From Candidatus Latescibacterota bacterium (GTDB lineage: Bacteria > Latescibacterota > UBA2968 > UBA8231), in the NCBI GenBank assembly GCA_965219385.1, contig CBDCNM010000002.1, positions 1,170,936 through 1,234,935 of the forward strand: a stretch of 64,000 nt of DNA. The letters run 5' to 3'. Shown here one piece after another: positions 1 through 64,000 of this stretch (positions are counted from its first letter, which is position 1; each line of letters opens with the position of its first letter). The notes under the pieces are model-generated. The model did no database searches and was not told the origin of the DNA. It saw nothing but the letters and a program-made list of their open reading frames with translations. The position numbers were made by a program, and so were the translations under genes.

Positions 1-9740: not shown

Positions 9741-9909
9741 ATACACAAGCACAGGCTTTATGGGCCTTGGGTGGCCCAACAGAGGCCTTCACGCTGGCCG
9801 AGGAAACTCCGCCTCAGAGAAGAGAAGCCGTCTGCTTGAGCCGGGTGCGGTGAAAGTCGCACGGTTCTTAGGGGGCCGGGAGGTGGTGACATCTCCCGGC
9901 TACCCGACC

Positions 9910-9957
9910 CAAAAAGGAGTCCCTCACCATATCCCGAACTCACGTTAGGTTAGGTTA
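9910..9957. repeat. IR-B, inverted partner of the 4520-4567 repeat
   Basis: cccaaaaaggagtccctcaccatatcccgaactcacgttaggttaggtt. Its reverse complement aligns to IR-A with 5 mismatches over 48 bp. Confidence 0.55.
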
Positions 9958-10013
9958 TTTTTTCGTTTCAACCGCACCGGTGGGAGCCAACCCGTGAAAG
10001 ATAAGAACCCTAG

Positions 10014-10044
10014 CAGGCCGTTGAGTATCTTTGTTGCCGGATCC
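10014..10044. repeat. Right copy of the 31-bp direct repeat bounding the 2.47-10.0 kb island
   Basis: See 2438-2468. High GC content resumes immediately after this site. Confidence 0.5.
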
Positions 10045-10137
10045 ATGGTGCCATCTTTCTGGGGAAGGAATACGGTCTGGGTCGAAGCAAGAGTGAGACG
10101 CTATTCCATTTAGAAATGCAGAGATCAATAAGACACC

Positions 10138-11778
10138 TTACCAGAACTTCGGCACCTCTTCCTCCACCTTGGTCATCACCTCCAGGAGCGCGGGCTGCCC
10201 CTCCTTGTTGGCCGCGAGCGCCTCGCCAATGGCCGGGGCCAGGTCCTCTACCGCCTCGACCCGCCGGGCCCTGGCCCCCAGACCCTGGGCCACCTGGGCG
10301 TAGTGGCCGCCCAGCGCATTGCTGCCCCAGCGCTCGCTGGCAAAGGGCATGTGGTGGTCGTAGTGCGTCATCACTCCGTTGTTGAGGATGACCGTGAGGA
10401 TGGGGATTTCCGCCCGGAAGGCGGTCTCCATATCCATGCCGGCCATGCCGAAGGCGGCGTCGCCCATGACATTGATGACCGTCTTTTCCGGGGCCGCCAG
10501 CTTGGCGCCCATGGCCAGTCCCAGGCCGTAGCCCAGCTGCGTGGACTTGCCCCAGCCGATATAACCCCGAGGGGTGACCGTCTGCCAGAAGGGGGCGAGC
10601 TGGTCGCGGGGATACCCCGAGTCGTGGGTGATGATGGTATTGGCCACATCCACGGCCGCGGCCAGTTCGGTGAATACCCGGTAGGGGCTGATGGGTACCT
10701 CTTCCGAGTGCAGCCGAGGCCCCCACTCGTCCATGAACTCGGCCCGGACCCGGGCGATTTCATCCACCACACCGTGCACGTCGCCACGTCCTTCGGCGCT
10801 GGTTTGCCGTTTGACCTCCTCGATCATCTGCCGCAGCACCAGTTTGGCATCGCCAATGGCGCCGAAACTGATCGCGTGGTCCTTGTGGAGGTCCTCGGCG
10901 TAGTTGGTGAGCTGGGCCAGGGGCACGCCCGCGGGCACGGGCGCATTGAAATTGGATCCGGTGAAGCTGGTGCCCGCCCCGAGCATGAAGTCGGTCTTCC
11001 TCAGGAAGTGGCCGACCATCAAGGTGGCGGTGTTGCCGCCCATACCCAGTGCAAGTTTGTGGTTCTCGGGAAAGGCGCTCTTGCCGGCCAGGGTGGTCAG
11101 GACCGGCACGTGGGTGAGTTCGGCCAGCTCCACCAGTTCGTCCGTGGCCCCGGCCCAGAGTATGCCCTGTCCGGCGTTGATGACGGGGCAGGAGGCCTTG
11201 AGCAGGGCCGTCACCAGGTCGCGCACATCGTCCGGATCGGCCCCGGACTTGAAGGGCTGCACCGGCTGGTAGTCAAAGTCGTCGTCCGGAAACTCTTCCA
11301 GGGCCACGTCGCGCGGAATCTCCACCAGCACCGGGCCAGGCCGGCCGTGTTTCAACTGGCTGAAGGCCCGGCGCATCATTTCGGGGATGCGGCTCACCTG
11401 GTTGATGTTGGCGGTCCACTTGGTGACGCCTTGGTAGTTGGGCACCGCATCGAAGTTGGGGTGCACCTGGGTGCGGGTGCGCTCCAGCCCGCCCGGGAGC
11501 AGCAGGATGGGAATCGAATCGGCAAAGGCCTGCGCCACCCCGCCGAAGGCATTCTCCGCCCCGGGCCCCAGCTGCATGGTGAAGACCCCGATGGTCTTGC
11601 CGTTGGTGATGCGGCTGAATCCGTCGGCCATGTTGACCCCGGTGCGCTCCTGGCGGCACACCACGGGCCGGATACCTTCCTGGGCGGCCACATCAATCAG
11701 GGTCTGGTACGGAAAGGCCGCCATCCACTCCACGCCTTCTGCTTTTAATATTTTAGCTATAACCCGGTCGCCGTTCAC
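10138..11778 (-). CDS. Thiamine-pyrophosphate-dependent enzyme (acetolactate synthase / sulfoacetaldehyde acetyltransferase family)
   Basis: Pyr/PP domain architecture. A GDG-type ThDP-binding region (NVMGDAAFGMAGMDMETA…NNG) is present. The probable start is GTG 11778, preceded by aaggag. The upstream portion of the 587-aa ORF is a 5' extension. Confidence 0.75.
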   Translation of the reverse strand: MNGDRVIAKILKAEGVEWMAAFPYQTLIDVAAQEGIRPVVCRQERTGVNMADGFSRITNGKTIGVFTMQLGPGAENAFGGVAQAFADSIPILLLPGGLERTRTQVHPNFDAVPNYQGVTKWTANINQVSRIPEMMRRAFSQLKHGRPGPVLVEIPRDVALEEFPDDDFDYQPVQPFKSGADPDDVRDLVTALLKASCPVINAGQGILWAGATDELVELAELTHVPVLTTLAGKSAFPENHKLALGMGGNTATLMVGHFLRKTDFMLGAGTSFTGSNFNAPVPAGVPLAQLTNYAEDLHKDHAISFGAIGDAKLVLRQMIEEVKRQTSAEGRGDVHGVVDEIARVRAEFMDEWGPRLHSEEVPISPYRVFTELAAAVDVANTIITHDSGYPRDQLAPFWQTVTPRGYIGWGKSTQLGYGLGLAMGAKLAAPEKTVINVMGDAAFGMAGMDMETAFRAEIPILTVILNNGVMTHYDHHMPFASERWGSNALGGHYAQVAQGLGARARRVEAVEDLAPAIGEALAANKEGQPALLEVMTKVEEEVPKFW

Positions 11779-11930
11779 GTTGGTCTCCTTCGTTGTCGGC
11801 AGTGTATTTGGCCTTCTACGGGATTCAAGGTAGAACTTCCGGCGTTGTAAGGCAAGGGGGAACCGCGCAGAATGCGGATGGACCACGAGCGGCTGGCCCA
11901 TCCGTTCGTCCAGGTGCCTCCGCCAAGCAG

Positions 11931-12635
11931 CTATGAGGACTCAAGATGCTCAATCACCTCATCCACCGGCATCACATCCCCCACGTTGATGTCCAGATCC
12001 AGCAAGAACGTCCAGTGCATGATCTGGCAGCGCTCGCCGACCGCCTCGCGTGGGATGACGACGCGGAAGCTGCTGCTGGCGTCTCGGCAGGTCGCGTACA
12101 CGCAGTGGCTCGTGCTCACCCCCGTGACGATCACGGTATCCACCTGCAGCGCCGTGAGCATGTTGCGCAGGGGGGTTCCCGCAAAACAAGAGGCCCATCG
12201 CTTGGTGAAGATCTTCTCGTCCGGGCGGCGCTCCAGTCGCGGATCGATCTCCATGAGTCCGGCGTCCCCGGGTTTGAGGTCGGACTCGATCTTCCTGGTT
12301 TTCATGCCGGGGAATTCATCCGGGTCGAATTCGGAGGTAGAAAAGAAGATGGGGACGCCGGCGCGCCGGGCGGATTCCAGGACGTGGTGGGTGCCCTCCA
12401 CCACCGGCTCGACATTGCTGCCCATCTGGGTGCTCTGACGAGTCCAATTAAGGGCCAGGTCGACCACCACCACGGCCGGGCGCGCGCCAAAGCCGCTGCG
12501 CCGCGCCCAATTGGCGGCCACGTAGTAGTCGCGCAATTTTTCCAGATGGGCGCGCACGGGTTCGCGCAGTTCCTCGGGCAATTGCAACTCGGGTGTGCCC
12601 AGCTCGATGCTCGGACCGAAGAATGATTCGCTCAT
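11931..12635 (-). CDS. Isochorismatase-family cysteine hydrolase
   Basis: The sequence VVVVDLALNW…VIVTGVSTSHCVYATCRDA is typical of isochorismatase-like hydrolases. The likely start is ATG 12635 (MSESFFGP), preceded by aggag. Confidence 0.7.
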   Translation of the reverse strand: MSESFFGPSIELGTPELQLPEELREPVRAHLEKLRDYYVAANWARRSGFGARPAVVVVDLALNWTRQSTQMGSNVEPVVEGTHHVLESARRAGVPIFFSTSEFDPDEFPGMKTRKIESDLKPGDAGLMEIDPRLERRPDEKIFTKRWASCFAGTPLRNMLTALQVDTVIVTGVSTSHCVYATCRDASSSFRVVIPREAVGERCQIMHWTFLLDLDINVGDVMPVDEVIEHLESS

Positions 12636-12775
12636 GGGGTGGTATCTCCTCGTAGTTTGACTGCTTGGACTGCTGCGCGTTCTCCGCTCGACGTTCAAGC
12701 AGGGGATTCCGGCGGCGGGTCGGTTTTGTAGCAGTTTGAATTAATTTCCGCTCGATCCGTGAAAAAAGTCAGCAA

Positions 12776-13264
12776 ATGAGGTTTACCATAAGAAGGTTCC
12801 GCTGGAACGAGGACAACGGACAGTGGCTGGCCAACCTCGACGAAGACGGAGACGGGACGCCGGACCGATTCATCTACGGCGAGCTCGAAAGCAGGGTGCT
12901 CAAGTGGACCACCCACTTCGACCTGCTGTTTTCCCCCGACGCCAGTCTGCAGCTGTACATGCAGCCGTTCGTCGCCACCGGCGATTACGGCGCCATCAAG
13001 GAGCTGACCGCCCCGAAATCCTACCGCTTCTCTCCGTACGACGAATACCGGTCCAACCCCGACTTCAGGCGGCGCTCGCTACGCAGCAACCTCGTATTCC
13101 GCTGGGAGTACGCACCCGGGAGCACGCTGTTTCTCGCCTGGGCGCAATCGCGCAGCGCTTTCGACGACACCCCCCGCCTCGGCACCGGCGACCTTGCCGC
13201 CAGTTTCACCGACAACGGAGACAACATCTGGCTTGCAAAGTTCAACCACTGGCTGCGTCTGTGA
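12776..13264 (+). CDS. Hypothetical protein, possibly a 5'-truncated C-terminal fragment of a larger outer-membrane/carbohydrate-binding protein
   Basis: 162 aa with host-like GC content. It ends in an aromatic-rich C-terminus (…NIWLAKFNHWLRL). There is no signal peptide and an implausible N-terminus. It converges on the dynamin island. Confidence 0.35.
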   Translation: MRFTIRRFRWNEDNGQWLANLDEDGDGTPDRFIYGELESRVLKWTTHFDLLFSPDASLQLYMQPFVATGDYGAIKELTAPKSYRFSPYDEYRSNPDFRRRSLRSNLVFRWEYAPGSTLFLAWAQSRSAFDDTPRLGTGDLAASFTDNGDNIWLAKFNHWLRL

Positions 13265-13299
13265 AGGGCCCGGCAGGGTCCAGAGCAGTATATAAAAAA

Positions 13300-15990
13300 T
13301 TAGGCGTTCTGCATAGCTTTGATTTCGTCCACAAAGTCACGTGTGCATATTCCGAACTTCCTCTTTAAGTGCTTGGACTGGTTGGCGTGTCCCTTGTGTT
13401 CATTCCTTCTTTCTGTGACGTCTTGGCGATATTTGCTTACAGCACTGCGTAGATTGGGAGATTCTATTATCAGATCGATACGACTGAGCAATCCAACGAT
13501 ATTTTGCATACGTTTGTGCTCTTTCTCGTGAAACCGTACATATTTGTCGAATAGGTCTTCGATCTCCTCGTCCAGCTTGACCATCGTCTTTGCTCGATCG
13601 ATCATATCTAGGAAATTGTCGAAGGATCGACCGGAGTCGGAGTGGCCATACCATTCTCTGTCGAGTGAGCTGTATAAGCCGATGCCGAAATAGGGAAGTT
13701 TGTTCTTGTCCGCAACCTTTTCCGCATTGCTCAGTACCTCTTGCTGCGCGGTTAGCTTTTTGTCGGCCTTATTCAAGACGATGAATATCGGGGGTTGGGA
13801 CTTACGATATGAAGAAAGCTGAGAATGTTTGCGTTGCTCTCGAAACTCGCAAAGAAAATCGACATCTTCCTGGGGAAGTGTGCCTCTGTCGCAATCGACT
13901 ACCCATATTAGAAAAGGATTAGTCAAGACCTCTTGGAGAGCAATCTTCTTGTCCTCTTCGTCGCTTTTCGCATCATCCGGTTTTGTGTAACCTGGCGTAT
14001 CGATAAAGGCGACTTGTTTACATCTCTCCAAATGTGGTGTGTTGATCACGACTCGTTCTACAATCTGCTTCAGCGGGATACCATAGTCTTTCTCGAACTC
14101 ATGCGTCATCTGCTGAAATGTCGATGTATTGATCGGTGTCTTCCCACCCCCAGAATTGAAAACATTGATTTCCAACTCGTTCTCATCGACATGGGTAATG
14201 AAGGTCGGGATCGAAGTTGTTGGGGTGACCTTTGTGGGCAGGATTTCGTCTCCGATGAGTGCATTGAGAAAACTCGACTTGCCACTACTAAAACTGCCTG
14301 CCACTGTACAGATGTTTCGAGAGGCCAGACGAGGTGCCAATCTCATCTGATTCATGTGCGAGCGGATTATCTCCAAGGCGGCGTATGCTTCGGCTTCCTC
14401 AGGATAAGTGTCGTTGCGGGCAAACTCTCGGTAGTCGTTTTTCAGTAGCTTCTTGAATTCGTTGAAGTGACGCGTATATTCGCCGTTCATGTTATCGCGG
14501 GCAGACATGATTCGCCCGATGAGGTCGAGGGCTTGCTGCGTGCTCTGAGCGTGTTGCTGCACAACTTCCGCAGCTTCGGGCATGGTCTCTTGGATGGTGC
14601 TACGGGCTTGCTCAAGCGTCATGCCGTTCTCAGAATCGCGGGCAGACATGATCTGCCCAGCGCGGTCGATAGCTTGCTGCGTGCTCTGAGCGTGTTGCCG
14701 CACAACTTCCGCAGCTTCGGGCATGGTCTCTTGGATGGTGCTACGGGCTTGCTCAAGCGTCATGCCGTTCTCAGAATCGTGGGCAGACATGATCTGCCCA
14801 ATGAGTTCGAGGGCTTGCTGCGTGCTCTGAGCGTGTTGCTGCACAACTTCCGCAGCTTCGGGCATGGTCTCTTGGATGGTGCTACGGGCTTGCTCAAGTG
14901 TCATGCCGTTCACGTTATCACGGGCAGACATGATCTGCCCGATGAGGTCGATAGCTTGCTGCGTGCTCTGAGCGTGTTGCCGCACAACTTCCGCAGCTTC
15001 GGGCATGGTCTCTTGGATGGTGCTACGGGCTTGCTCAAGTGTCATGCCGTTCACGTTATCACGGGCAGACATGATTCGCCCGATGAGGTCGATAGCTTGC
15101 TGCGTGCTCTGAGCGTGTTGCCGCACAACTTCCGCAGCTTCGGGCATGGATTCTTGGATGACACCACGGGCTTGCTCAAGCGTCATATCCTGGCGCTCAC
15201 TACGCGGCTGTCGACCCGGAGCCAGGCTTTTTGTTATCGCCTCACTAATGGCCCTGACGTATTTCATGATCCCATCAACGAGACCGAGGATCTTCTGAAC
15301 TCTTTGGGTGTGTTCGAGTACAACTTCCGCAGCTTCGGGCATGGCCTCTTGGATGGTGCTACGGGCTTGCTCAAGTGTCATGCCGTTCACGTTATCACGA
15401 GCAGACATGATCTGCCCAGCGCGGTCGATAGCTTGCTGCGTGCTCTGAGCGTGTTGCCGCACAACCTCCGCAGCTTCGGGCATGGCCTCTTGAATGGTGC
15501 TACGGGCTTGCTCAAGTGTCATGCCGTTCACGTTATCACGAGCAGACATGATCTGCCCAGCGCGGTCGATAGCTTGCTGCGTGCTCTGAGCGTGTTGCCG
15601 CACAACCTCTGTGACTTCGGGCATGGCCTCTTGAATAGTGCTACGGGCTTGCTCAAGTGTCATGCCGTTCACGTTATCACGAGCAGACATGATCTGCCCA
15701 GCGCGGTCGATAGCTTGCTGCGTGCTCTGAGCGTGTTGCCGCACAACCTCTGTGACTTCGGGCATGGCCTCTTGAATGGTGCTACGGGCTTGCTCAAGTG
15801 TCATGCCGTTCACGTTATCACGAGCAGACATGATCTGCCCGATGAGGTCGAGGGCTTGCTGCGTGCTCTGAGCGTGTTGCCGCACAACCTCTGTGACTTC
15901 GGGCATGGCCTCTTGAATGGTGCTACGGGCTTGCTCAAGCGTCATACGCTGATGCTTGTCTCTACGCAGTTTGAGCTTCTTCCCACTCAT
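13300..15990 (-). CDS. Dynamin-like large GTPase 1 with an N-terminal 47-aa tandem-repeat array
   Basis: 896 aa. Residues about 16-503 are about 10 tandem 47-aa repeats. These are followed by a dynamin-family GTPase domain: G1 GSFSSGKSSFLNALIG, G3 DTPG, G4 NKAD. A long charged helical C-terminal region follows. Confidence 0.85.
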   Translation of the reverse strand: MSGKKLKLRRDKHQRMTLEQARSTIQEAMPEVTEVVRQHAQSTQQALDLIGQIMSARDNVNGMTLEQARSTIQEAMPEVTEVVRQHAQSTQQAIDRAGQIMSARDNVNGMTLEQARSTIQEAMPEVTEVVRQHAQSTQQAIDRAGQIMSARDNVNGMTLEQARSTIQEAMPEAAEVVRQHAQSTQQAIDRAGQIMSARDNVNGMTLEQARSTIQEAMPEAAEVVLEHTQRVQKILGLVDGIMKYVRAISEAITKSLAPGRQPRSERQDMTLEQARGVIQESMPEAAEVVRQHAQSTQQAIDLIGRIMSARDNVNGMTLEQARSTIQETMPEAAEVVRQHAQSTQQAIDLIGQIMSARDNVNGMTLEQARSTIQETMPEAAEVVQQHAQSTQQALELIGQIMSAHDSENGMTLEQARSTIQETMPEAAEVVRQHAQSTQQAIDRAGQIMSARDSENGMTLEQARSTIQETMPEAAEVVQQHAQSTQQALDLIGRIMSARDNMNGEYTRHFNEFKKLLKNDYREFARNDTYPEEAEAYAALEIIRSHMNQMRLAPRLASRNICTVAGSFSSGKSSFLNALIGDEILPTKVTPTTSIPTFITHVDENELEINVFNSGGGKTPINTSTFQQMTHEFEKDYGIPLKQIVERVVINTPHLERCKQVAFIDTPGYTKPDDAKSDEEDKKIALQEVLTNPFLIWVVDCDRGTLPQEDVDFLCEFREQRKHSQLSSYRKSQPPIFIVLNKADKKLTAQQEVLSNAEKVADKNKLPYFGIGLYSSLDREWYGHSDSGRSFDNFLDMIDRAKTMVKLDEEIEDLFDKYVRFHEKEHKRMQNIVGLLSRIDLIIESPNLRSAVSKYRQDVTERRNEHKGHANQSKHLKRKFGICTRDFVDEIKAMQNA
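14482..15945 (-). repeat. 141-bp coding tandem repeat, about 10.4 copies (47-aa unit MTLEQARSTIQEAMPEVTEVVRQHAQSTQQAIDRAGQIMSARDNVNG)
   Basis: The amino-acid repeats are near-identical, with substitutions EV/EA, EAM/ETM and DRAG/DLIG. There are four copies, then one diverged 65-aa copy, then five copies. The plus-strand ORF 14467-16092 in the track is the antisense image of this array. Confidence 0.9.
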
Positions 15991-16027
15991 GGCTGGTTTC
16001 CTTTCCGTCGTCGTTTCACGAATGATC

Positions 16028-18202
16028 CTAATCTATTTCGGATCGGTGTCGCTTTAGCTTGTCCATGGCCAGCTTGTAGCGTTGCAGCTTGAATCCCTGC
16101 GACTTCAAATCCTCTTCTATGCGACGATGATAATCTTTTAACTCTTGGACTGCCGCCGGAACCAGTGCCTCCTTGGCTTTGGCGGTGACCTTATCGACCT
16201 GTTCCTTGGCTTGGTCGATCCACTCGGTACTCTGTTTGCTCAACGAATGCACCGTCTTTCTGGCGTTCTCCTGTCCCTTTATTGCAGACTCCTCATTGTT
16301 GGGCTCATAGCCGCGAAATGTAGAATCAATCTTCTCGTTTAGTTCCTTGAGTTCTTCGCCCCCTTGTTTAGCGACCTTATCAATTGCATAGCGGACCAAG
16401 CGCTGGATCCGAGTGGGTTTAATCGCATAGGCAGTCTCGTTGTCGATCACGTTTGCGAGCAACTTATTCATCGTATGCTTGGCGCTTTTCTTGAAATCAA
16501 AATTGAATATGGTCTCGGAGACATCTTGGATTTTTTTGTTGAGTTCACCTTGCATGACGAGAATAGCAGTTTCAATACCAGCGGTATTCAATATCTGCTC
16601 TTCGTAAGGTTTCTTACCGCCCCCCCATATCTTCCAAGCAATCCATGGAAGAGATCCTTCCTTTTGTCTCATTTTTGTTTCTACCCTGATTCCATAATCG
16701 ATAATCTCCCTCACTTCCTTGCCTTCCTCGTGGATAGTATCTCTCAGCTTGTTAATCTCCTTTTTTTGCTTTTCGATCAATTCTTCCCATGCATCAACGA
16801 CGTTCTCTTGGATATTTTCCACCATCTCGTCGACATCTTCCTGCTGCTGTTTAATCTCCGCAAGGTCCGTTCCGCGTAGATGCTCACGACTTTCTTCGAA
16901 ATTCTCGATCAGTTCGTTCAGTTCCTCTAAGGTACCATCTCGTTTCTCCCGGAGAAAATCTTGCATCTTATCCTGCATGATCTGATCCTTGTCCCTATGG
17001 ATAGCGGCAAGGCATTCGTCAACTTTCTCTCTATTTCCTAGGTCAGCGAGTATGCTAAGAGTATTTTCGTCAATCGCCTTTTCCCCTTCTGCTAGTTTAT
17101 CAATCCAATCAGGATATCTTTTGTGGAGATTGGCCAAGATAGCTCGCTCTTCCTCGTTCCACTGCGTGACTGGTTTAGTGGCCAAGATTGCGCATATTGC
17201 GGATACAAAGACTATATCGTCTTCCTCGATGGCCATAGAACCGTCCTCGCTGCGATCCTGCTTGAGACCAATCACATCTTTAGCTTGGTCCACCAAGTCT
17301 TCCTCGGTGGAATCCTTGGCCTTCTGCAGATCACCTGCATAATCCTTCGACACATCGATCAAGGCGCTGTCGAACTTGCTACCAATCAACAAACGCCGGC
17401 TAATGCCCTCGGCAGGCACCTGATTGTGAAAGAAGTCCGCGTCCGTACTGTCCATGAACTGTGAGGCTGAGCTCAGCAATAGCACGGCATCGCACTGCTT
17501 CAAGAGGTTATTCGTTTCTCGACACCGGGACGCGATGGGATCGTTGATACCAGGAGTATCGACGATATCGATATCTGGAAGACCTTGACTGCATCGAATC
17601 GTTACGCTCTTGACCAGCGGCGTCATCTTCCCCTCGGAACCAACGAGCTGACGGAGTCTTCCATTCAGTTCGTCAATGGAGGCCGGCAGGACTTCCGTCT
17701 TGCCGAGATGGGGGTCTACCTTGAGGCGGCGTTTCTCGACCATTTCGACCAGTTCATGTGACGCTCTCATAACCTCTGCTGGCTCGCTGGTGGCAGCCTT
17801 TTGTTTTTGGTATTCGTTGGCATAGCGCTTAATTTCCTGCCAATCCTTGTGGTTGTAGTATTCGACTTCGATTTCGTCCCGATCGCTCTTTACGATGTGG
17901 GTCAGTGAGGCCGTCATCGGCGTGGCGGCCTTCGGTAGTACTTCTTGCCCATCAAAGAGCAATAGGTTCAGGAGCGAGGATTTGCCCGACTTGATTTGAC
18001 CTACGATGCCGAGCCGTAGTAGGCGGTTCTCCTCCAGCAAGTCGCTGGAGTATGACTTCAGGTCCTGTTCGATCTCTCGTATGTTCCGTACCTGTGCATT
18101 GTCTTGCTCAGCGATGTCTTCATACTCAATGAAGGTCTGCGACAACGAGGACAAGCTTTTTACTAACTGGTCGCAGTCAGGAGTCAGGTAGTTGTTGCCC
18201 AT
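16028..18202 (-). CDS. Dynamin-like large GTPase 2
   Basis: 724 aa. G1 GQIKSGKSSLLNLL, G3 DTPG, G4-like SKFD. Long Glu/Lys-rich predicted coiled-coil C-terminal half. The start is 38 bp downstream of the preceding gene's stop. Confidence 0.85.
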   Translation of the reverse strand: MGNNYLTPDCDQLVKSLSSLSQTFIEYEDIAEQDNAQVRNIREIEQDLKSYSSDLLEENRLLRLGIVGQIKSGKSSLLNLLLFDGQEVLPKAATPMTASLTHIVKSDRDEIEVEYYNHKDWQEIKRYANEYQKQKAATSEPAEVMRASHELVEMVEKRRLKVDPHLGKTEVLPASIDELNGRLRQLVGSEGKMTPLVKSVTIRCSQGLPDIDIVDTPGINDPIASRCRETNNLLKQCDAVLLLSSASQFMDSTDADFFHNQVPAEGISRRLLIGSKFDSALIDVSKDYAGDLQKAKDSTEEDLVDQAKDVIGLKQDRSEDGSMAIEEDDIVFVSAICAILATKPVTQWNEEERAILANLHKRYPDWIDKLAEGEKAIDENTLSILADLGNREKVDECLAAIHRDKDQIMQDKMQDFLREKRDGTLEELNELIENFEESREHLRGTDLAEIKQQQEDVDEMVENIQENVVDAWEELIEKQKKEINKLRDTIHEEGKEVREIIDYGIRVETKMRQKEGSLPWIAWKIWGGGKKPYEEQILNTAGIETAILVMQGELNKKIQDVSETIFNFDFKKSAKHTMNKLLANVIDNETAYAIKPTRIQRLVRYAIDKVAKQGGEELKELNEKIDSTFRGYEPNNEESAIKGQENARKTVHSLSKQSTEWIDQAKEQVDKVTAKAKEALVPAAVQELKDYHRRIEEDLKSQGFKLQRYKLAMDKLKRHRSEID

Positions 18203-18204
18203 GT

Positions 18205-20010
18205 TTAATTATCCTCCAGAGGTTTTTTTGCTTCAATTAGTCGATTAATGGCATCTCGTAACTGCGCTTTGCGCTGCTCCAATTCATGTCGGTCTTCTTC
18301 GATCTCCTGGCGGCTCTGGTTGATGTCGGCCTGAATATGCTCGATCTCGCCCTGCACTTGTTCCCTTAGTTGGGAGAACATTTTCTGAGTCATCTTGTCG
18401 TAGTCCTCAGTGATCTTCGCTCGGAGCTCTGACGCGATCTTGGGGGCGATGACATTTTCAATTTGTGCCCTTAGCTGCTGCAACTGCTCCTGTTTCCTCT
18501 GTTCCTGGATATTTTTCGAGACCCAGTCGGCTATGTAAGGAAATAAGATAATCACGACCTCCAACCATGGTGCCACCACGGAGGTCGAGGCGGCTAGAAC
18601 GCCGCTGATCGCTAGGTAGGTGTTCTTCGTCCTTCCGCGGGAAAGGTTATTCGCAGCATCTTCAAACGTCTTCGCAATCTTGGGTGCCATGTCGTTCCAC
18701 TTGCGGGCCATGTCCTCGATATCCTCGGAACTCAAGAATCCACCGCTGTCAGCGAATTGCTCATACTGTGCGCCGATTTCGTCGATGTCGGGCTGATAAC
18801 GTTCGACGATCTCCCGAAGCGTCGCGGACCGCTCCTCGTCAACGAGGTTATTCAGGGTCTGACGCACAAGTTCATTGATTTCCTGATTGAAGGCCTGTTG
18901 GCCTCCAGCTTGAAAGGTTTGAACGAGTGATGGCGCATTGTCGCGGATGGCGCTCCGAACACCTCGCAATATCCGATCTACCGCGCGTTGGGAATAACGT
19001 TCTCGGATCTCCCGCTCGTCTTGGCGAAGTTTTTCCTCCAGCGCTTGCTTTTTGTCCTCTAGTTGGTCAATCACTTTATCGTTTTCGGCGGAGGAGACGT
19101 TCAGCGCGGTGTAGCGGGTGTGTAGGCTCTGTATCGCCTCATCGAATAGGACAACAATTTTGCGTCGCCAGAAGCCGCGCAAGGCGTGGTCGAAGTCGAT
19201 GGACTCTAGAATCTGTCGAAACGCCGCCATGTCTTGCTCGTGCGCCGAGACCGACCGCACGACTGCGGACTTCCCGAACGCGCTGTTCACCTGTTCAGCG
19301 ATATAGTCAACGACTGCATGGGCGTCCGCCTTCTTCTTGTCGATCTTGTTGATCAACACGGCAAACTCTATTTCCTGACTGAGAAACTCGCGTAGTTGGC
19401 GAATTTCGCTCTCGCGGAGGGCCCCGTGCTCGGCGTCGACTACCAGAATGAAATAGCTGCCGAGCGGCAGATAGCGTTGAATGGCGGCGTTGTGAGTCAT
19501 CAGACCGGAGTCCAGCCCAGGCATATCGACAAGTACTTTCCGCTCATTATTGGTGAGAGCTGAGGCGTGGAGCATCGCTTTCGCGTACCGTGCGCTCGAC
19601 TTCTCCTCGCTCAGCGTTTCTTTTTCGAAGCGCTGAAAACTTGCGATGTCGATTCGTTCCAGAAACCGGTCATTTTCTCCGTAGATCTCGATTCGCTCCT
19701 CTTCAGCGGAAGAAGCGGAGTGAATCTCGGTAGCCAAGGCCGTCTGCGGCACAATGTCGGTGGGCAGCTTCTTGCTCTCCTCGCGTTCGAGGTATACGTT
19801 TACCAACGAGGTCTTGCCCGCGTTGAATGATCCCACGAGTGGAATCAACACCGTGAACTGCGCGATGCTGCTGCGGAATTCTTCCGCACGTCCACTTTCC
19901 GACTCATTGAGATTGATCTCCTTTGCAATCTCTCTGAATTGGTCCAGAGCGGTCAGATACTCGTCTTGAGTAGTACTCATAGTCGGCCTCCATCCATTTT
20001 GGCTCGTCAT
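18205..20010 (-). CDS. Dynamin-like large GTPase 3 (with a predicted hydrophobic paddle)
   Basis: 601 aa. G1 GSFNAGKTSLVNVYL, G3 DMPG, G4 NKID. A hydrophobic hairpin (YLAISGVLAASTSVVAPWLEVVIILFPYIADWV) lies near the C-terminal third. Its stop (TAA at 18205-18207) abuts the next gene's start at 18202. It is the first gene of the operon, with the RBS ggaggccgactATG. Confidence 0.85.
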   Translation of the reverse strand: MTSQNGWRPTMSTTQDEYLTALDQFREIAKEINLNESESGRAEEFRSSIAQFTVLIPLVGSFNAGKTSLVNVYLEREESKKLPTDIVPQTALATEIHSASSAEEERIEIYGENDRFLERIDIASFQRFEKETLSEEKSSARYAKAMLHASALTNNERKVLVDMPGLDSGLMTHNAAIQRYLPLGSYFILVVDAEHGALRESEIRQLREFLSQEIEFAVLINKIDKKKADAHAVVDYIAEQVNSAFGKSAVVRSVSAHEQDMAAFRQILESIDFDHALRGFWRRKIVVLFDEAIQSLHTRYTALNVSSAENDKVIDQLEDKKQALEEKLRQDEREIRERYSQRAVDRILRGVRSAIRDNAPSLVQTFQAGGQQAFNQEINELVRQTLNNLVDEERSATLREIVERYQPDIDEIGAQYEQFADSGGFLSSEDIEDMARKWNDMAPKIAKTFEDAANNLSRGRTKNTYLAISGVLAASTSVVAPWLEVVIILFPYIADWVSKNIQEQRKQEQLQQLRAQIENVIAPKIASELRAKITEDYDKMTQKMFSQLREQVQGEIEHIQADINQSRQEIEEDRHELEQRKAQLRDAINRLIEAKKPLEDN

Positions 20011-20533
20011 AGGGTGTAAGGTTGTGTGTTGCTAATATGCAAAATTCGTGCCACTTTCTCGCAATTAGGCCCAAATTATTGTAGATAAAGGAGTTAGAAT
20101 ACCATTCGGCAACGACTGGTTTTCTCTCGAAGTGTTGCAAAATGACTCTGTCGCAAGCCGCCGGGCGCCGCTTTTGCGTTTTTGACGAGGGCTATAAATG
20201 GATGTCTACGAAGGAGTTATGAAAAAAATCTGAGGGCAGGACTGAGGCCGTGTAGCAATTTGAAACGAAAGGCGCATTTTGCGACACAAGTTCTCCCGCC
20301 GTTGCCTGGGGGGCGACCGAGGAAAGCGGCAGCGTCACGCGCATGGTCGTCCCCTTTCCGGTGCCCTCGCTCAAGGGCTGAATGCGCCCCTGGTAACGGG
20401 AGGGTTGGAAGCAGCGCGGTCACAATCCGCGCGTGGTTCAGCCCCGCCTCCAGGCTCACTTCCATCCGGTCGAGGGCTGCGCGCACGTGGCGCACGCAGT
20501 TTTCGCAGCTCATGCCATCAATGGCTACCTCGA

Positions 20534-21361
20534 TCAAAACCTGATCCCCTTGAATTTCTTCATGTGCTCGGTGATGGCCACCTCGACCGGCAGCCGCTCC
20601 ATGCTCGAAGCCCCGTAAAACCCGTTGACCCCACGGGTATTCCGCAGCACGTACTCGGCGTCCTCGGGCTCGGAAATCGGCCCGCCGTGGCACAGCACGA
20701 TCACCTCCGGATTCACCCCCCGGGACGCATCGCAGATGGCCTGCACATGGGCGGGCGCCTCCTCCAGGGTCATGGCCGTGGCAGCGCCGATGGCGCCCTT
20801 GGTGGTGAGCCCCATATGCGCCACCACGATATCGGCGCCGGCATTCGTCATCTGCTCCCCTTCTTCCGGGGTGAAGGCATAGGGCGTGGTCAGCAGATCC
20901 ATCTGGTGCGCCGTGCGGATCATCTCCACCTCCAGCCCATAGCCCATGCCGGTCTCCTCCAAGTTCTGGCGGATCAAGCCGTCGAACAGGCCCACGGTGG
21001 GAAAGTTCTGCACCCCGGAAAAGCCGATGGCCTCGACCTCCTTCAGGAAGATCTCCATCTGGCGGAACGGGTCCGTGCCGCAGACCCCGGCCAGCACCGG
21101 GGTGTCCTCGACGATGGTCAACACCTCGCCGGCCATGTCCATGACAATGGCATTGGCATCCCCGTAGGGCATCACCCCGGCCAGGGAGCCCCGCCCGGCC
21201 ATGCGGAAGCGCCCGGAGTTGTAGATGACGATCAAATCCACCCCGCCGACCTCCTCGAACTTGGCGCTGATGCCGGTGCCGGCGCCGGCGCCGATGATGG
21301 GGATATTGGCCTCGATATGCTGGCGCAGGCGCGCCATTACTTCCGCTCTTTTAAGTCCCAT
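20534..21361 (-). CDS. TIM-barrel (phosphoenolpyruvate hydrolase-like) protein, partner of UPF0261 (Tm-1-like C-terminal module)
   Basis: 275 aa. It is adjacent to and co-oriented with the UPF0261 gene. This split arrangement of the plant Tm-1-like fusion is common in bacteria. Confidence 0.7.
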
Positions 21362-21368
21362 GTAGCCC

Positions 21369-22595
21369 TCACTTTTTCTGGGCGATCAACTCCAGCATGA
21401 GTTCCACCGCCCGGGCGGAAAATTCCGGATCGTTGATGTTGTGGTCCGACTCGTGCACCGCTATGCCCTCGGCGAGGTTTTCCCGGATGGCCTGGAACAT
21501 GGCCTGGTCGGCCTGGCGGTCGCGGAAGAGCTGGCCCTCGCCGTCCAGGATGGATACCCCCCTGAGCGGCAGGAGAAAGGCCACCGGCCCGCGGGCGGCA
21601 TTGGCCTTTGCGGCGAAGATCCGCCCCATTTCCTGGTTTTCCTCGATGTTGGTGCGCATCAGGGTCACCGAAGGATTCCACTCGTAAAACAGCCGGTCGG
21701 CCTCCCGGTACTTTTGGGGTATGGTGTCCGGGCCGCCGAAGTTGACCATGTCCACGCACCCGGGCACGATCAGGTGCGGCAGGCCCATCGCACCCGCCGC
21801 ACTGAGGCGCTCGGGCCCGGCGTCGAAGGCCCCGCCGCAGAGGGTATCGGCCCACTCCGTGGTGGTGATGTCCAGGACCGCGTCCACCAGTCCTTCCCTG
21901 ACCAGGGACTCCATGGTGCGCCCCCCGGTGCCCGTGGCGTGAAAGACCAGCACCTCGTACCCCCTTTCGGAGAGGCTGGCCACACAGGCATCGACACACT
22001 CGGTGGTATTGCCGAACATCGAGGCCACGATCACTGGTTTGTCCTCGGCTGATGCCGGCGGTTCCTTTTCCACCATGCCGCAGATGGCCCCGGCCGCGCG
22101 CGCGAAGATGAGGCGCGAAACCCGGTTGATGCCGGCCACATCCACGATGGAGGGAATCAAGGTAATATCCTTGGTGCCCACATAGGGCCAGGTATCTCCC
22201 GAGGCCACGGTGGAGACGCAGACCTTGGGCAGCCCCACGGGCAGGGCCCGCATCCCGGCCGTGACCACGGTGCTGCCGCCCGACCCCCCCATGCCGACGA
22301 TGCCGTCGAATCGGCCTTCACCGTAGAGCCGCTGCACCACCACGGGCGCGCCCTTGCTCATGACCTTCATGGCCTCACCGCGGTCCTGCCCGGCGCGCAA
22401 CTCCTCCAGGTCGCCTCCGCCGGCGCGGGTGACTTCGTCTGCTTCGATATCCACCGGGAACAATTCGCTCGAGCCCAGGACCCCGGTGTTCAAGGTCAAA
22501 ACCGCGTGGCCGCGCTCCAGGATCTGCTCGCGCAGGAAAGCGTATTCCGGGCCCTTGGTGTCAAAGGCGCCGATCACCAGAATGGTCTTGCTCAT
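21369..22595 (-). CDS. UPF0261-family protein (Tm-1-like N-terminal module)
   Basis: The sequence [25 protein letters not shown]… is the typical N-terminus of UPF0261. The likely start is ATG 22595, preceded by aaggaggg. Confidence 0.75.
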
Positions 22596-22708
22596 ACTAC
22601 CCTCCTTTGGTTGGTCCGGACAGGGAAAGATAAAAAAGGCTACCTGCACCAAAACCCTCTACTGAGCCTTCATTCAGGGTCCGACAGATGAACAAGCCAT
22701 CGCTTCAA

Positions 22709-24970
22709 TCAATTTACCCGAAATCCCTTCAACCGCAAAGCATTGCCGATCACCGACACCGAGCTGAAGGCCATGGCCACACTGGCCACCATGGGACTCA
22801 ACAATGGACCGCCCCAAACGTAGAACACCCCCGCGGCCAGAGGAATCCCGGCCGCGTTGTAGAAGAAGGCCCAGAACAGATTCTGGCGGATGGTGCGCAT
22901 CACCGCGCGGCTCAGTTCGAGCGCCCGGGACACATCCTCCAGACGGTTGTGCATCAGCACCAGGTCCGCCGATTCCACCGCCACATCCGTCCCCGCGGCA
23001 ATGGCGATCCCCACCTGGGCCCGGGCCAGGGCCGGCGCGTCGTTGATCCCGTCTCCGACCATGCCCACCCGCCGCCCTTCCTCCTGCAGACGGTGCACCA
23101 CCGCGGCCTTGTCCTGGGGCAGGACCTCGGCCACCACCCGCTCGATCCCCACCTGGCGCGCCACGGCCTCCGCGGTCCGGCGGTTGTCCCCGGTGAGCAT
23201 GACCACCTCCAGGCCCCTCTCTCTCAGGCGCGCAATATCCGCGGCACTGGACGCCCGCGCCCTATCGGCCACCCCGATCAGCCCGGCCACCCGACCCTCC
23301 ACCGCGACCCAGATCAGGGTCTTGCCCGCCCCGGCCAGCTCCTCTGCCCGCCCCTCCTGTTCCCAGACCCCCGTGGCGCCTACCTCCTCCATCAGGGCGC
23401 GATTGCCCACCACGATCCGCCTGCCATCCACTCGGGCCCGCGCCCCCCGCCCGGGCACGGCCGCAAAGTCCTGCACCGCCAGCAACTCCAGCCCCCGGAC
23501 CCCAGCACACTCCACCACCGCCGCTCCGAGGGGATGTTCGGAGCCCTGCTCCAGAGAGGCGGCCCAGCGCAGCCACTCGTCCTCTGGCCGGCCGTCCACC
23601 CCGATCAGATCGGTCACCACCGGCCGCCCCTCGGTGATGGTGCCGGTCTTGTCCAGCACCACGGTGTCGAGCCGCTGACTCTCCTCCAGGGCCTCGGGAC
23701 TCTTCACCAGGATGCCCATCTGCGCCCCCTGCCCCGTGCCCACCATGATGGCCGCCGGCGTGGCCAGCCCCAGGCTGCACGGGCAGGCGATGATCAGCAC
23801 CGCCACGAAGATCTCGAGGGCAAAGGCCGGTTCTGCCCCCGCCAGCAGCCAGGCCGCCCCGGCCCCCAGCCCGATCAGCAGCACCACCGGCACAAAGTAC
23901 CCGGAGATGGTATCGGCCAGCCGCGCGATCGGGGCCCTGCCCCGCTGGGCATCCTCCACCAGCCGGATGATCTGGGCCAGCGCCGCGTCCCGGCCCACCC
24001 GGCCCACCCGCAACTCCAGCAACCCGTGCGCATTCACACTCCCGCCGATCACCCCATCCCCCGGCCCTTTGGCCACGGGCAAAGACTCGCCCGTGAGCAT
24101 GGACTCGTCCACCGCCGATTGCCCCTCCACCACCTGGCCGTCCGCCGGTATCCTTTCCCCCGGATGCACCCGCAGCACATCTCCCACCTCGATCTGTTCG
24201 ACCGGGATGCTCCGCTCCACGCCATCCGCCAGGAGCGTGGCGGTCCGGGGCTGCAGGTCCATCAAGGCCTGCATGGATTCGCCCGCCCGGCTTTTGCACA
24301 GGGCTTCGAGGTAGCGTCCCAGAAGCATCAGGGTAAGGATGGTGGAGACCGCCGGGAAATAAGAAAAAAAAGAATCCGTCCGGCCCGGCTCCACGCTCAG
24401 CAATCCCTGAAGACTGAAAGTAAAAGCCGTCCCGGTCCCGATGGAAATCAGCGAGAACATATTGGGAGCCCCCCGCACCAGGGAGCGCAAGCCGTCCACG
24501 TAGACCCGCCGGCCGATCCACATCACCGGCACCACCAGCACCAGGTGCAGCAGCCCCACTTTCAGGGGATGGTGTGCAAACACAAGCGCCTCGGGTAGCG
24601 GCAACCCGACCATGCTCCCCATCTCGATGACGAACAGCGGCAGGAAAAACCCCAGCGCTGCCACCAGCTGCTTTTTCTGCGCCTCGATTTCCCGGAGTTT
24701 GCGCGCCCGTTGTTCGGCCAGCGGATCTTCGGACTCCACGACCTGATAGCCCGCATCCACGACCGCCTGGCGGAGATCCCGCCGGCGCACCTGTCCCGGA
24801 TCGAACTCGACCAGGGCTTCTTCGGTGGCCAGATTGACCGCGGCCCTGTCGACCCCCTCCAGCTCCTGGAGCCGGTGCTCGACGCGGCGGGCGCACGCCG
24901 CGCAACTCATCCCGCCCACCCCCAGGGTGGTGCTGCGAAGCCCGCCCCCTTCTTTTTTAGAGACTTCCAT
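22709..24970 (-). CDS. copA: Copper-translocating P-type ATPase (P1B-type)
   Basis: N-terminal HMA motif [12 protein letters not shown]. Transmembrane CPC motif [18 protein letters not shown] phosphorylation motif. [10 protein letters not shown] hinge. The likely start is ATG 24970 ([10 protein letters not shown]), preceded by aaggaag. Confidence 0.9.
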
Positions 24971-25034
24971 GGCTTCCTTACCTGGCAAATTTCCGCCCCC
25001 CATAAAACGCCGCCGGCAACATCCCCTCCCGGCC

Positions 25035-25074
25035 TTGAGGGTCAAATAGGTACGGGTATTTCGTGAAGCACTGC
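25035..25074. promoter_or_regulatory. 40-bp conserved upstream motif (copy 1), about 65-105 bp upstream of the copA start
   Basis: cttgagggtcaaataggtacgggtatttcgtgaagcactg is 36/40 identical to 35707-35746, which sits at the same relative position upstream of the PAP2 gene. Confidence 0.45.
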
Positions 25075-25085
25075 TACTTGTTCTT

Positions 25086-25932
25086 TCACCCCAGTTGTCG
25101 CCGCCACCACAACAGCGCCACATTGACGGCGACCAAGCCCCAGATCAGCATCACTGCCCAGCGCCGCCGAATCCCTTTCTCGTAGTAGCCTGCAATAAGG
25201 GCCTCGGCCCCTTCCACTTGGCCGCGGAACTCATGCACCTTTTCTTCGACGAGCTCGAACTCAACCGCGTGGGTGATGGGATCCGCCTCCCTGAGAGCTG
25301 ATCTGGCCGCATCGATATAAGGTAAAGCACGCCGTAGCCCCGGGTCCAGTTGGGCCAGGCTGTCCAGTTCCGCGGCGACCCGATCCAAGTGCGTCCCGCT
25401 CGTCTCCAGCTCCCTCCGCATCCGGTCCCCCAGCTCCAGGGCAGCCGTGCCAAGCTGGTGACAGATGACACAAGTCTGCTCCATCAGCCCCAGGGTGGCG
25501 TCCACGACCCGGTGGTTGTGGTGGCAGGTGATACATGAGGGATTGTCCTGGTCCTGCCATTCCCCGTGCGGGCTCCGGGCGAAAAAGTCGGCCGGACCAC
25601 TGTGGCACCTGCCGCACACATCGGCGATATCTCCGCGCTCGGGCTTGCCGATAAAACCCGTGCCCGGGGCCTTGGCGATCTCGGCATCTTCTGCAAAAGG
25701 CAGACCTCCGTGGCAGTCGTTGCACAGCAGCAAACCGCGTTGATAGTGGATGCTTGCGGCGAAGTCGTCGCCCTCCTCGTAGTGGCACAGCGCACAGTAG
25801 ACCTCGTCCAGGTCCACCGGCTCCCGGGCTCCAGAGACCCCGGGCACCCAGAGCCAGAATGCAACGAACAGCAGGAAAGGCTCCCCTCGCCCTCCCGCAG
25901 CAAAACCCAGTGGGATTTTGATCACCGTACCT
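25086..25932 (-). CDS. Multihaem (pentahaem) c-type cytochrome with C-terminal membrane anchor
   Basis: Five CxxCH motifs (CALCH, CNDCH, CGRCH, CITCH, CVICH). Signal-peptide-like N-terminus. C-terminal TM helix ([19 protein letters not shown]). The likely start is GTG 25932, preceded by ggaggagg. The 662-aa ORF in the track is a read-through extension in the same frame. Confidence 0.75.
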
Positions 25933-27088
25933 CCTCCTGCGCTACCGCCTCCTCGACCAGGTGAGGCCGGCCCTGTATATCGAAGCGGTAGATCCTGCCC
26001 ATGAATTCCCGCGTGGTCTCCGAAAGATGGCCCAGCACACCCAGAACCAGGATGACGGCCACCACCAACCCTCCTCCGATCAGTACCCGCAGACGTTTCC
26101 GCGGATGGCGCTCCGGCGAAGTATCCAACAGCAAGGGCAGGAGGATCAGCAAGAGAAAAAAGAGGGGAGGCACCTGGACCCCGATGGTCTCGGGCACGTA
26201 CTTGAGGAACTGGTAAGCCGGCAGAAAGTACCACTCCGGTTTGATGCCCACCGGGGTGTTGAGGGGGTCGGCCGGTTCGCCCGTTTCCGGGGGCCACAAA
26301 ATGGCCAGACTCAAGAGCATGCCCAGGGTCAAGTACACGGCCGTAAAATCTTTGAGTGCGTGGTGCGGAAAGAAGGGCTTGCCGCCGGCGGCGGACAACT
26401 CCTCCCCCGTGGGTTCGGACTCGTCCGTCCGGCTCAGGGGCGAAATCCCCTGGTAGCGGACTAGAAAAAGGTGCAGCCCCCCCAGGCCCACCAGCAGCAA
26501 GGGCAAAAGGATAACGTGCAATACGTAGAAGCGCCCCAGGGTGGGATCCGCCACCTCGGAACCACCGATCATGAAGTCCCTGATACAGGGCCCCACAACG
26601 GGGATGAAAACCGGCGCCTCGGTAGCCACCACCGTCCCCCAGTAGGCCACCTGATCCCAGGGCAGCAGGTACCCGGTAAACCCGAAACCCAGGATGACCC
26701 CCAGGAGCATCACCCCCAGCACCCAGGTGGTTTCGCGCGGGCGTTTGTAGCCGCCGTACACAAAGACCCGGAGCAGGTGAAAACAGGCCAGCACCACGAT
26801 CAGGTGGGAACCCCACCCGTGCAGCGAACGCAAGAGCCAGCCCACCGGGACCTCGTGCACGATGCGCTGGATGCTCTGATAGGCTTCGCCGGCGCTGGGT
26901 TTGTAGTACACCATCAATAGCACGCCGGTGAATACCTGCACGCTCAGCAGGAAGATCAGAATCGCGCCCAGAGTAAACAGCCAGTTGGCGTGACGCGGGA
27001 TCGGCTTGCGCAAATTGTCCTGGAGCACTCGGACCGCTGAGTCCAAGTGCAAACGCTGATTGAACCACTGCCACAAGCCGCCGAACAT
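25922..27088 (-). CDS. Cytochrome b (fused b6/subunit-IV type) of a cytochrome bc complex
   Basis: The sequence MFGGLWQWFNQRLHLDSAVRVLQDNLRKPIPRHANWLFTLGAILIFLLSVQVFTGVLLMVYY… is a classic cytochrome b N-terminus. Multiple TM helices carry conserved His residues. The start is ATG 27088. Confidence 0.85.
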   Translation of the reverse strand: MFGGLWQWFNQRLHLDSAVRVLQDNLRKPIPRHANWLFTLGAILIFLLSVQVFTGVLLMVYYKPSAGEAYQSIQRIVHEVPVGWLLRSLHGWGSHLIVVLACFHLLRVFVYGGYKRPRETTWVLGVMLLGVILGFGFTGYLLPWDQVAYWGTVVATEAPVFIPVVGPCIRDFMIGGSEVADPTLGRFYVLHVILLPLLLVGLGGLHLFLVRYQGISPLSRTDESEPTGEELSAAGGKPFFPHHALKDFTAVYLTLGMLLSLAILWPPETGEPADPLNTPVGIKPEWYFLPAYQFLKYVPETIGVQVPPLFFLLLILLPLLLDTSPERHPRKRLRVLIGGGLVVAVILVLGVLGHLSETTREFMGRIYRFDIQGRPHLVEEAVAQEEVR

Positions 27089-27101
27089 GGGATGTCCTGC
27101 T

Positions 27102-27569
27102 CTAAATCGCCGGCGAGACCAGCTGTATGCCTTGGTCGCTGGCGGCCAACTCGACCTGCTCCAGAGAATCCCGGGCCGGGCCGCGCAGCACCTCGCCGCG
27201 GATATTGAAGCAGGCTCCGTGGCAGGGACACTCGACCTGCTGGGAGGCCCTGTTCCAGGCCACGGTACAGCCCAGATGGGTGCAGGTGGCCTGCAAACCG
27301 ACCAGCCTGTCGTCTTTGCGGATGACCAGGATCTTGCCCGCCCGGCTGCGCCCCACCACCCCCTGATCCTCGGCGATGGCATCCGGGTGGAGCACGCCCT
27401 CCCGGCCCACAATGAAACCCGAAGCGGTCGCAGCCCCTCGGGCCGGCAGCAGATAGGCCAGAGCCATGCCCGAGAAGCCGCTCAGGGTGCCGACAAATCC
27501 CAGGCCCAAAAGGAGGTTCACCAAGCGGCGGGAGACCGCCTCCCGCGGTTCGGAGCCTTGCTGTTCCAT
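27102..27569 (-). CDS. Rieske [2Fe-2S] iron-sulfur protein
   Basis: CTHLGC…CPCHG boxes. N-terminal TM anchor. It lies immediately upstream of cytochrome b. Confidence 0.85.
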   Translation of the reverse strand: MEQQGSEPREAVSRRLVNLLLGLGFVGTLSGFSGMALAYLLPARGAATASGFIVGREGVLHPDAIAEDQGVVGRSRAGKILVIRKDDRLVGLQATCTHLGCTVAWNRASQQVECPCHGACFNIRGEVLRGPARDSLEQVELAASDQGIQLVSPAI

Positions 27570-27754
27570 GGTATCAGGTACCTCGTTGTGGATGTTCCCT
27601 CAGAATCGGTTGGCATTGTACCTAAACTAACACCGACAACCCTTTTCTGTCCATGGTTCCAAACAACAGGATGATCAGGAGGTAGAGGACCCGCTGTTCG
27701 ACAAAGAGGAATCGGCCCAGGTCTATCCACCTGCGGACCGGCCGCATAGTCGAC

Positions 27755-27985
27755 TCAGGTGGTCTCAATTTCGAGCACCTCGGGAAGGCCTTCCACAAAG
27801 GACCGGATCTCGTCGCGTACCCGGCGGTAGTGACCGAGGACTTCGGCCTCGCTGCGGGCGTGTTGCGCCAGGTGGGGAGGATCGTCGAAGTCCCGGTGTA
27901 CAACCTGGGCCCGTCCGGGAAAAACCGGACAATTTTCGCCGGCGTGATTGCAGACCGTCACCATGTAGTCGAAGGGAATGTCCAT
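27755..27985 (-). pseudogene. arsC: Arsenate reductase (LMW-PTP/ArsC family) C-terminal fragment
   Basis: FDYMVTVCNHAGENCPVFPG…VHRDFDDP…YRRVRDEIRSFV matches the C-terminal half of thioredoxin-coupled ArsC. The N-terminal CX5R P-loop half is absent. Confidence 0.55.
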
Positions 27986-28090
27986 TGCAAATTTTATACC
28001 TGTTGGCGCCCCATTCTACAGAGGTATCGGAGTGCCCATATTATTCCCAATCGTTGACGGTGACCCCATCATAAGACTGTATATGGCCGC

Positions 28091-31000
28091 CTACCTGCCA
28101 TGAGCACACAATTTTTTTATTTTTCCACTCTTCCAGATCGCATAGATCGCCGGGATGCACACCAGAGCCAGAACCGTCGAAGAAATCAAGCCCCCCACCA
28201 TGGGCGCGGCAATCCGTTGCATCACCTCCGACCCGGTGCCGTGGCCCCACATGATGGGGAGCAACCCGCCGATCGTAGAGCAGACCGTCATCAGGATGGG
28301 GCGGACGCGCAGGGCCGCTCCTTCAATGATCGCCTGGTTCAGATCGTCCTGGCTCTTCATACGGTCCTCTAGCTTCCAGGTATTGTACGAGTTGTCCAGA
28401 TACGTCAGCATCACCACCCCCAGTTCCGCGCTCAGGCCGGCCAGGGCGATGAAACCCACGGCCACGGCCACGCTCATGTTGTGGTCCAGAAGGTAGATCA
28501 GCCAGATCCCGCCCACCAGGGCAAAAGGCAGGGAGAACATCACGATCAGGCTCTCGGTGATGGTGCGGAAGTTCAGATACAGGAGCGTGAAGATTATGGC
28601 CAGGGTGATCGGCACCACCACCTGGAGTCGCTGCTGGGCCCGCTGCATGTACTCGTACTGGCCGCTCCAGGCCAGACTGTACCCGGGGGGGATCTCCACT
28701 TGTTCCAGCACCACCTGCTGGGCCCGCCGCACGTAGGTGCCCACGTCAATGTCCGCGATATCCACGTAGATCCAGGCGTTCAGGCGGGCGTTCTCGCTCT
28801 TGATCCCGGGCGGTCCTTTGCGGATCCGGATATCCGCCAGTTGTTCGATGGGAATCTGCGCTCCTGTCGGCGTGGGCACCAGGATCCGCCGCAGGGCCGG
28901 CAGGTTGTCCCTCAGTTCGCGCCCGTAGCGCAAATTCACCGGGTAGCGCTCCAGCCCTTCGACCGTGTAGGTGATATTCACGCCGCCCACCGCCGACATG
29001 ATCACGTCCTGCACATCCCCCACGGTCAGGCCGTAGCGGGCGGCTTTCTCGCGCCGGATCTCGAAGTCCAGGTAACTGCCGCCGCCGGCCACCCGTTCGG
29101 CGTACACACTCGAGGTTCCCGGAATCCGGCGCACCACCTCCTCGATTCGCTGGCCCACTCGCTCCAGGGTTTCCAGGTCGTCTCCGGCTACCTTGATGCC
29201 GACCGGGGTCTTGATCCCGGTGGACAGCATGTCGATCCGGGTCTTGATCGGCATGGTCCAGGCATTGGTCAGCCCCGGAAACTGGATGGCCTGGTTCAAC
29301 TCCTCCACCAGCTTCTCCGGGTTCATGCCAGGCCGCCACTCCTCTTCCGGTTTGAGCATGATGGTGGTCTCGATCATGGACAAGGGCGCCGGGTCCGTCG
29401 CCGTTTCGGCCCGGCCGATCTTGCCGAATACGTGGTGCACCTCCGGAAAGGTGCGGATGATCTTGTCGGTCTGTTGCAACAGCTCCCGGGCCTTGGTCAC
29501 CGATATGCCCGGCAGGGTGGTGGGCATGTAGAGCAGATCCCCCTCGTACAGGGGCGGCATGAACTCGGAGCCGATCTTTTCCATGGGAAAGACTCTATCG
29601 AGCTGGAGCAGCGCCCGGTATTGCAGGCTCCGGGGCTCGTCCGCAAAGCGCGAGACCACCATACTGTTGAACGGGAATACACTCGCGAACAGCACCATCC
29701 CACCTAAGACCACGATCGCCACCTTGTGGCGCAGCACCCACTCGATCAAGGGCCGGTACGCCCAGATCAACAGACGACTGAGCGGATTTCGGTGCTCGGG
29801 TACGATCCGTCCCCGGATGAAGAGCCCCATTAGCACCGGCACGATGGTGATGGCCAGCAGGGCGGAAGCGGCCATGGCATAGGTCTTGGTGAAGGCCAGG
29901 GGCTTGAACAACCGCCCCTCCTGGGCCTCCAGGGTGAAGACCGGCAGGAAGGAAAGCGTGACGATCAGCAGCGAATAAAACAGCGCCGGCCCTACCTCTC
30001 TGGAAGCGTCGAGGATGATCCGCCAGTGGTCCTTCGCGCCGCCCTCGCGCTCAATGTGCTTGTGGACGTTTTCGATCATGACTATGGCCGCATCCACCAT
30101 GACCCCGATGGCAATGGCGATCCCGCCCAGGGACATGATATTGGCGTTGAGGCCCTGGTAGTGCATCACAAAGAACGAAATCAGGATGCCCACCGGCAGG
30201 GTGAAGATGGCCACGAAGGCGCTGCGAAAATGCAGCAGGAAGAGGATGCACACCAGGGCCACGATGATGCATTCCTCGACCAGTTTCTCCTGTAAGTTGT
30301 CGATGGCGCGGTGGATCAGTCCCGCGCGGTCGTAGGCCGTGTGTACCACCACTCCCTCGGGCAACCCGGGTTTGAGTTCCTCCAGTTTTTCCTTCACCCG
30401 CTCGATCACGGCCAGGGCGTTTTCTCCGTAGCGCATCACCACGATCCCCCCCACGATCTCCCCCTGGCCGTTCCACTCGGCCAGGCCGCGCCGCAGCTCC
30501 GGGCCCAGCTGCACGGTGGCCATATCCCGTATCCGCACCGGGGTGCCGTTGGCGTCCACCCCTACCGGGATATGGCGGAGGTCTTCCAGCGACTTGATAT
30601 AACCCAGTCCCCGCACCATGAACTCGGTCTCGGCCATTTCTATCAGGCGGCCGCCCACGTCGTTGTTGCTGCGCTTGATGGCCGTCCGCACCTTCTGCAG
30701 GGGGATGTTGTAGGCCAGGAGTTTATTCGGATCTACCGTCACCTGGTACTGCTTCACAAACCCCCCGATGCCGGCCACCTCAGAGACCCCGGGCACGCCG
30801 GTCAACTCGTAGCGCAGGTACCAATCCTGGATCGAGCGCAATTCGGCCAGGTCGCGTTTGCCGGTGGTGTCTTCCAGGACGTACTCGTAGACCCAGCCCA
30901 CGCCGGTGGCGTCGGGCCCCAGCTTGGGGCTGACTCCCCGGGGCAGCCGGTCGCTGACGAAGTTGAGGTACTCCAGCACCCGGCTGCGCGCCCAGTAGAT

Positions 31001-31306
31001 ATCGGTGCCGTCTTCAAAGATCACGTACACGAACGACAGTCCGAAGAAGGAATACCCCCGCACCACCTTGGCAAAGGGCACCCCCAGCATCGCCGTGGTC
31101 AGGGGATAGGTCACCTGGTCCTCCACCACCTGCGGGGCCTGGCCCGGGTACTTGGTGAGGACGATCACCTGTACATCCGACAGATCCGGAATCGCGTCCA
31201 GAGGCGTGCTGTACATGGCGTAGACCCCCGCTCCGATGACCAAGCCGGTCAGCAGGATGGTCGCGAATTTGTTGTTGATGCTTGTCTCGATGATCCAGTT
31301 AATCAT
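28091..31306 (-). CDS. cusA: Heavy-metal efflux RND transporter, CusA/CzcA family
   Basis: 1071 aa. HME-RND N-terminus MINWIIETSINNKFATILLTGLVIGAGVYA. The architecture is 12 TM helices plus large periplasmic loops. Confidence 0.9.
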   Translation of the reverse strand: MINWIIETSINNKFATILLTGLVIGAGVYAMYSTPLDAIPDLSDVQVIVLTKYPGQAPQVVEDQVTYPLTTAMLGVPFAKVVRGYSFFGLSFVYVIFEDGTDIYWARSRVLEYLNFVSDRLPRGVSPKLGPDATGVGWVYEYVLEDTTGKRDLAELRSIQDWYLRYELTGVPGVSEVAGIGGFVKQYQVTVDPNKLLAYNIPLQKVRTAIKRSNNDVGGRLIEMAETEFMVRGLGYIKSLEDLRHIPVGVDANGTPVRIRDMATVQLGPELRRGLAEWNGQGEIVGGIVVMRYGENALAVIERVKEKLEELKPGLPEGVVVHTAYDRAGLIHRAIDNLQEKLVEECIIVALVCILFLLHFRSAFVAIFTLPVGILISFFVMHYQGLNANIMSLGGIAIAIGVMVDAAIVMIENVHKHIEREGGAKDHWRIILDASREVGPALFYSLLIVTLSFLPVFTLEAQEGRLFKPLAFTKTYAMAASALLAITIVPVLMGLFIRGRIVPEHRNPLSRLLIWAYRPLIEWVLRHKVAIVVLGGMVLFASVFPFNSMVVSRFADEPRSLQYRALLQLDRVFPMEKIGSEFMPPLYEGDLLYMPTTLPGISVTKARELLQQTDKIIRTFPEVHHVFGKIGRAETATDPAPLSMIETTIMLKPEEEWRPGMNPEKLVEELNQAIQFPGLTNAWTMPIKTRIDMLSTGIKTPVGIKVAGDDLETLERVGQRIEEVVRRIPGTSSVYAERVAGGGSYLDFEIRREKAARYGLTVGDVQDVIMSAVGGVNITYTVEGLERYPVNLRYGRELRDNLPALRRILVPTPTGAQIPIEQLADIRIRKGPPGIKSENARLNAWIYVDIADIDVGTYVRRAQQVVLEQVEIPPGYSLAWSGQYEYMQRAQQRLQVVVPITLAIIFTLLYLNFRTITESLIVMFSLPFALVGGIWLIYLLDHNMSVAVAVGFIALAGLSAELGVVMLTYLDNSYNTWKLEDRMKSQDDLNQAIIEGAALRVRPILMTVCSTIGGLLPIMWGHGTGSEVMQRIAAPMVGGLISSTVLALVCIPAIYAIWKSGKIKKLCAHGR

Positions 31307-31324
31307 GCCGCTTCCCCTCGAGCT

Positions 31325-32755
31325 CTAGTGCGTCTTGTGATCGTGACTTTCGTGCTCCATCTCCTCCATCTGCTGGCCCTCGTGCCCTTCTGCCACCGGT
31401 GCACCGGCCATACCGCTCACCGCAGCCTTCAAACTACTCTCCGAATCGATCAGGAACTGCGCCGAAGTGACGATCCGCTCTCCGGCGCGCACCCCCTCCA
31501 GCACCTGGTGCGAGCCGTTGGCCTCCACCCCCAGCTTTACCTCCCGCGGCTGGAACCGCCCCTCCCCCAGGGCCACCACTATGACATTGCGCTCACCCGA
31601 ACGAATCACCGCCTGGTCCGGTACAACCAGAGCATCCCGGGCCACCATGGATTCGATATCTACATTCGCGTACATCTCGGGCTTCAATTCCAGCTCGGGA
31701 TTGGCGAAACTCATCCTCACCTTGACGGTGCGCGTCCTGGACTCCAGAAACGGATAGACATAAGCCACCTGGCCGCGAAACACCTTGCCAGGCACATAAG
31801 GCAGCTCGACCTCGACTTTCTGGCCCTCTTCGATCCAGGGCAGCTCGTACTCGTAGATATCCGCGTAGACCCACACCCTGGAAAGATCCCCGATCCGGTA
31901 AAGGTGCTGTCCCGGCTGGATATACGCTCCTGCGAACACGGCCTTGTGGACCACGATCCCTTCCTGAGGCGAATAGACGATCATGGTCCGCTCGACCTGA
32001 CGCTTGTGTTCCAGGGCGGCGATCTGCTGGTCCGTGATATCCCAGTACCTCAGGCGCTGGGCCGACGCCACGAGCAAGTCTCTGGCCCCCTGTACCACCT
32101 CCTCGGCCGCACTTTGCTCCAGGCGCCGCATGTATTCCAGAGCGGTCAGGTACTCCTCCTGGGCCGCCACCAGTTCGGGGCTGTAGATCTCGAGGAGGGG
32201 CTGTCCTCTTTTCACCTCCTGGCCGGTATGGTCCACGAAGAGTTTTTCCACCCACCCGGCCACCTTGGTGTTCACATCGGTCATGCGGGTTTCGTCGTAG
32301 TCCACCCGCCCCACGGTGCGGACCTTGCGACTGAGAAGCCGCCGCTCCACCGGGGCGGTCTTCACCCCGATATTCTGCACCGTTATCGGGTCGATTCGCA
32401 CCGTGCCGGTCGCTTCCAGTTCGTCCTCGTAGACCGGGACCAGGTCCATGCCCATCGGCGATTTACCCGGCTTATCCGCGGTAAAACTAGGGTCCATGGG
32501 GGCGCGCCAGTAGGCGATCTTGCGCTCCCCCGCCGGCGGCGCTGCACCCCTGGGTTCGTCCTCGACCAAGTCCATGCCGCAGACGGGACAGCTCCCCGCA
32601 TTTTCCGCCGCGATCGTCGGGTGCATTGGACAGCGATAGGTCGCCTTCTCGCCCTCGTGCACCTGGGTTTGGGCCGCCGGAACTGTGGCGATCCGGATCC
32701 CCACGCCAACCCCGGCGCCCGCCGCGATCAGGATGATCAAAATGTATTTCAACAT
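31325..32755 (-). CDS. cusB: Efflux RND periplasmic adaptor (CusB-like) with N-terminal metal-binding motifs
   Basis: CPMHP…CPVCGM at the N-terminus. HlyD-like beta-barrel/lipoyl regions. His/Glu-rich C-terminal tail. Confidence 0.85.
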   Translation of the reverse strand: MLKYILIILIAAGAGVGVGIRIATVPAAQTQVHEGEKATYRCPMHPTIAAENAGSCPVCGMDLVEDEPRGAAPPAGERKIAYWRAPMDPSFTADKPGKSPMGMDLVPVYEDELEATGTVRIDPITVQNIGVKTAPVERRLLSRKVRTVGRVDYDETRMTDVNTKVAGWVEKLFVDHTGQEVKRGQPLLEIYSPELVAAQEEYLTALEYMRRLEQSAAEEVVQGARDLLVASAQRLRYWDITDQQIAALEHKRQVERTMIVYSPQEGIVVHKAVFAGAYIQPGQHLYRIGDLSRVWVYADIYEYELPWIEEGQKVEVELPYVPGKVFRGQVAYVYPFLESRTRTVKVRMSFANPELELKPEMYANVDIESMVARDALVVPDQAVIRSGERNVIVVALGEGRFQPREVKLGVEANGSHQVLEGVRAGERIVTSAQFLIDSESSLKAAVSGMAGAPVAEGHEGQQMEEMEHESHDHKTH

Positions 32756-32776
32756 GGCGTTCTTCCTTTGTGATTT

Positions 32777-34045
32777 TTAAAACAGACGCTTTCCCACCAC
32801 GGCTTCCACCTCGGCCAGGGATTTCTCGTACTCGATCAGATGGTGGTAATAGGCGATTTCGAAAGTGAACAGCTTTACCTGGCTGTCCAGCAAGGTGAGG
32901 AAGTCCACCTTGCCTACCTGGTACCCGGCCATGGTAGCGGCCAGGGACTGGTCCGCCTGGGGAATGATGGCCGTGCGGAACAGTGCCGCTTCCTCGCGAT
33001 GGGTCTGGATGTCTATGTGCAACTGCTGGATCTGCAGAAAAATCTGCTGTTTCATGGTTTCGTATTGCGCCTCGGCCGTCTTTCTCCTCAGCTGTGCTTC
33101 GAGCACCTGCTGGTCCTGCTTGCTCCCCTTGTAGATGGGTAGATTCAGCATCACCCCAAGGGAGAGAAAATCACTGCCCTCGACCGGGTCCGTGGCAAAA
33201 TCCCGCTGGCGGTACCCGAAACTGACGTCGAAATCGGGACGGTACTCCCGCCGCGCCAAGCCCTCCGCCACCTGCCACTTGTGGATATTCTCCTGCACGC
33301 CCCGCAGTTGCGGACGGTGTTCCAGGGCCATTTCCTGCAGGATTTCCACTCTGTAGTCAAAGGGCGTCTGGACGAGGGCTCCCGGCCGTCCCACCGGCGC
33401 CTGCGGCAGGCGGTTGAGCGCGGTATTCAGTCGGGCTTCGGCATGCCGGCGCCCCTGCCGCAAAAGGATCTGCCGATCCTTGAGGCTCGACAGGGAGACC
33501 TGGGCCTTCAGCACATCCTGTTGCAGCCCCTTTCCCACCGCGTACTTGGTCTGGGCGATGCGGACAAAGCCTTTGAGCAGGTCCTCGTTCTTGCGGGTGA
33601 TCTCTATGGAGCGGTCCAGGAAGGCCAGGCTGAAATAGGCCTGCTTGACCCTGTTCACGATGCTTCCCTCGCGGTCCAGGTAGGTCGCCTCGGCGGCTGC
33701 CGCCGCGTGTGCGGCCAGGCGTTCCCTCGCGGCCCGTTTGCCCCAGTAGGGCAGCTTTTGGCTGAACATCAGCTGCTTGCCGCTCATGGGCGAACTGGCA
33801 AAATCGAAATCGCTCAGGGGCACGTTGCTCAACTCGAACTTGAGCGTCGGGTCTGGCAAAGCCCCAGCCCGGGGTATGCGCGCCTTCTCCGCGGCCCAGT
33901 CGAGACGCAGGACGCTCAGGCCAGGATTGTTGGCCAGGGCCGCCTCGATCAAACCCTCCAGGTCCAGTTCGACTTGCGCTGCAGCCGGATGGGCCACCAG
34001 GCCTGCACAGAACATGGCCCCAAGAAGAAAAATCCATTTTAGCAT
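32777..34045 (-). CDS. TolC-family outer-membrane efflux protein (CusC-like)
   Basis: 422 aa with a signal peptide. The repeated helical/beta structure is typical of outer-membrane factor (OMF) channels. Confidence 0.8.
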   Translation of the reverse strand: MLKWIFLLGAMFCAGLVAHPAAAQVELDLEGLIEAALANNPGLSVLRLDWAAEKARIPRAGALPDPTLKFELSNVPLSDFDFASSPMSGKQLMFSQKLPYWGKRAARERLAAHAAAAAEATYLDREGSIVNRVKQAYFSLAFLDRSIEITRKNEDLLKGFVRIAQTKYAVGKGLQQDVLKAQVSLSSLKDRQILLRQGRRHAEARLNTALNRLPQAPVGRPGALVQTPFDYRVEILQEMALEHRPQLRGVQENIHKWQVAEGLARREYRPDFDVSFGYRQRDFATDPVEGSDFLSLGVMLNLPIYKGSKQDQQVLEAQLRRKTAEAQYETMKQQIFLQIQQLHIDIQTHREEAALFRTAIIPQADQSLAATMAGYQVGKVDFLTLLDSQVKLFTFEIAYYHHLIEYEKSLAEVEAVVGKRLF

Positions 34046-34191
34046 GGGTATTCCTTTTCGCGTACTTCCGCAATGAATGGTTCACTGGATCGACAAACTG
34101 CTGCCAGGATGCACTACACCGACGCCAAATTTTTTCAGGCCGGCTGCTGCTTAGAGTTATAAAACGGTGTGGCGTTGCCGAGAGGAATGGA

Positions 34192-34575
34192 TCAGATCAG
34201 GTAGGAATTCTTCAGCTGGTACAACGCCGACGGGGAGCCGGGTTCTCTGACCGAAAAATAGAGACTGGGATGGGAAGAAAGCCTGCAATCCGGACCTTTG
34301 GCAAAACCTGGAACAGTGGCCCAGGCAAAGGCTGTACGAGGCGGTTCTACGAGCGCGGGAGTCTCGTACTCACGCGACTCTGCGGCCGCTTGCAGCGTGC
34401 AGCAGCACCTCGCAACCAGACCAGGGCCGTCGTGGCTCGTCTTCCCGCCATGACAGGAATATGGATCCATCATCGTCGCGGCGCACGGCGTGCACGATGC
34501 GGCGATCCCGCCTGCCTGGAAAACCAGGAAGAAGCTCAAGCATATAGCGACCAGCACGCGCATAGCATTGCTCAA
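34192..34575 (-). CDS. Small secreted Cys/His-containing protein (possible periplasmic metal-binding protein), first gene of the efflux operon
   Basis: Signal peptide MRVLVAICLSFFLVFQAGGIAAS. Cysteines in CTPCAATMMDPYSCHGG…CCC. It is co-oriented just upstream of the OMF gene. Confidence 0.4.
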   Translation of the reverse strand: MSNAMRVLVAICLSFFLVFQAGGIAASCTPCAATMMDPYSCHGGKTSHDGPGLVARCCCTLQAAAESREYETPALVEPPRTAFAWATVPGFAKGPDCRLSSHPSLYFSVREPGSPSALYQLKNSYLI

Positions 34576-34923
34576 AGATCAGGTATTACATGGGGTATCT
34601 GTTCAAAAAAAATAGCGCCTGGGCGATATCTCGACCATGGTGGTCCCAGGCCCCTCTGGCCTTTGCAGCAGGACAGGCATGCCACACCGGTCCCCAAAAC
34701 CGGGACAGACGCGCCCCACCTCAATGAATATACACGCGATCCCGGGAAAATTCAAGAGACACCTCAACCCTCTTCAGGGCGCCTACTCATCTGCTGCTTC
34801 GCCCCCTCGCAGCCCACAACCCTGCTCGAAGGAGGCATATCCTCTGTGATATGCCGACTGAGGGCAACGCCGCCCACGCCGATTGCAACCGTGCGAGGCC
34901 CCCAGGGGGTTTTGAGATAGTCT

Positions 34924-35649
34924 CTAAAGAGTCCACCGCGTCTGCAACAGCCAGCCCGACGCAGTGTACACCGGCATCCAGGCCCAGCCGACCTTCTCAC
35001 CTTCCTCTTGCCGGGTCACCGCATGACCTGCCACAAGTCCCAGAACAGCCCCCCCTACCACATCGGAAAAAAAATGCCGCCTGTGGTGAATCCGCGAGAC
35101 CGGAACCATTGCCGTGAAAGCGTAGAGCGGTACCCCCAGGCACCACCCATAGCGCCGGCTCAACACCGTGGTCATGGCAAAGGCCGTGGCCGCATGACCG
35201 GATGGAAAGGAGAGCTTGTTGCTGCCGTCCGGGCGCGCTCGCCCCACCCCCAGCTTCAACGGAATCACCAGGGCATTGCTCAACACCAGGGCCCGCAAGA
35301 CCTCGGAGGATACCGCCTGCAAGGCAGGACGGTGCGTCCATCTGGCCAGGACCCAGGTACCCAGAGCCGTCGAGCCGCAGTATGTACTGGAACCATATAT
35401 ATCGCCCAGGTCCAGCACTCCCCGGAGCAGCGCATGTTCTCCCACGCGGCCTTCGATTTCGTCGTCCCACGGATGCGCCATACCCGCCGCCCCCAATCCC
35501 AGGACGACCAGGCCCAGGCTGGTGGGCGAAAGCAGGGCCCGAAAGTCCTGGTGCAACAAGTTTTTTTTTCTCTGTCCCTCTGCGGGGCCACCCAGCAACA
35601 GGATCAGACACAGGACCACGTTAACCGAGGGCATAATATGCAGCTGCAT
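34924..35649 (-). CDS. PAP2-family phosphatase (membrane)
   Basis: PAP2 motifs RARPDG…PSGH…SRIHHRRHFFSDV. Multiple TM segments. The likely start is ATG 35649 (MQLHIM…). The longer ORF in the track is a 5' extension that runs over the upstream motif. Confidence 0.75.
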   Translation of the reverse strand: MQLHIMPSVNVVLCLILLLGGPAEGQRKKNLLHQDFRALLSPTSLGLVVLGLGAAGMAHPWDDEIEGRVGEHALLRGVLDLGDIYGSSTYCGSTALGTWVLARWTHRPALQAVSSEVLRALVLSNALVIPLKLGVGRARPDGSNKLSFPSGHAATAFAMTTVLSRRYGWCLGVPLYAFTAMVPVSRIHHRRHFFSDVVGGAVLGLVAGHAVTRQEEGEKVGWAWMPVYTASGWLLQTRWTL

Positions 35650-35706
35650 TTTTAGAAGCCTGCTTAAAATCAGTACTTCACGGAATCGGCGGTTGACCGT
35701 GCGGGG

Positions 35707-35746
35707 CTTGAGGTCCAAATAGGTACGGGTATTTCGTAAAGTACTG
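35707..35746. promoter_or_regulatory. 40-bp conserved upstream motif (copy 2), about 58-97 bp upstream of the PAP2 start
   Basis: cttgaggtccaaataggtacgggtatttcgtaaagtactg. See 25035-25074. Confidence 0.45.
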
Positions 35747-36179
35747 AAAATTCCCGGTCGCGGGGTTCCTCTTTGCTGGCTTTCCCCCTCCGGTTCCTTC
35801 CCGCGGCCCAGGACGGAGTCTCGCCTTCCTGCTCCGTGCGGACGTTTTTGCTGGGAACGCATCGTTGCCATGAAGGCGAACCCCCCCGATCTCAAGGATC
35901 CTCTTTCGGCGCTTTGGGTCGGTGCCAGGACGTATTGGCGCGATATCATACAACGTCGGTCCTTGGATGAGACCGGTAAAGGAGTGCGCCTAGTCCTGCA
36001 TGTAAAAGGAAACGAAGAAGGCGCGCATTCCTCGAAATCGGCTGCGGCGTTTGGACCAGAAATGCTTGCGAACGCCAGCCCGGTTTGGTTATTTTCCTCC
36101 AGGATATTCCAACCCGGATCGCTCGAAAGCTACACACTCCGGCCGCTGCAATCAACCAACCCTTTTCCTGGAAAAAACC

Positions 36180-37211
36180 ATGCGGGCAGAAAAGCCGGGA
36201 AAAAAAATTGGCGTGCTGCTGGCCCAACTGGGCACTCCCGACGCCCCGACGCCCCAGGCCTTGCGCCCCTATCTCAAAGAATTCCTCTCGGATCCCCGGG
36301 TCATCGACCTGCACCCATTGAAGTGGTTGCCCATCCTCTACCTGGCCATCCTGCCCAGGCGCCCCGCGCGCTCGGCTCGGCTCTACCAGCGCATCTGGCA
36401 GTCCGCAGGCTCACCCCTGCTGATCCACTCCCGCGCCCAGGAAGAGGGCCTGCAGCAGCGCCTGGGGGATGCCTACCGGGTAATCCTGGGGATGCGCTAC
36501 GGCCGGCCCCCTATCGAGGAGGCCATGCAAACCCTGGCCGCGGAACAGATCGAACGCATCCTGGTCTTTCCCATGTTTCCCCAGTTCTCGGCCAGTACCA
36601 CCGGGTCGGTCTACGACGCGGTGAACCGCGCCGCTTTAGGGCGCCGCTGCCCCCTTTTCTTTGCTCGCCGGCGCCGCATGCCGACCTTGCGCTTTGTGCC
36701 GCCCTACTATGACCACCCGGCTTATATCGACGCCCTCAAGACCACCATCCAGGAGGCCGTGGAACGCCGCGGCAAACAGCCCGACCGCTACCTGATCACC
36801 TTCCACGGCATTCCCCAGCGCTACGTCGACGAAGGCGACCCTTACCGCCGGCACAGCGAAGAGACCGCCCGGCTCCTGGCCGCGGCCCTGGGACTGAAAC
36901 CCGAGCAGTGGGTTTGCGGTTTCCAGTCACGCTTCGGCAAGGAACCCTGGCTCCAGCCCTATACCGAGGATATTTTACGCGATCTGGGCGGCCAGGAGGT
37001 GCGCGACCTGGTGGCCGCCTGCCCGGGCTTTACCGCCGACTGCCTTGAGACCCTGGACGAGATCGGCCACCAAGGCGCCGTGCAGTTCAAGGAGGGCGGC
37101 GGAGAGGAGTTACACCTGGTCCCCTGCCTCAACAACCATCCGGCCTGGCTCGACGCCATGGCCGCCATTGCGCACCAGGAGAGTGCCGGGTGGGTCGCCC
37201 AATCCCCCTGA
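36180..37211 (+). CDS. hemH: Ferrochelatase
   Basis: The sequence KIGVLLAQLGTPDAPT…YLKEFLSDPRVI…ILVFPMFPQFS…ITFHGIP is the hallmark of ferrochelatase. The start is ATG 36180. Confidence 0.9.
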   Translation: MRAEKPGKKIGVLLAQLGTPDAPTPQALRPYLKEFLSDPRVIDLHPLKWLPILYLAILPRRPARSARLYQRIWQSAGSPLLIHSRAQEEGLQQRLGDAYRVILGMRYGRPPIEEAMQTLAAEQIERILVFPMFPQFSASTTGSVYDAVNRAALGRRCPLFFARRRRMPTLRFVPPYYDHPAYIDALKTTIQEAVERRGKQPDRYLITFHGIPQRYVDEGDPYRRHSEETARLLAAALGLKPEQWVCGFQSRFGKEPWLQPYTEDILRDLGGQEVRDLVAACPGFTADCLETLDEIGHQGAVQFKEGGGEELHLVPCLNNHPAWLDAMAAIAHQESAGWVAQSP

Positions 37212-37386
37212 AACCCTACCACTGGATACGGAAAAGCCCTGGATCGGCATGTGCGTCTGTACACCCCTTCAAGTAAAGAAGACGACAAAATAACTTGACA
37301 ACCCAGCTCCTTTTTTAGCATAATTCCTGCCATTCTAGTCAAGCTTTAGCGGTGTATACCCGGCCCTCATTTCCCCTGAATCCCCC

Positions 37387-38218
37387 ATGGATCGGCTGCC
37401 GGAAAACCTTGAGAAAAAACTGGTCAAACTGGGTGCCGCGCTCATTGACCAGAAACGCGCCTGGGTGCTGGTCGAACCGGCACAGGACAAACCCGGCTAC
37501 TGGTTCGGCGGCGGCAACATGGTGCGGGATCTCCGCGACGACAGTCTGCTGCTCATCGGCCGCTTTCGCGCTGCCGGCGACAGTCGCGTGGGTCTGGCCC
37601 AGGGTCCCAGGGGCCGCGAACTGGCCATCCTGCGCTCCCAGGACCATGGTCGCAGCTTTGCCAAGGTCCACTCCTGGGACAAATCCGATCTCTACTGCAA
37701 GTCCGCTGTCCTCAGCATCGAAGGCAGCGCCCTGCGCCTGAACAAACGGCGGGTGGAAGTCCTGGTATCCACGGAAAAGGTCCGCCCCTATCCCCGCCGC
37801 CTGACCGCCTACCAGAAACCGGGTACCGGCACCTGGAGCATCGATACCTTTGCCGCCTCCAGCCTCGAAAGGCTCAACCCCCAGGACAACATCCGCCCTT
37901 TGCTCTCACGGCGCCGAATGCCTGCACCAGCTGGAGTCCCACAAAAGCGCCGTAGAGCGTTCGCGGGGGTACTCCTGCGAGGAGGTAGGGGGCCTGGCCT
38001 ATGGCCTCGATGGACACTTCCCCCGGCTCCACCGCCTCAGCCGGCTCGCGCCCCTCTTTGTCTCGCCCGCGGGCACCGGCTGCAGTCGTTATGTCTCGAT
38101 CCTCTCGGAAGGAGATGGCAGCCTCTTCGCCTCCTGGCAGCATTCGGTCGAGACCAGGGCCCAGCCCCTGGTCGGATACCGCCTCACAGCCGGCCGGGTA
38201 GAAGCGATCCTGACTTAA
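37387..38218 (+). pseudogene. Hypothetical protein interrupted by a frameshift (two frames: 37387-~37900 and 37850-38218)
   Basis: The first frame is plausible for about 175 aa and then turns into low-complexity Pro/Arg sequence. An overlapping second frame gives a plausible C-terminus (…GGLAYGLDGHFPRLHRL…SWQHSVETRAQPLVGYRLTAGRVEAILT). This could be a genuine pseudogene or an indel sequencing error. Confidence 0.4.
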
Positions 38219-38418
38219 CCCATGGCCCCTGACCGCACCCTCAAGCCTGGGCGTGGCGGGCGACCATCTCCGACCACCGGGAGAACGGGGGCGTGACCAA
38301 CGTCGTCAGTACGCTGGACAAAGGGACGACTGTTTGCTGGGACATCTCAGCGAGCGCTCCGCGGCCGATATCGTAAAGCGCGTCGATAAAGACCAACTTT
38401 GCACCTATATTCTGGAGG

Positions 38419-39213
38419 TTGATCCACATGCTCGAACTCAACCTGAAAGACCAGGTCGCCCTCGTCACCGGCGGCAGCGAGGGCATTGGCAAAGCCATCG
38501 CCCACAAGCTGGCCGCGGAAGGCTGCAGGGTCGCCATCTGCGCCCGCCGCGCCGCCGTGCTCGAAGCCGCCGCTGAAGGAAGCAGGGCTTCGACCGGCGC
38601 CCAGGTCCTGGCCGTGGCAGCGGATGTGAATCGAGCGGAGGACCTGGAACGGGTGGTCTCCGCCGCCATCGAAACCTGTGGCCCGGTGGATATCCTGGTC
38701 AACAACGCCGGGCGCTCGGCCGCCCACCCCTTCGAGGAGGCCACCGAGGAGATGTGGCAGGAAGATTTCGACCTCAAATTCTGGGCGGCGGTGCGCACCG
38801 TACGTCTGGTCGTCCCCCACATGAAAGCACAGAGCCGAGGCGCCATCATCAACATCACCCACCCCGGCGGCAAAGCCCCGGGCGCGGCTTCCATGCCCAC
38901 CTCGGTGAGCCGCGCCGCCGGCATCGCCTTCACCAAGGCCCTCTCCAGGGACATGGCCGCACACCGCATCCGCGTCAACACCGTCTGCCTGACCAACATC
39001 AAATCCGCCCAGGGCGAGCGCGCCTGGCGCGCCTCGGGCAGCTCTTTGAGCTATGAGGACTGGTGCGCCGAACGCGGCAAGGCCATCCCTCTCGGCCGCC
39101 TGGGCGAAGCCCGCGAAGTGGCTGACCTGGTGGCCTTCCTGGCCTCGGAACGCGCCGCTTTCATCACCGGCACAGCCATCAACATAGACGGCGGCGACAG
39201 CGCGACCATCTAG
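38419..39213 (+). CDS. SDR-family NAD(P)-dependent oxidoreductase
   Basis: The TGGSEGIGKAIA Rossmann motif and NNAG are present. The catalytic region is spaced like classical short-chain dehydrogenases. Confidence 0.85.
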   Translation: MIHMLELNLKDQVALVTGGSEGIGKAIAHKLAAEGCRVAICARRAAVLEAAAEGSRASTGAQVLAVAADVNRAEDLERVVSAAIETCGPVDILVNNAGRSAAHPFEEATEEMWQEDFDLKFWAAVRTVRLVVPHMKAQSRGAIINITHPGGKAPGAASMPTSVSRAAGIAFTKALSRDMAAHRIRVNTVCLTNIKSAQGERAWRASGSSLSYEDWCAERGKAIPLGRLGEAREVADLVAFLASERAAFITGTAINIDGGDSATI

Positions 39214-39228
39214 GGCTCTTCCCGGCCA

Positions 39229-40666
39229 TCACGGCACCTGGCGCCGCCGATAAATCAGCAAGCCATCCCGACCCTGGTCTGGAACATAGTGCTGCCGGAC
39301 AAAGCGGTGAAAAGCAGGAAAACGCCGCATCTGTTCATAGGAGTCGCGGGGCTCGAAGATATTCCGATCCCCCCGACCTACCAGGATGAAAACCGGCTTG
39401 TCCTGCTGCAACCCCTGCATGAACTCCGCCTGCCGCTGCTCCAGACCAGGCAACTGGAGCGAGACGGGCGCATCGGTCAGGAGGTGGTGGTGAAAAAGAT
39501 AGCGGGTGGCCGGCCGGCGGGCGGCCTGAAAATAGATCGCCGGGACCAGCCCCCAGACCAGAATCCGCTGGTCGGGGGTAGTGCGCGCGGCAATATAACG
39601 GCCAATCTCCCTGTCCCGTCCCGGCGCCGTCGCGCCCTTCCAGGACAGGTGGAAGAAGGCGTCCTCGTTGATCCGGCCGGAGAGGAAGCGGACGTTGGGC
39701 CCGTAAAGCTGGATATAAGCCGGAGCATCGCGCCAGGCCGCCAGCAAAATCCCGGCGAGAACCAGGAAACCAAACCAGCGGTGGGTACCAGCGCGCAGGA
39801 GCCGGCGAACGATTCGGTGCACTCCACAGCCGATCAACAGGGCCGAGGGAGCCAGCAAAACCAGAAAGTGATAGGTGGCGAACTGCCCCTGCCCCCAGAC
39901 CATGGCATAGGCGCACCCCCACCAGCTCAGGACCAGGACAAGCAGACGCCGATCTTCCCAGCCCCCCTCGCCACCCTTGTGCAGAAAAGAGAAGACCAGC
40001 CCTGCCGCGCTGATCGTGGACAGACCCCAGAAAAGCAGATCTTGCGCAACAAAGTCCGCAAAAACCTGCCAGGCCAGCGGCCAGTACTGCGGTGGAGAGA
40101 CCGCCTCCCGGTAGAGCTTCGCATAGGTGAATACCGCCTCGTAGAACAACCCCAGACTGCCCTGGCCCCAGAAGTAGAGGACGACCGCGAGGGGAAGAAC
40201 CGGCACCCCGCCCAGGAACCAGAGGAGCGCCCGGATATTCTTCCCCAGAATCAGATAAGGTCTCGGCCTGGGCGCTGCCCCACAAACCGCCGAAATTGGG
40301 CAGGTGGGCAAAGAGCAGGTACGCGGCCGCGGCCCACAGACCTGCCTGACGCCCAAAGTGTCGGCCCAGAAAAAACAGCGCCACAGCGCCCGCACCCGTA
40401 GCTAGGCCATCCAGCACGCGGACGCTCGCAACATGCGGCCCCAGAATGTCGAAGGTCAGGGCGTAAAGATAAAAAATGGCCGGGGGTTTGCTATCCCACA
40501 GGTCCTGGTAGGGCATAGCGCCCTGTGGGAGCCACAGACCGAGGCAGGCAAAGAGGCTCTGATCCAGGCCCAGAGGCTCTGGCCAGCGCACGAACTGAGT
40601 CGCCAGCCAGAGGACCAGCAAACCCGGCCAGGGCAGGAGGCGCTGGCGCGTCAACGGCCCCAGCAC
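39229..40666 (-). pseudogene. GT39/ArnT-like (PMT_2) membrane glycosyltransferase, frameshifted near 40240
   Basis: The N-terminal frame (40666-~40250) reads …DQSLFACLGLWLPQGAMPYQDLWDSKPPAIFYLYALTF…, typical of GT39/GT83. The remainder continues in a second frame (…YLILGKNIRALLWFLGGVPVLPLAVVLYFWGQ…). The switch lies near a GGGG homopolymer. Confidence 0.5.
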
Positions 40667-40670
40667 CGGC

Positions 40671-41453
40671 CTACTCCGGCGCGTACTGTCCCATGTACCC
40701 GGTGCGGGCTCCCAGGACCTCTTTCAGTTCCCCCGCGCTGGCGTCGATGACCTCCTGGGTGGGAGCGCATCCGGGCCAGCACTGCATCCAGGGTGGGGTA
40801 AAACCGTAGAACATGGTGTAGCGGGTGCGCTCGGAAAGAACCGGCACCCCGGTGTGAATCAGGGCTTCGGTGAAGTGCAGGACCGAACCAGCCCTGGCCT
40901 GCATTTGTTGCACCACGGACGGATCGAAGACCTCGCGCCAATCCTGGGCTTCAATCCGGTGCGAGCCGTCCAGGACCATGGTCCCGCCGTCGTCGGTTCC
41001 AACGTCCGTGAGGAAGGTGATGTTGTTGAGGAAGGTGGTGTTGATATAAGGGTGGTTGTTGGCCGACACGACCCCGTACTTGGGGCGGATGCCGCGATGC
41101 CACCCCATATGGGCGGGATCGGCCAGTTCCGCCCTCTTTGTCTTGCGCTCGGGATGGGGTAGCTTGATCATGGAATGACAGCATTCAAAGCGCGGCGGCG
41201 TGCCCAGAAGCTGCTTGAGGACCGGCAGGATCTTCGGATGCATAATCCAGTCGCGGAAGACCTGGTCGTAGTTTATCATGTTGTCGACGTTCTTGATGTC
41301 CTCGGTATCCTTGTGGACCATGGTCGATACCTTGGATTCGTAGAGTCGGTCCATACCCTGTTTGAAGGCTTCGCATTCCGCGGCCTCGAACACGTCTTCC
41401 TGCAGGACCCAGCCGTGCACTGCAAAGTGATAGAGTTGGGCATCTGTAAGCAT
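40671..41453 (-). CDS. Phytanoyl-CoA dioxygenase (PhyH)-family Fe(II)/2-oxoglutarate oxygenase
   Basis: PhyH-like fold motifs: HxD…H region, …WHRG…, …HFTEALIHTG…. The start is ATG 41453 (MLTDAQLYHF), preceded by aaggag. Confidence 0.7.
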   Translation of the reverse strand: MLTDAQLYHFAVHGWVLQEDVFEAAECEAFKQGMDRLYESKVSTMVHKDTEDIKNVDNMINYDQVFRDWIMHPKILPVLKQLLGTPPRFECCHSMIKLPHPERKTKRAELADPAHMGWHRGIRPKYGVVSANNHPYINTTFLNNITFLTDVGTDDGGTMVLDGSHRIEAQDWREVFDPSVVQQMQARAGSVLHFTEALIHTGVPVLSERTRYTMFYGFTPPWMQCWPGCAPTQEVIDASAGELKEVLGARTGYMGQYAPE

Positions 41454-41562
41454 GATGGTCTCCTTGTTTATCGATAGAGTTGGGCATCTGTAAGCATGAT
41501 GGTCTCCTTGTTTATCGATAGAGTTGGGCATCTGTAAGCATGATGGTCTCCTTGTTTATCGA
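41431..41562. repeat. 44-bp tandem repeat x3 spanning the esterase stop codon, RBS and PhyH start codon
   Basis: The unit is tagagttgggcatctgtaagcatgatggtctccttgtttatcga. On the coding strand this reads …atcgaTAAacaAGGAGaccatcATGcttacagatgcccaactcta. The three copies are perfectly identical. Confidence 0.85.
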
Positions 41563-42209
41563 TCCTCCTCCAGGCGCCGCTGCAGCCAGTCCCTCGTATC
41601 GGCGAGACACTCCGGGTTGATCTCGTGGCCCATATCGTATTCCCTGCAGGTCAGATCCAGGGGCAAACGGCGCAAAAGGGCGCGTGCCGTCCTTCCCTGG
41701 TGGATGGGTATGACCATGTCCTGGCGGCCGTGGGTCATCAGCACGGGCAGGCCTTGCAGGGCCTCGCCGTTGCCCTCCGGCATCATCTCCTCGACACAGA
41801 TACCACTGAGAAATACCACTCCGGCGCACAGCTCGGGACGCACCAGGGCCGTGCTCATAACCATACTGGCTCCCTGGCTGAATCCCAGCAGATAAGTCCG
41901 GTCCACCGGGTGCTCCCTCTGCAGAACCTCCACCAGCCCGGCCACCCGATCGCGCGCCTCGCGGGCCAGATCGTAGTGCAGCACCAGCCCGTTCGGGGTG
42001 AAATCGATCGGGAACCAGGCAAACCCCCCGAAATCCAGCGGATGCGGGGCGCGCACGCTGACGATCAGGAAACCCGGATCCAGGTAAGGGGCCAGCCCTA
42101 AAAGATCTTCTTCGTTGCTGCCGTAGCCGTGCAACAGGACCAGCAGAGGCTGGCTGCCCTGGGGGTTCTCCGCGGCCGGTGGACGGACAATGTAGTGGAG
42201 TGGCCCCAT
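41556..42209 (-). CDS. Phospholipase/carboxylesterase-family alpha/beta hydrolase
   Basis: GFSQGA nucleophile elbow. The LLVLLHGYGSNEED N-terminus is typical of esterase/PHB-depolymerase-like family proteins. Confidence 0.8.
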   Translation of the reverse strand: MGPLHYIVRPPAAENPQGSQPLLVLLHGYGSNEEDLLGLAPYLDPGFLIVSVRAPHPLDFGGFAWFPIDFTPNGLVLHYDLAREARDRVAGLVEVLQREHPVDRTYLLGFSQGASMVMSTALVRPELCAGVVFLSGICVEEMMPEGNGEALQGLPVLMTHGRQDMVIPIHQGRTARALLRRLPLDLTCREYDMGHEINPECLADTRDWLQRRLEEDR

Positions 42210-42322
42210 GCTGGCCCTTTCAGGTTTGACCCGGGGTACAAGCTTTTCTAATATACTGATTGAAAATCATACAAAACCGTTCGTCAAAAAATAACGGAAA
42301 AAATAACTGAAAGAAACGCACC

Positions 42323-45016
42323 ATGGCTGCCCGCATCGTCCTGGTTGACGGCATGGCCGTTGCCTATCGCGCCTACTTTGCCTTTATCAACAACCCCCTG
42401 GTCAATTCCAAAGGCGAAAACACCAGCGCGGTCTTCGGCTTTGCCAATACCCTGCTCAAGGTATTCAGAGAAAACAACCCCGAATACCTGGCCATCCTCT
42501 TCGACACCAGCGCCCCGACCTTTCGGCACGAGAAACACTCCGAGTACAAGGCCACGCGCGAGAGAATGCCCGAAGACATGAGCGGCCAGTTGCCGCGCAT
42601 CCGCCAGCTAGCCGCGGCCATGCGGATCCCTCTCCTGGAACAGGAAGGCTACGAAGCCGACGATTTGATCGGCACCCTGGCCCTCAAGGCCGCGGCCCGG
42701 GGGTTGGAGGTGACCATCCTCACCGGCGACAAGGACTTCATGCAGCTGGTGCGGCCCGGCATACAGCTTTTGAATCCCCACCGCTCCGCCGAAGACGACG
42801 AGACGATAGGCGTCGAGCAGGTAAGGGAGAAATTCGGCATTGAGCCCGACCAGATCATCGAGGTCCTCAGCCTCATGGGCGACACCTCGGATAATGTCCC
42901 CGGCGTGCCGGGGGTGGGACCCAAGACCGCCACCAAACTCATCCAGGAACACGGCAGCCTCGAAGTCGTGCTGGCGGCGGCGCCCCGGATCAAACAGAAC
43001 AAACTGCGCGAGAATTTAATCCAGTTCGCCGACCAGGCCCGGCTCTCCAAAGAACTGGTCACCATCCACGTCGACAGCCCCATCGAACTCGACCTGGAGG
43101 CTATGGCCGTGGCCGGCTTTGACCAGCCCGAGTTGGCCGCTCTCTTCAAAGAGCTGGAGTTCAGTCGCCTCCTGGAGCAGCTCGACCTTTCCGCTCCAGG
43201 CCCGGAAGCAGAAAACATCCCCACCCACTACAAACGGGTCCAGGATCTGGAACAAGCTGAAAAGGTAGTGGCGGAAATGGCCTCCAGTCAAGGCTTTGCC
43301 ATCGACCTCGAAACCACCGCCCTCGATCCTCTCAGCGCCGCAATCGTCGGCATCTCGCTTAGCCGTGCAAGCGGTCGGGCCTTTTACCTGCCCACGGCGC
43401 ATGCAGAGGGCGGAAACCTGGACCTGGAGCAGGTCCTGCACCACCTCAAACCCCTGCTCGAAGACCAGGGGATTTGCAAGTACGGACAGAACATCAAATA
43501 CGATACCAGCATCCTGATACGCCATGGCATCGACCCGCAGGGTTTCGCCTTCGATACCATGATCGCCGACTATTTGCTCGATCCGACCGAGCGCCAGCAC
43601 AACCTGGACGCCCTGGCCCGGCACCACCTCGACTACACCATGACCTCCATCAGCGAGTTGATCGGCAAGGGCAAGGATCAGATCGGCTTTGCCCAGGTGG
43701 ACCAGGAAAAGGCCTGTCACTACGCCTGCGAGGACGCGGATATAACCCTGCGCCTGGTGGAGGTGCTGCGGCTCCAGTTGCAGGAAAAGGAAATGGTCGA
43801 CCTCTTCGAGCAGGTGGAAGTGCCCCTGGCAGGGGTGCTGCGCGATACGGAACTGCACGGGGTGGCCATCGACACTGAATTCCTGCAGGCGTTCTCCGCC
43901 TCCCTGGAGACCGATCTCGAAGCCCTCAAAGGTCGGATCCACGAACTGGCCGGCGAGGAGTTCAACATCAACTCGACCCAGCAACTGGCCCATATCCTCT
44001 TTGACAAAATCGGCCTCAAACCCCGCAAGAAAACCAAGACCGGATACTCCACGGATGTGGGCGTGCTGGAAGAGCTGGCCCAGGAACACCCCCTGCCCGA
44101 ACACCTCCTCGAATACCGCGAACTCACCAAACTCAAATCGACCTACATCGATGCCCTGCCGGCCCTGGTGCATCCGGCCACCGGACGCGTCCACGCCTCC
44201 TTCAACCAGACCGTCACCGCCACCGGCCGCCTCTCCGTCTCCGATCCCAACCTGCAGAATATCCCCATCCGCACTCCCCTTGGACGCGAGATTCGCAAGG
44301 CCTTCATCGCCGGCCGCGAGGACGCCTGCATCCTCTCGGCCGACTACTCCCAGATTGAACTGCGCCTCCTGGCCCACTTCTCCGGCGACCAGGCCCTCGC
44401 CGACGCCTTCCACGCCCACGAGGACATCCACACCCGCACCGCCTCCCTGATCTTCAACCTGATGCCGGAGTTCATCACCCCGGATCTGAGGGCCCAGGCC
44501 AAGACCGTCAACTTCGGGGTCATCTACGGCCAGAGCCCCTTTGGTCTGGCGCGCCAGTTGGGCATCCCCCTGGGCCGCGCCCGGGAATTCATTGCCAATT
44601 ACTTTGCAATCTACCACCAGGTCAGGGAATTCATCGACCAGACCATTGCCCGGGCCCGTCAGGACGGCTATGTCCGCACCTTGCTGGGCCGTAGGCGCTA
44701 CCTGCCCGAAATCGACAGCGACAATACCCGCCGCCGCGAATTCGCCGAGCGCACCGCCATCAACACCCCGATCCAGGGCAGCCAGGCCGACATGATCAAG
44801 GTGGCCATGGTCAACATCCACCGCAAGCTCCGCGAGCGCAACCTGGACGCCAGCATGATCCTGCAGGTACACGACGAACTGGTCTTCGAGGTGGGCCAGA
44901 AGGACCTGGATGAAGCAGAGGAACTGGTCCGGACCGAAATGGTACAGGCCCTACAGTTGAACGTGCCCGTAGTGGTGGCAAGCGGCAGCGGCCGCACCTG
45001 GTTCGAGGCGCACTGA
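42323..45016 (+). CDS. polA: DNA polymerase I
   Basis: 897 aa. 5'-3' exonuclease N-terminus. Klenow-like polymerase motifs: RRxAKxxNFGxxYG, and DYSQIELR in motif A. Confidence 0.97.
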   Translation: MAARIVLVDGMAVAYRAYFAFINNPLVNSKGENTSAVFGFANTLLKVFRENNPEYLAILFDTSAPTFRHEKHSEYKATRERMPEDMSGQLPRIRQLAAAMRIPLLEQEGYEADDLIGTLALKAAARGLEVTILTGDKDFMQLVRPGIQLLNPHRSAEDDETIGVEQVREKFGIEPDQIIEVLSLMGDTSDNVPGVPGVGPKTATKLIQEHGSLEVVLAAAPRIKQNKLRENLIQFADQARLSKELVTIHVDSPIELDLEAMAVAGFDQPELAALFKELEFSRLLEQLDLSAPGPEAENIPTHYKRVQDLEQAEKVVAEMASSQGFAIDLETTALDPLSAAIVGISLSRASGRAFYLPTAHAEGGNLDLEQVLHHLKPLLEDQGICKYGQNIKYDTSILIRHGIDPQGFAFDTMIADYLLDPTERQHNLDALARHHLDYTMTSISELIGKGKDQIGFAQVDQEKACHYACEDADITLRLVEVLRLQLQEKEMVDLFEQVEVPLAGVLRDTELHGVAIDTEFLQAFSASLETDLEALKGRIHELAGEEFNINSTQQLAHILFDKIGLKPRKKTKTGYSTDVGVLEELAQEHPLPEHLLEYRELTKLKSTYIDALPALVHPATGRVHASFNQTVTATGRLSVSDPNLQNIPIRTPLGREIRKAFIAGREDACILSADYSQIELRLLAHFSGDQALADAFHAHEDIHTRTASLIFNLMPEFITPDLRAQAKTVNFGVIYGQSPFGLARQLGIPLGRAREFIANYFAIYHQVREFIDQTIARARQDGYVRTLLGRRRYLPEIDSDNTRRREFAERTAINTPIQGSQADMIKVAMVNIHRKLRERNLDASMILQVHDELVFEVGQKDLDEAEELVRTEMVQALQLNVPVVVASGSGRTWFEAH

Positions 45017-45017
45017 A

Positions 45018-47231
45018 CTACTCCACCCTTACTTCGTAAGGTCCAGCTCCCCGCAACACAAGGACGGTCCACTCCTCGGTGCTTGCGATTTCCTGGACGA
45101 ATGAATTGGGGTGGAACTTTTCGTTGCGCCAGACCGTTTCGCCGTTGAGATTGAGGATTGGAAAGCGCTTGCCCAGGCGCGGCACCCACAGGTGGGTCTC
45201 GCCCTCCTCGGTGCGCACCACCCGCATAGAAAAGGAAACCCTGGAATCCCACTCTACTTCCACCGCTCCTCTCGGAGTAAGGATCCGCCCTCTGGCCCGC
45301 GACAAAGCGGCCGATTGCGGCCGGATTTCCACCACCTCATAGCCCGGGGCGCCCGGGCGGATACCCAGCACCTGGGAGCCCAGGTAGTACTCGGGTCCGG
45401 GTGGCATGGCCGGCGCCTGGGAGGGATTCTTTTCAGCCCATGTCCGGCCCTTCCGAGCCAAGAGTCGGCCCCATTGTTGCCGCAGGAAATCCAGTGCCCT
45501 TTTCTGGAGCCCGGTGCGCCACAATCCACCCGCCACAAAGAAAGCCTCCAGCAAATCCTCTACCCGGCGCAGGTGCGCCCCCCGGAGCTGGTGGACCATT
45601 TGCTCTTGCTGGCCTTCATCCGCCAGACCAAAGTAAAGCACCAGGCCATTGCTCCACTGGCTCAGCGGCTGGGTTGCGGCGGGCCGATCGGAAAACAGGC
45701 CCTGTTGCGGAACCCAGGCCGTCTGCAGAGCCTGGCGCACCTGGTGTTGCGTCCGCTCGTACAGGGCCCCCTGCTCGTTCTCACCCGCACCGCTACACAG
45801 TCGCCCCGCAGCGTCCAGAGCCCCGGCGTAGAGGGCATTCAGAGCCGTGCTACACCAGGCGCCGACGGCTGGCAATAACCCCTCTGCAGTCCGGTGTTCC
45901 GCGCAGGCATCCAGCACCTGGAGGGCGCCCGGCAACACCTCGGCGACTGCTGCATCCTGGCCGTGATAGCCCTGAAAGGCCTCCACAAAAAGCACATAAG
46001 CCAGGGCCTGCGGCACGGCCGCACCCCCGGAACGAGGTGGGGGATTGGCGGCCAGGGTGGCGGCGGCGGTCCGACCGTCGCCGCTCAGGTAATAATCGTC
46101 CAGCGCCAGCGCATAGGCTCTCAACCAGTCGAAGGGTTGTTGCGGCCCAGCAAACCAGTAGACCTCCTGCCGGCATGCCTCCAGGGTGCGCTCCCCTGTC
46201 TTCCAGATCTTCTCCAGGGATTCGGTGGCGGCAAAGGAGCCGCCCTCCTCTACCGCGACCCTGCGCTCCAGCAGGGAGACGCAGTCCACTTCCAGGGCCT
46301 CGCCGCACTGGCTCAGCCGCACCACCAGATACCGGCAGGATTTCATCTGGATCCCGCTCCACTCCTGCAAGCCGGCGGCGCACACATAGCGCAGGCCCGA
46401 CTCGATCTCGCCCCAGGTGCGGGCAAACCCCATGTCCAAAACGCCGGCCCCACCCCCGCGCAGCCGCAAACGGGGGAAACCGGTTACCACTCGGCCGAAG
46501 TCCAGGACCAGGTACACCGCCCGTTGTGGATTTCGGGTCTGCACCAGGGTCCGGGTCTTGCCAGGCTGCAGCAGGGCTTCGCGATGGACGCATTTGCACT
46601 GTTCCATGCGCCTGGGCTCGGCTTCGAAGCGCAATGGCCCGGTGGCCTCGATCTCGCCGAATCTCACCACCTCCCGGGCCCAGACTTCCTCCTCAATCGC
46701 CGGACGCGGCGACCAGACCAAAGGCGCGGCGATCCGGGCTTTGCTCGCCACGGCAGCTTCAAACCCCTCTTCCTGGAGCCTGCCCTCCCTCCAGGCAGTG
46801 GAAGCCGCTGAATAGACTTCGGCGAGGGGCTCGGTTTCCCGGACCTGCCAGGCGTCGGCCCGCAGAACCTGCCAGGAATCTCCGCTGCAGAGCACCATTT
46901 CGCTATCATCCGCGCAGAAGATCTGGCCCTCTGCCCTGAACCAGGAGGGCTCTCCGGGATCGGGATGGGCCCGGGCCAGAACAAGGAGGACATTCTCTCC
47001 CGGTTGCACCAGGTCGCTGATAGTGCAGGTATTCCACACCGGTACCTGGGTGAGCGCCGGCCCCAGTCCCCGCCCCACCCTCCGGCCGTTGAGGTAGATT
47101 TCGAAAGGGCCGTTACAGGCGCACTGCATCCACGCCTTGCGGCTGGCACTGGAGAGGATAAAAGACTTTCTCAGGTACACCCAAGGCGAGGTGGAAGAAA
47201 CTACTGGATGCCAGATCGGCTCGGATTTCAT
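45018..47231 (-). CDS. Six-hairpin glycoside-hydrolase-like protein (alpha-L-rhamnosidase/GH78-like, tentative)
   Basis: 737 aa. The overall layout resembles bacterial alpha-L-rhamnosidase: N-terminal beta-sandwich, central (alpha/alpha)6-like region, C-terminal beta domain. No diagnostic catalytic motif was confidently recognised. Confidence 0.35.
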   Translation of the reverse strand: MKSEPIWHPVVSSTSPWVYLRKSFILSSASRKAWMQCACNGPFEIYLNGRRVGRGLGPALTQVPVWNTCTISDLVQPGENVLLVLARAHPDPGEPSWFRAEGQIFCADDSEMVLCSGDSWQVLRADAWQVRETEPLAEVYSAASTAWREGRLQEEGFEAAVASKARIAAPLVWSPRPAIEEEVWAREVVRFGEIEATGPLRFEAEPRRMEQCKCVHREALLQPGKTRTLVQTRNPQRAVYLVLDFGRVVTGFPRLRLRGGGAGVLDMGFARTWGEIESGLRYVCAAGLQEWSGIQMKSCRYLVVRLSQCGEALEVDCVSLLERRVAVEEGGSFAATESLEKIWKTGERTLEACRQEVYWFAGPQQPFDWLRAYALALDDYYLSGDGRTAAATLAANPPPRSGGAAVPQALAYVLFVEAFQGYHGQDAAVAEVLPGALQVLDACAEHRTAEGLLPAVGAWCSTALNALYAGALDAAGRLCSGAGENEQGALYERTQHQVRQALQTAWVPQQGLFSDRPAATQPLSQWSNGLVLYFGLADEGQQEQMVHQLRGAHLRRVEDLLEAFFVAGGLWRTGLQKRALDFLRQQWGRLLARKGRTWAEKNPSQAPAMPPGPEYYLGSQVLGIRPGAPGYEVVEIRPQSAALSRARGRILTPRGAVEVEWDSRVSFSMRVVRTEEGETHLWVPRLGKRFPILNLNGETVWRNEKFHPNSFVQEIASTEEWTVLVLRGAGPYEVRVE

Positions 47232-47467
47232 ACCTGCTGCAATGCCGCCGGTTTTAGGCGCTGAGGTTCGAAGCGTTCTTCTTCGAAACCCTGGACCCTG
47301 GGTTTCACCGTGCGCCGAACCCCAGGGTCCAGGAGTTGCTGCACCACCATGTGGAGCGTGACCCGGGAAGCGATACTAGACCGCACCACCGGATTGGGAT
47401 GGAATTTCAACTCCACGGAACGTTCGAAGTTTACCTTGAAATCGATGCTGCAGGTATCGCAGTGCAC
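47228..47467 (-). CDS. Small hypothetical protein (possibly coupled upstream ORF)
   Basis: 79-aa ORF whose stop overlaps the GH78-like start by 4 bp. No motifs. It could be spurious. Confidence 0.2.
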   Translation of the reverse strand: MHCDTCSIDFKVNFERSVELKFHPNPVVRSSIASRVTLHMVVQQLLDPGVRRTVKPRVQGFEEERFEPQRLKPAALQQV

Positions 47468-47548
47468 CTGGGGCTGGATACCGCCCAGAGAAGGACTTCG
47501 CGCCTTGGTCCCGCTCCCCCTATCCGCCAGGGGTATGGAGCTTGGATC

Positions 47549-48991
47549 TCATCCTTTCGGCATGCGTAGCGCCACGTAGGAGGTGTGCTCCCCCCGACGA
47601 ACCAGCACCAGCAGAGCCTTGCCGTCCTCCACCTCATCGAGCGCACTCTCGTAGTCCTGTACGGTTTCCACCGGCTCGCGTTCGATTTCCTGGATCAGGT
47701 CGTCCCGCCGCACGCCCTGCCAGCTGGCCGCGCTGCCCCGCCGCACGCCCGTAACCAGCACGCCGTGCTCCCCTTGGTATCCGAGTCGCTGTGCCAACTC
47801 CGGGGTCAACTCCTGGACCTTCAACCCCAACTTCCCCGCAGCCTCCTGTCCCGGGGTCGACCTAGAAGCCAGGACCTCCTGGGTGAGTTGGTCCAGCACC
47901 ACCTTGATTTTCTTTTCTTTGCCATCCCGTAGAACCAGCAATCCCACCTGGGTGCCGGGAGGGGTCGCGCCGATTCGGCTCTTCAGTTCGGTGCTGTTTT
48001 TCACGGCTTCGCCATCCACCGCCAGGACCACATCTCCCTGCTTGACGCCGGCCTTGTCTGCGGCGCCACCCGGAGTCACCGAGTGAACCATCGCACCCTG
48101 GGTATTCTCCATCCCCAGAGCCTCTGCCATGACTGGGTCGACATCTTTTATTTTCACTCTCAGCAACCCTCGCCTCACCTCGCCGTACTCCACCAGCTGC
48201 TGTAAAACATCCCCGGCTAGGTTGACCGGAATGGCGAATCCAAGCCCGGCACTCCCGATATTGCCCCGGAATCTGTTGCCGGCGTTGATGATAGCGGTAC
48301 TGACCCCGACCACCTCCCCGCGCAGATTCACCAGGGGCCCGCCGCTGTTGCCCGGGTTGATGGCCGCATCCGTCTGGATGAACGAACCGTACTCATCTAA
48401 TGTGAATCGACCGCGACCGAGGGCGCTGACAATCCCGGCTGTGACCGTGTGCTCCAGACCAAAAGGATTGCCCACAGCCAGCACCCATTCCCCCACCTTC
48501 AATGCGCTCGAATCTCCCAGAGGGATCGGCGGCAGGTCTTGGGCATCGATCCGCAAAACCGCCAGGTCGCTCAGCGAATCCGTCCCCACGATCTCGGCTT
48601 CGAAGTGACGCTCGTCCGTCAGCTCCACCTGAATCTCGTCGGCATCCTCGATCACGTGGTTGTTGGTCAGGATATAGTAGTCGTCTTGGTAGAGCACGAT
48701 GAACCCGGATCCCTGCTTGGGGCGATAATCCTCTGGCCTCTCGAAGCCGTACGGACTGCCAAAGAAGCGCTCGAAGGGGAACCTGCGAAAAGGATCCCAA
48801 GCTGCCACGGGCGCTGCTGTTTCGGTGACGATAGCCACCACGCCGGGCTCGACTTTGGCTGCGACCCAGGTAAAGGCGTTTCCGAGTTGCCGCAGTTGTT
48901 CCAGCCCCTGCTCGGCACCCTCGTAGGCGCTGGCCTGGACCGCGGTCAGACCCGTACAGACCACCAACAGATAAAGCACAAACTTCCGCAT
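47549..48991 (-). CDS. htrA: Periplasmic serine endoprotease DegP/HtrA (trypsin-like domain + two PDZ domains)
   Basis: GNSGGPL catalytic serine box. Asp (NNHVIE[DAD]) of the catalytic triad. Two PDZ regions. Signal peptide MRKFVLYLLVVCTGLTAVQASA. The start is ATG 48991, preceded by aaggagagg. Confidence 0.9.
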   Translation of the reverse strand: MRKFVLYLLVVCTGLTAVQASAYEGAEQGLEQLRQLGNAFTWVAAKVEPGVVAIVTETAAPVAAWDPFRRFPFERFFGSPYGFERPEDYRPKQGSGFIVLYQDDYYILTNNHVIEDADEIQVELTDERHFEAEIVGTDSLSDLAVLRIDAQDLPPIPLGDSSALKVGEWVLAVGNPFGLEHTVTAGIVSALGRGRFTLDEYGSFIQTDAAINPGNSGGPLVNLRGEVVGVSTAIINAGNRFRGNIGSAGLGFAIPVNLAGDVLQQLVEYGEVRRGLLRVKIKDVDPVMAEALGMENTQGAMVHSVTPGGAADKAGVKQGDVVLAVDGEAVKNSTELKSRIGATPPGTQVGLLVLRDGKEKKIKVVLDQLTQEVLASRSTPGQEAAGKLGLKVQELTPELAQRLGYQGEHGVLVTGVRRGSAASWQGVRRDDLIQEIEREPVETVQDYESALDEVEDGKALLVLVRRGEHTSYVALRMPKG

Positions 48992-49115
48992 TGTTTTCCT
49001 CTCCTTCTTGTACCTGATTGAATGCCCCAAAGGGCGAAAATACAAACCGTCGATTCGTTCGGCGCCTATAAAAAAGACGAAAGGTTGTGAAAAGGGTTCC
49101 CCCGCCTTTTCAGAA

Positions 49116-51770
49116 TTACATCTCCACCACCTCCGCCTCAACCACCTCCTCTTCCCGTCCCGCACTCTCCAGATTTTCGTAGCGCACCACCAGTTCCCCC
49201 CCTTCCAGATCCACCTCGATCCACGCCCCATCCACTACCTCGCCACCGATCAGGGCCCGGCCGATGCGGGTCTCCAACTCGCGCTGCAAAAAACGCTTGA
49301 GCGGACGGGCCCCGAACACCGGATCAAAACCCTCCCGGGCGACGAACTCCTGGGCCCCTTCGGTGATATCCAGACCGATGCGGCGATCCTGCAGACGGGC
49401 GCGAAGCTCCCCGGTCATCAATCCCACGATCTGTTTGATCTCTTCCAGGGTCAAAGGCTTGAAGAGCACGATATCGTCCACCCGGTTGAGGAACTCCGGC
49501 CTGAAGTGCTGACGCAGTTCCTGCATCACCTGCTCGCGCGCCGCCGCGCGGATCTGGCCACTGGCGTCCAGCCCTTCCATCAGGTAGGGCGAGCCGATAT
49601 TGGAGGTCATGATGACCACGGTGTTCTTGAAGTCCACGGTGCGCCCCTGCGCGTCCGTGAGGCGCCCATCGTCCAGCAGCTGCAGCAGCAGGTTGAAGAC
49701 ATCTTGGTGGGCCTTCTCGATCTCATCGAACAGAATCACCGAGTAGGGTTTGCGCCTGACCGCCTCGGTGAGCTGCCCCCCCTCTTCGTACCCCACGTAC
49801 CCGGGAGGAGCCCCGATCAGGCGCGCAACCGCGTGCTTTTCCATGTACTCGCTCATGTCGATCCGCACCATGTTCTCCTCGGTATCGAAGAGGGTCTGCG
49901 CCAGGGCCTTGGCTAACTCGGTCTTGCCCACCCCCGTGGGACCCAGAAAGACAAACGAGCCTATGGGCCGGAGCGGGTCCTTGATGCCGGCCCGCGCCCG
50001 GATCACCGCATCCGCCACCAGGCCGACGGCCTCGTCCTGGCCGATCACCCGCTGGTGCAGGATCTGATCCAGGCGCAGCAACTTCTCCCTCTCGCCCTCG
50101 ACCAGGCGCAAGGCCGGTATCCCGGTCCAGCGCGACACGATCTCGGCGACCTCCTCTTCGGTGACTTCCTCGCGCAAAAGCCGGGGGCCCCTCGGTTCCC
50201 GATCACCTTGTTCCCCCAGCTGTCGCAGACGCTGTTCCAGCGCCGGCAATTGGCCGTGTTTGAGTTCGGCGGCGCGGTTGAGATCGTAGTGGCGTTCGGC
50301 TTCTTCGATGTCGCGCCGCACCTGCTCGATCTCCTCTCGGAGGCCGCGCTCTGTGCCGATAGCGGCCTTCTCCTCCTCCCACTGCGCCCGCATGGCATCG
50401 GCCTGTGTCTGGAGATCGGCGAGTTCCCGGCGCAAATCCGTCAGCCGCTCCCTGCTGGCCTTGTCCTTCTCCTTTTTGAGGGCCGCCTCTTCGATTTCCA
50501 GCTGCATCACCCGCCGGGTCACCTCGTCCAGCTCGGCCGGCATGGAATCGATCTCCGTGCGGATCATGGCGCCGGCCTCGTCCACCAGGTCGATGGCCTT
50601 GTCCGGCAGGAATCGATCCGCGATGTAGCGGTTGGAGAGCACGGCTGCCCCGACCAAGGCATTGTCCTGGATCCGCACCCCGTGGTGCACCTCGAAGCGC
50701 TCCCGCAGACCCCGCAAGATGGAGATGGCGTCCTCCACCGAAGGCGCCTCCACCTGCACCGGCTGGAAGCGGCGCTCCAGGGCTGCATCCTTCTCCACGT
50801 ACTTGCGGTACTCGTCCAGGGTGGTGGCCCCGATGCAGTGCAGCTCCCCCCGGGCCAGCATGGGCTTGAGCATATTGCCCGCATCCGTGGACCCTTCGGT
50901 GCGGCCGGCCCCGACGATGTTGTGCAGCTCGTCAATGAAGAGCAGGACGCGACCCTGGCTCTGTTTGATCTCGTTGAGCACGGCCTTGAGCCGCTCCTCG
51001 AACTCCCCGCGGTACTTGGCGCCGGCCATGAGGGCCCCCAGATCCAGCGAGAATATCGAGCGATCCTTCATCCACTCGGGTACATCCCCGCGCACGATGC
51101 GTTGCGCCAACCCCTCGACAATGGCGGTCTTGCCCACCCCGGGCTCGCCGATGAGGACCGGGTTGTTCTTGGTTTTGCGCGAGAGGATGCGGATCACCCG
51201 GCGGATCTCCGCGTCGCGACCGATGACCGGGTCCAGTTTGCCGGCGCGCACCTGGGCCACCAGATCCACCCCGTACTTCTCCAGGGCCTCGTAGGCCTCT
51301 TCCGGTGTGGCGCTGGAGACCCGCTGGTTGCCCCTGATCGCCATCAAGGCGGAGAGGAACCGATCCCGGCTGATATTAAACTGGGCCAGTACCCGGCCGG
51401 CGGCGGAATCGGCGCCCTCGCCGATCAGGGCAAGCACCAGGTGTTCCACCGAGATGTACTCGTCTTTGAGCTTTTGGGCCTCGTCCTCGGCAACCACGAA
51501 TAGTTCCTGGAGCCGCCGGGTGACGTGGATTTCCCTACCTGGTCCGGATACCCTCGGCCGCTTTTCGAGGGCTTCCACGACGGCCCTGCCAAAAACCTCC
51601 AGAGAGACCTCCATTCGCGTCAGGACGCGCGGCAACAGGCCGCCCTCCTGCTCCAGCAGGGCCACGAGCAGATGCTCGCCATCCACCTCGCTGTGGCCAT
51701 AGCGCAGGGCTTTGTTCTGAGCCTCCAGCAGGGCCTCCTGCGATTTCTGCGTCAGTTTGTGCATATCCAT
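49116..51770 (-). CDS. clpB: ATP-dependent chaperone ClpB
   Basis: 884 aa. Two AAA+ modules with Walker A motifs GEPGVGKT and GPTGVGKT. A long middle coiled-coil domain. Clp N-terminal repeats. Confidence 0.97.
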
Positions 51771-52180
51771 GGTGTTTTCCCTCTTTTTTCTCCTCTACTG
51801 CCGCGTGAGACTGGACCGTACGCTGGCTGCGGATCGTGGCCTTCTTGGACGGATTGCCGGGCCGGCCCATAGCGATCATATTGGGCCCGTTTCTCCCGGT
51901 CCCCCAGGACTTCATAGGCTTCGCTGATCTGGAGACTACAGTTCATAATTTCGCCAAAACCTCTGCATGAGAGTGGAGTATTTTCACCCTTGAAGCTTTG
52001 TGCAAATCCCGTACCGTTTTCTCTCAGAGCCCCCTTTCGTGCCCTTTTGGCAAAAAATCTCTTTCTATACTGCCTTTTTGGCACAAAAAGGAGCCGTATA
52101 AAAACGACTCCTTTGCGGCTCTCAACCCTCTGGTATGAGTTTTTACAAAATTTTTTAGCGTTGTGGTGAGCGCTGCAAGC

Positions 52181-53602
52181 TCAGGTTATCTTCAGCCTGA
52201 ATAGCATCAGGGAAAAGGACAAACCCTTGGAAACCCCCGGGAAAAACCCGCCGCGCGCGGCCAGGCCCATGTGCATGACCTCTAACTCCACATGGGGAAA
52301 GGTGAATGGCCCGAAGCCAAAACCAAGCGCCGAGCCATTGCCTCGCCCACCTACAGAAAGACCGAAGCTGGTGGGGAAAAACGGCACCAGGTGATACTCC
52401 ACCCCCGCCGAAACCCGGGGCGTGGTGGTGACGCCGAACCCGTTGCTGAAAGCTTGGTCCCAGTTGCCGACCACGGTCAGGTTGGGCGTCAGCTGGTACG
52501 CCCCCCCGACCCGCAGCATGGCCGGCAGGGAACGCGAGAAACGCTCTTCGCCCAATCTTTTGTGAAAGATCACAGCGCCCGTACAATTTGGCGGCTGCTC
52601 GTTCCCTATACATTCCCTGTCATTGTCCAGGACCTCTTCTATTGCTTTGACATCCACCAGACGGGTGACCAGCAGGTCATTGGCAGTGGCAAAGGCCGAA
52701 TCCTGCCGGGCCCAGATGCCCCAGGACATGGTATCCAGGAGGTTGAGCAGCCCCACGCTGAAGGTGGTCTTGCAATCCTTGGTGAGGCCGGCCGCGCCCA
52801 GGTCTAGGCCGAAACCGATCCCTCCACCGAACTGGGAGATCAAGTAGGCGTTCAGGTCCGTGCCCACGGCTTGGTTCGGGTCCTGGAAATAGGAGGCAAA
52901 GCCGCCATCCGAGCGTTTGACCTCTCCGTACACCCCGCCCATTAATTTCAAGGTGGCGCCGACCGCGAACTCGTTTAGATAGGGTTTGAACTGGGCCGGC
53001 ATCCAGACCTTGGCCCCGGCCAGGTTCAGGCTCCCCACACCCCAGCCCGAGCCATCCCACTTGGCAATATCGTAGGCCCGGTTGAACTCGTTGCCAAAGA
53101 GCATGAGATCGAATATGTCCCTGGGGATCTCGCTCTCGACACCCGTGGTCGCTCCCAGAACCACTGCCGAATGGATATCCCACCAGGGCAACTTGAAGGT
53201 CACCCCACTGTTGGCCAGCGGCAGGAGAAGCGCCAGATGCGGATCTATATCCAGGTTGAGCTTGAAACCATCGTCCTGGATATCGCCCAGCAGTTCCTGT
53301 TTCCGCGCTTCGTCGATAAAGCTCCCATCGGTGAAGTTGTCGTTGTAGGTCTGCACCGAAAAGCTGTTGTTCTCGGCGACCAGGGTAAATCCGAGGTTCA
53401 GGACATCCCACGAAAACTTGGAACCGCCTCCCAGGGCCAGATTGGCCGGATTCCAGAACACGGCTTCCGGACCGCGGGCCAGGGCAGTGTAGGTCTGCGC
53501 CAGGCCCATGGCGCGCGGTCCGGTATCGCTCAGACCGTAGGCCCCGGCAGAGAATCCTGCCAGGAAAAACGCCACAACCACTCTGAATCTGCTCGTTTTC
53601 AT
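52181..53602 (-). CDS. Putative outer-membrane beta-barrel protein
   Basis: 473 aa. Signal peptide MKTSRFRVVVAFFLAGFSAGAYG. Alternating hydrophobic beta-strand pattern with many aromatic/Gly residues. It is co-oriented with the upstream large lipoprotein gene. Confidence 0.45.
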   Translation of the reverse strand: MKTSRFRVVVAFFLAGFSAGAYGLSDTGPRAMGLAQTYTALARGPEAVFWNPANLALGGGSKFSWDVLNLGFTLVAENNSFSVQTYNDNFTDGSFIDEARKQELLGDIQDDGFKLNLDIDPHLALLLPLANSGVTFKLPWWDIHSAVVLGATTGVESEIPRDIFDLMLFGNEFNRAYDIAKWDGSGWGVGSLNLAGAKVWMPAQFKPYLNEFAVGATLKLMGGVYGEVKRSDGGFASYFQDPNQAVGTDLNAYLISQFGGGIGFGLDLGAAGLTKDCKTTFSVGLLNLLDTMSWGIWARQDSAFATANDLLVTRLVDVKAIEEVLDNDRECIGNEQPPNCTGAVIFHKRLGEERFSRSLPAMLRVGGAYQLTPNLTVVGNWDQAFSNGFGVTTTPRVSAGVEYHLVPFFPTSFGLSVGGRGNGSALGFGFGPFTFPHVELEVMHMGLAARGGFFPGVSKGLSFSLMLFRLKIT

Positions 53603-53639
53603 TCACCCCTCGGCTCTGATACCCCGCCGCTTGCCGCGC

Positions 53640-55787
53640 CTACTGGCTGCCAATGCGATACCCCGCCGCTTGCCGCGGGGAGGATTCATTGTTTTTCTCC
53701 CATTTGACCAGACTCTCGTTGAGTTCTATGACAACCTCGGTGGCGGCCTGGACATTGACCCAGTCCGAGCCGAGCAATTCCACAAACCCATCCGTGCCGT
53801 CGAATTCCACCAGCACGCCGGTGTAGCCCCCCCCATCCCGCAGGAATACCAGGACCTCGTCCTTGGTGAGTTCAATGGTTTGAGGTTGCGCCACTATGCT
53901 GCCGGTAGTGCGGCCGGTGACTGGATCGACCGGCGCGGCCTCGACCCCGAACGACGAACCATCCGTGGGAATTCTCAGGAGCGGATTGGTGTACACCTCT
54001 TCCTTGGTGGCCGCCACCCTCAGACTCACCCACACCGCCAGGGGGATGTGGTTTTCTATGAGGGTGATGGCCCTCGCGCTTTTCAAATTGTTGCTGATGC
54101 GCGTGCGCGCCTCCTCGTCTTCGAGTTCGCGGAACTTTGGATCGACCTCGATTCTGTCGTCCGCTTTGATCTGGAATTTCGCCGCTGAATTGAAGACCAC
54201 GCTGTCGACCCTGACCCAGTCGTCGGGCGTGATTTGCCCCGTGCTAACGCCGTCGCCAACAAGGACTTTGGGTGTCACCTCTATTGTATTCGGCAACAAA
54301 TTCAGAAAATCAGTGAGGACATCCGAGTCCGGAGTTACTACCATGGGTTGCGGATCGGCCGGATCACCGCGTTCAAAACGCTTTTTCATGGTGAAATCGA
54401 GGCTCTCCCCGGCCTTGTTCGAGCCCTTGATGAACAGCTCTATATCGCTTTGAAAATCCACCGCCGAGGTCAAATACACATCCAGAGAAGTGGTTTTGAG
54501 CGCGATGTTTTCCAGGCCTTCGGGAAAGGCGACATTCTTCGTCGCCGAGGGCACATCCAGTTCAAGGCCATTCAGGATCCCGTTAACCCGGCTGAAGAGC
54601 AGGTCTTCGGTCTCTACCTGTATAAAAACCAGCTCGCCGGAATTGATTGGCACCGGCCTTTCAGAATCAGCGGTCAAAACCTCATAGGACAGCCGCATTT
54701 CGAGCGGATCCAGCGGGGCGAAATCTGTGAGGTCGAGATTAAATCTGTGAAGTACAACTTCTCCTGGCCGCAATTCATCGATCCTGAACTCCACCGGGTT
54801 GCCGGACGCGTCCTCCAGGTCGTCCAGCCGGAGCGTGATCTGCGCGACCAGCGGTATATCATGCTGCACGGACAGACTCAGCCCCCCCTGGCTGATCTGG
54901 GCGAACTCGATCTTGATGCGGTCGTCGGGAAACGAAATCACCCGATTGTCCGAGAATGTCTGCGGAGGAATGCGGGCTACCGCCTGTTCCACGGCCATAT
55001 CGCGCCGGCGCGTCTGGATGACCACTCCGGGCTCTCCCTCGATGAGCACATTGTCTGCCGCCACCGTGGTCCCCCTGACCACAATGCCGAGATTGCCCGA
55101 GATATCAGCGCCGTCCATAATAAATGCGCCATGAGCTATGCTACCGGCCGGTACCACGCCCACAGGGAGAGCAGCGACCTCCCGATCCCCTCTAGCGCGA
55201 TCGATCAGCACCAAGTGCAGGTCGAGATCCACAGGCAGACCGTTGTCTATATTGACATCGATCCCGCCCGTCCGGATGATCAGGGATTCCACATCTTCGA
55301 GCGGCAGGTCGCTGGTTTGGTCAATGCCGGTTGCGGGAATCGCCACTGCTATGCCCAGCCCTTTGATTCTAGCGAACTCCGCGTCGCCCAGCATGGTGCG
55401 CAGGGAGATGGGAATGGCCGATATGTCCCGCCCGGGAATCTCGATATCGCCGATCGGGGTCTCGAAGCGATCCGGCCTCTGGGGCTTAACCTTGAGGCGA
55501 TCCCCGATCTCCTGGCGATTATCGATTTCGGTATTGATCTTGAGCGACGTGCTGTTATCCTGGTTGTTGATCCAGAGAAATTCCGCGTGATCTTCGACCA
55601 CTTCGAAGATGGTCGTGCGTTCATCCGCCACTGGAATGCGCAGGGTCCAGTCGGTACTCGGCACCTGCGGTTTGCCGATCGCGCAGCCATGGATCGCCAA
55701 GCCGACCAGGAGCGCGGCACCCCCGCTCGCCACGACCTGCCGGCCTTTCCAGGCCCAGCTGATCCCGAATCTCGCCCTTTTCACCAT
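53640..55787 (-). CDS. Large secreted lipoprotein of unknown function
   Basis: 715 aa. N-terminal signal with a lipobox-like LAIHGC. Sequence composition suggests beta-rich repeats. No catalytic motifs recognised. Confidence 0.5.
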   Translation of the reverse strand: MVKRARFGISWAWKGRQVVASGGAALLVGLAIHGCAIGKPQVPSTDWTLRIPVADERTTIFEVVEDHAEFLWINNQDNSTSLKINTEIDNRQEIGDRLKVKPQRPDRFETPIGDIEIPGRDISAIPISLRTMLGDAEFARIKGLGIAVAIPATGIDQTSDLPLEDVESLIIRTGGIDVNIDNGLPVDLDLHLVLIDRARGDREVAALPVGVVPAGSIAHGAFIMDGADISGNLGIVVRGTTVAADNVLIEGEPGVVIQTRRRDMAVEQAVARIPPQTFSDNRVISFPDDRIKIEFAQISQGGLSLSVQHDIPLVAQITLRLDDLEDASGNPVEFRIDELRPGEVVLHRFNLDLTDFAPLDPLEMRLSYEVLTADSERPVPINSGELVFIQVETEDLLFSRVNGILNGLELDVPSATKNVAFPEGLENIALKTTSLDVYLTSAVDFQSDIELFIKGSNKAGESLDFTMKKRFERGDPADPQPMVVTPDSDVLTDFLNLLPNTIEVTPKVLVGDGVSTGQITPDDWVRVDSVVFNSAAKFQIKADDRIEVDPKFRELEDEEARTRISNNLKSARAITLIENHIPLAVWVSLRVAATKEEVYTNPLLRIPTDGSSFGVEAAPVDPVTGRTTGSIVAQPQTIELTKDEVLVFLRDGGGYTGVLVEFDGTDGFVELLGSDWVNVQAATEVVIELNESLVKWEKNNESSPRQAAGYRIGSQ

Positions 55788-55879
55788 GGGTCTCCTGGCC
55801 CTTGATAGGGAGATAACATATCAATCCTTCTGAAGATGGTATCTTTTTCTGCGCGGGCCGGGTCCCGCTTCGCCCATCC

Positions 55880-57046
55880 TTACTTGAGTCCCGCGGCCTT
55901 TCTCAGGGCCTTGACTTGGTCGGTCTTTTCCCAGGTAAAATTGGCGCTGTTGCGTCCGAAGTGGCCGTAGGTCGCTGTTTTTCTGTAGATTGGACGCTGC
56001 AGTTTCAGGGTATCGATAATGCCCCTGGGCGTCAGTTTGAACACCTGGCAAACCAGTCCGGCGATATCGGCATCCGGGAGCCGGCCGGTGCCGTAGGTAT
56101 CCACCAGCACGGATACGGGCTGAGCCACGCCAATGGCATAGGCCAGCTGCAGCTGGCAGCGATCGGCCAGACGGGCGGCCACGATGTTCTTGGCCACGTA
56201 GCGCGCCATGTAATGGGCGCTGCGGTCGACCTTGGAAGGGTCCTTGCCCGAAAAGGCGCCGCCGCCGTGCGGGCACATGCCGCCGTAGGTGTCCACGATG
56301 ATCTTGCGGCCGGTCAGACCGCAGTCCCCGTGCGGTCCCCCTACCACAAAACGCCCCGTGGGGTTTACATGGTAGATGGTATCGGCGTCCAGGTACCTGG
56401 CCGGAATCACCTTCTTGATCACCTGCTGAATCATGTCGCGGGTAATCCGTTTGTGGCTGGCGCGGGGATCGTGCTGCGTGGAGATCACCACCGTGTCCAC
56501 CCTTGCGGGCCGGCCGTTCGCGTACTCGACCGTGACCTGGGACTTGGCGTCCGGCCGCAGGTAGGGCAGTTTCTTTTTCTGGCGCAAGCCGGCCAGGTGC
56601 TCCAGCAACTTGTGCGACAAGACGATCGGCAAGGGCATCAGTTGCGGGGTCTCCCGGCAGGCATAACCGAACATCATGCCTTGGTCGCCGGCGCCCTGTT
56701 CGGCGTGGAGCCCTTCCCCCTCGTCCACGCCCTGAGCAATGTCGGGAGACTGCTTGTCCAGGGCCACCAGAATGCCGCAGGAGCGGCTGTCGAATCCGTA
56801 GGCCGGATCGGTGTAGCCGATCTCCTCGATGGTCCGGCGCACCAGGCTTTGCACATCCACCTGGGCCCGGCTGGTGACCTCGCCGGCGACCACCACCTGC
56901 CCGGTAGTGACCAGGGTCTCGCAGGCGACCCGGGATGTCTTATCCTGCTCCAGCAGGGCATCGAGTACGGCATCGGAGATCTGGTCCGCAACCTTGTCCG
57001 GATGCCCTTCGGAAACCGATTCGGAGGTAAAAAGGTATCTTTCCAT
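55880..57046 (-). CDS. metK: S-adenosylmethionine synthetase
   Basis: [32 protein letters not shown]… together with the GGGAFSGKD motif is diagnostic. Confidence 0.97.
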
Positions 57047-57067
57047 TCTATCTGTACCCCTGTGGGT

Positions 57068-57507
57068 TCAACTGGTTATTTGCGACATATCCCCTACATT
57101 CAGCTGGCTCGTCCGACCCTTGACAACAGCCTGAAAACCAATGATCGAGTCCTCCAGCAAGACATCTTCCACCATGGCTTGCTCACCTACGATGGTGTCC
57201 TGCACTATGGCTTTATGGATCCGTGCATCGCGCCCAATGGATACGTAGGGCCCAACCACCGAGCAGCTCACTTTTGCCGAAGGATCTAGGTGGACAGGCG
57301 GCACGATGACCGTATCCTGGCCATGGTCCGGCAACGGCGCCCCCTTCTTCCCAGGGCAACCAGCTGGTCGAGAATATGTCCAATTATGGGCTGTCCGGCA
57401 ACGTGCAATAAAGGCTTGGGCCGCGTATAGGTATGGGGCTGCAACCGGATGCCGTAGCCGGCCACCGGCACCATAGCCCACAATCTGTTGACGTCAATTC
57501 GTTCCAC
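57068..57507 (-). pseudogene. Sugar-phosphate nucleotidyltransferase remnant (N-terminal Rossmann start and C-terminal left-handed beta-helix only)
   Basis: The 57286-57507 frame starts …[39 protein letters not shown]…, the NTP-transferase signature. The 57068-57481 frame ends with hexapeptide-repeat-like sequence. The total span is only about 440 bp, against more than 700 bp expected. This implies internal deletion plus a frameshift. Confidence 0.5.
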
Positions 57508-57525
57508 CTTTCCTTCTTTGCCACT

Positions 57526-59292
57526 CTACCCCTGCCAGAAAGGCAACCCCCCCAGCCGATCCCGCATGGTATCTTCCAGGTAGCTCCGCACCGCCGCTAC
57601 TGTCTCCAATTCCAGACAATGCCCTGCCACCTGATGAGCCTCGGCCAGACTGATGGAGCGAATGATCTCTTTGACCTCCGGGATCAGCCCTGGACTGAGA
57701 CTCAGGGATTTGAGTTCCAGGCCCACCAGCAAGAGCGTGGCCAGTGGATCGCCCGCCATTTCGCCGCATATACTTACCGGAATATTGTGCCTTTGTCCCG
57801 TGTCCGCCACCATTTTTATCAGTTTCAGGACCGCTGGATGGAAGGGATCGTACAGACCCGCCACCTTGGTAGTGCCGCGATCCACCGCCAGGGTGTACTG
57901 GGTCAGATCATTGGTGCCCAGGCTGAAGAAATCCACCTCGTTGGCAAACTGATCGGCCATGAGCGCCACCGAAGGCACCTCGACCATGACACCCACCTTG
58001 CAATCTTCCTGGAAGCCCTGCCCTTCAGCGCGCAATTCGGCCTTGGCCTCCTCGAGAATCGCCCGGGCCTGGCGCAATTCATCCAGGCTCGAGATCATGG
58101 GTAGTAAGAGCTGTACTTCTCCTTTGAGGCCCGCTCTGAGCAGGGCCCGCAATTGCGTCTTGAACAGATCGGGCGCATCCAGGCAAATGCGGATTCCACG
58201 CCATCCCAGAAAGGGATTGGCCTCCGGGGTGACATCCAGTATGTGGGACAGCTTGTCTCCTCCCAGATCTATGGTGCGGATGACCACGGGATAGGGAGCC
58301 AGGGCTTTGACGATCTGGGTGTAGGATCTGAGCTGTTCTTCCTCGCTGGGCAAGCGATAACCCAGGTAGAGAAACTCCGTGCGGTACATCCCCACTCCCC
58401 GGGCTCCGTGCTCGACGGCGGACTGGATCTCGGCTGGCAGCTCAATATTGGCCATCAAGGTGATTTCTTTGCCGTCCTGGGTAGTGCCCGAGAGCTCCCG
58501 CCGCGCCTGCAAACCGCGCTCGCGCCGCACCTGGCGGCGCAGCTGGTTGCGATATTGCCGCAAAAGTTCCAGGCTCGGACGCACATAGACGATGCCCCGG
58601 TTGCCATCGACGATTACTACATCGCCGGAGGCGATCTCCCGGGAGCCGTTTTCCGTCCCCACCACCGTGGGCAGACGCATCGAACGAGCGATGATGCTGG
58701 TGTGTGACGTGACACCTCCGACATCCGTGACCAGGCCCTTGACATAGCGACGTCCCAACTGGGCCGCCTCCGAGGGCAGGAGTTCGTGGATCACCACCAC
58801 GGTATTGGCGCGCAGGGCATGCAGGACCTGGAGCTCGCCGCCGGCCAGCCGGATCAGCACCTGATTTTCAATATCCATCACATCGCTGAGCCGCTCCCGC
58901 AGGTATTCGACTTCGACCCGTTCGAACATCTTCTTCATCTGCTTCAGGGTCAGCGAAAAGGCATACTCCGCCGTGTAGTACTTCTGACGGATCAGGGTCA
59001 GGGTCTGCTCCTTGACTTCCACATCCTCCAGCATGGTCAGCTGGGCCCCGAAGATCTGGGCCAGATCGGCGCCCTGCTCCATCTCGACCAGATGCTGGGT
59101 GCGGCGGATCTCCTCACCGGCCTGGTGCAGGGTCTGGAGAAAGCGCTCCACTTCGGCATCCACCTGATGGGGCGCGATCCTGCGCCTGGCAATGCGGGGG
59201 ATCTCCTTGTGGTAGATGAAGGCCCTGCCGATGGCGATCCCGGACGCCGCCGCAATCCCCACGAGTCGTTTATGAGTCTCTTCTTGGCTCAA
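57526..59292 (-). CDS. ptsI: Phosphoenolpyruvate-protein phosphotransferase (PTS enzyme I)
   Basis: 588 aa. N-terminal HPr-binding domain. Phospho-histidine region. C-terminal PEP-utilising TIM-barrel motifs (…GGRTSHTSI…, …FFSLGTNDLTQY…). Confidence 0.95.
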   Translation of the reverse strand: MSQEETHKRLVGIAAASGIAIGRAFIYHKEIPRIARRRIAPHQVDAEVERFLQTLHQAGEEIRRTQHLVEMEQGADLAQIFGAQLTMLEDVEVKEQTLTLIRQKYYTAEYAFSLTLKQMKKMFERVEVEYLRERLSDVMDIENQVLIRLAGGELQVLHALRANTVVVIHELLPSEAAQLGRRYVKGLVTDVGGVTSHTSIIARSMRLPTVVGTENGSREIASGDVVIVDGNRGIVYVRPSLELLRQYRNQLRRQVRRERGLQARRELSGTTQDGKEITLMANIELPAEIQSAVEHGARGVGMYRTEFLYLGYRLPSEEEQLRSYTQIVKALAPYPVVIRTIDLGGDKLSHILDVTPEANPFLGWRGIRICLDAPDLFKTQLRALLRAGLKGEVQLLLPMISSLDELRQARAILEEAKAELRAEGQGFQEDCKVGVMVEVPSVALMADQFANEVDFFSLGTNDLTQYTLAVDRGTTKVAGLYDPFHPAVLKLIKMVADTGQRHNIPVSICGEMAGDPLATLLLVGLELKSLSLSPGLIPEVKEIIRSISLAEAHQVAGHCLELETVAAVRSYLEDTMRDRLGGLPFWQG

Positions 59293-59561
59293 GCCTGGTC
59301 CTCGAAATTGCTCTCCAGTAAAGCAGTCACCACTGCCACCGCCTCGGCTGCGTCCTCTCCCTCGGTCTCGACGGTTATTTCCGCTCCCTGCTCGGCGGCC
59401 AGCATCATAACCCCCATGATGCTCTTGCCGTTGATCCGCTGGACTTCTCCTTTGGAGAGAAAAATATCCGCCTTGAACTTGGATGCACCATGCACCAGCA
59501 GAGCCGCCGGCCGCGCGTGGATCCCCAGACGGTTTTTGACGATCGCTTTTTTCTTTATCAT
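59289..59561 (-). CDS. ptsH: Phosphocarrier protein HPr
   Basis: The sequence MIKKKAIVKNRLGIHARPAALLV… carries the active His in the GIHARPA context. About 90 aa from ATG 59561, preceded by gggagg. The 4-bp overlap with ptsI is the usual arrangement. Confidence 0.9.
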   Translation of the reverse strand: MIKKKAIVKNRLGIHARPAALLVHGASKFKADIFLSKGEVQRINGKSIMGVMMLAAEQGAEITVETEGEDAAEAVAVVTALLESNFEDQA

Positions 59562-59805
59562 CTCCTGCCTCCCAACAAGCGCTGCAACAAGCTCGGCCGG
59601 CGCGGCTGGGGCAGCCTTGCCCAGCCTTGCCCGGCGCGGCTCGACGGGCTCGCCGCGTCCAGTTCTGTCGGGATTTTCCGAGAACGGGCGCCGCACCTCG
59701 ACCTTGCTACAAAGCTCCTGAACCCAGGTGCGGGCAGCCATCGGGGAAAAGGGACTTTTTTCCAGGTCGTAGCAATGAATATCCACCATACCGGACATGG
59801 GGCCC

Positions 59806-60564
59806 CTAACCTTTTACATGTATGGCTGCACTCAATTCGCGCAGGTCTCGCTCCAGGCGTGCACCATCCCCTTCCACCACCTTACCTGTAACCACAAAAC
59901 TGGCTCCAGACTCTATCTTGGCCCGGGCGGTCTCAGCATCGCGGATGCCACCGCCGACAATGACCGGCAGTGAAACATAGTCCGCCACGGCGCGCACCAT
60001 CTCGTCCGGCACGGGATCAGCGGCCCCGCTCCCGGCTTCCAGGTAGACCGTTTTCATGCCAATGTACTCGGCGGCCAGGGCGTGCGCCATGGCGATATCG
60101 TACTTGGTGCGCGGTATGGGCCGGGTATTGCTCATAAATTCCACCGAAGTCAAGGTTCCCGACTCGATGAGCATGTACCCGGTGGAGATGATCTCGACGC
60201 CGGATTTTTTTAACAGAGGCGCAGCCTTCATCTGCTGGCCGATCAGCAGTTCGGCGTTGCGACCGCTGATCATCGACAGGAAGAGGATGGCGTCGGCCAT
60301 CGGTGTCACCTGGCTTGCCCCGCCTGGAAAACTGATCACGGGAATCTCCACCTGCTCCTTGATGCGCTCGAAGAAAACCGCGTGGTTGCTGGAAAACATC
60401 AGGCTGGTGCCCACCAGGAGCGCGTCCGCTCCCGCCTCGGCGCACAGCAGGGCGCGTTGTTCCAGTTCGGCAGGGGTGAGGCGATCGGGATCCAGCAGGG
60501 TCAGGTACCCGGCCCCGCGCTGTTCCACGACTCCCCGCAGGTATTCCAGTGTGGTAGACTTCAT
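59806..60564 (-). CDS. PcrB/GGGPS-family (hepta/geranylgeranyl)glyceryl phosphate synthase
   Basis: 252-aa TIM-barrel protein. The N-terminal region …GAGYLTLLDPD…, a central DALLVGTS-like segment and the C-terminal …LPVIVGGGIRD… all match the PcrB/GGGP synthase family. A member of this family sits here among bacterial housekeeping genes (alaS, recX, recA). Confidence 0.7.
   Translation of the reverse strand: MKSTTLEYLRGVVEQRGAGYLTLLDPDRLTPAELEQRALLCAEAGADALLVGTSLMFSSNHAVFFERIKEQVEIPVISFPGGASQVTPMADAILFLSMISGRNAELLIGQQMKAAPLLKKSGVEIISTGYMLIESGTLTSVEFMSNTRPIPRTKYDIAMAHALAAEYIGMKTVYLEAGSGAADPVPDEMVRAVADYVSLPVIVGGGIRDAETARAKIESGASFVVTGKVVEGDGARLERDLRELSAAIHVKG

Positions 60565-64000: not shown

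Follow-up and report, generated by a model that had tools for sequence, protein, structure and literature searches.

To our knowledge, bacterial dynamins have been described as single proteins, pairs or fusions, and their one validated immune form is Eleos, which comprises two genes. Other roles of bacterial dynamins lie in cytokinesis, vesicle release and drug tolerance. The Eleos system (LeoA and LeoBC) is a two-gene dynamin antiphage system directed against jumbo phages, and both of its P-loops are needed (Millman et al. 2022). In the leoCBA locus of ETEC, LeoC carries the P-loop, switch 1 and a TM anchor, and LeoB extends from switch 2 onward; LeoC and LeoB are thus halves of one G domain, and deletions of LeoA and LeoB halve the vesicle-associated cargo (Michie et al. 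2014). Cj-DLP1 and Cj-DLP2 of Campylobacter jejuni (PDB 5owv/5oxf) are active only together, as a 2:2 tetramer of DLP1 and the full-length DLP2. Single full-length dynamins are represented by BDLP1 of Nostoc and IniA of Mycobacterium. Finally, DynA of Bacillus subtilis is a two-headed fusion of about 1,190 aa; it is reported to delay phage lysis (PMC8844932), and it shows that several dynamin units can act as one machine and influence how a phage infection ends.

The window analyzed here is a 64,000-nt stretch of DNA from a Candidatus Latescibacterota bacterium. It contains three co-directional minus-strand ORFs of 601, 724 and 896 aa, designated g1, g2 and g3 (Table 1), all of which encode dynamin-type proteins: the Pfam Dynamin_N family matches them with 55.2, 73.6 and 79.3 bits, respectively, against a gathering score of 27 bits. 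Each ORF possesses its own complete set of G1, G3 and G4 motifs, which were read correctly in the earlier note: GSFNAGKT at residue 60, DMPG at 162 and NKID at 221 in g1 (601-aa numbering); GQIKSGKS at 68, DTPG at 215 and SKFD at 275 in g2; and GSFSSGKS at 565, DTPG at 664 and NKAD at 740 in g3. The block represents a conserved operon that moves horizontally between genomes. So far as we infer its function, the trio is most likely an uncharacterised dynamin system of three parts, related to those already known to act against phages. A literature search found no paper on a bacterial operon of three dynamins, in agreement with the earlier note, and nothing relevant on a dynamin–patatin defence system or CFI-box.

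Table 1. Features of the three-dynamin locus (positions within the window).
Feature	Coordinates	Strand	Basis
Gene 1 (g1), 591 aa from Met11 (most likely start)	18205..19980, ORF open back to 20010	-	identical public gene call, upstream GGAGG
Shine-Dalgarno site of g1 (GGAGG), 6 nt before the Met11 ATG	19987..19991	-	sequence reading
Paddle-like hydrophobic hairpin of g1, AISGVLAASTSVVAPWLEVVIILFPYIADWV	18520..18618	-	residues 465-497 (601-aa numbering)
Gene 2 (g2), 724 aa, long dynamin-like protein	16028..18202	-	Dynamin_N 73.6 bits; starts 2 nt past the g1 stop
GGAGG within the last g1 codons, 10 nt before the ATG of g2	18213..18217	-	sequence reading
Gene 3 (g3), 896 aa, N-terminal repeat array, then C-terminal mini-dynamin	13300..15990	-	Dynamin_N 79.3 bits, residues 563-713
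Repeat array of g3, ten units: nine of 47 aa/141 nt and one divergent of 65 aa	14482..15945	-	TRF, unit dissection
Predicted mini-dynamin of g3: G domain and a neck bundle of four helices, two from the N-terminal and two from the C-terminal side	13303..14481	-	AF2 model
Presumed operon promoter region, about 540 bp of non-coding DNA preceding g1	19992..20533	-	gene layout

Several details of the gene layout differ from those first proposed. The intergenic gaps are 2 nt (g1–g2) and 37 nt (g2–g3), not 1 and 38 bp. The supposed ribosome-binding leader at 20011-20030, with the sequence GCATATTAGCAACACACAACCTTACACCCT, lacks a Shine-Dalgarno site. The 601-aa ORF of g1 is real; however, translation most likely begins at Met11 (ATG at 19980), giving a protein of 591 aa, since a GGAGG lies upstream of this codon and public gene calls use it, one of them being 100% identical to g1. 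No Shine-Dalgarno sequence precedes the alternative ATG at 20010. Both downstream genes have SD-like sites of their own, GGAGG within the end of g1 for g2 and AAGGAA for g3; translational coupling of g1 and g2 is plausible, judging from this arrangement. The block is indeed poorer in GC than its flanks, although the initial values of 48% and 64% were wrong: the measured GC content is 51.6% (53.2%, 48.9% and 52.6% for g1, g2 and g3) versus 62.7% and 65.1% in the adjacent flanks, and GC3 is 0.59–0.65 in the trio genes versus 0.80–0.88 in the neighboring ones. The same-strand gene upstream of the trio is PEP-hydrolase-like and ends at 20534. The intervening region contains no match to the sigma-70 consensus, and a promoter/terminator scan returned fewer sites than shuffled sequence and none in this region.

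The g1 protein is modeled as a full-length BDLP/IniA-like dynamin with a G domain, neck, trunk and paddle (AF2; pLDDT 74, pTM 0.68). Because searches of the PDB with both the sequence and the profile of g1 did not find any dynamin, its placement depends on fold comparison, in which the best matches of the model were Nostoc BDLP (2j69; E 1.1e-15, TMq 0.58) and IniA (6j72; TMq 0.56). In the model, as in BDLP, a helical neck is packed on the G domain, and the G domain, neck, trunk and membrane-inserting tip are predicted to correspond; the identity in the structural alignments is 13–14%, and sequence similarity is not detectable even by profile. Another difference from the single dynamins BDLP1 and IniA is that g1 always occurs with two other dynamin orthogroups. 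The hydrophobic hairpin noticed earlier was found again, with a Kyte–Doolittle maximum of 2.03 (19 residues); it is the sole stretch above 1.4 outside the G domains in all three proteins. The model places it at the tip of a stalk of long helices, where pLDDT is below 50. Orthologues retain VAPWLEVVIILLP at the hairpin, and G1, G3 and G4 are invariant in 22 of them. The g1 family comprises 250 clusters (50% identity) at E <= 1e-30. In three lineages, g1 orthologues are fused to a patatin lipase (91–99 bits).

The G domain of g2 is closest in sequence to that of Campylobacter Cj-DLP1: residues 19-309 match 5owv_A with E 8.6e-13 (phmmer against PDB). The unusual G4 motif, S[KQ][FYL]D, is preserved together with DTPG in 42 of the 43 orthologues. 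Judging by its length and its aromatic/basic loop (residues 512-534), the character of which is conserved among orthologues, g2 could plausibly be a full-length dynamin of the BDLP/mitofusin class. In a sister strain, 99.98% identical, a nonsense codon splits g2 after G3 into 236 and 485 aa; this is a mutation and not the state of the family.

The order of domains in g3 is the reverse of the one claimed earlier, a GTPase followed by a giant repeat stalk. A basic leader of 15 aa is followed by ten tandem units (residues 16-503) with the consensus MTLEQARSTIQEAMPEAAEVVRQHAQSTQQAIDLIGQIMSARDNVNG, then by the GTPase and a helical end of no more than about 90 aa. With TRF, two arrays of 141-nt units are detected at 93–97% matches, and the copy number of the repeat among orthologues is 1, 2, 4, about 6 or 10. 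No Pfam family fits the repeat; sub-threshold matches to potato_inhibit, HMG_WDHD1, MT0933_antitox, PASTA and others were rejected as repeat artefacts, since none contains a single significant stretch and each is a sum of ten weak repeat matches. The predicted mini-dynamin (AF2; pLDDT 85.6, pTM 0.82) lacks the trunk and paddle. Its best fold match is the ‘mini-mitofusin’ MFN1 GTPase+HD1 (5yew; E 6.5e-13, TM 0.52–0.55), in agreement with a neck bundle packed on the G domain in the model. Mini-MFN1 is an artificial truncation, whereas g3 is a natural protein with the same domain content plus a variable domain. A profile search of the PDB with g3 finds Cj-DLP2 at 3.9e-15 and BDLP at 3.5e-9. Kyte–Doolittle analysis detected no hydrophobic segment in g3. 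The extra domain of g3 varies by lineage, being TPR, ankyrin, beta-solenoid, S1-like or, in the window, the ten 47-aa repeats.

Profile and fold searches thus place all three G domains in the dynamin/BDLP/mitofusin class. Small GTPases of the Era/EngA(Der)/YihA type were rejected, as the NCBIfam models Der, Era and YsxC score only 19–24 bits against cut-offs of 124–307; matches to MMR_HSR1 (27–30 bits) are secondary to Dynamin_N. Dozens of loci, distributed over at least 12 phyla, contain the same three orthogroups side by side, always in different surroundings; in most of those with sufficient flanking sequence, tblastn places all three genes next to one another. Their order can be g1-g2-g3, g1-g3-g2, g2-g1-g3 or g3-g2-g1. 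For all proteins compared (123/123), the best match from another locus belongs to the same class, G1–G4 motifs are conserved across the orthologues, and BLASTP detects no mutual similarity among the three window paralogues. These are three ancient orthogroups, inherited together. Oscillospiraceae loci with only g1-like and g2-like genes have conserved flanks; they were treated as a separate paired family and left out of the tally of neighboring genes.

The Cj-DLP1/Cj-DLP2 proteins are the closest solved relatives by sequence (g2 directly, g3 by profile). The two Campylobacter genes are likewise adjacent in an operon, the third gene of which encodes a repeat protein (HcpA-like), in parallel with the repeat modules attached to or following g3. 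However, the trio is not a Cj-DLP1/2-type pair: the assembly domain of 119 aa that forms the N-terminus of Cj-DLP1 is missing from g2, whose alignment begins at chain residue 117; g3 is a G domain with a neck and without the trunk of Cj-DLP2, which is a full-length dynamin; and the Cj system has no counterpart of g1. Unlike the DynA fusion, the trio genes are separate, and membership in the DynA family was rejected (NCBIfam NF052648, best score 61.5 bits for g3, cut-off 1600). The E. coli dynamin–RdcB–phospholipase islands (PMC12922286) are a different system.

The likeness to Eleos and leoCBA is of another kind. These loci are also multi-gene operons solely of dynamin-like GTPases, horizontally mobile and often located beside defence genes, and by analogy with Eleos, hetero-association of the G domains may be expected. 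It could be supposed that the trio is simply a known Eleos or LeoABC locus, differently annotated; LeoABC likewise has three genes, the PADLOC LeoBC model matches g1 (6e-11) and g2 (7.4e-11), and distant trio orthologues give weak matches to the LeoA model. We consider this very improbable. The LeoBC matches are partial, about 40 bits, and the LeoA model matches no protein of the window. NCBIfam LeoA/HP0731 gives 16.3 bits on g1 and 18.7–20.7 on orthologues against a cut-off of 325; LeoA (4aur) was not found by sequence or profile searches, and in the fold search with g1 it takes rank 35. Screening with PADLOC, as had been suggested, did yield weak LeoBC matches, but neither PADLOC nor NCBIfam calls any of the three a known defence system. 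PADLOC matches to JetC, ZorA and LmuB are coiled-coil noise. The architecture differs as well: Eleos is described as two genes with two dynamins, whereas here three complete G domains belong to three separate orthogroups, mutually undetectable by BLASTP, and no trunk-less mini-dynamin with a lineage-variable domain, such as g3, has been described for it. LeoABC is not a three-dynamin system either, as it comprises two dynamins, one of them split across the G domain, while here each ORF has G1, G3 and G4.

The idea of horizontal acquisition of a three-component module is supported by the low GC content, unshared flanks, and plasmid and IS settings. The trio is carried on plasmids of Calditerrivibrio, P. 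aeruginosa (megaplasmids) and E. coli (IncF), near IS200/605, IS256 and IS30 elements. In E. coli, it was found in five of the 5,426 complete genomes and was plasmid-borne every time. A core syntenic position of the trio is contradicted by the flanking genes of the window, which are common to none of the 46 related loci. The g2 gene is interrupted by an IS element in one related locus (L054), and an E. coli copy of the trio by an IS3 element. Searches of a phage collection and of IMG/VR viral contigs with g1 gave no matches. At the window locus itself, no integrase or transposase occurs in the immediate flanks of the trio, the window contains no tRNA genes, and no convincing direct or inverted repeats flank the block. 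A megablast search of the 9–25 kb region against plasmids returned only P-type ATPase fragments; therefore, the window is not a known plasmid.

Within 10 kb of related trios, the following neighbors were found: DarT with ADP-ribosylglycohydrolase, DruA, IS110, WYL/WCX regulators, E1-JAB-E2 cassettes, STAND-like AAA_16-TPR proteins, AAA_15/21 ATPases, type I and II restriction–modification genes, toxin–antitoxin pairs, and an EH-signature protein with a DEAD helicase (ZorC/ZorD-like). Defence-type neighbors are present in about 10 of the 14 annotated contexts, in a tally without background control. In at least three lineages, the gene immediately preceding the trio encodes a WYL regulator. Unlike several related loci, that of the window has neither a WYL regulator nor an E1/JAB cassette; its flanks are ordinary metabolic genes, and no defence gene occurs in the flanks of the trio here or in the closest relative (L050), which likewise shows no integrase, tRNA or direct repeats at its borders.

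Membrane tethering, fusion or resealing under antibiotics, pore formers and osmotic damage has been proposed for B. subtilis DynA, Cj-DLP1/2 and IniA/IniC. The trio might accordingly be a general module of membrane maintenance or repair, an accessory stress-tolerance trait that reseals the membrane under envelope stress and has no specific immune role. Consistent with this are the nearest relatives (BDLP, IniA and Cj-DLP1/2), linked to membrane tethering, repair or drug tolerance, the paddle of g1, the SPFH/Band_7 proteins flanking two related loci, and the metabolic flanks in the window or housekeeping ones elsewhere (L050; upstream of L051, including the ftsA–ftsZ cluster). Nevertheless, we regard a pure repair role as unlikely. 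The trio is patchily distributed, plasmid-borne, IS-associated and repeatedly inactivated; WYL regulators, restriction–modification, toxin–antitoxin and E1/JAB cassettes recur beside it; and swappable g3 modules and lipase fusions of g1 are typical of conflict systems, not of housekeeping repair.

Even less probable is an aid to vesicle release or virulence-type secretion, as for LeoABC in ETEC, or a factor of division or compartment remodeling, as for DynA/DynB of Streptomyces. The effect of LeoA and LeoB deletions on vesicle cargo and a related locus about 4 kb downstream of ftsZ speak for such a role; however, this linkage to division genes is confined to a single locus and not conserved, signal peptides and secretion genes are absent, the hosts are mostly environmental MAGs of unrelated phyla, and loss of the module leaves a strain within its population.

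With moderate confidence, we interpret the trio as a mobile three-dynamin operon, the products of which would work together at the cytoplasmic membrane as a machine driven by GTP, most probably antiphage or anti-invader and distantly related to Eleos. The g3 protein would be an adaptor or sensor, recognising a trigger or scaffold through its exchangeable repeat domain, which in the window consists of ten helical units of 47 aa. Coupling of g3 to g1 and g2 would come about by G-domain pairing that depends on nucleotide, as known from Cj-DLP1/2 and mitofusins, and the latter two may assemble on the membrane, g1 by its paddle and g2 by its aromatic/basic loop. Such an assembly could remodel, tether or seal the membrane, or degrade it where g1 bears a patatin lipase, so that phage propagation would be limited. 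That the three proteins interact physically, and that g3 acts as the sensor, we infer from their architecture only. A bolder version can be advanced tentatively: the trio would be the first example of a widespread, previously unrecognised three-component dynamin immune system, in which g3 with its exchangeable modules detects infection and licenses two membrane-active dynamins (one of them patatin-fused in some lineages) by G-domain pairing, whereupon the membrane is remodeled or destroyed, often under WYL control and sometimes coupled to E1-E2-JAB.

Because one member consists of no more than a GTPase and neck, to which exchangeable domains of a recognition type are joined, the targeting and activation of dynamin machines are naturally dissected in the conserved trio. 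Targeting and activation pose the same question in the eukaryotic Mx, GBP and mitofusin proteins. With copies available on IncF plasmids of E. coli and megaplasmids of P. aeruginosa, the hypothesis is directly testable in model hosts, and the patatin-fused and E1/E2/JAB-linked variants suggest a specific effector and regulatory logic.

The three adjacent dynamin-like GTPase genes of the window, g1, g2 and g3 (together, the trio), are a conserved, mobile three-orthogroup dynamin operon that combines a BDLP-like paddle subunit (g1), a Cj-DLP1-like subunit (g2) and a mini-dynamin with a variable module (g3). The region 13300–20010 is occupied by three co-directional minus-strand ORFs, all of which exceed the Pfam Dynamin_N gathering score of 27 bits, as expected from the earlier note, which had read them as dynamin-type genes. 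Every G1, G3 and G4 motif quoted there was found, at residues 60/162/221 of g1 (numbering of the 601-aa ORF), 68/215/275 of g2 and 565/664/740 of g3. The original observation stands, apart from the details corrected below. A ribosome-binding leader had been placed upstream of 20010; inspection of the sequence upstream of that ATG revealed no Shine–Dalgarno sequence, and a GGAGG is located instead 6 nt upstream of the ATG at 19980 (Met11 of g1), where public gene calls start, giving a protein of 591 aa. The g1 stop and g2 start are separated by 2 nt, with a GGAGG within the g1 end, and g2 and g3 by 37 nt, with AAGGAA preceding g3 (1 and 38 bp had been reported). The GC content of the block is 51.6% versus 62.7% and 65.1% in the adjacent flanks, rather than about 48% against 64%, and GC3 is 0.59–0.65 in the trio versus 0.80–0.88 in neighbouring genes.

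Coordinates of the trio in the window and of associated genes in related public loci (L-numbers)
Feature	Location	Strand	Remarks
g1	18205–20010	-	ORF; Pfam Dynamin_N 55.2 bits
g2	16028–18202	-	ORF; Pfam Dynamin_N 73.6 bits
g3	13300–15990	-	ORF; Pfam Dynamin_N 79.3 bits
WYL-E1-JAB-E2 cassette	L054 5983–9911	same strand	directly upstream of trio
WYL-E1-JAB-E2 cassette	L059 5527–9085	same strand	directly upstream of trio
WYL-E1-JAB-E2 cassette	L061 5986–9839	same strand	directly upstream of trio
WYL-E1-JAB-E2 cassette	L062 6546–9874	same strand	directly upstream of trio
Fourth gene	L058 11992–14481 (E. coli plasmid NZ_CP148279.1)		follows minimal g3
Fourth gene	L021 15205–17727		follows minimal g3
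Fourth gene	L026 15104–17680		follows minimal g3

Two other features of the window can be noted. A 162-aa ORF (12776–13264, plus strand), convergent on the g3 end, aligns to Pfam DUF5916 over just the C-terminal fifth of that profile (positions 433–548 of 572) and is a partial gene or else a free-standing domain. The region 2635–9634 has a lower and uneven GC content (49–58% in several 1-kb bins) and about nine ORFs without a Pfam match, including those at 2635–4402 (three co-directional), 5029–6117, 7484–8128, 8340–9098 and 9281–9634; this is possibly a second accessory or foreign block.

A scan with a g1 profile, one genome per species, yielded 46 loci, and tblastn with the three window proteins indicated that g1-, g2- and g3-like genes are adjacent in most loci with enough flanking sequence. 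The hosts include members of Latescibacterota, Pseudomonadales, Spirochaetia, Rhodobacteraceae, Desulfobacterota, Brachyspira, Bacteroidales, Victivallales, Ignavibacteriales, Wallbacteria, Campylobacterota (Helicobacter cetorum, Campylobacteraceae) and Bacillota (Paenibacillus, Evansella, Oscillospiraceae), and the gene orders g1-g2-g3, g1-g3-g2, g2-g1-g3 and g3-g2-g1 are all found. In the all-against-all comparison, the best match from another locus belonged to the protein's own class in 123 of 123 cases (median bit scores of 125–195 within a class versus 38–43 between classes), while g1, g2 and g3 of the window were undetectable to one another; the trio thus consists of three old orthogroups travelling together. 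An exhaustive search at E ≤ 1e-30 returned 250 clusters of g1 (50% identity). In a subset of Oscillospiraceae the context is conserved and contains g1-like and g2-like genes but no g3-like one; these loci were taken as a separate paired family. One Spirochaetia locus (L013) has two g3-like genes (14108–15298 and 18444–19619) near a single g1–g2 pair, and on another Spirochaetia chromosome, OZ244929.1, two full trios lie far apart (L008, L009).

PDB searches with the g1 sequence and with a 22-sequence g1 profile matched no dynamin. The AlphaFold model of g1 (pLDDT 74, pTM 0.68) is closest by fold to Nostoc BDLP (2j69, E 1.1e-15, TMq 0.58) and IniA, followed by Cj-DLP2/1, mitofusins and SynDLP, with LeoA in 35th place. 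The hydrophobic hairpin described earlier for g1 is present as its one strongly hydrophobic hairpin (residues 465–497); it coincides with the low-confidence stalk tip of the model and fits a paddle, and g2 and g3 have no comparable hydrophobic segment outside the G domain. Orthologues of g1 in Wallbacteria, Evansella (locus L036) and a Desulfobacteraceae MAG bear an N-terminal patatin phospholipase domain (91–99 bits versus a cut-off of 27.7).

The G domain of g2 matches Cj-DLP1 (5owv_A, E 8.6e-13), the match beginning past the Cj-DLP1 assembly domain. Its G4 motif, correctly singled out as atypical, fits S[KQ][FYL]D in almost every one of 43 orthologues, 42 of which have DTPG, and judging from these sequences it is a family signature. 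A loop at residues 512–534 is rich in Trp/Phe and Lys/Arg, a character kept in orthologues.

The g3 protein opens with a basic leader of 15 aa, and ten tandem units come next (residues 16–503; nine measuring 47 aa, the other divergent and 65 aa long), encoded by two 141-nt arrays with 93–97% matches. The repeats lie ahead of the GTPase, and not after it as a giant stalk, as had been thought. The 47-aa unit is present in a single copy in distant g3 orthologues and in 1, 2, 4, about 6 or 10 copies in close ones. The model of the C-terminal 397 aa (pLDDT 85.6, pTM 0.82) has engineered mini-mitofusins as top fold matches (MFN1 GTPase+HD1, E 6.5e-13, TM 0.52–0.55); two helices before and two after the G domain form a neck bundle, and both trunk and paddle are absent. 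In the profile search, the nearest solved G domain is that of Cj-DLP2 (3.9e-15), then BDLP. The accessory domain of g3 varies by lineage: TPR (L024), ankyrin (L023), a YdcK/LbH beta-solenoid (L007), S1-like (L036, NCBIfam only), the 47-aa units of the window, or none. Where it is absent (g3 of 405–420 aa), a homologous fourth gene of 830–860 aa follows directly, which RefSeq names 'CFI-box-CTERM domain-containing protein' and which has a weak Sel1 repeat match; its product may act in trans in place of the module fused to g3 elsewhere.

The mobility of the trio is evident from its surroundings. None of the 15 window flanking proteins has a homologue at any other trio locus, and the closest locus shares 85/72/78% amino-acid identity over the trio, yet is flanked by different housekeeping genes; core, syntenic conservation, which would speak against mobility, was not seen. 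The same three classes are encoded as consecutive 'dynamin family protein' genes on the Calditerrivibrio plasmid pCALNI01, where IS200/IS605 is adjacent, on P. aeruginosa megaplasmids, where IS256 and IS30 bracket them, and on IncF plasmids of E. coli/E. albertii. An E. coli IncF copy with its fourth gene spans 44300–51888 of NZ_CP148279.1, and a P. aeruginosa trio with its WYL gene spans 16111–23209 of NZ_CP133095.1. Among complete E. coli genomes, 5 of 5,426 contain the module, always plasmid-borne, with one copy broken by an IS3 element; in L054, g2 is split by an IS element. Searches of phage and viral collections revealed no copies, and no tRNA, integrase or bounding repeats were found in the window. 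Two public assemblies of near-identical strains retain the synteny of the window. The first shows 4 SNPs over 20.8 kb; two fall within g2, and one changes Cys237 to a stop codon (TGC to TGA, window 17492), the same stop being present in three independent assemblies. The second has 3 SNPs and a 33-nt duplication of the g2 start at the g1/g2 junction (window 18203–18217), replacing the g1 stop and Shine–Dalgarno sequence, which might be an assembly artefact. These strains (L001/L063, L064) differ from the window mainly inside the trio. Such changes in g2, like its splitting in L054, point to a dispensable module.

Gene neighbourhoods were compared in 14 annotated contexts (gene calls with Pfam labels and three annotated plasmid records), about 10 of which contain defence- or mobile-element-type neighbours within 10 kb, a raw, uncorrected tally. 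DarT with an ADP-ribosylglycohydrolase, UvrD helicase, DruA and IS110 are found in L052, N6/N4 methyltransferases in L051 and L052, AAA_15/21 ATPases in L053 and L061, AAA_16-TPR STAND-like proteins in L054 and L055, and toxin–antitoxin pairs of the PIN, MazE, BrnT and RelB types in L059–L061; the P. aeruginosa plasmid encodes an EH-signature protein together with a DEAD/DEAH helicase, the pairing seen in Zorya ZorC/ZorD. When the three closest ORFs on either side were pooled for 19 trio loci and for L020, a locus that yielded g1- and g2-like genes alone, restriction enzymes of types I and II, methylases, AriA-like ATPases and WYL regulators turned up. In two Spirochaetia loci and on the P. 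aeruginosa plasmid, the gene immediately upstream of the trio encodes a WYL/WCX regulator, and four other genomes share a near-identical same-strand cassette of WYL/WCX, a ThiF-type E1 (280 aa), JAB (223–336 aa), an E2-like protein (163–201 aa) and a protein of 129–138 aa, followed by the trio. The last protein is internally duplicated (DRVPAT[QR]MAREGFF twice), and the termini of the cassette proteins are nearly identical across loci, though g1 identity is only 52–65%. The cassette may be linked in function to the trio, or it may be an adjacent module of the Bil/CBASS-Cap2/3-like kind. In L062, a second dynamin-like gene pair (824+ and 740 aa) and, after it, a stand-alone patatin gene and a YjcZ-family gene occupy positions 1–5876, just upstream of the cassette and trio; this is another dynamin–lipase association in the same island. 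Context and architecture follow patterns typical of defence systems, from which we infer a defence role.

Era/EngA-type GTPases were rejected as an alternative: the NCBIfam Der, Era and YsxC models give 19–24 bits versus cut-offs of 124–307, and the GTP-binding residues are invariant among aligned g1 and among aligned g3 orthologues, which argues against this type and against truncated G domains and agrees with the dynamin assignment made earlier. ETEC LeoABC comprises two dynamins, one of which has its G domain divided into two halves, LeoC and LeoB. Eleos consists of two genes, LeoA and LeoBC; it defends B. subtilis from AR9 and PBS1, both jumbo phages, requires both P-loops and adjoins defence genes in 60% of cases. 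The window proteins match the LeoBC profile partially (about 40 bits), leave the LeoA profile unmatched and reach 16 bits on the NCBIfam LeoA/HP0731 model versus a cut-off of 325; distant orthologues behave likewise. Given these weak or absent scores, the trio is not a member of Eleos or LeoABC. It is also not DynA (61.5 bits versus a cut-off of 1600) or of the Campylobacter Cj-DLP1/2 type, since it lacks the Cj-DLP1 assembly domain and g3 lacks a trunk. By analogy with these systems, it would plausibly work through G-domain hetero-association on a membrane. In the literature searched, mostly without subscription journals, no publication on a bacterial three-dynamin operon was found, in line with the earlier statement that no characterised one was known.

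The earlier interpretation, a horizontally acquired three-component dynamin-like module, possibly defensive, is supported. We lean slightly towards a reading in which the three proteins would form a single GTP-driven membrane machine, with g3 as its adaptor or sensor and defence as its biological role; the main rival explanation is general membrane repair. The copies of the trio on E. coli and P. aeruginosa plasmids are testable, which raises the interest of the module.

Follow-up and report, generated by a model that had tools for sequence, protein, structure and literature searches.

Bacterial dynamin-like proteins (DLPs) are thought to act as heterotypic assemblies, and how the partners in such an assembly are spaced and joined is, to our knowledge, known for one pair only, that of Campylobacter. 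In the DNA analysed here, a stretch of 64,000 nucleotides from a Candidatus Latescibacterota bacterium (assembly GCA_965219385.1, contig CBDCNM010000002.1; hereafter the window), a gene for such a protein, DLP-C, begins with a long array of near-identical tandem units, which raises the question of whether the array is real and translated, whether its number of units changes, and what it does in front of a GTPase domain. The best explanation, to which we give roughly even odds (about 0.5), is that the helical module at the N-terminus of DLP-C has undergone a genuine, lineage-specific amplification in tandem, is translated and acts as an arm.

Anatomy of the array and its gene cassette

The array spans residues 16-503 of DLP-C (window 15945..14482) and consists of nine 47-aa units and one 65-aa unit, in the order 47, 47, 47, 47, 65, 47, 47, 47, 47, 47 aa (Table 1). 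The sequence-only reading had placed about ten tandem 47-aa units at 14482-15945, with a diverged 65-aa unit in the middle, and the spacing of the motif MTLEQAR (aa 16, 63, 110, 157, 204, 269, 316, 363, 410 and 457) matches this exactly, unit 5 being the longer one. Two 141-bp arrays were detected by Tandem Repeats Finder, at 14494-15186 (4.9 copies, 93% matches, score 1141) and at 15333-15945 (4.3 copies, 97%, score 1135), both far above chance. The high nucleotide identity claimed for the copies is borne out, as pairwise DNA identity among the nine regular units is 84.4-99.3%, with 32 of 141 columns variable, and all the substitution variants listed in that reading were found (PEVT/PEAA, EAM/ETM/ESM and DRAG/DLIG). 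Units 2, 3 and 4 are only 1-5 nt apart (96.5-99.3% identical), which implies recent duplication or conversion and agrees with the recent expansion proposed earlier. Of all 15-mers in the arm, the most hydrophobic lies in the stretch particular to unit 5 (relative position 0.48). Unit 10 abuts the neck, and the last unit carries an LIG-type block throughout the clade (DLIG in most members), with the end motif ...LIGxIMSAxxxxNG(E).

Table 1. Features of DLP-C and of the other two cassette genes, in window positions
Feature	Position	Strand	Description
DLP-C CDS, third cassette gene	13300..15990	(-)	896 aa; SD-like GGAAAGGAAA 7-16 nt upstream of ATG
Basic N-terminal tail MSGKKLKLRRDKHQR	15946..15990	(-)	net charge +6; kept in relatives
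Units 1-4, first half-array	15382..15945	(-)	4 x 141 bp; blocks DLIG, DRAG, DRAG, DRAG
Unit 5, 65-aa 'long' unit	15187..15381	(-)	normal head, then LEHTQRVQKILGLVDGIMKYVRAISEAITKSLAPGRQPRSERQD
Units 6-10, second half-array	14482..15186	(-)	5 x 141 bp; blocks DLIG, DLIG, ELIG, DRAG, DLIG
Pre-GTPase helices, aa 504-557 (EYTRHFNEFKKLLKNDY...)	14320..14481	(-)	predicted neck/HD1 element; pLDDT 82-95
Dynamin_N GTPase domain, aa 563-713	13852..14304	(-)	G1 GSFSSGKS, G3 DTPG, G4 NKAD intact
C-terminal helices, aa 790-896, two long	13303..13623	(-)	predicted neck bundle
DLP-B	16028..18202	(-)	724 aa; Dynamin_N 73.6 bits; weak PADLOC LeoBC match 7e-11
DLP-A	18205..20010	(-)	601 aa; Dynamin_N 55.2 bits; weak PADLOC LeoBC match 6e-11

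Several other readings of the region were considered and rejected. Matches of Pfam, NCBIfam and PADLOC profiles inside the repeat (potato_inhibit, HMG_WDHD1, MT0933_antitox, PASTA, valine-tRNA ligase, JetC and ZorA) are spurious, because ten weak copies are summed and none of the matched stretches is significant individually. An antisense ORF (14467..16092, (+), 541 aa) is open because the repeat has no stops in that frame, and it was rejected as a gene on the grounds that the sense frame reaches the conserved GTPase domain and has a dN/dS below 1. Nested isoforms starting at the ATGs of the units are unlikely, since GATAACGTGAACGGC-ATG has no purine-rich SD of the kind seen at the true start (GGAAAGGAAA), and the unit Met persists in single-copy relatives too, where it is part of a helix.

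Beyond the array, DLP-C is a dynamin-superfamily GTPase by its motifs and by a Pfam Dynamin_N match above the gathering threshold (79.3 bits vs a cutoff of 27), with GSFSSGKS, DTPG and NKAD invariant across the family alignment. The earlier label 'dynamin-like GTPase 1' therefore holds for the family and fails for the rank, as the gene is the third of three consecutive DLP genes. AF2 models the neck helices (aa 503-551 and 806-895) with a pLDDT of 80-96 and the GTPase domain together with the C-terminal helices at 80-95, and the helices flanking that domain are predicted to form a neck/BSE bundle. In Foldseek searches of the PDB, the best match to this core was truncated mitofusin-1/Fzo1 (GTPase + HD1; E 6e-12, prob 1.00), followed by BDLP, Cj-DLP1/2 and IniA. 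A trunk or stalk bundle and a paddle were sought in DLP-C and are absent, only ~110 aa following the GTPase domain, and a scan of the protein for hydrophobic segments gave none (max KD19 1.12). As modelled, DLP-C is thus a minimal dynamin made up of a GTPase domain and a short neck bundle, with neither trunk nor membrane paddle.

The other two members of the cassette, DLP-A and DLP-B, are encoded on the same strand, and DLP-A has a hydrophobic paddle-like segment at ~aa 470-497 (KD19 2.03). By sequence, the closest solved relative of DLP-B is Cj-DLP1 (E 8.6e-13) and that of the DLP-C core is Cj-DLP2 (E 2e-7). The A-B-C order recurs among MAGs of Latescibacterota, Pseudomonadales, Spirochaetia and Rhodobacteraceae, and a P. 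aeruginosa megaplasmid has it as well; E. coli IncF plasmids carry three dynamin-family genes together, the middle one fragmentary. In the megaplasmid cassette, A matches LeoA (2e-10) and B matches LeoBC (7e-14), and the cassette adjoins genes for a WYL regulator, a DEAD/DEAH-box helicase, an EH-signature-domain protein and integrases, of which the helicase and EH-signature genes are presumably Zorya ZorD/ZorC-like. For the neighbours of the cassette in the window, PADLOC gave no significant match, only two at E ~6e-4 on one ORF. A scan of the operon for promoters and terminators yielded nothing above shuffled expectation, tblastn of the DLP-C core against phage genomes gave no match, and a literature search for repeat-bearing or three-gene bacterial DLPs found nothing relevant.

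Copy number and its stability

Repeats are a generic hazard for assembly, and the sequence-only reading had warned that the true copy number may differ; a mis-join would be a further form of the same artefact. It had also proposed comparing lengths among related strains, and this comparison returned the same 10 units in three near-identical assemblies from different samples (that of the window, ERZ25072670 and ERZ25067264). Each has the array on a contig of its own, of 4.2-5.7 Mb, two of which carry the labels 14x and 39x; the assemblies are 99.6-99.7% identical over 22.7 kb and show 0 and 1 nt differences in the array. The agreement of three independent multi-megabase contigs removes most of this concern for the genome analysed here. 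From the size of the contigs we infer long reads that span the 1.46-kb array; moreover, several private substitutions anchor every unit except those of the 2/3 pair, and the frame stays open into the conserved GTPase domain. Short-read data are still exposed to the hazard, and a short-read JGI contig (3300012947) from a related lineage with the tail and 2 units could be a collapse, but for the array of the window an assembly artefact is scarcely credible.

It had been suggested as well that the copy number is unstable and that the array may be a contingency locus, at which frequent changes in unit number by slipped-strand mispairing or recombination would tune or switch the function. Near-identical long direct repeats, units 2-4 above all (96.5-99.3%), are indeed good substrates for recombination, the unit number differs between lineages, and a 2-unit form is found in one metagenome contig. 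However, instability left no sign at the level of strains, with 10 units in all three assemblies, nor within clusters of at least 90% identity, in which full-length members are constant in length (896/896, 704/704 and 709/709 aa). In the largest of these clusters, 8 of 10 members have 704-711 aa, and the remaining entries, of 679 and 332 aa, start inside the protein. Units 2 and 3 differ by 0.7% and the strains by ~0.03% outside one variable patch, and therefore the array is older than the strain split. Since the unit of 141 bp is a multiple of three (47 codons) and in frame, neither frame shifts nor on/off switching would follow from a change in number. As far as these sequences tell, copy number is fixed within a lineage, and a hypervariable locus is very improbable.

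Family distribution, concerted evolution and selection

A helical N-terminal extension is present in all close members of the DLP-C family, and its length is highly variable, from ~20-30 aa in distant relatives, many of which have almost none, through 60-300 aa in closer ones to 503 aa in the window, where both the extension and the 10-unit array are the largest found. Two motifs of the extension are conserved, namely a basic tail with an 'MTxxEA' helix at its start and an 'AIDLIGxIMSA' helix on its neck side, and the family-invariant L-x-G...A motif of the latter is repeated in the DLIG-type units. A single-unit form occurs in two relatives (P0014 and L007). The P. aeruginosa homologue has an extension of ~290 aa that is rich in Q, L and E and reads as a coiled coil; its PADLOC matches are to the LmuB and JetC models only. 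The extension built of 47-aa units is confined to one small clade, probably of Latescibacterota. A profile search with the unit, another check proposed by the sequence-only reading, recovered its own family and no other among 1.84 billion (1.84e9) representative proteins; against the PDB the unit profile gave no significant match (best E 0.55), and no per-domain Pfam match of the unit was significant.

Within this clade, each array is built as 2 x (basic tail + n short units + one 'K-type' unit); the values of n are 1, 2 and 4, for totals of 4, 6 and 10 units. All complete long-read arrays, whatever their number of units, have a single central long unit, in which the 4- and 6-unit relatives carry the basic tail a second time (KRRLAPGRKTHSAKRQR); the exception to the plan is the JGI short-read contig (L089), which has the tail and 2 units only. 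A supposed 1-unit relative (P0051) was rejected as a cassette remnant whose array is interrupted by inserted DNA, and the entries P0039, P0041 and P0035 as N-terminally truncated gene calls. Sequence comparison across the family indicates that the array is a lineage-specific extension of an arm whose counterparts in relatives are shorter.

Paralogous units within one protein are 92% (unit 1 vs 4) and 94% (unit 2 vs 5) identical, and orthologous units of different proteins are 80-83% identical, compared with 78% for the non-repeat part; judged by these identities, the units evolve in concert. The dN/dS of the units is 0.28 within the window and 0.12 against relatives, and that of the non-repeat part is 0.34-0.40. 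The unit values, which are rough as the units are short, non-orthologous and subject to conversion, indicate purifying selection. A helical spacer of variable length had been proposed for the array, of which both the helicity (predicted by AF2) and the variation in length between lineages (4, 6 and 10 units) stand. A role as a mere spacer is unlikely, because the units match the GTPase part in conservation between species and their dN/dS is low (0.12-0.28).

The same values bear on a further alternative, in which unequal crossing-over in a flexible N-terminal linker produced a tolerated, near-neutral expansion whose unit number has no functional meaning. The very low AF2 confidence for the array, the enormous variation of extension length in the family, down to almost none in many distant relatives, and a decayed cassette in one lineage would all fit it. 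Against it are the dN/dS and between-species conservation just given, the ordered plan with its one central long unit in every complete long-read array (except L089), and a unit number that is identical in three strains and within clusters of at least 90% identity, which together make a meaningless expansion unlikely.

The predicted arm and its relation to known systems

The secondary-structure prediction that the earlier reading had proposed was made in two AF2 runs, both giving helices throughout: with the full protein and an alignment, the array is all-helical at a pLDDT of 35-75, and with the array alone and no alignment, only helices are predicted, at a pLDDT of 43. Each unit is modelled as one ~40-residue helix, with loops at D-N-V-N-G. 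The pTM reported for the array modelling is 0.27, and neither run gave a usable tertiary model; as confidence is low in the array, the prediction reaches no further than secondary structure, and an arm, a hairpin, a bundle and flexible beads are all compatible with it. Consistent with helices, the hydrophobicity of the array has a periodicity of 3.55 residues (P ~0.002 vs shuffles). The short units have a net charge of -3 each, a mean hydrophobicity of ~0 and a low moment, on which grounds membrane-binding amphipathic helices were rejected. The unit is not a copied piece of stalk either, since its profile is unlike DLP-A, DLP-B and the DLP-C core.

According to the favoured explanation, the whole N-terminal module was duplicated repeatedly in one small clade, yielding the two-half plan, with unequal recombination and gene conversion keeping the units alike and purifying selection preserving their sequence. 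Ten amphipathic, net-acidic helices of ~40 residues would form an elongated arm that stands in for the missing stalk of DLP-C and sets the reach of its GTPase head, as well as the number of its contact sites, toward the paddle-bearing DLP-A and DLP-B within a heterotypic assembly. The anatomy of the array, its spread through the family, its concerted evolution, the selection on it and its stability are shown by the sequences; the geometry of the arm and this role in complex assembly are what we infer. The two halves would have been lengthened in step, such that a folded-back, two-limbed arm stays length-matched, although their matched growth rests on three states and half-to-half gene conversion may also give it.

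A more specific version, which we regard as doubtful, holds that two antiparallel limbs of n units, folded at the central long unit, form a length-programmable substitute for the dynamin stalk with a tip. The hydrophobic/basic segment of the long unit would be the counterpart of a central segment that in distant relatives is rich in W, F and R, and a weak membrane- or partner-binding tip would lie 6, 12 or 24 nm from the trunk-less GTPase head. In favour of the arm explanation in general, the most interfacially hydrophobic segment lies centrally, at 0.36-0.53 of the extension, in 15 of 19 relatives at 40-50% identity; against it, this segment is only weakly hydrophobic in the arm of the window (Wimley-White ~0 vs -3 to -5 in distant relatives). 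If this version is true, the gain of units by both limbs in step is how evolution adjusts the distance over which a three-dynamin machine works.

Alternatively, the array may serve multivalent docking, each unit, or the basic tail together with the head helix, binding DLP-A, DLP-B or the neck of another DLP-C, in which case copy number would set the stoichiometry of higher-order assembly rather than length. A precedent, for the arm explanation as well as for this one, is Cj-DLP2, whose 16-residue N-terminal helix (H1), carried on a flexible linker, mediates heterotypic assembly by docking into Cj-DLP1, a contact essential for oligomerisation (PMC6104087), and by sequence DLP-C is nearest to Cj-DLP2 and DLP-B to Cj-DLP1. 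A sequence-specific interface would also fit the conservation of the units, which is like that of the catalytic part, their low dN/dS, and the repetition of the invariant neck-proximal L-x-G...A motif in DLIG-type units. However, the invariant L-I is gone from the DRAG-type units, which are half of the total, and neither DLP-A (601 aa by its longest ORF, 590-595 aa in the gene calls) nor DLP-B (724-729 aa) varies correspondingly in length or repeats across the 4-, 6- and 10-unit lineages. A point against the arm explanation too is that DLP-B has no counterpart of the 119-aa assembly domain of Cj-DLP1: its residues 19-309 align to Cj-DLP1 117-389, and only ~65 aa precede its P-loop. Unrelated helices or a coiled coil occupy the same position in distant relatives, and therefore length or shape is favoured over a reiterated site, leaving docking as a tentative possibility beside the arm.

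This locus defines a widespread, undescribed three-gene DLP cassette whose third member appears to be a natural 'mini-mitofusin', and within this member the N-terminal arm is what has proved plastic in evolution. Arrays of 4, 6 and 10 identical-type units, together with the single-unit and coiled-coil versions, make up a natural length series that could relate arm length to the geometry or function of the complex. The array is also a clean example of a two-level repeat, of unit and half-array, which by its sequence evolves in concert inside a cytoplasmic enzyme. If the cassette is a defence or membrane-repair system, as its relatives on plasmids and in defence islands hint, the arm would offer a handle for the mechanism. 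The finding is at present descriptive, drawn from sequences and models.

Long in-frame units, of a few tens of aa or more, that are near-identical in their DNA and homogenised within a gene, and whose number differs between lineages, are also known from the streptococcal surface proteins of the alpha C / Rib type. Those are secreted antigens with strain-level variation in copy number under immune selection, whereas the array of DLP-C is probably the arm of a cytoplasmic GTPase, without a signal peptide, with a fixed unit number and with a two-half plan. In its modelled core, DLP-C resembles mini-MFN (truncated mitofusin-1/Fzo1; PDB 5YEW, 5GOM and 9KFD), a GTPase with a four-helix neck bundle, but mini-MFN owes its small size to engineered truncation and DLP-C is minimal by nature; the sequence identity is 11-17%. 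Mitofusins themselves have transmembrane anchors and HD2, and their N-terminal domain, unlike that of DLP-C, is not a tandem array, although Fzo1p has a poorly understood helical (heptad-repeat) N-terminal extension (PMC6104087).

The Leo/Eleos systems ('Dynamins', LeoA + LeoBC) share with the window tandem DLP genes, and DLP-A and DLP-B have weak LeoBC matches. Eleos is an anti-phage system of two genes or with a split first gene (PMC4159319; bioRxiv 10.1101/2022.05.11.491447); in contrast, the window cassette has a third, minimal DLP with an N-terminal repeat arm, and PADLOC gave no significant match to defence genes among its neighbours in the window. It does not have the two-gene LeoA + LeoBC architecture: a search of the window for LeoA gave no PADLOC match and an NCBIfam score of 16.3 bits vs a cutoff of 325, far below family level, and the LeoBC matches are partial only.

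The closest parallel in arrangement is that of Cj-DLP1 and Cj-DLP2 (PDB 5OWV/5OXF), co-operonic DLPs whose assembly is necessarily heterotypic (PMC6104087). The DLPs of the window are co-operonic as well, with three genes instead of two and a DLP-C that has no trunk or paddle, and where Cj-DLP2 begins with 16 aa and a coil, the N-terminus of DLP-C is made up of ~500 aa of tandem helices. By position, the array would occupy the place of the N-terminal assembly element of Cj-DLP2, and by this analogy hetero-oligomerisation may proceed through the N-terminus of DLP-C.

Anatomy of the repeat array and its host locus

The translation of DLP-C, the third of three adjoining, co-oriented genes for dynamin-like proteins (DLPs), contains ten 'MTLEQAR' starts, which resolve its N-terminal array into nine 47-aa units and one 65-aa unit. 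The sequence-only reading had described the array correctly, as its ten units, coordinates and diverged 65-aa unit were all recovered, but the gene that it called dynamin-like GTPase 1 is actually the third DLP gene in the locus. Tandem Repeats Finder detects a pair of 141-bp arrays flanking unit 5, one scoring 1141 with 93% matches and the other 1135 with 97%. DNA identity among the nine regular units is 84–99% (32 of 141 columns variable), and units 2, 3 and 4 are separated from each other by 1–5 nt. When the units are aligned, their variable sites form a mosaic: synonymous head and tail markers (T30/G57/T123 versus C30/A57/C123) set units 1–4 apart from units 5–10, and codons 32–35 carry two old block types, 'DLIG' (L) and 'DRAG' (R), in the order L R R R, long unit, L L L R L. 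The antisense ORF across the whole array was rejected as a gene, its frame being open solely because the unit lacks stops there.

Coordinates of features in the window
Feature	Position	Strand	Description
DLP-C	13300..15990	minus	896 aa; Dynamin_N
Repeat array	15945..14482	minus	DLP-C residues 16-503
Unit 5 (long unit)	15381..15187	minus	65 aa
DLP-B	16028..18202	minus	724 aa; Dynamin_N
DLP-A	18205..20010	as DLP-B and DLP-C	601 aa; Dynamin_N
Antisense ORF	14467..16092	plus	541 aa
ORF with signal-like stretch	8340..9098	minus	252 aa
Variable patch	8516..8808		300 bp, within the 252-aa ORF
PhyH-family dioxygenase gene	40671..41531
44-bp tandem repeat	41429..41563	minus (sense)	3.1 perfect copies

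The G+C content across the three genes is 46–57%, against ~60–65% in the flanking DNA. In DLP-C, the G1, G3 and G4 motifs are intact, and the GTPase domain is preceded by ~55 residues of the core and followed by ~110. The AlphaFold2 (AF2) model of this core (pLDDT 80–96) best matches engineered GTPase+HD1 'mini-mitofusin'/Fzo1 constructs in the PDB (E 6e-12), followed by BDLP, Cj-DLP1/2 and IniA. By sequence, the nearest solved relatives are Cj-DLP1 for DLP-B (8.6e-13) and Cj-DLP2 for the DLP-C core (2e-7), and none is detectable for DLP-A. A paddle-like hydrophobic segment lies around aa 470–497 of DLP-A; DLP-C contains no hydrophobic segment.

Two near-identical assemblies differ from the window in DLP-B. 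In L001 (7789-9963), a single SNP (C in the window, A in L001) at window 17492 (and 17203) introduces a stop that breaks the protein in two, leaving a GTPase piece of 236 aa and a stalk piece of 485 aa. The SNP may reflect a genuine nonsense allele or an error in sequencing; the split recalls that between LeoC and LeoB but differs in that the break lies after switch 2. In L085 (7756-7774), ~24 added bases at the DLP-A/DLP-B junction (window 18205..18214), where the window has a 2-bp gap, cause DLP-B to be called as 735 aa, overlapping the DLP-A end. Elsewhere in the window, at the 5' end of a PhyH-family dioxygenase gene, a 44-bp repeat, genuine or artefactual, duplicates the RBS, the ATG and the opening 8 codons, yielding two upstream mini-ORFs (MLTDAQLYR*) right after the stop of a carboxylesterase gene.

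Stability, plan and evolution of the array

Different samples provided two more contigs of multi-megabase size, ERZ25072670 (14x) and ERZ25067264 (39x), which match the window at 99.6–99.7% identity over 22.7 kb. Both have the identical set of 10 units, at 0 and 1 nt of difference from the array of the window; the sole change, at window 14840, is Q to R in unit 8. An assembly artefact, against which the sequence-only reading had warned, is thus scarcely credible. Moreover, units 2 and 3 differ by 0.7% and the strains by ~0.03% outside one variable patch; therefore, the present array is older than the strain split. Length is constant among all full-length members of clusters at >=90% identity, two shorter entries of the largest starting inside the protein. 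The earlier suggestion of copy-number instability at a contingency locus is accordingly highly improbable, and phase variation is impossible with a unit of 141 bp.

Of the differences over 22.7 kb (59 in L001, 87 in L085), ~50 fall within the variable patch, two 3-bp indels among them. The allele there is common to L001 and L085 and differs from that of the window by ~25 aa. The surrounding ORF starts with a hydrophobic, signal-like stretch and has no match in Pfam; no template copy occurs elsewhere in the window, and the changes show no adenine-specific pattern. Recombination with a divergent allele of a secreted protein is the likely source of the patch.

All complete long-read arrays share one plan, namely twice a basic tail, n short units and one K-type (half-closing) unit. 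In the first half, the K-type unit is the long one and leads into a linker, after which, in relatives with 4 and 6 units, the basic tail recurs (KRRLAPGRKTHSAKRQR); this stretch has diverged to TKSLAPGRQPRSERQD in the window. The K-type unit of the second half runs on into the neck. The value of n is 1 in P0012 and P0013 (4 units), 2 in ~20 sequences (6 units) and 4 in the window (10 units). A syntenic 26.7-kb short-read contig from JGI metagenome 3300012947 (L089, 5950-7458) encodes a tail and 2 units without the long unit, equal to one half, from a GTG start missed by the gene caller 51 nt upstream of the called ATG; this form could be the genuine ancestral half-array before duplication, or short reads may have collapsed through the identical K-type heads.

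Evolution of the units is concerted. In 6-unit proteins, unit 1 is 92% identical to unit 4 and unit 2 is 94% identical to unit 5, several pairs being at 100%, whereas orthologous units of different proteins are 80–83% identical and the non-repeat part 78%. Lineage-specific substitutions occur in both halves (KFIGRITSVPSNVND in P0010, AIYQAGQ in P0009), and the 'ARSTIQE' head, confined to K-type units in relatives, has spread to every unit of the window. The present array is younger than the split from the 6-unit lineages (dS about 0.3). The units are also under purifying selection, as dN/dS is 0.28 among window units and 0.12 against relatives, versus 0.34–0.40 in the non-repeat part, all rough values from short, conversion-prone sequences; a tolerated neutral expansion is an improbable alternative.

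In AF2 runs of the whole protein (33-sequence alignment) and of residues 1–503 alone, each unit is predicted to form one ~40-residue helix that bends at Pro15, and the loops fall at D-N-V-N-G. The low confidence (pLDDT 35–75 for the array in the whole-protein run and 43 for 1–503 alone; pTM 0.27) restricts these models to secondary structure. Unit hydrophobicity has a period of 3.55 residues, exceeded by 0.2% of shuffles, with a seam of A, V, I and T, and the net charge is −3 per unit, −26 for the array and +6 for the tail. The most hydrophobic 15-mer of the arm, ILGLVDGIMKYVRAI, lies in unit 5 at fractional position 0.48. Of 19 relatives with 40–50% identity, 15 have their most interfacially hydrophobic 15-mer at 0.36–0.53 of the extension, and it is W/F/R-rich in about a dozen of the 15; this segment may be no more than the first half's 'LIG' helix after divergence.

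Relatives of the arm and the cassette

What is plastic in DLP-C is its N-terminal extension, which over 80 related loci measures ~20–30 aa in distant relatives, 60–300 aa in the clade with >=34% identity and 503 aa, the longest, in the window. Members of that clade have a basic tail and then an 'M-T/S-x-x-x-A' helix at the start of the extension and a near-invariant 'L-I-G-x-I-x-S-A' helix at its end, directly before the neck. P0014 and L007 have one ~55-aa module recognisable as a single unit, and in P0023 and P0025 the extension is duplicated two-fold internally. The 47-aa unit as such is restricted to a small group of two clusters at 50% identity; its profile retrieved its own family and one spurious low-complexity protein from 1.84 billion representative proteins, and nothing from the PDB.

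Among species-representative genomes, a Candidatus Latescibacterota MAG is the closest (78% identity over the DLP-C core), so the window probably derives from a member of that phylum. The A-B-C order is kept in MAGs of Latescibacterota, Pseudomonadales/Azotimanducaceae, Spirochaetia and Rhodobacteraceae, and also in more distant Treponema, Acidovorax, Comamonas and others. A group of three dynamin-family genes, the middle one fragmentary, is likewise present on E. coli IncF plasmids. On a P. aeruginosa megaplasmid (L086; NZ_CP133095.1, 16111-23209), three such genes in A-B-C order follow a WYL-domain regulator and adjoin an EH-signature-domain gene, a DEAD/DEAH-box helicase gene, IS30 and integrases, the EH-signature and helicase genes being what we take to be ZorC- and ZorD-like genes of Zorya. 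This setting suggests that the cassette family is possibly a mobile defence or stress module. The DLP-C N-terminus there, ~290 aa and Q/L/E-rich, looks like an SMC-like coiled coil, and its PADLOC matches are confined to the LmuB and JetC models. No defence genes lie beside the cassette within the window, and a search of phage genomes found no cassette.

In a decayed cassette on ERZ25067264 ctg834527 (L088, 3052-7314), DLP-C is preceded by a DLP fragment of 305 aa, genes on the opposite strand and an adjacent UPF0236-family gene, and it starts 15 nt past '...PDKNG', a remnant of the preceding unit; this array was cut through by insertion or rearrangement.

A proposed role and comparison with known systems

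The DLP-C N-terminus is a stable, selected and concertedly evolving arm, predicted to be helical, on a trunk-less protein co-encoded with two full-length DLPs, one of them paddle-bearing. In Campylobacter, an N-terminal helix of DLP2, carried on a linker, docks into DLP1 and is needed for tetramerisation and long-range tethering (PMC6104087). While the anatomy and evolution of the array are well documented, its roles we infer: given these features and the Campylobacter precedent, the arm would set the reach and/or contact number when DLP-C joins DLP-A and DLP-B. A multivalent docking array is a doubtful alternative. The reach-setting arm might be folded back into two limbs with the long unit at its tip; the short units grow in parallel in both halves (1|1, 2|2 and 4|4, the three states known), which fits two limbs, but half-to-half conversion would yield the same pattern.

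The searchable literature yielded no account of a tandem-repeat arm on a bacterial DLP or of a three-gene DLP cassette. DLP-C belongs to the dynamin superfamily by its GTPase motifs, Pfam score and predicted neck but, unlike canonical BDLPs, lacks trunk and paddle. The cassette is not a member of Eleos/Leo, from which it differs in architecture and HMM scores, the PADLOC LeoBC matches of DLP-A and DLP-B being weak and partial. Nor is it a Cj-DLP1/2-type pair, since the assembly domain of such pairs is absent; by analogy, however, DLP-C probably acts as that pair does, through heterotypic assembly via an N-terminal element.
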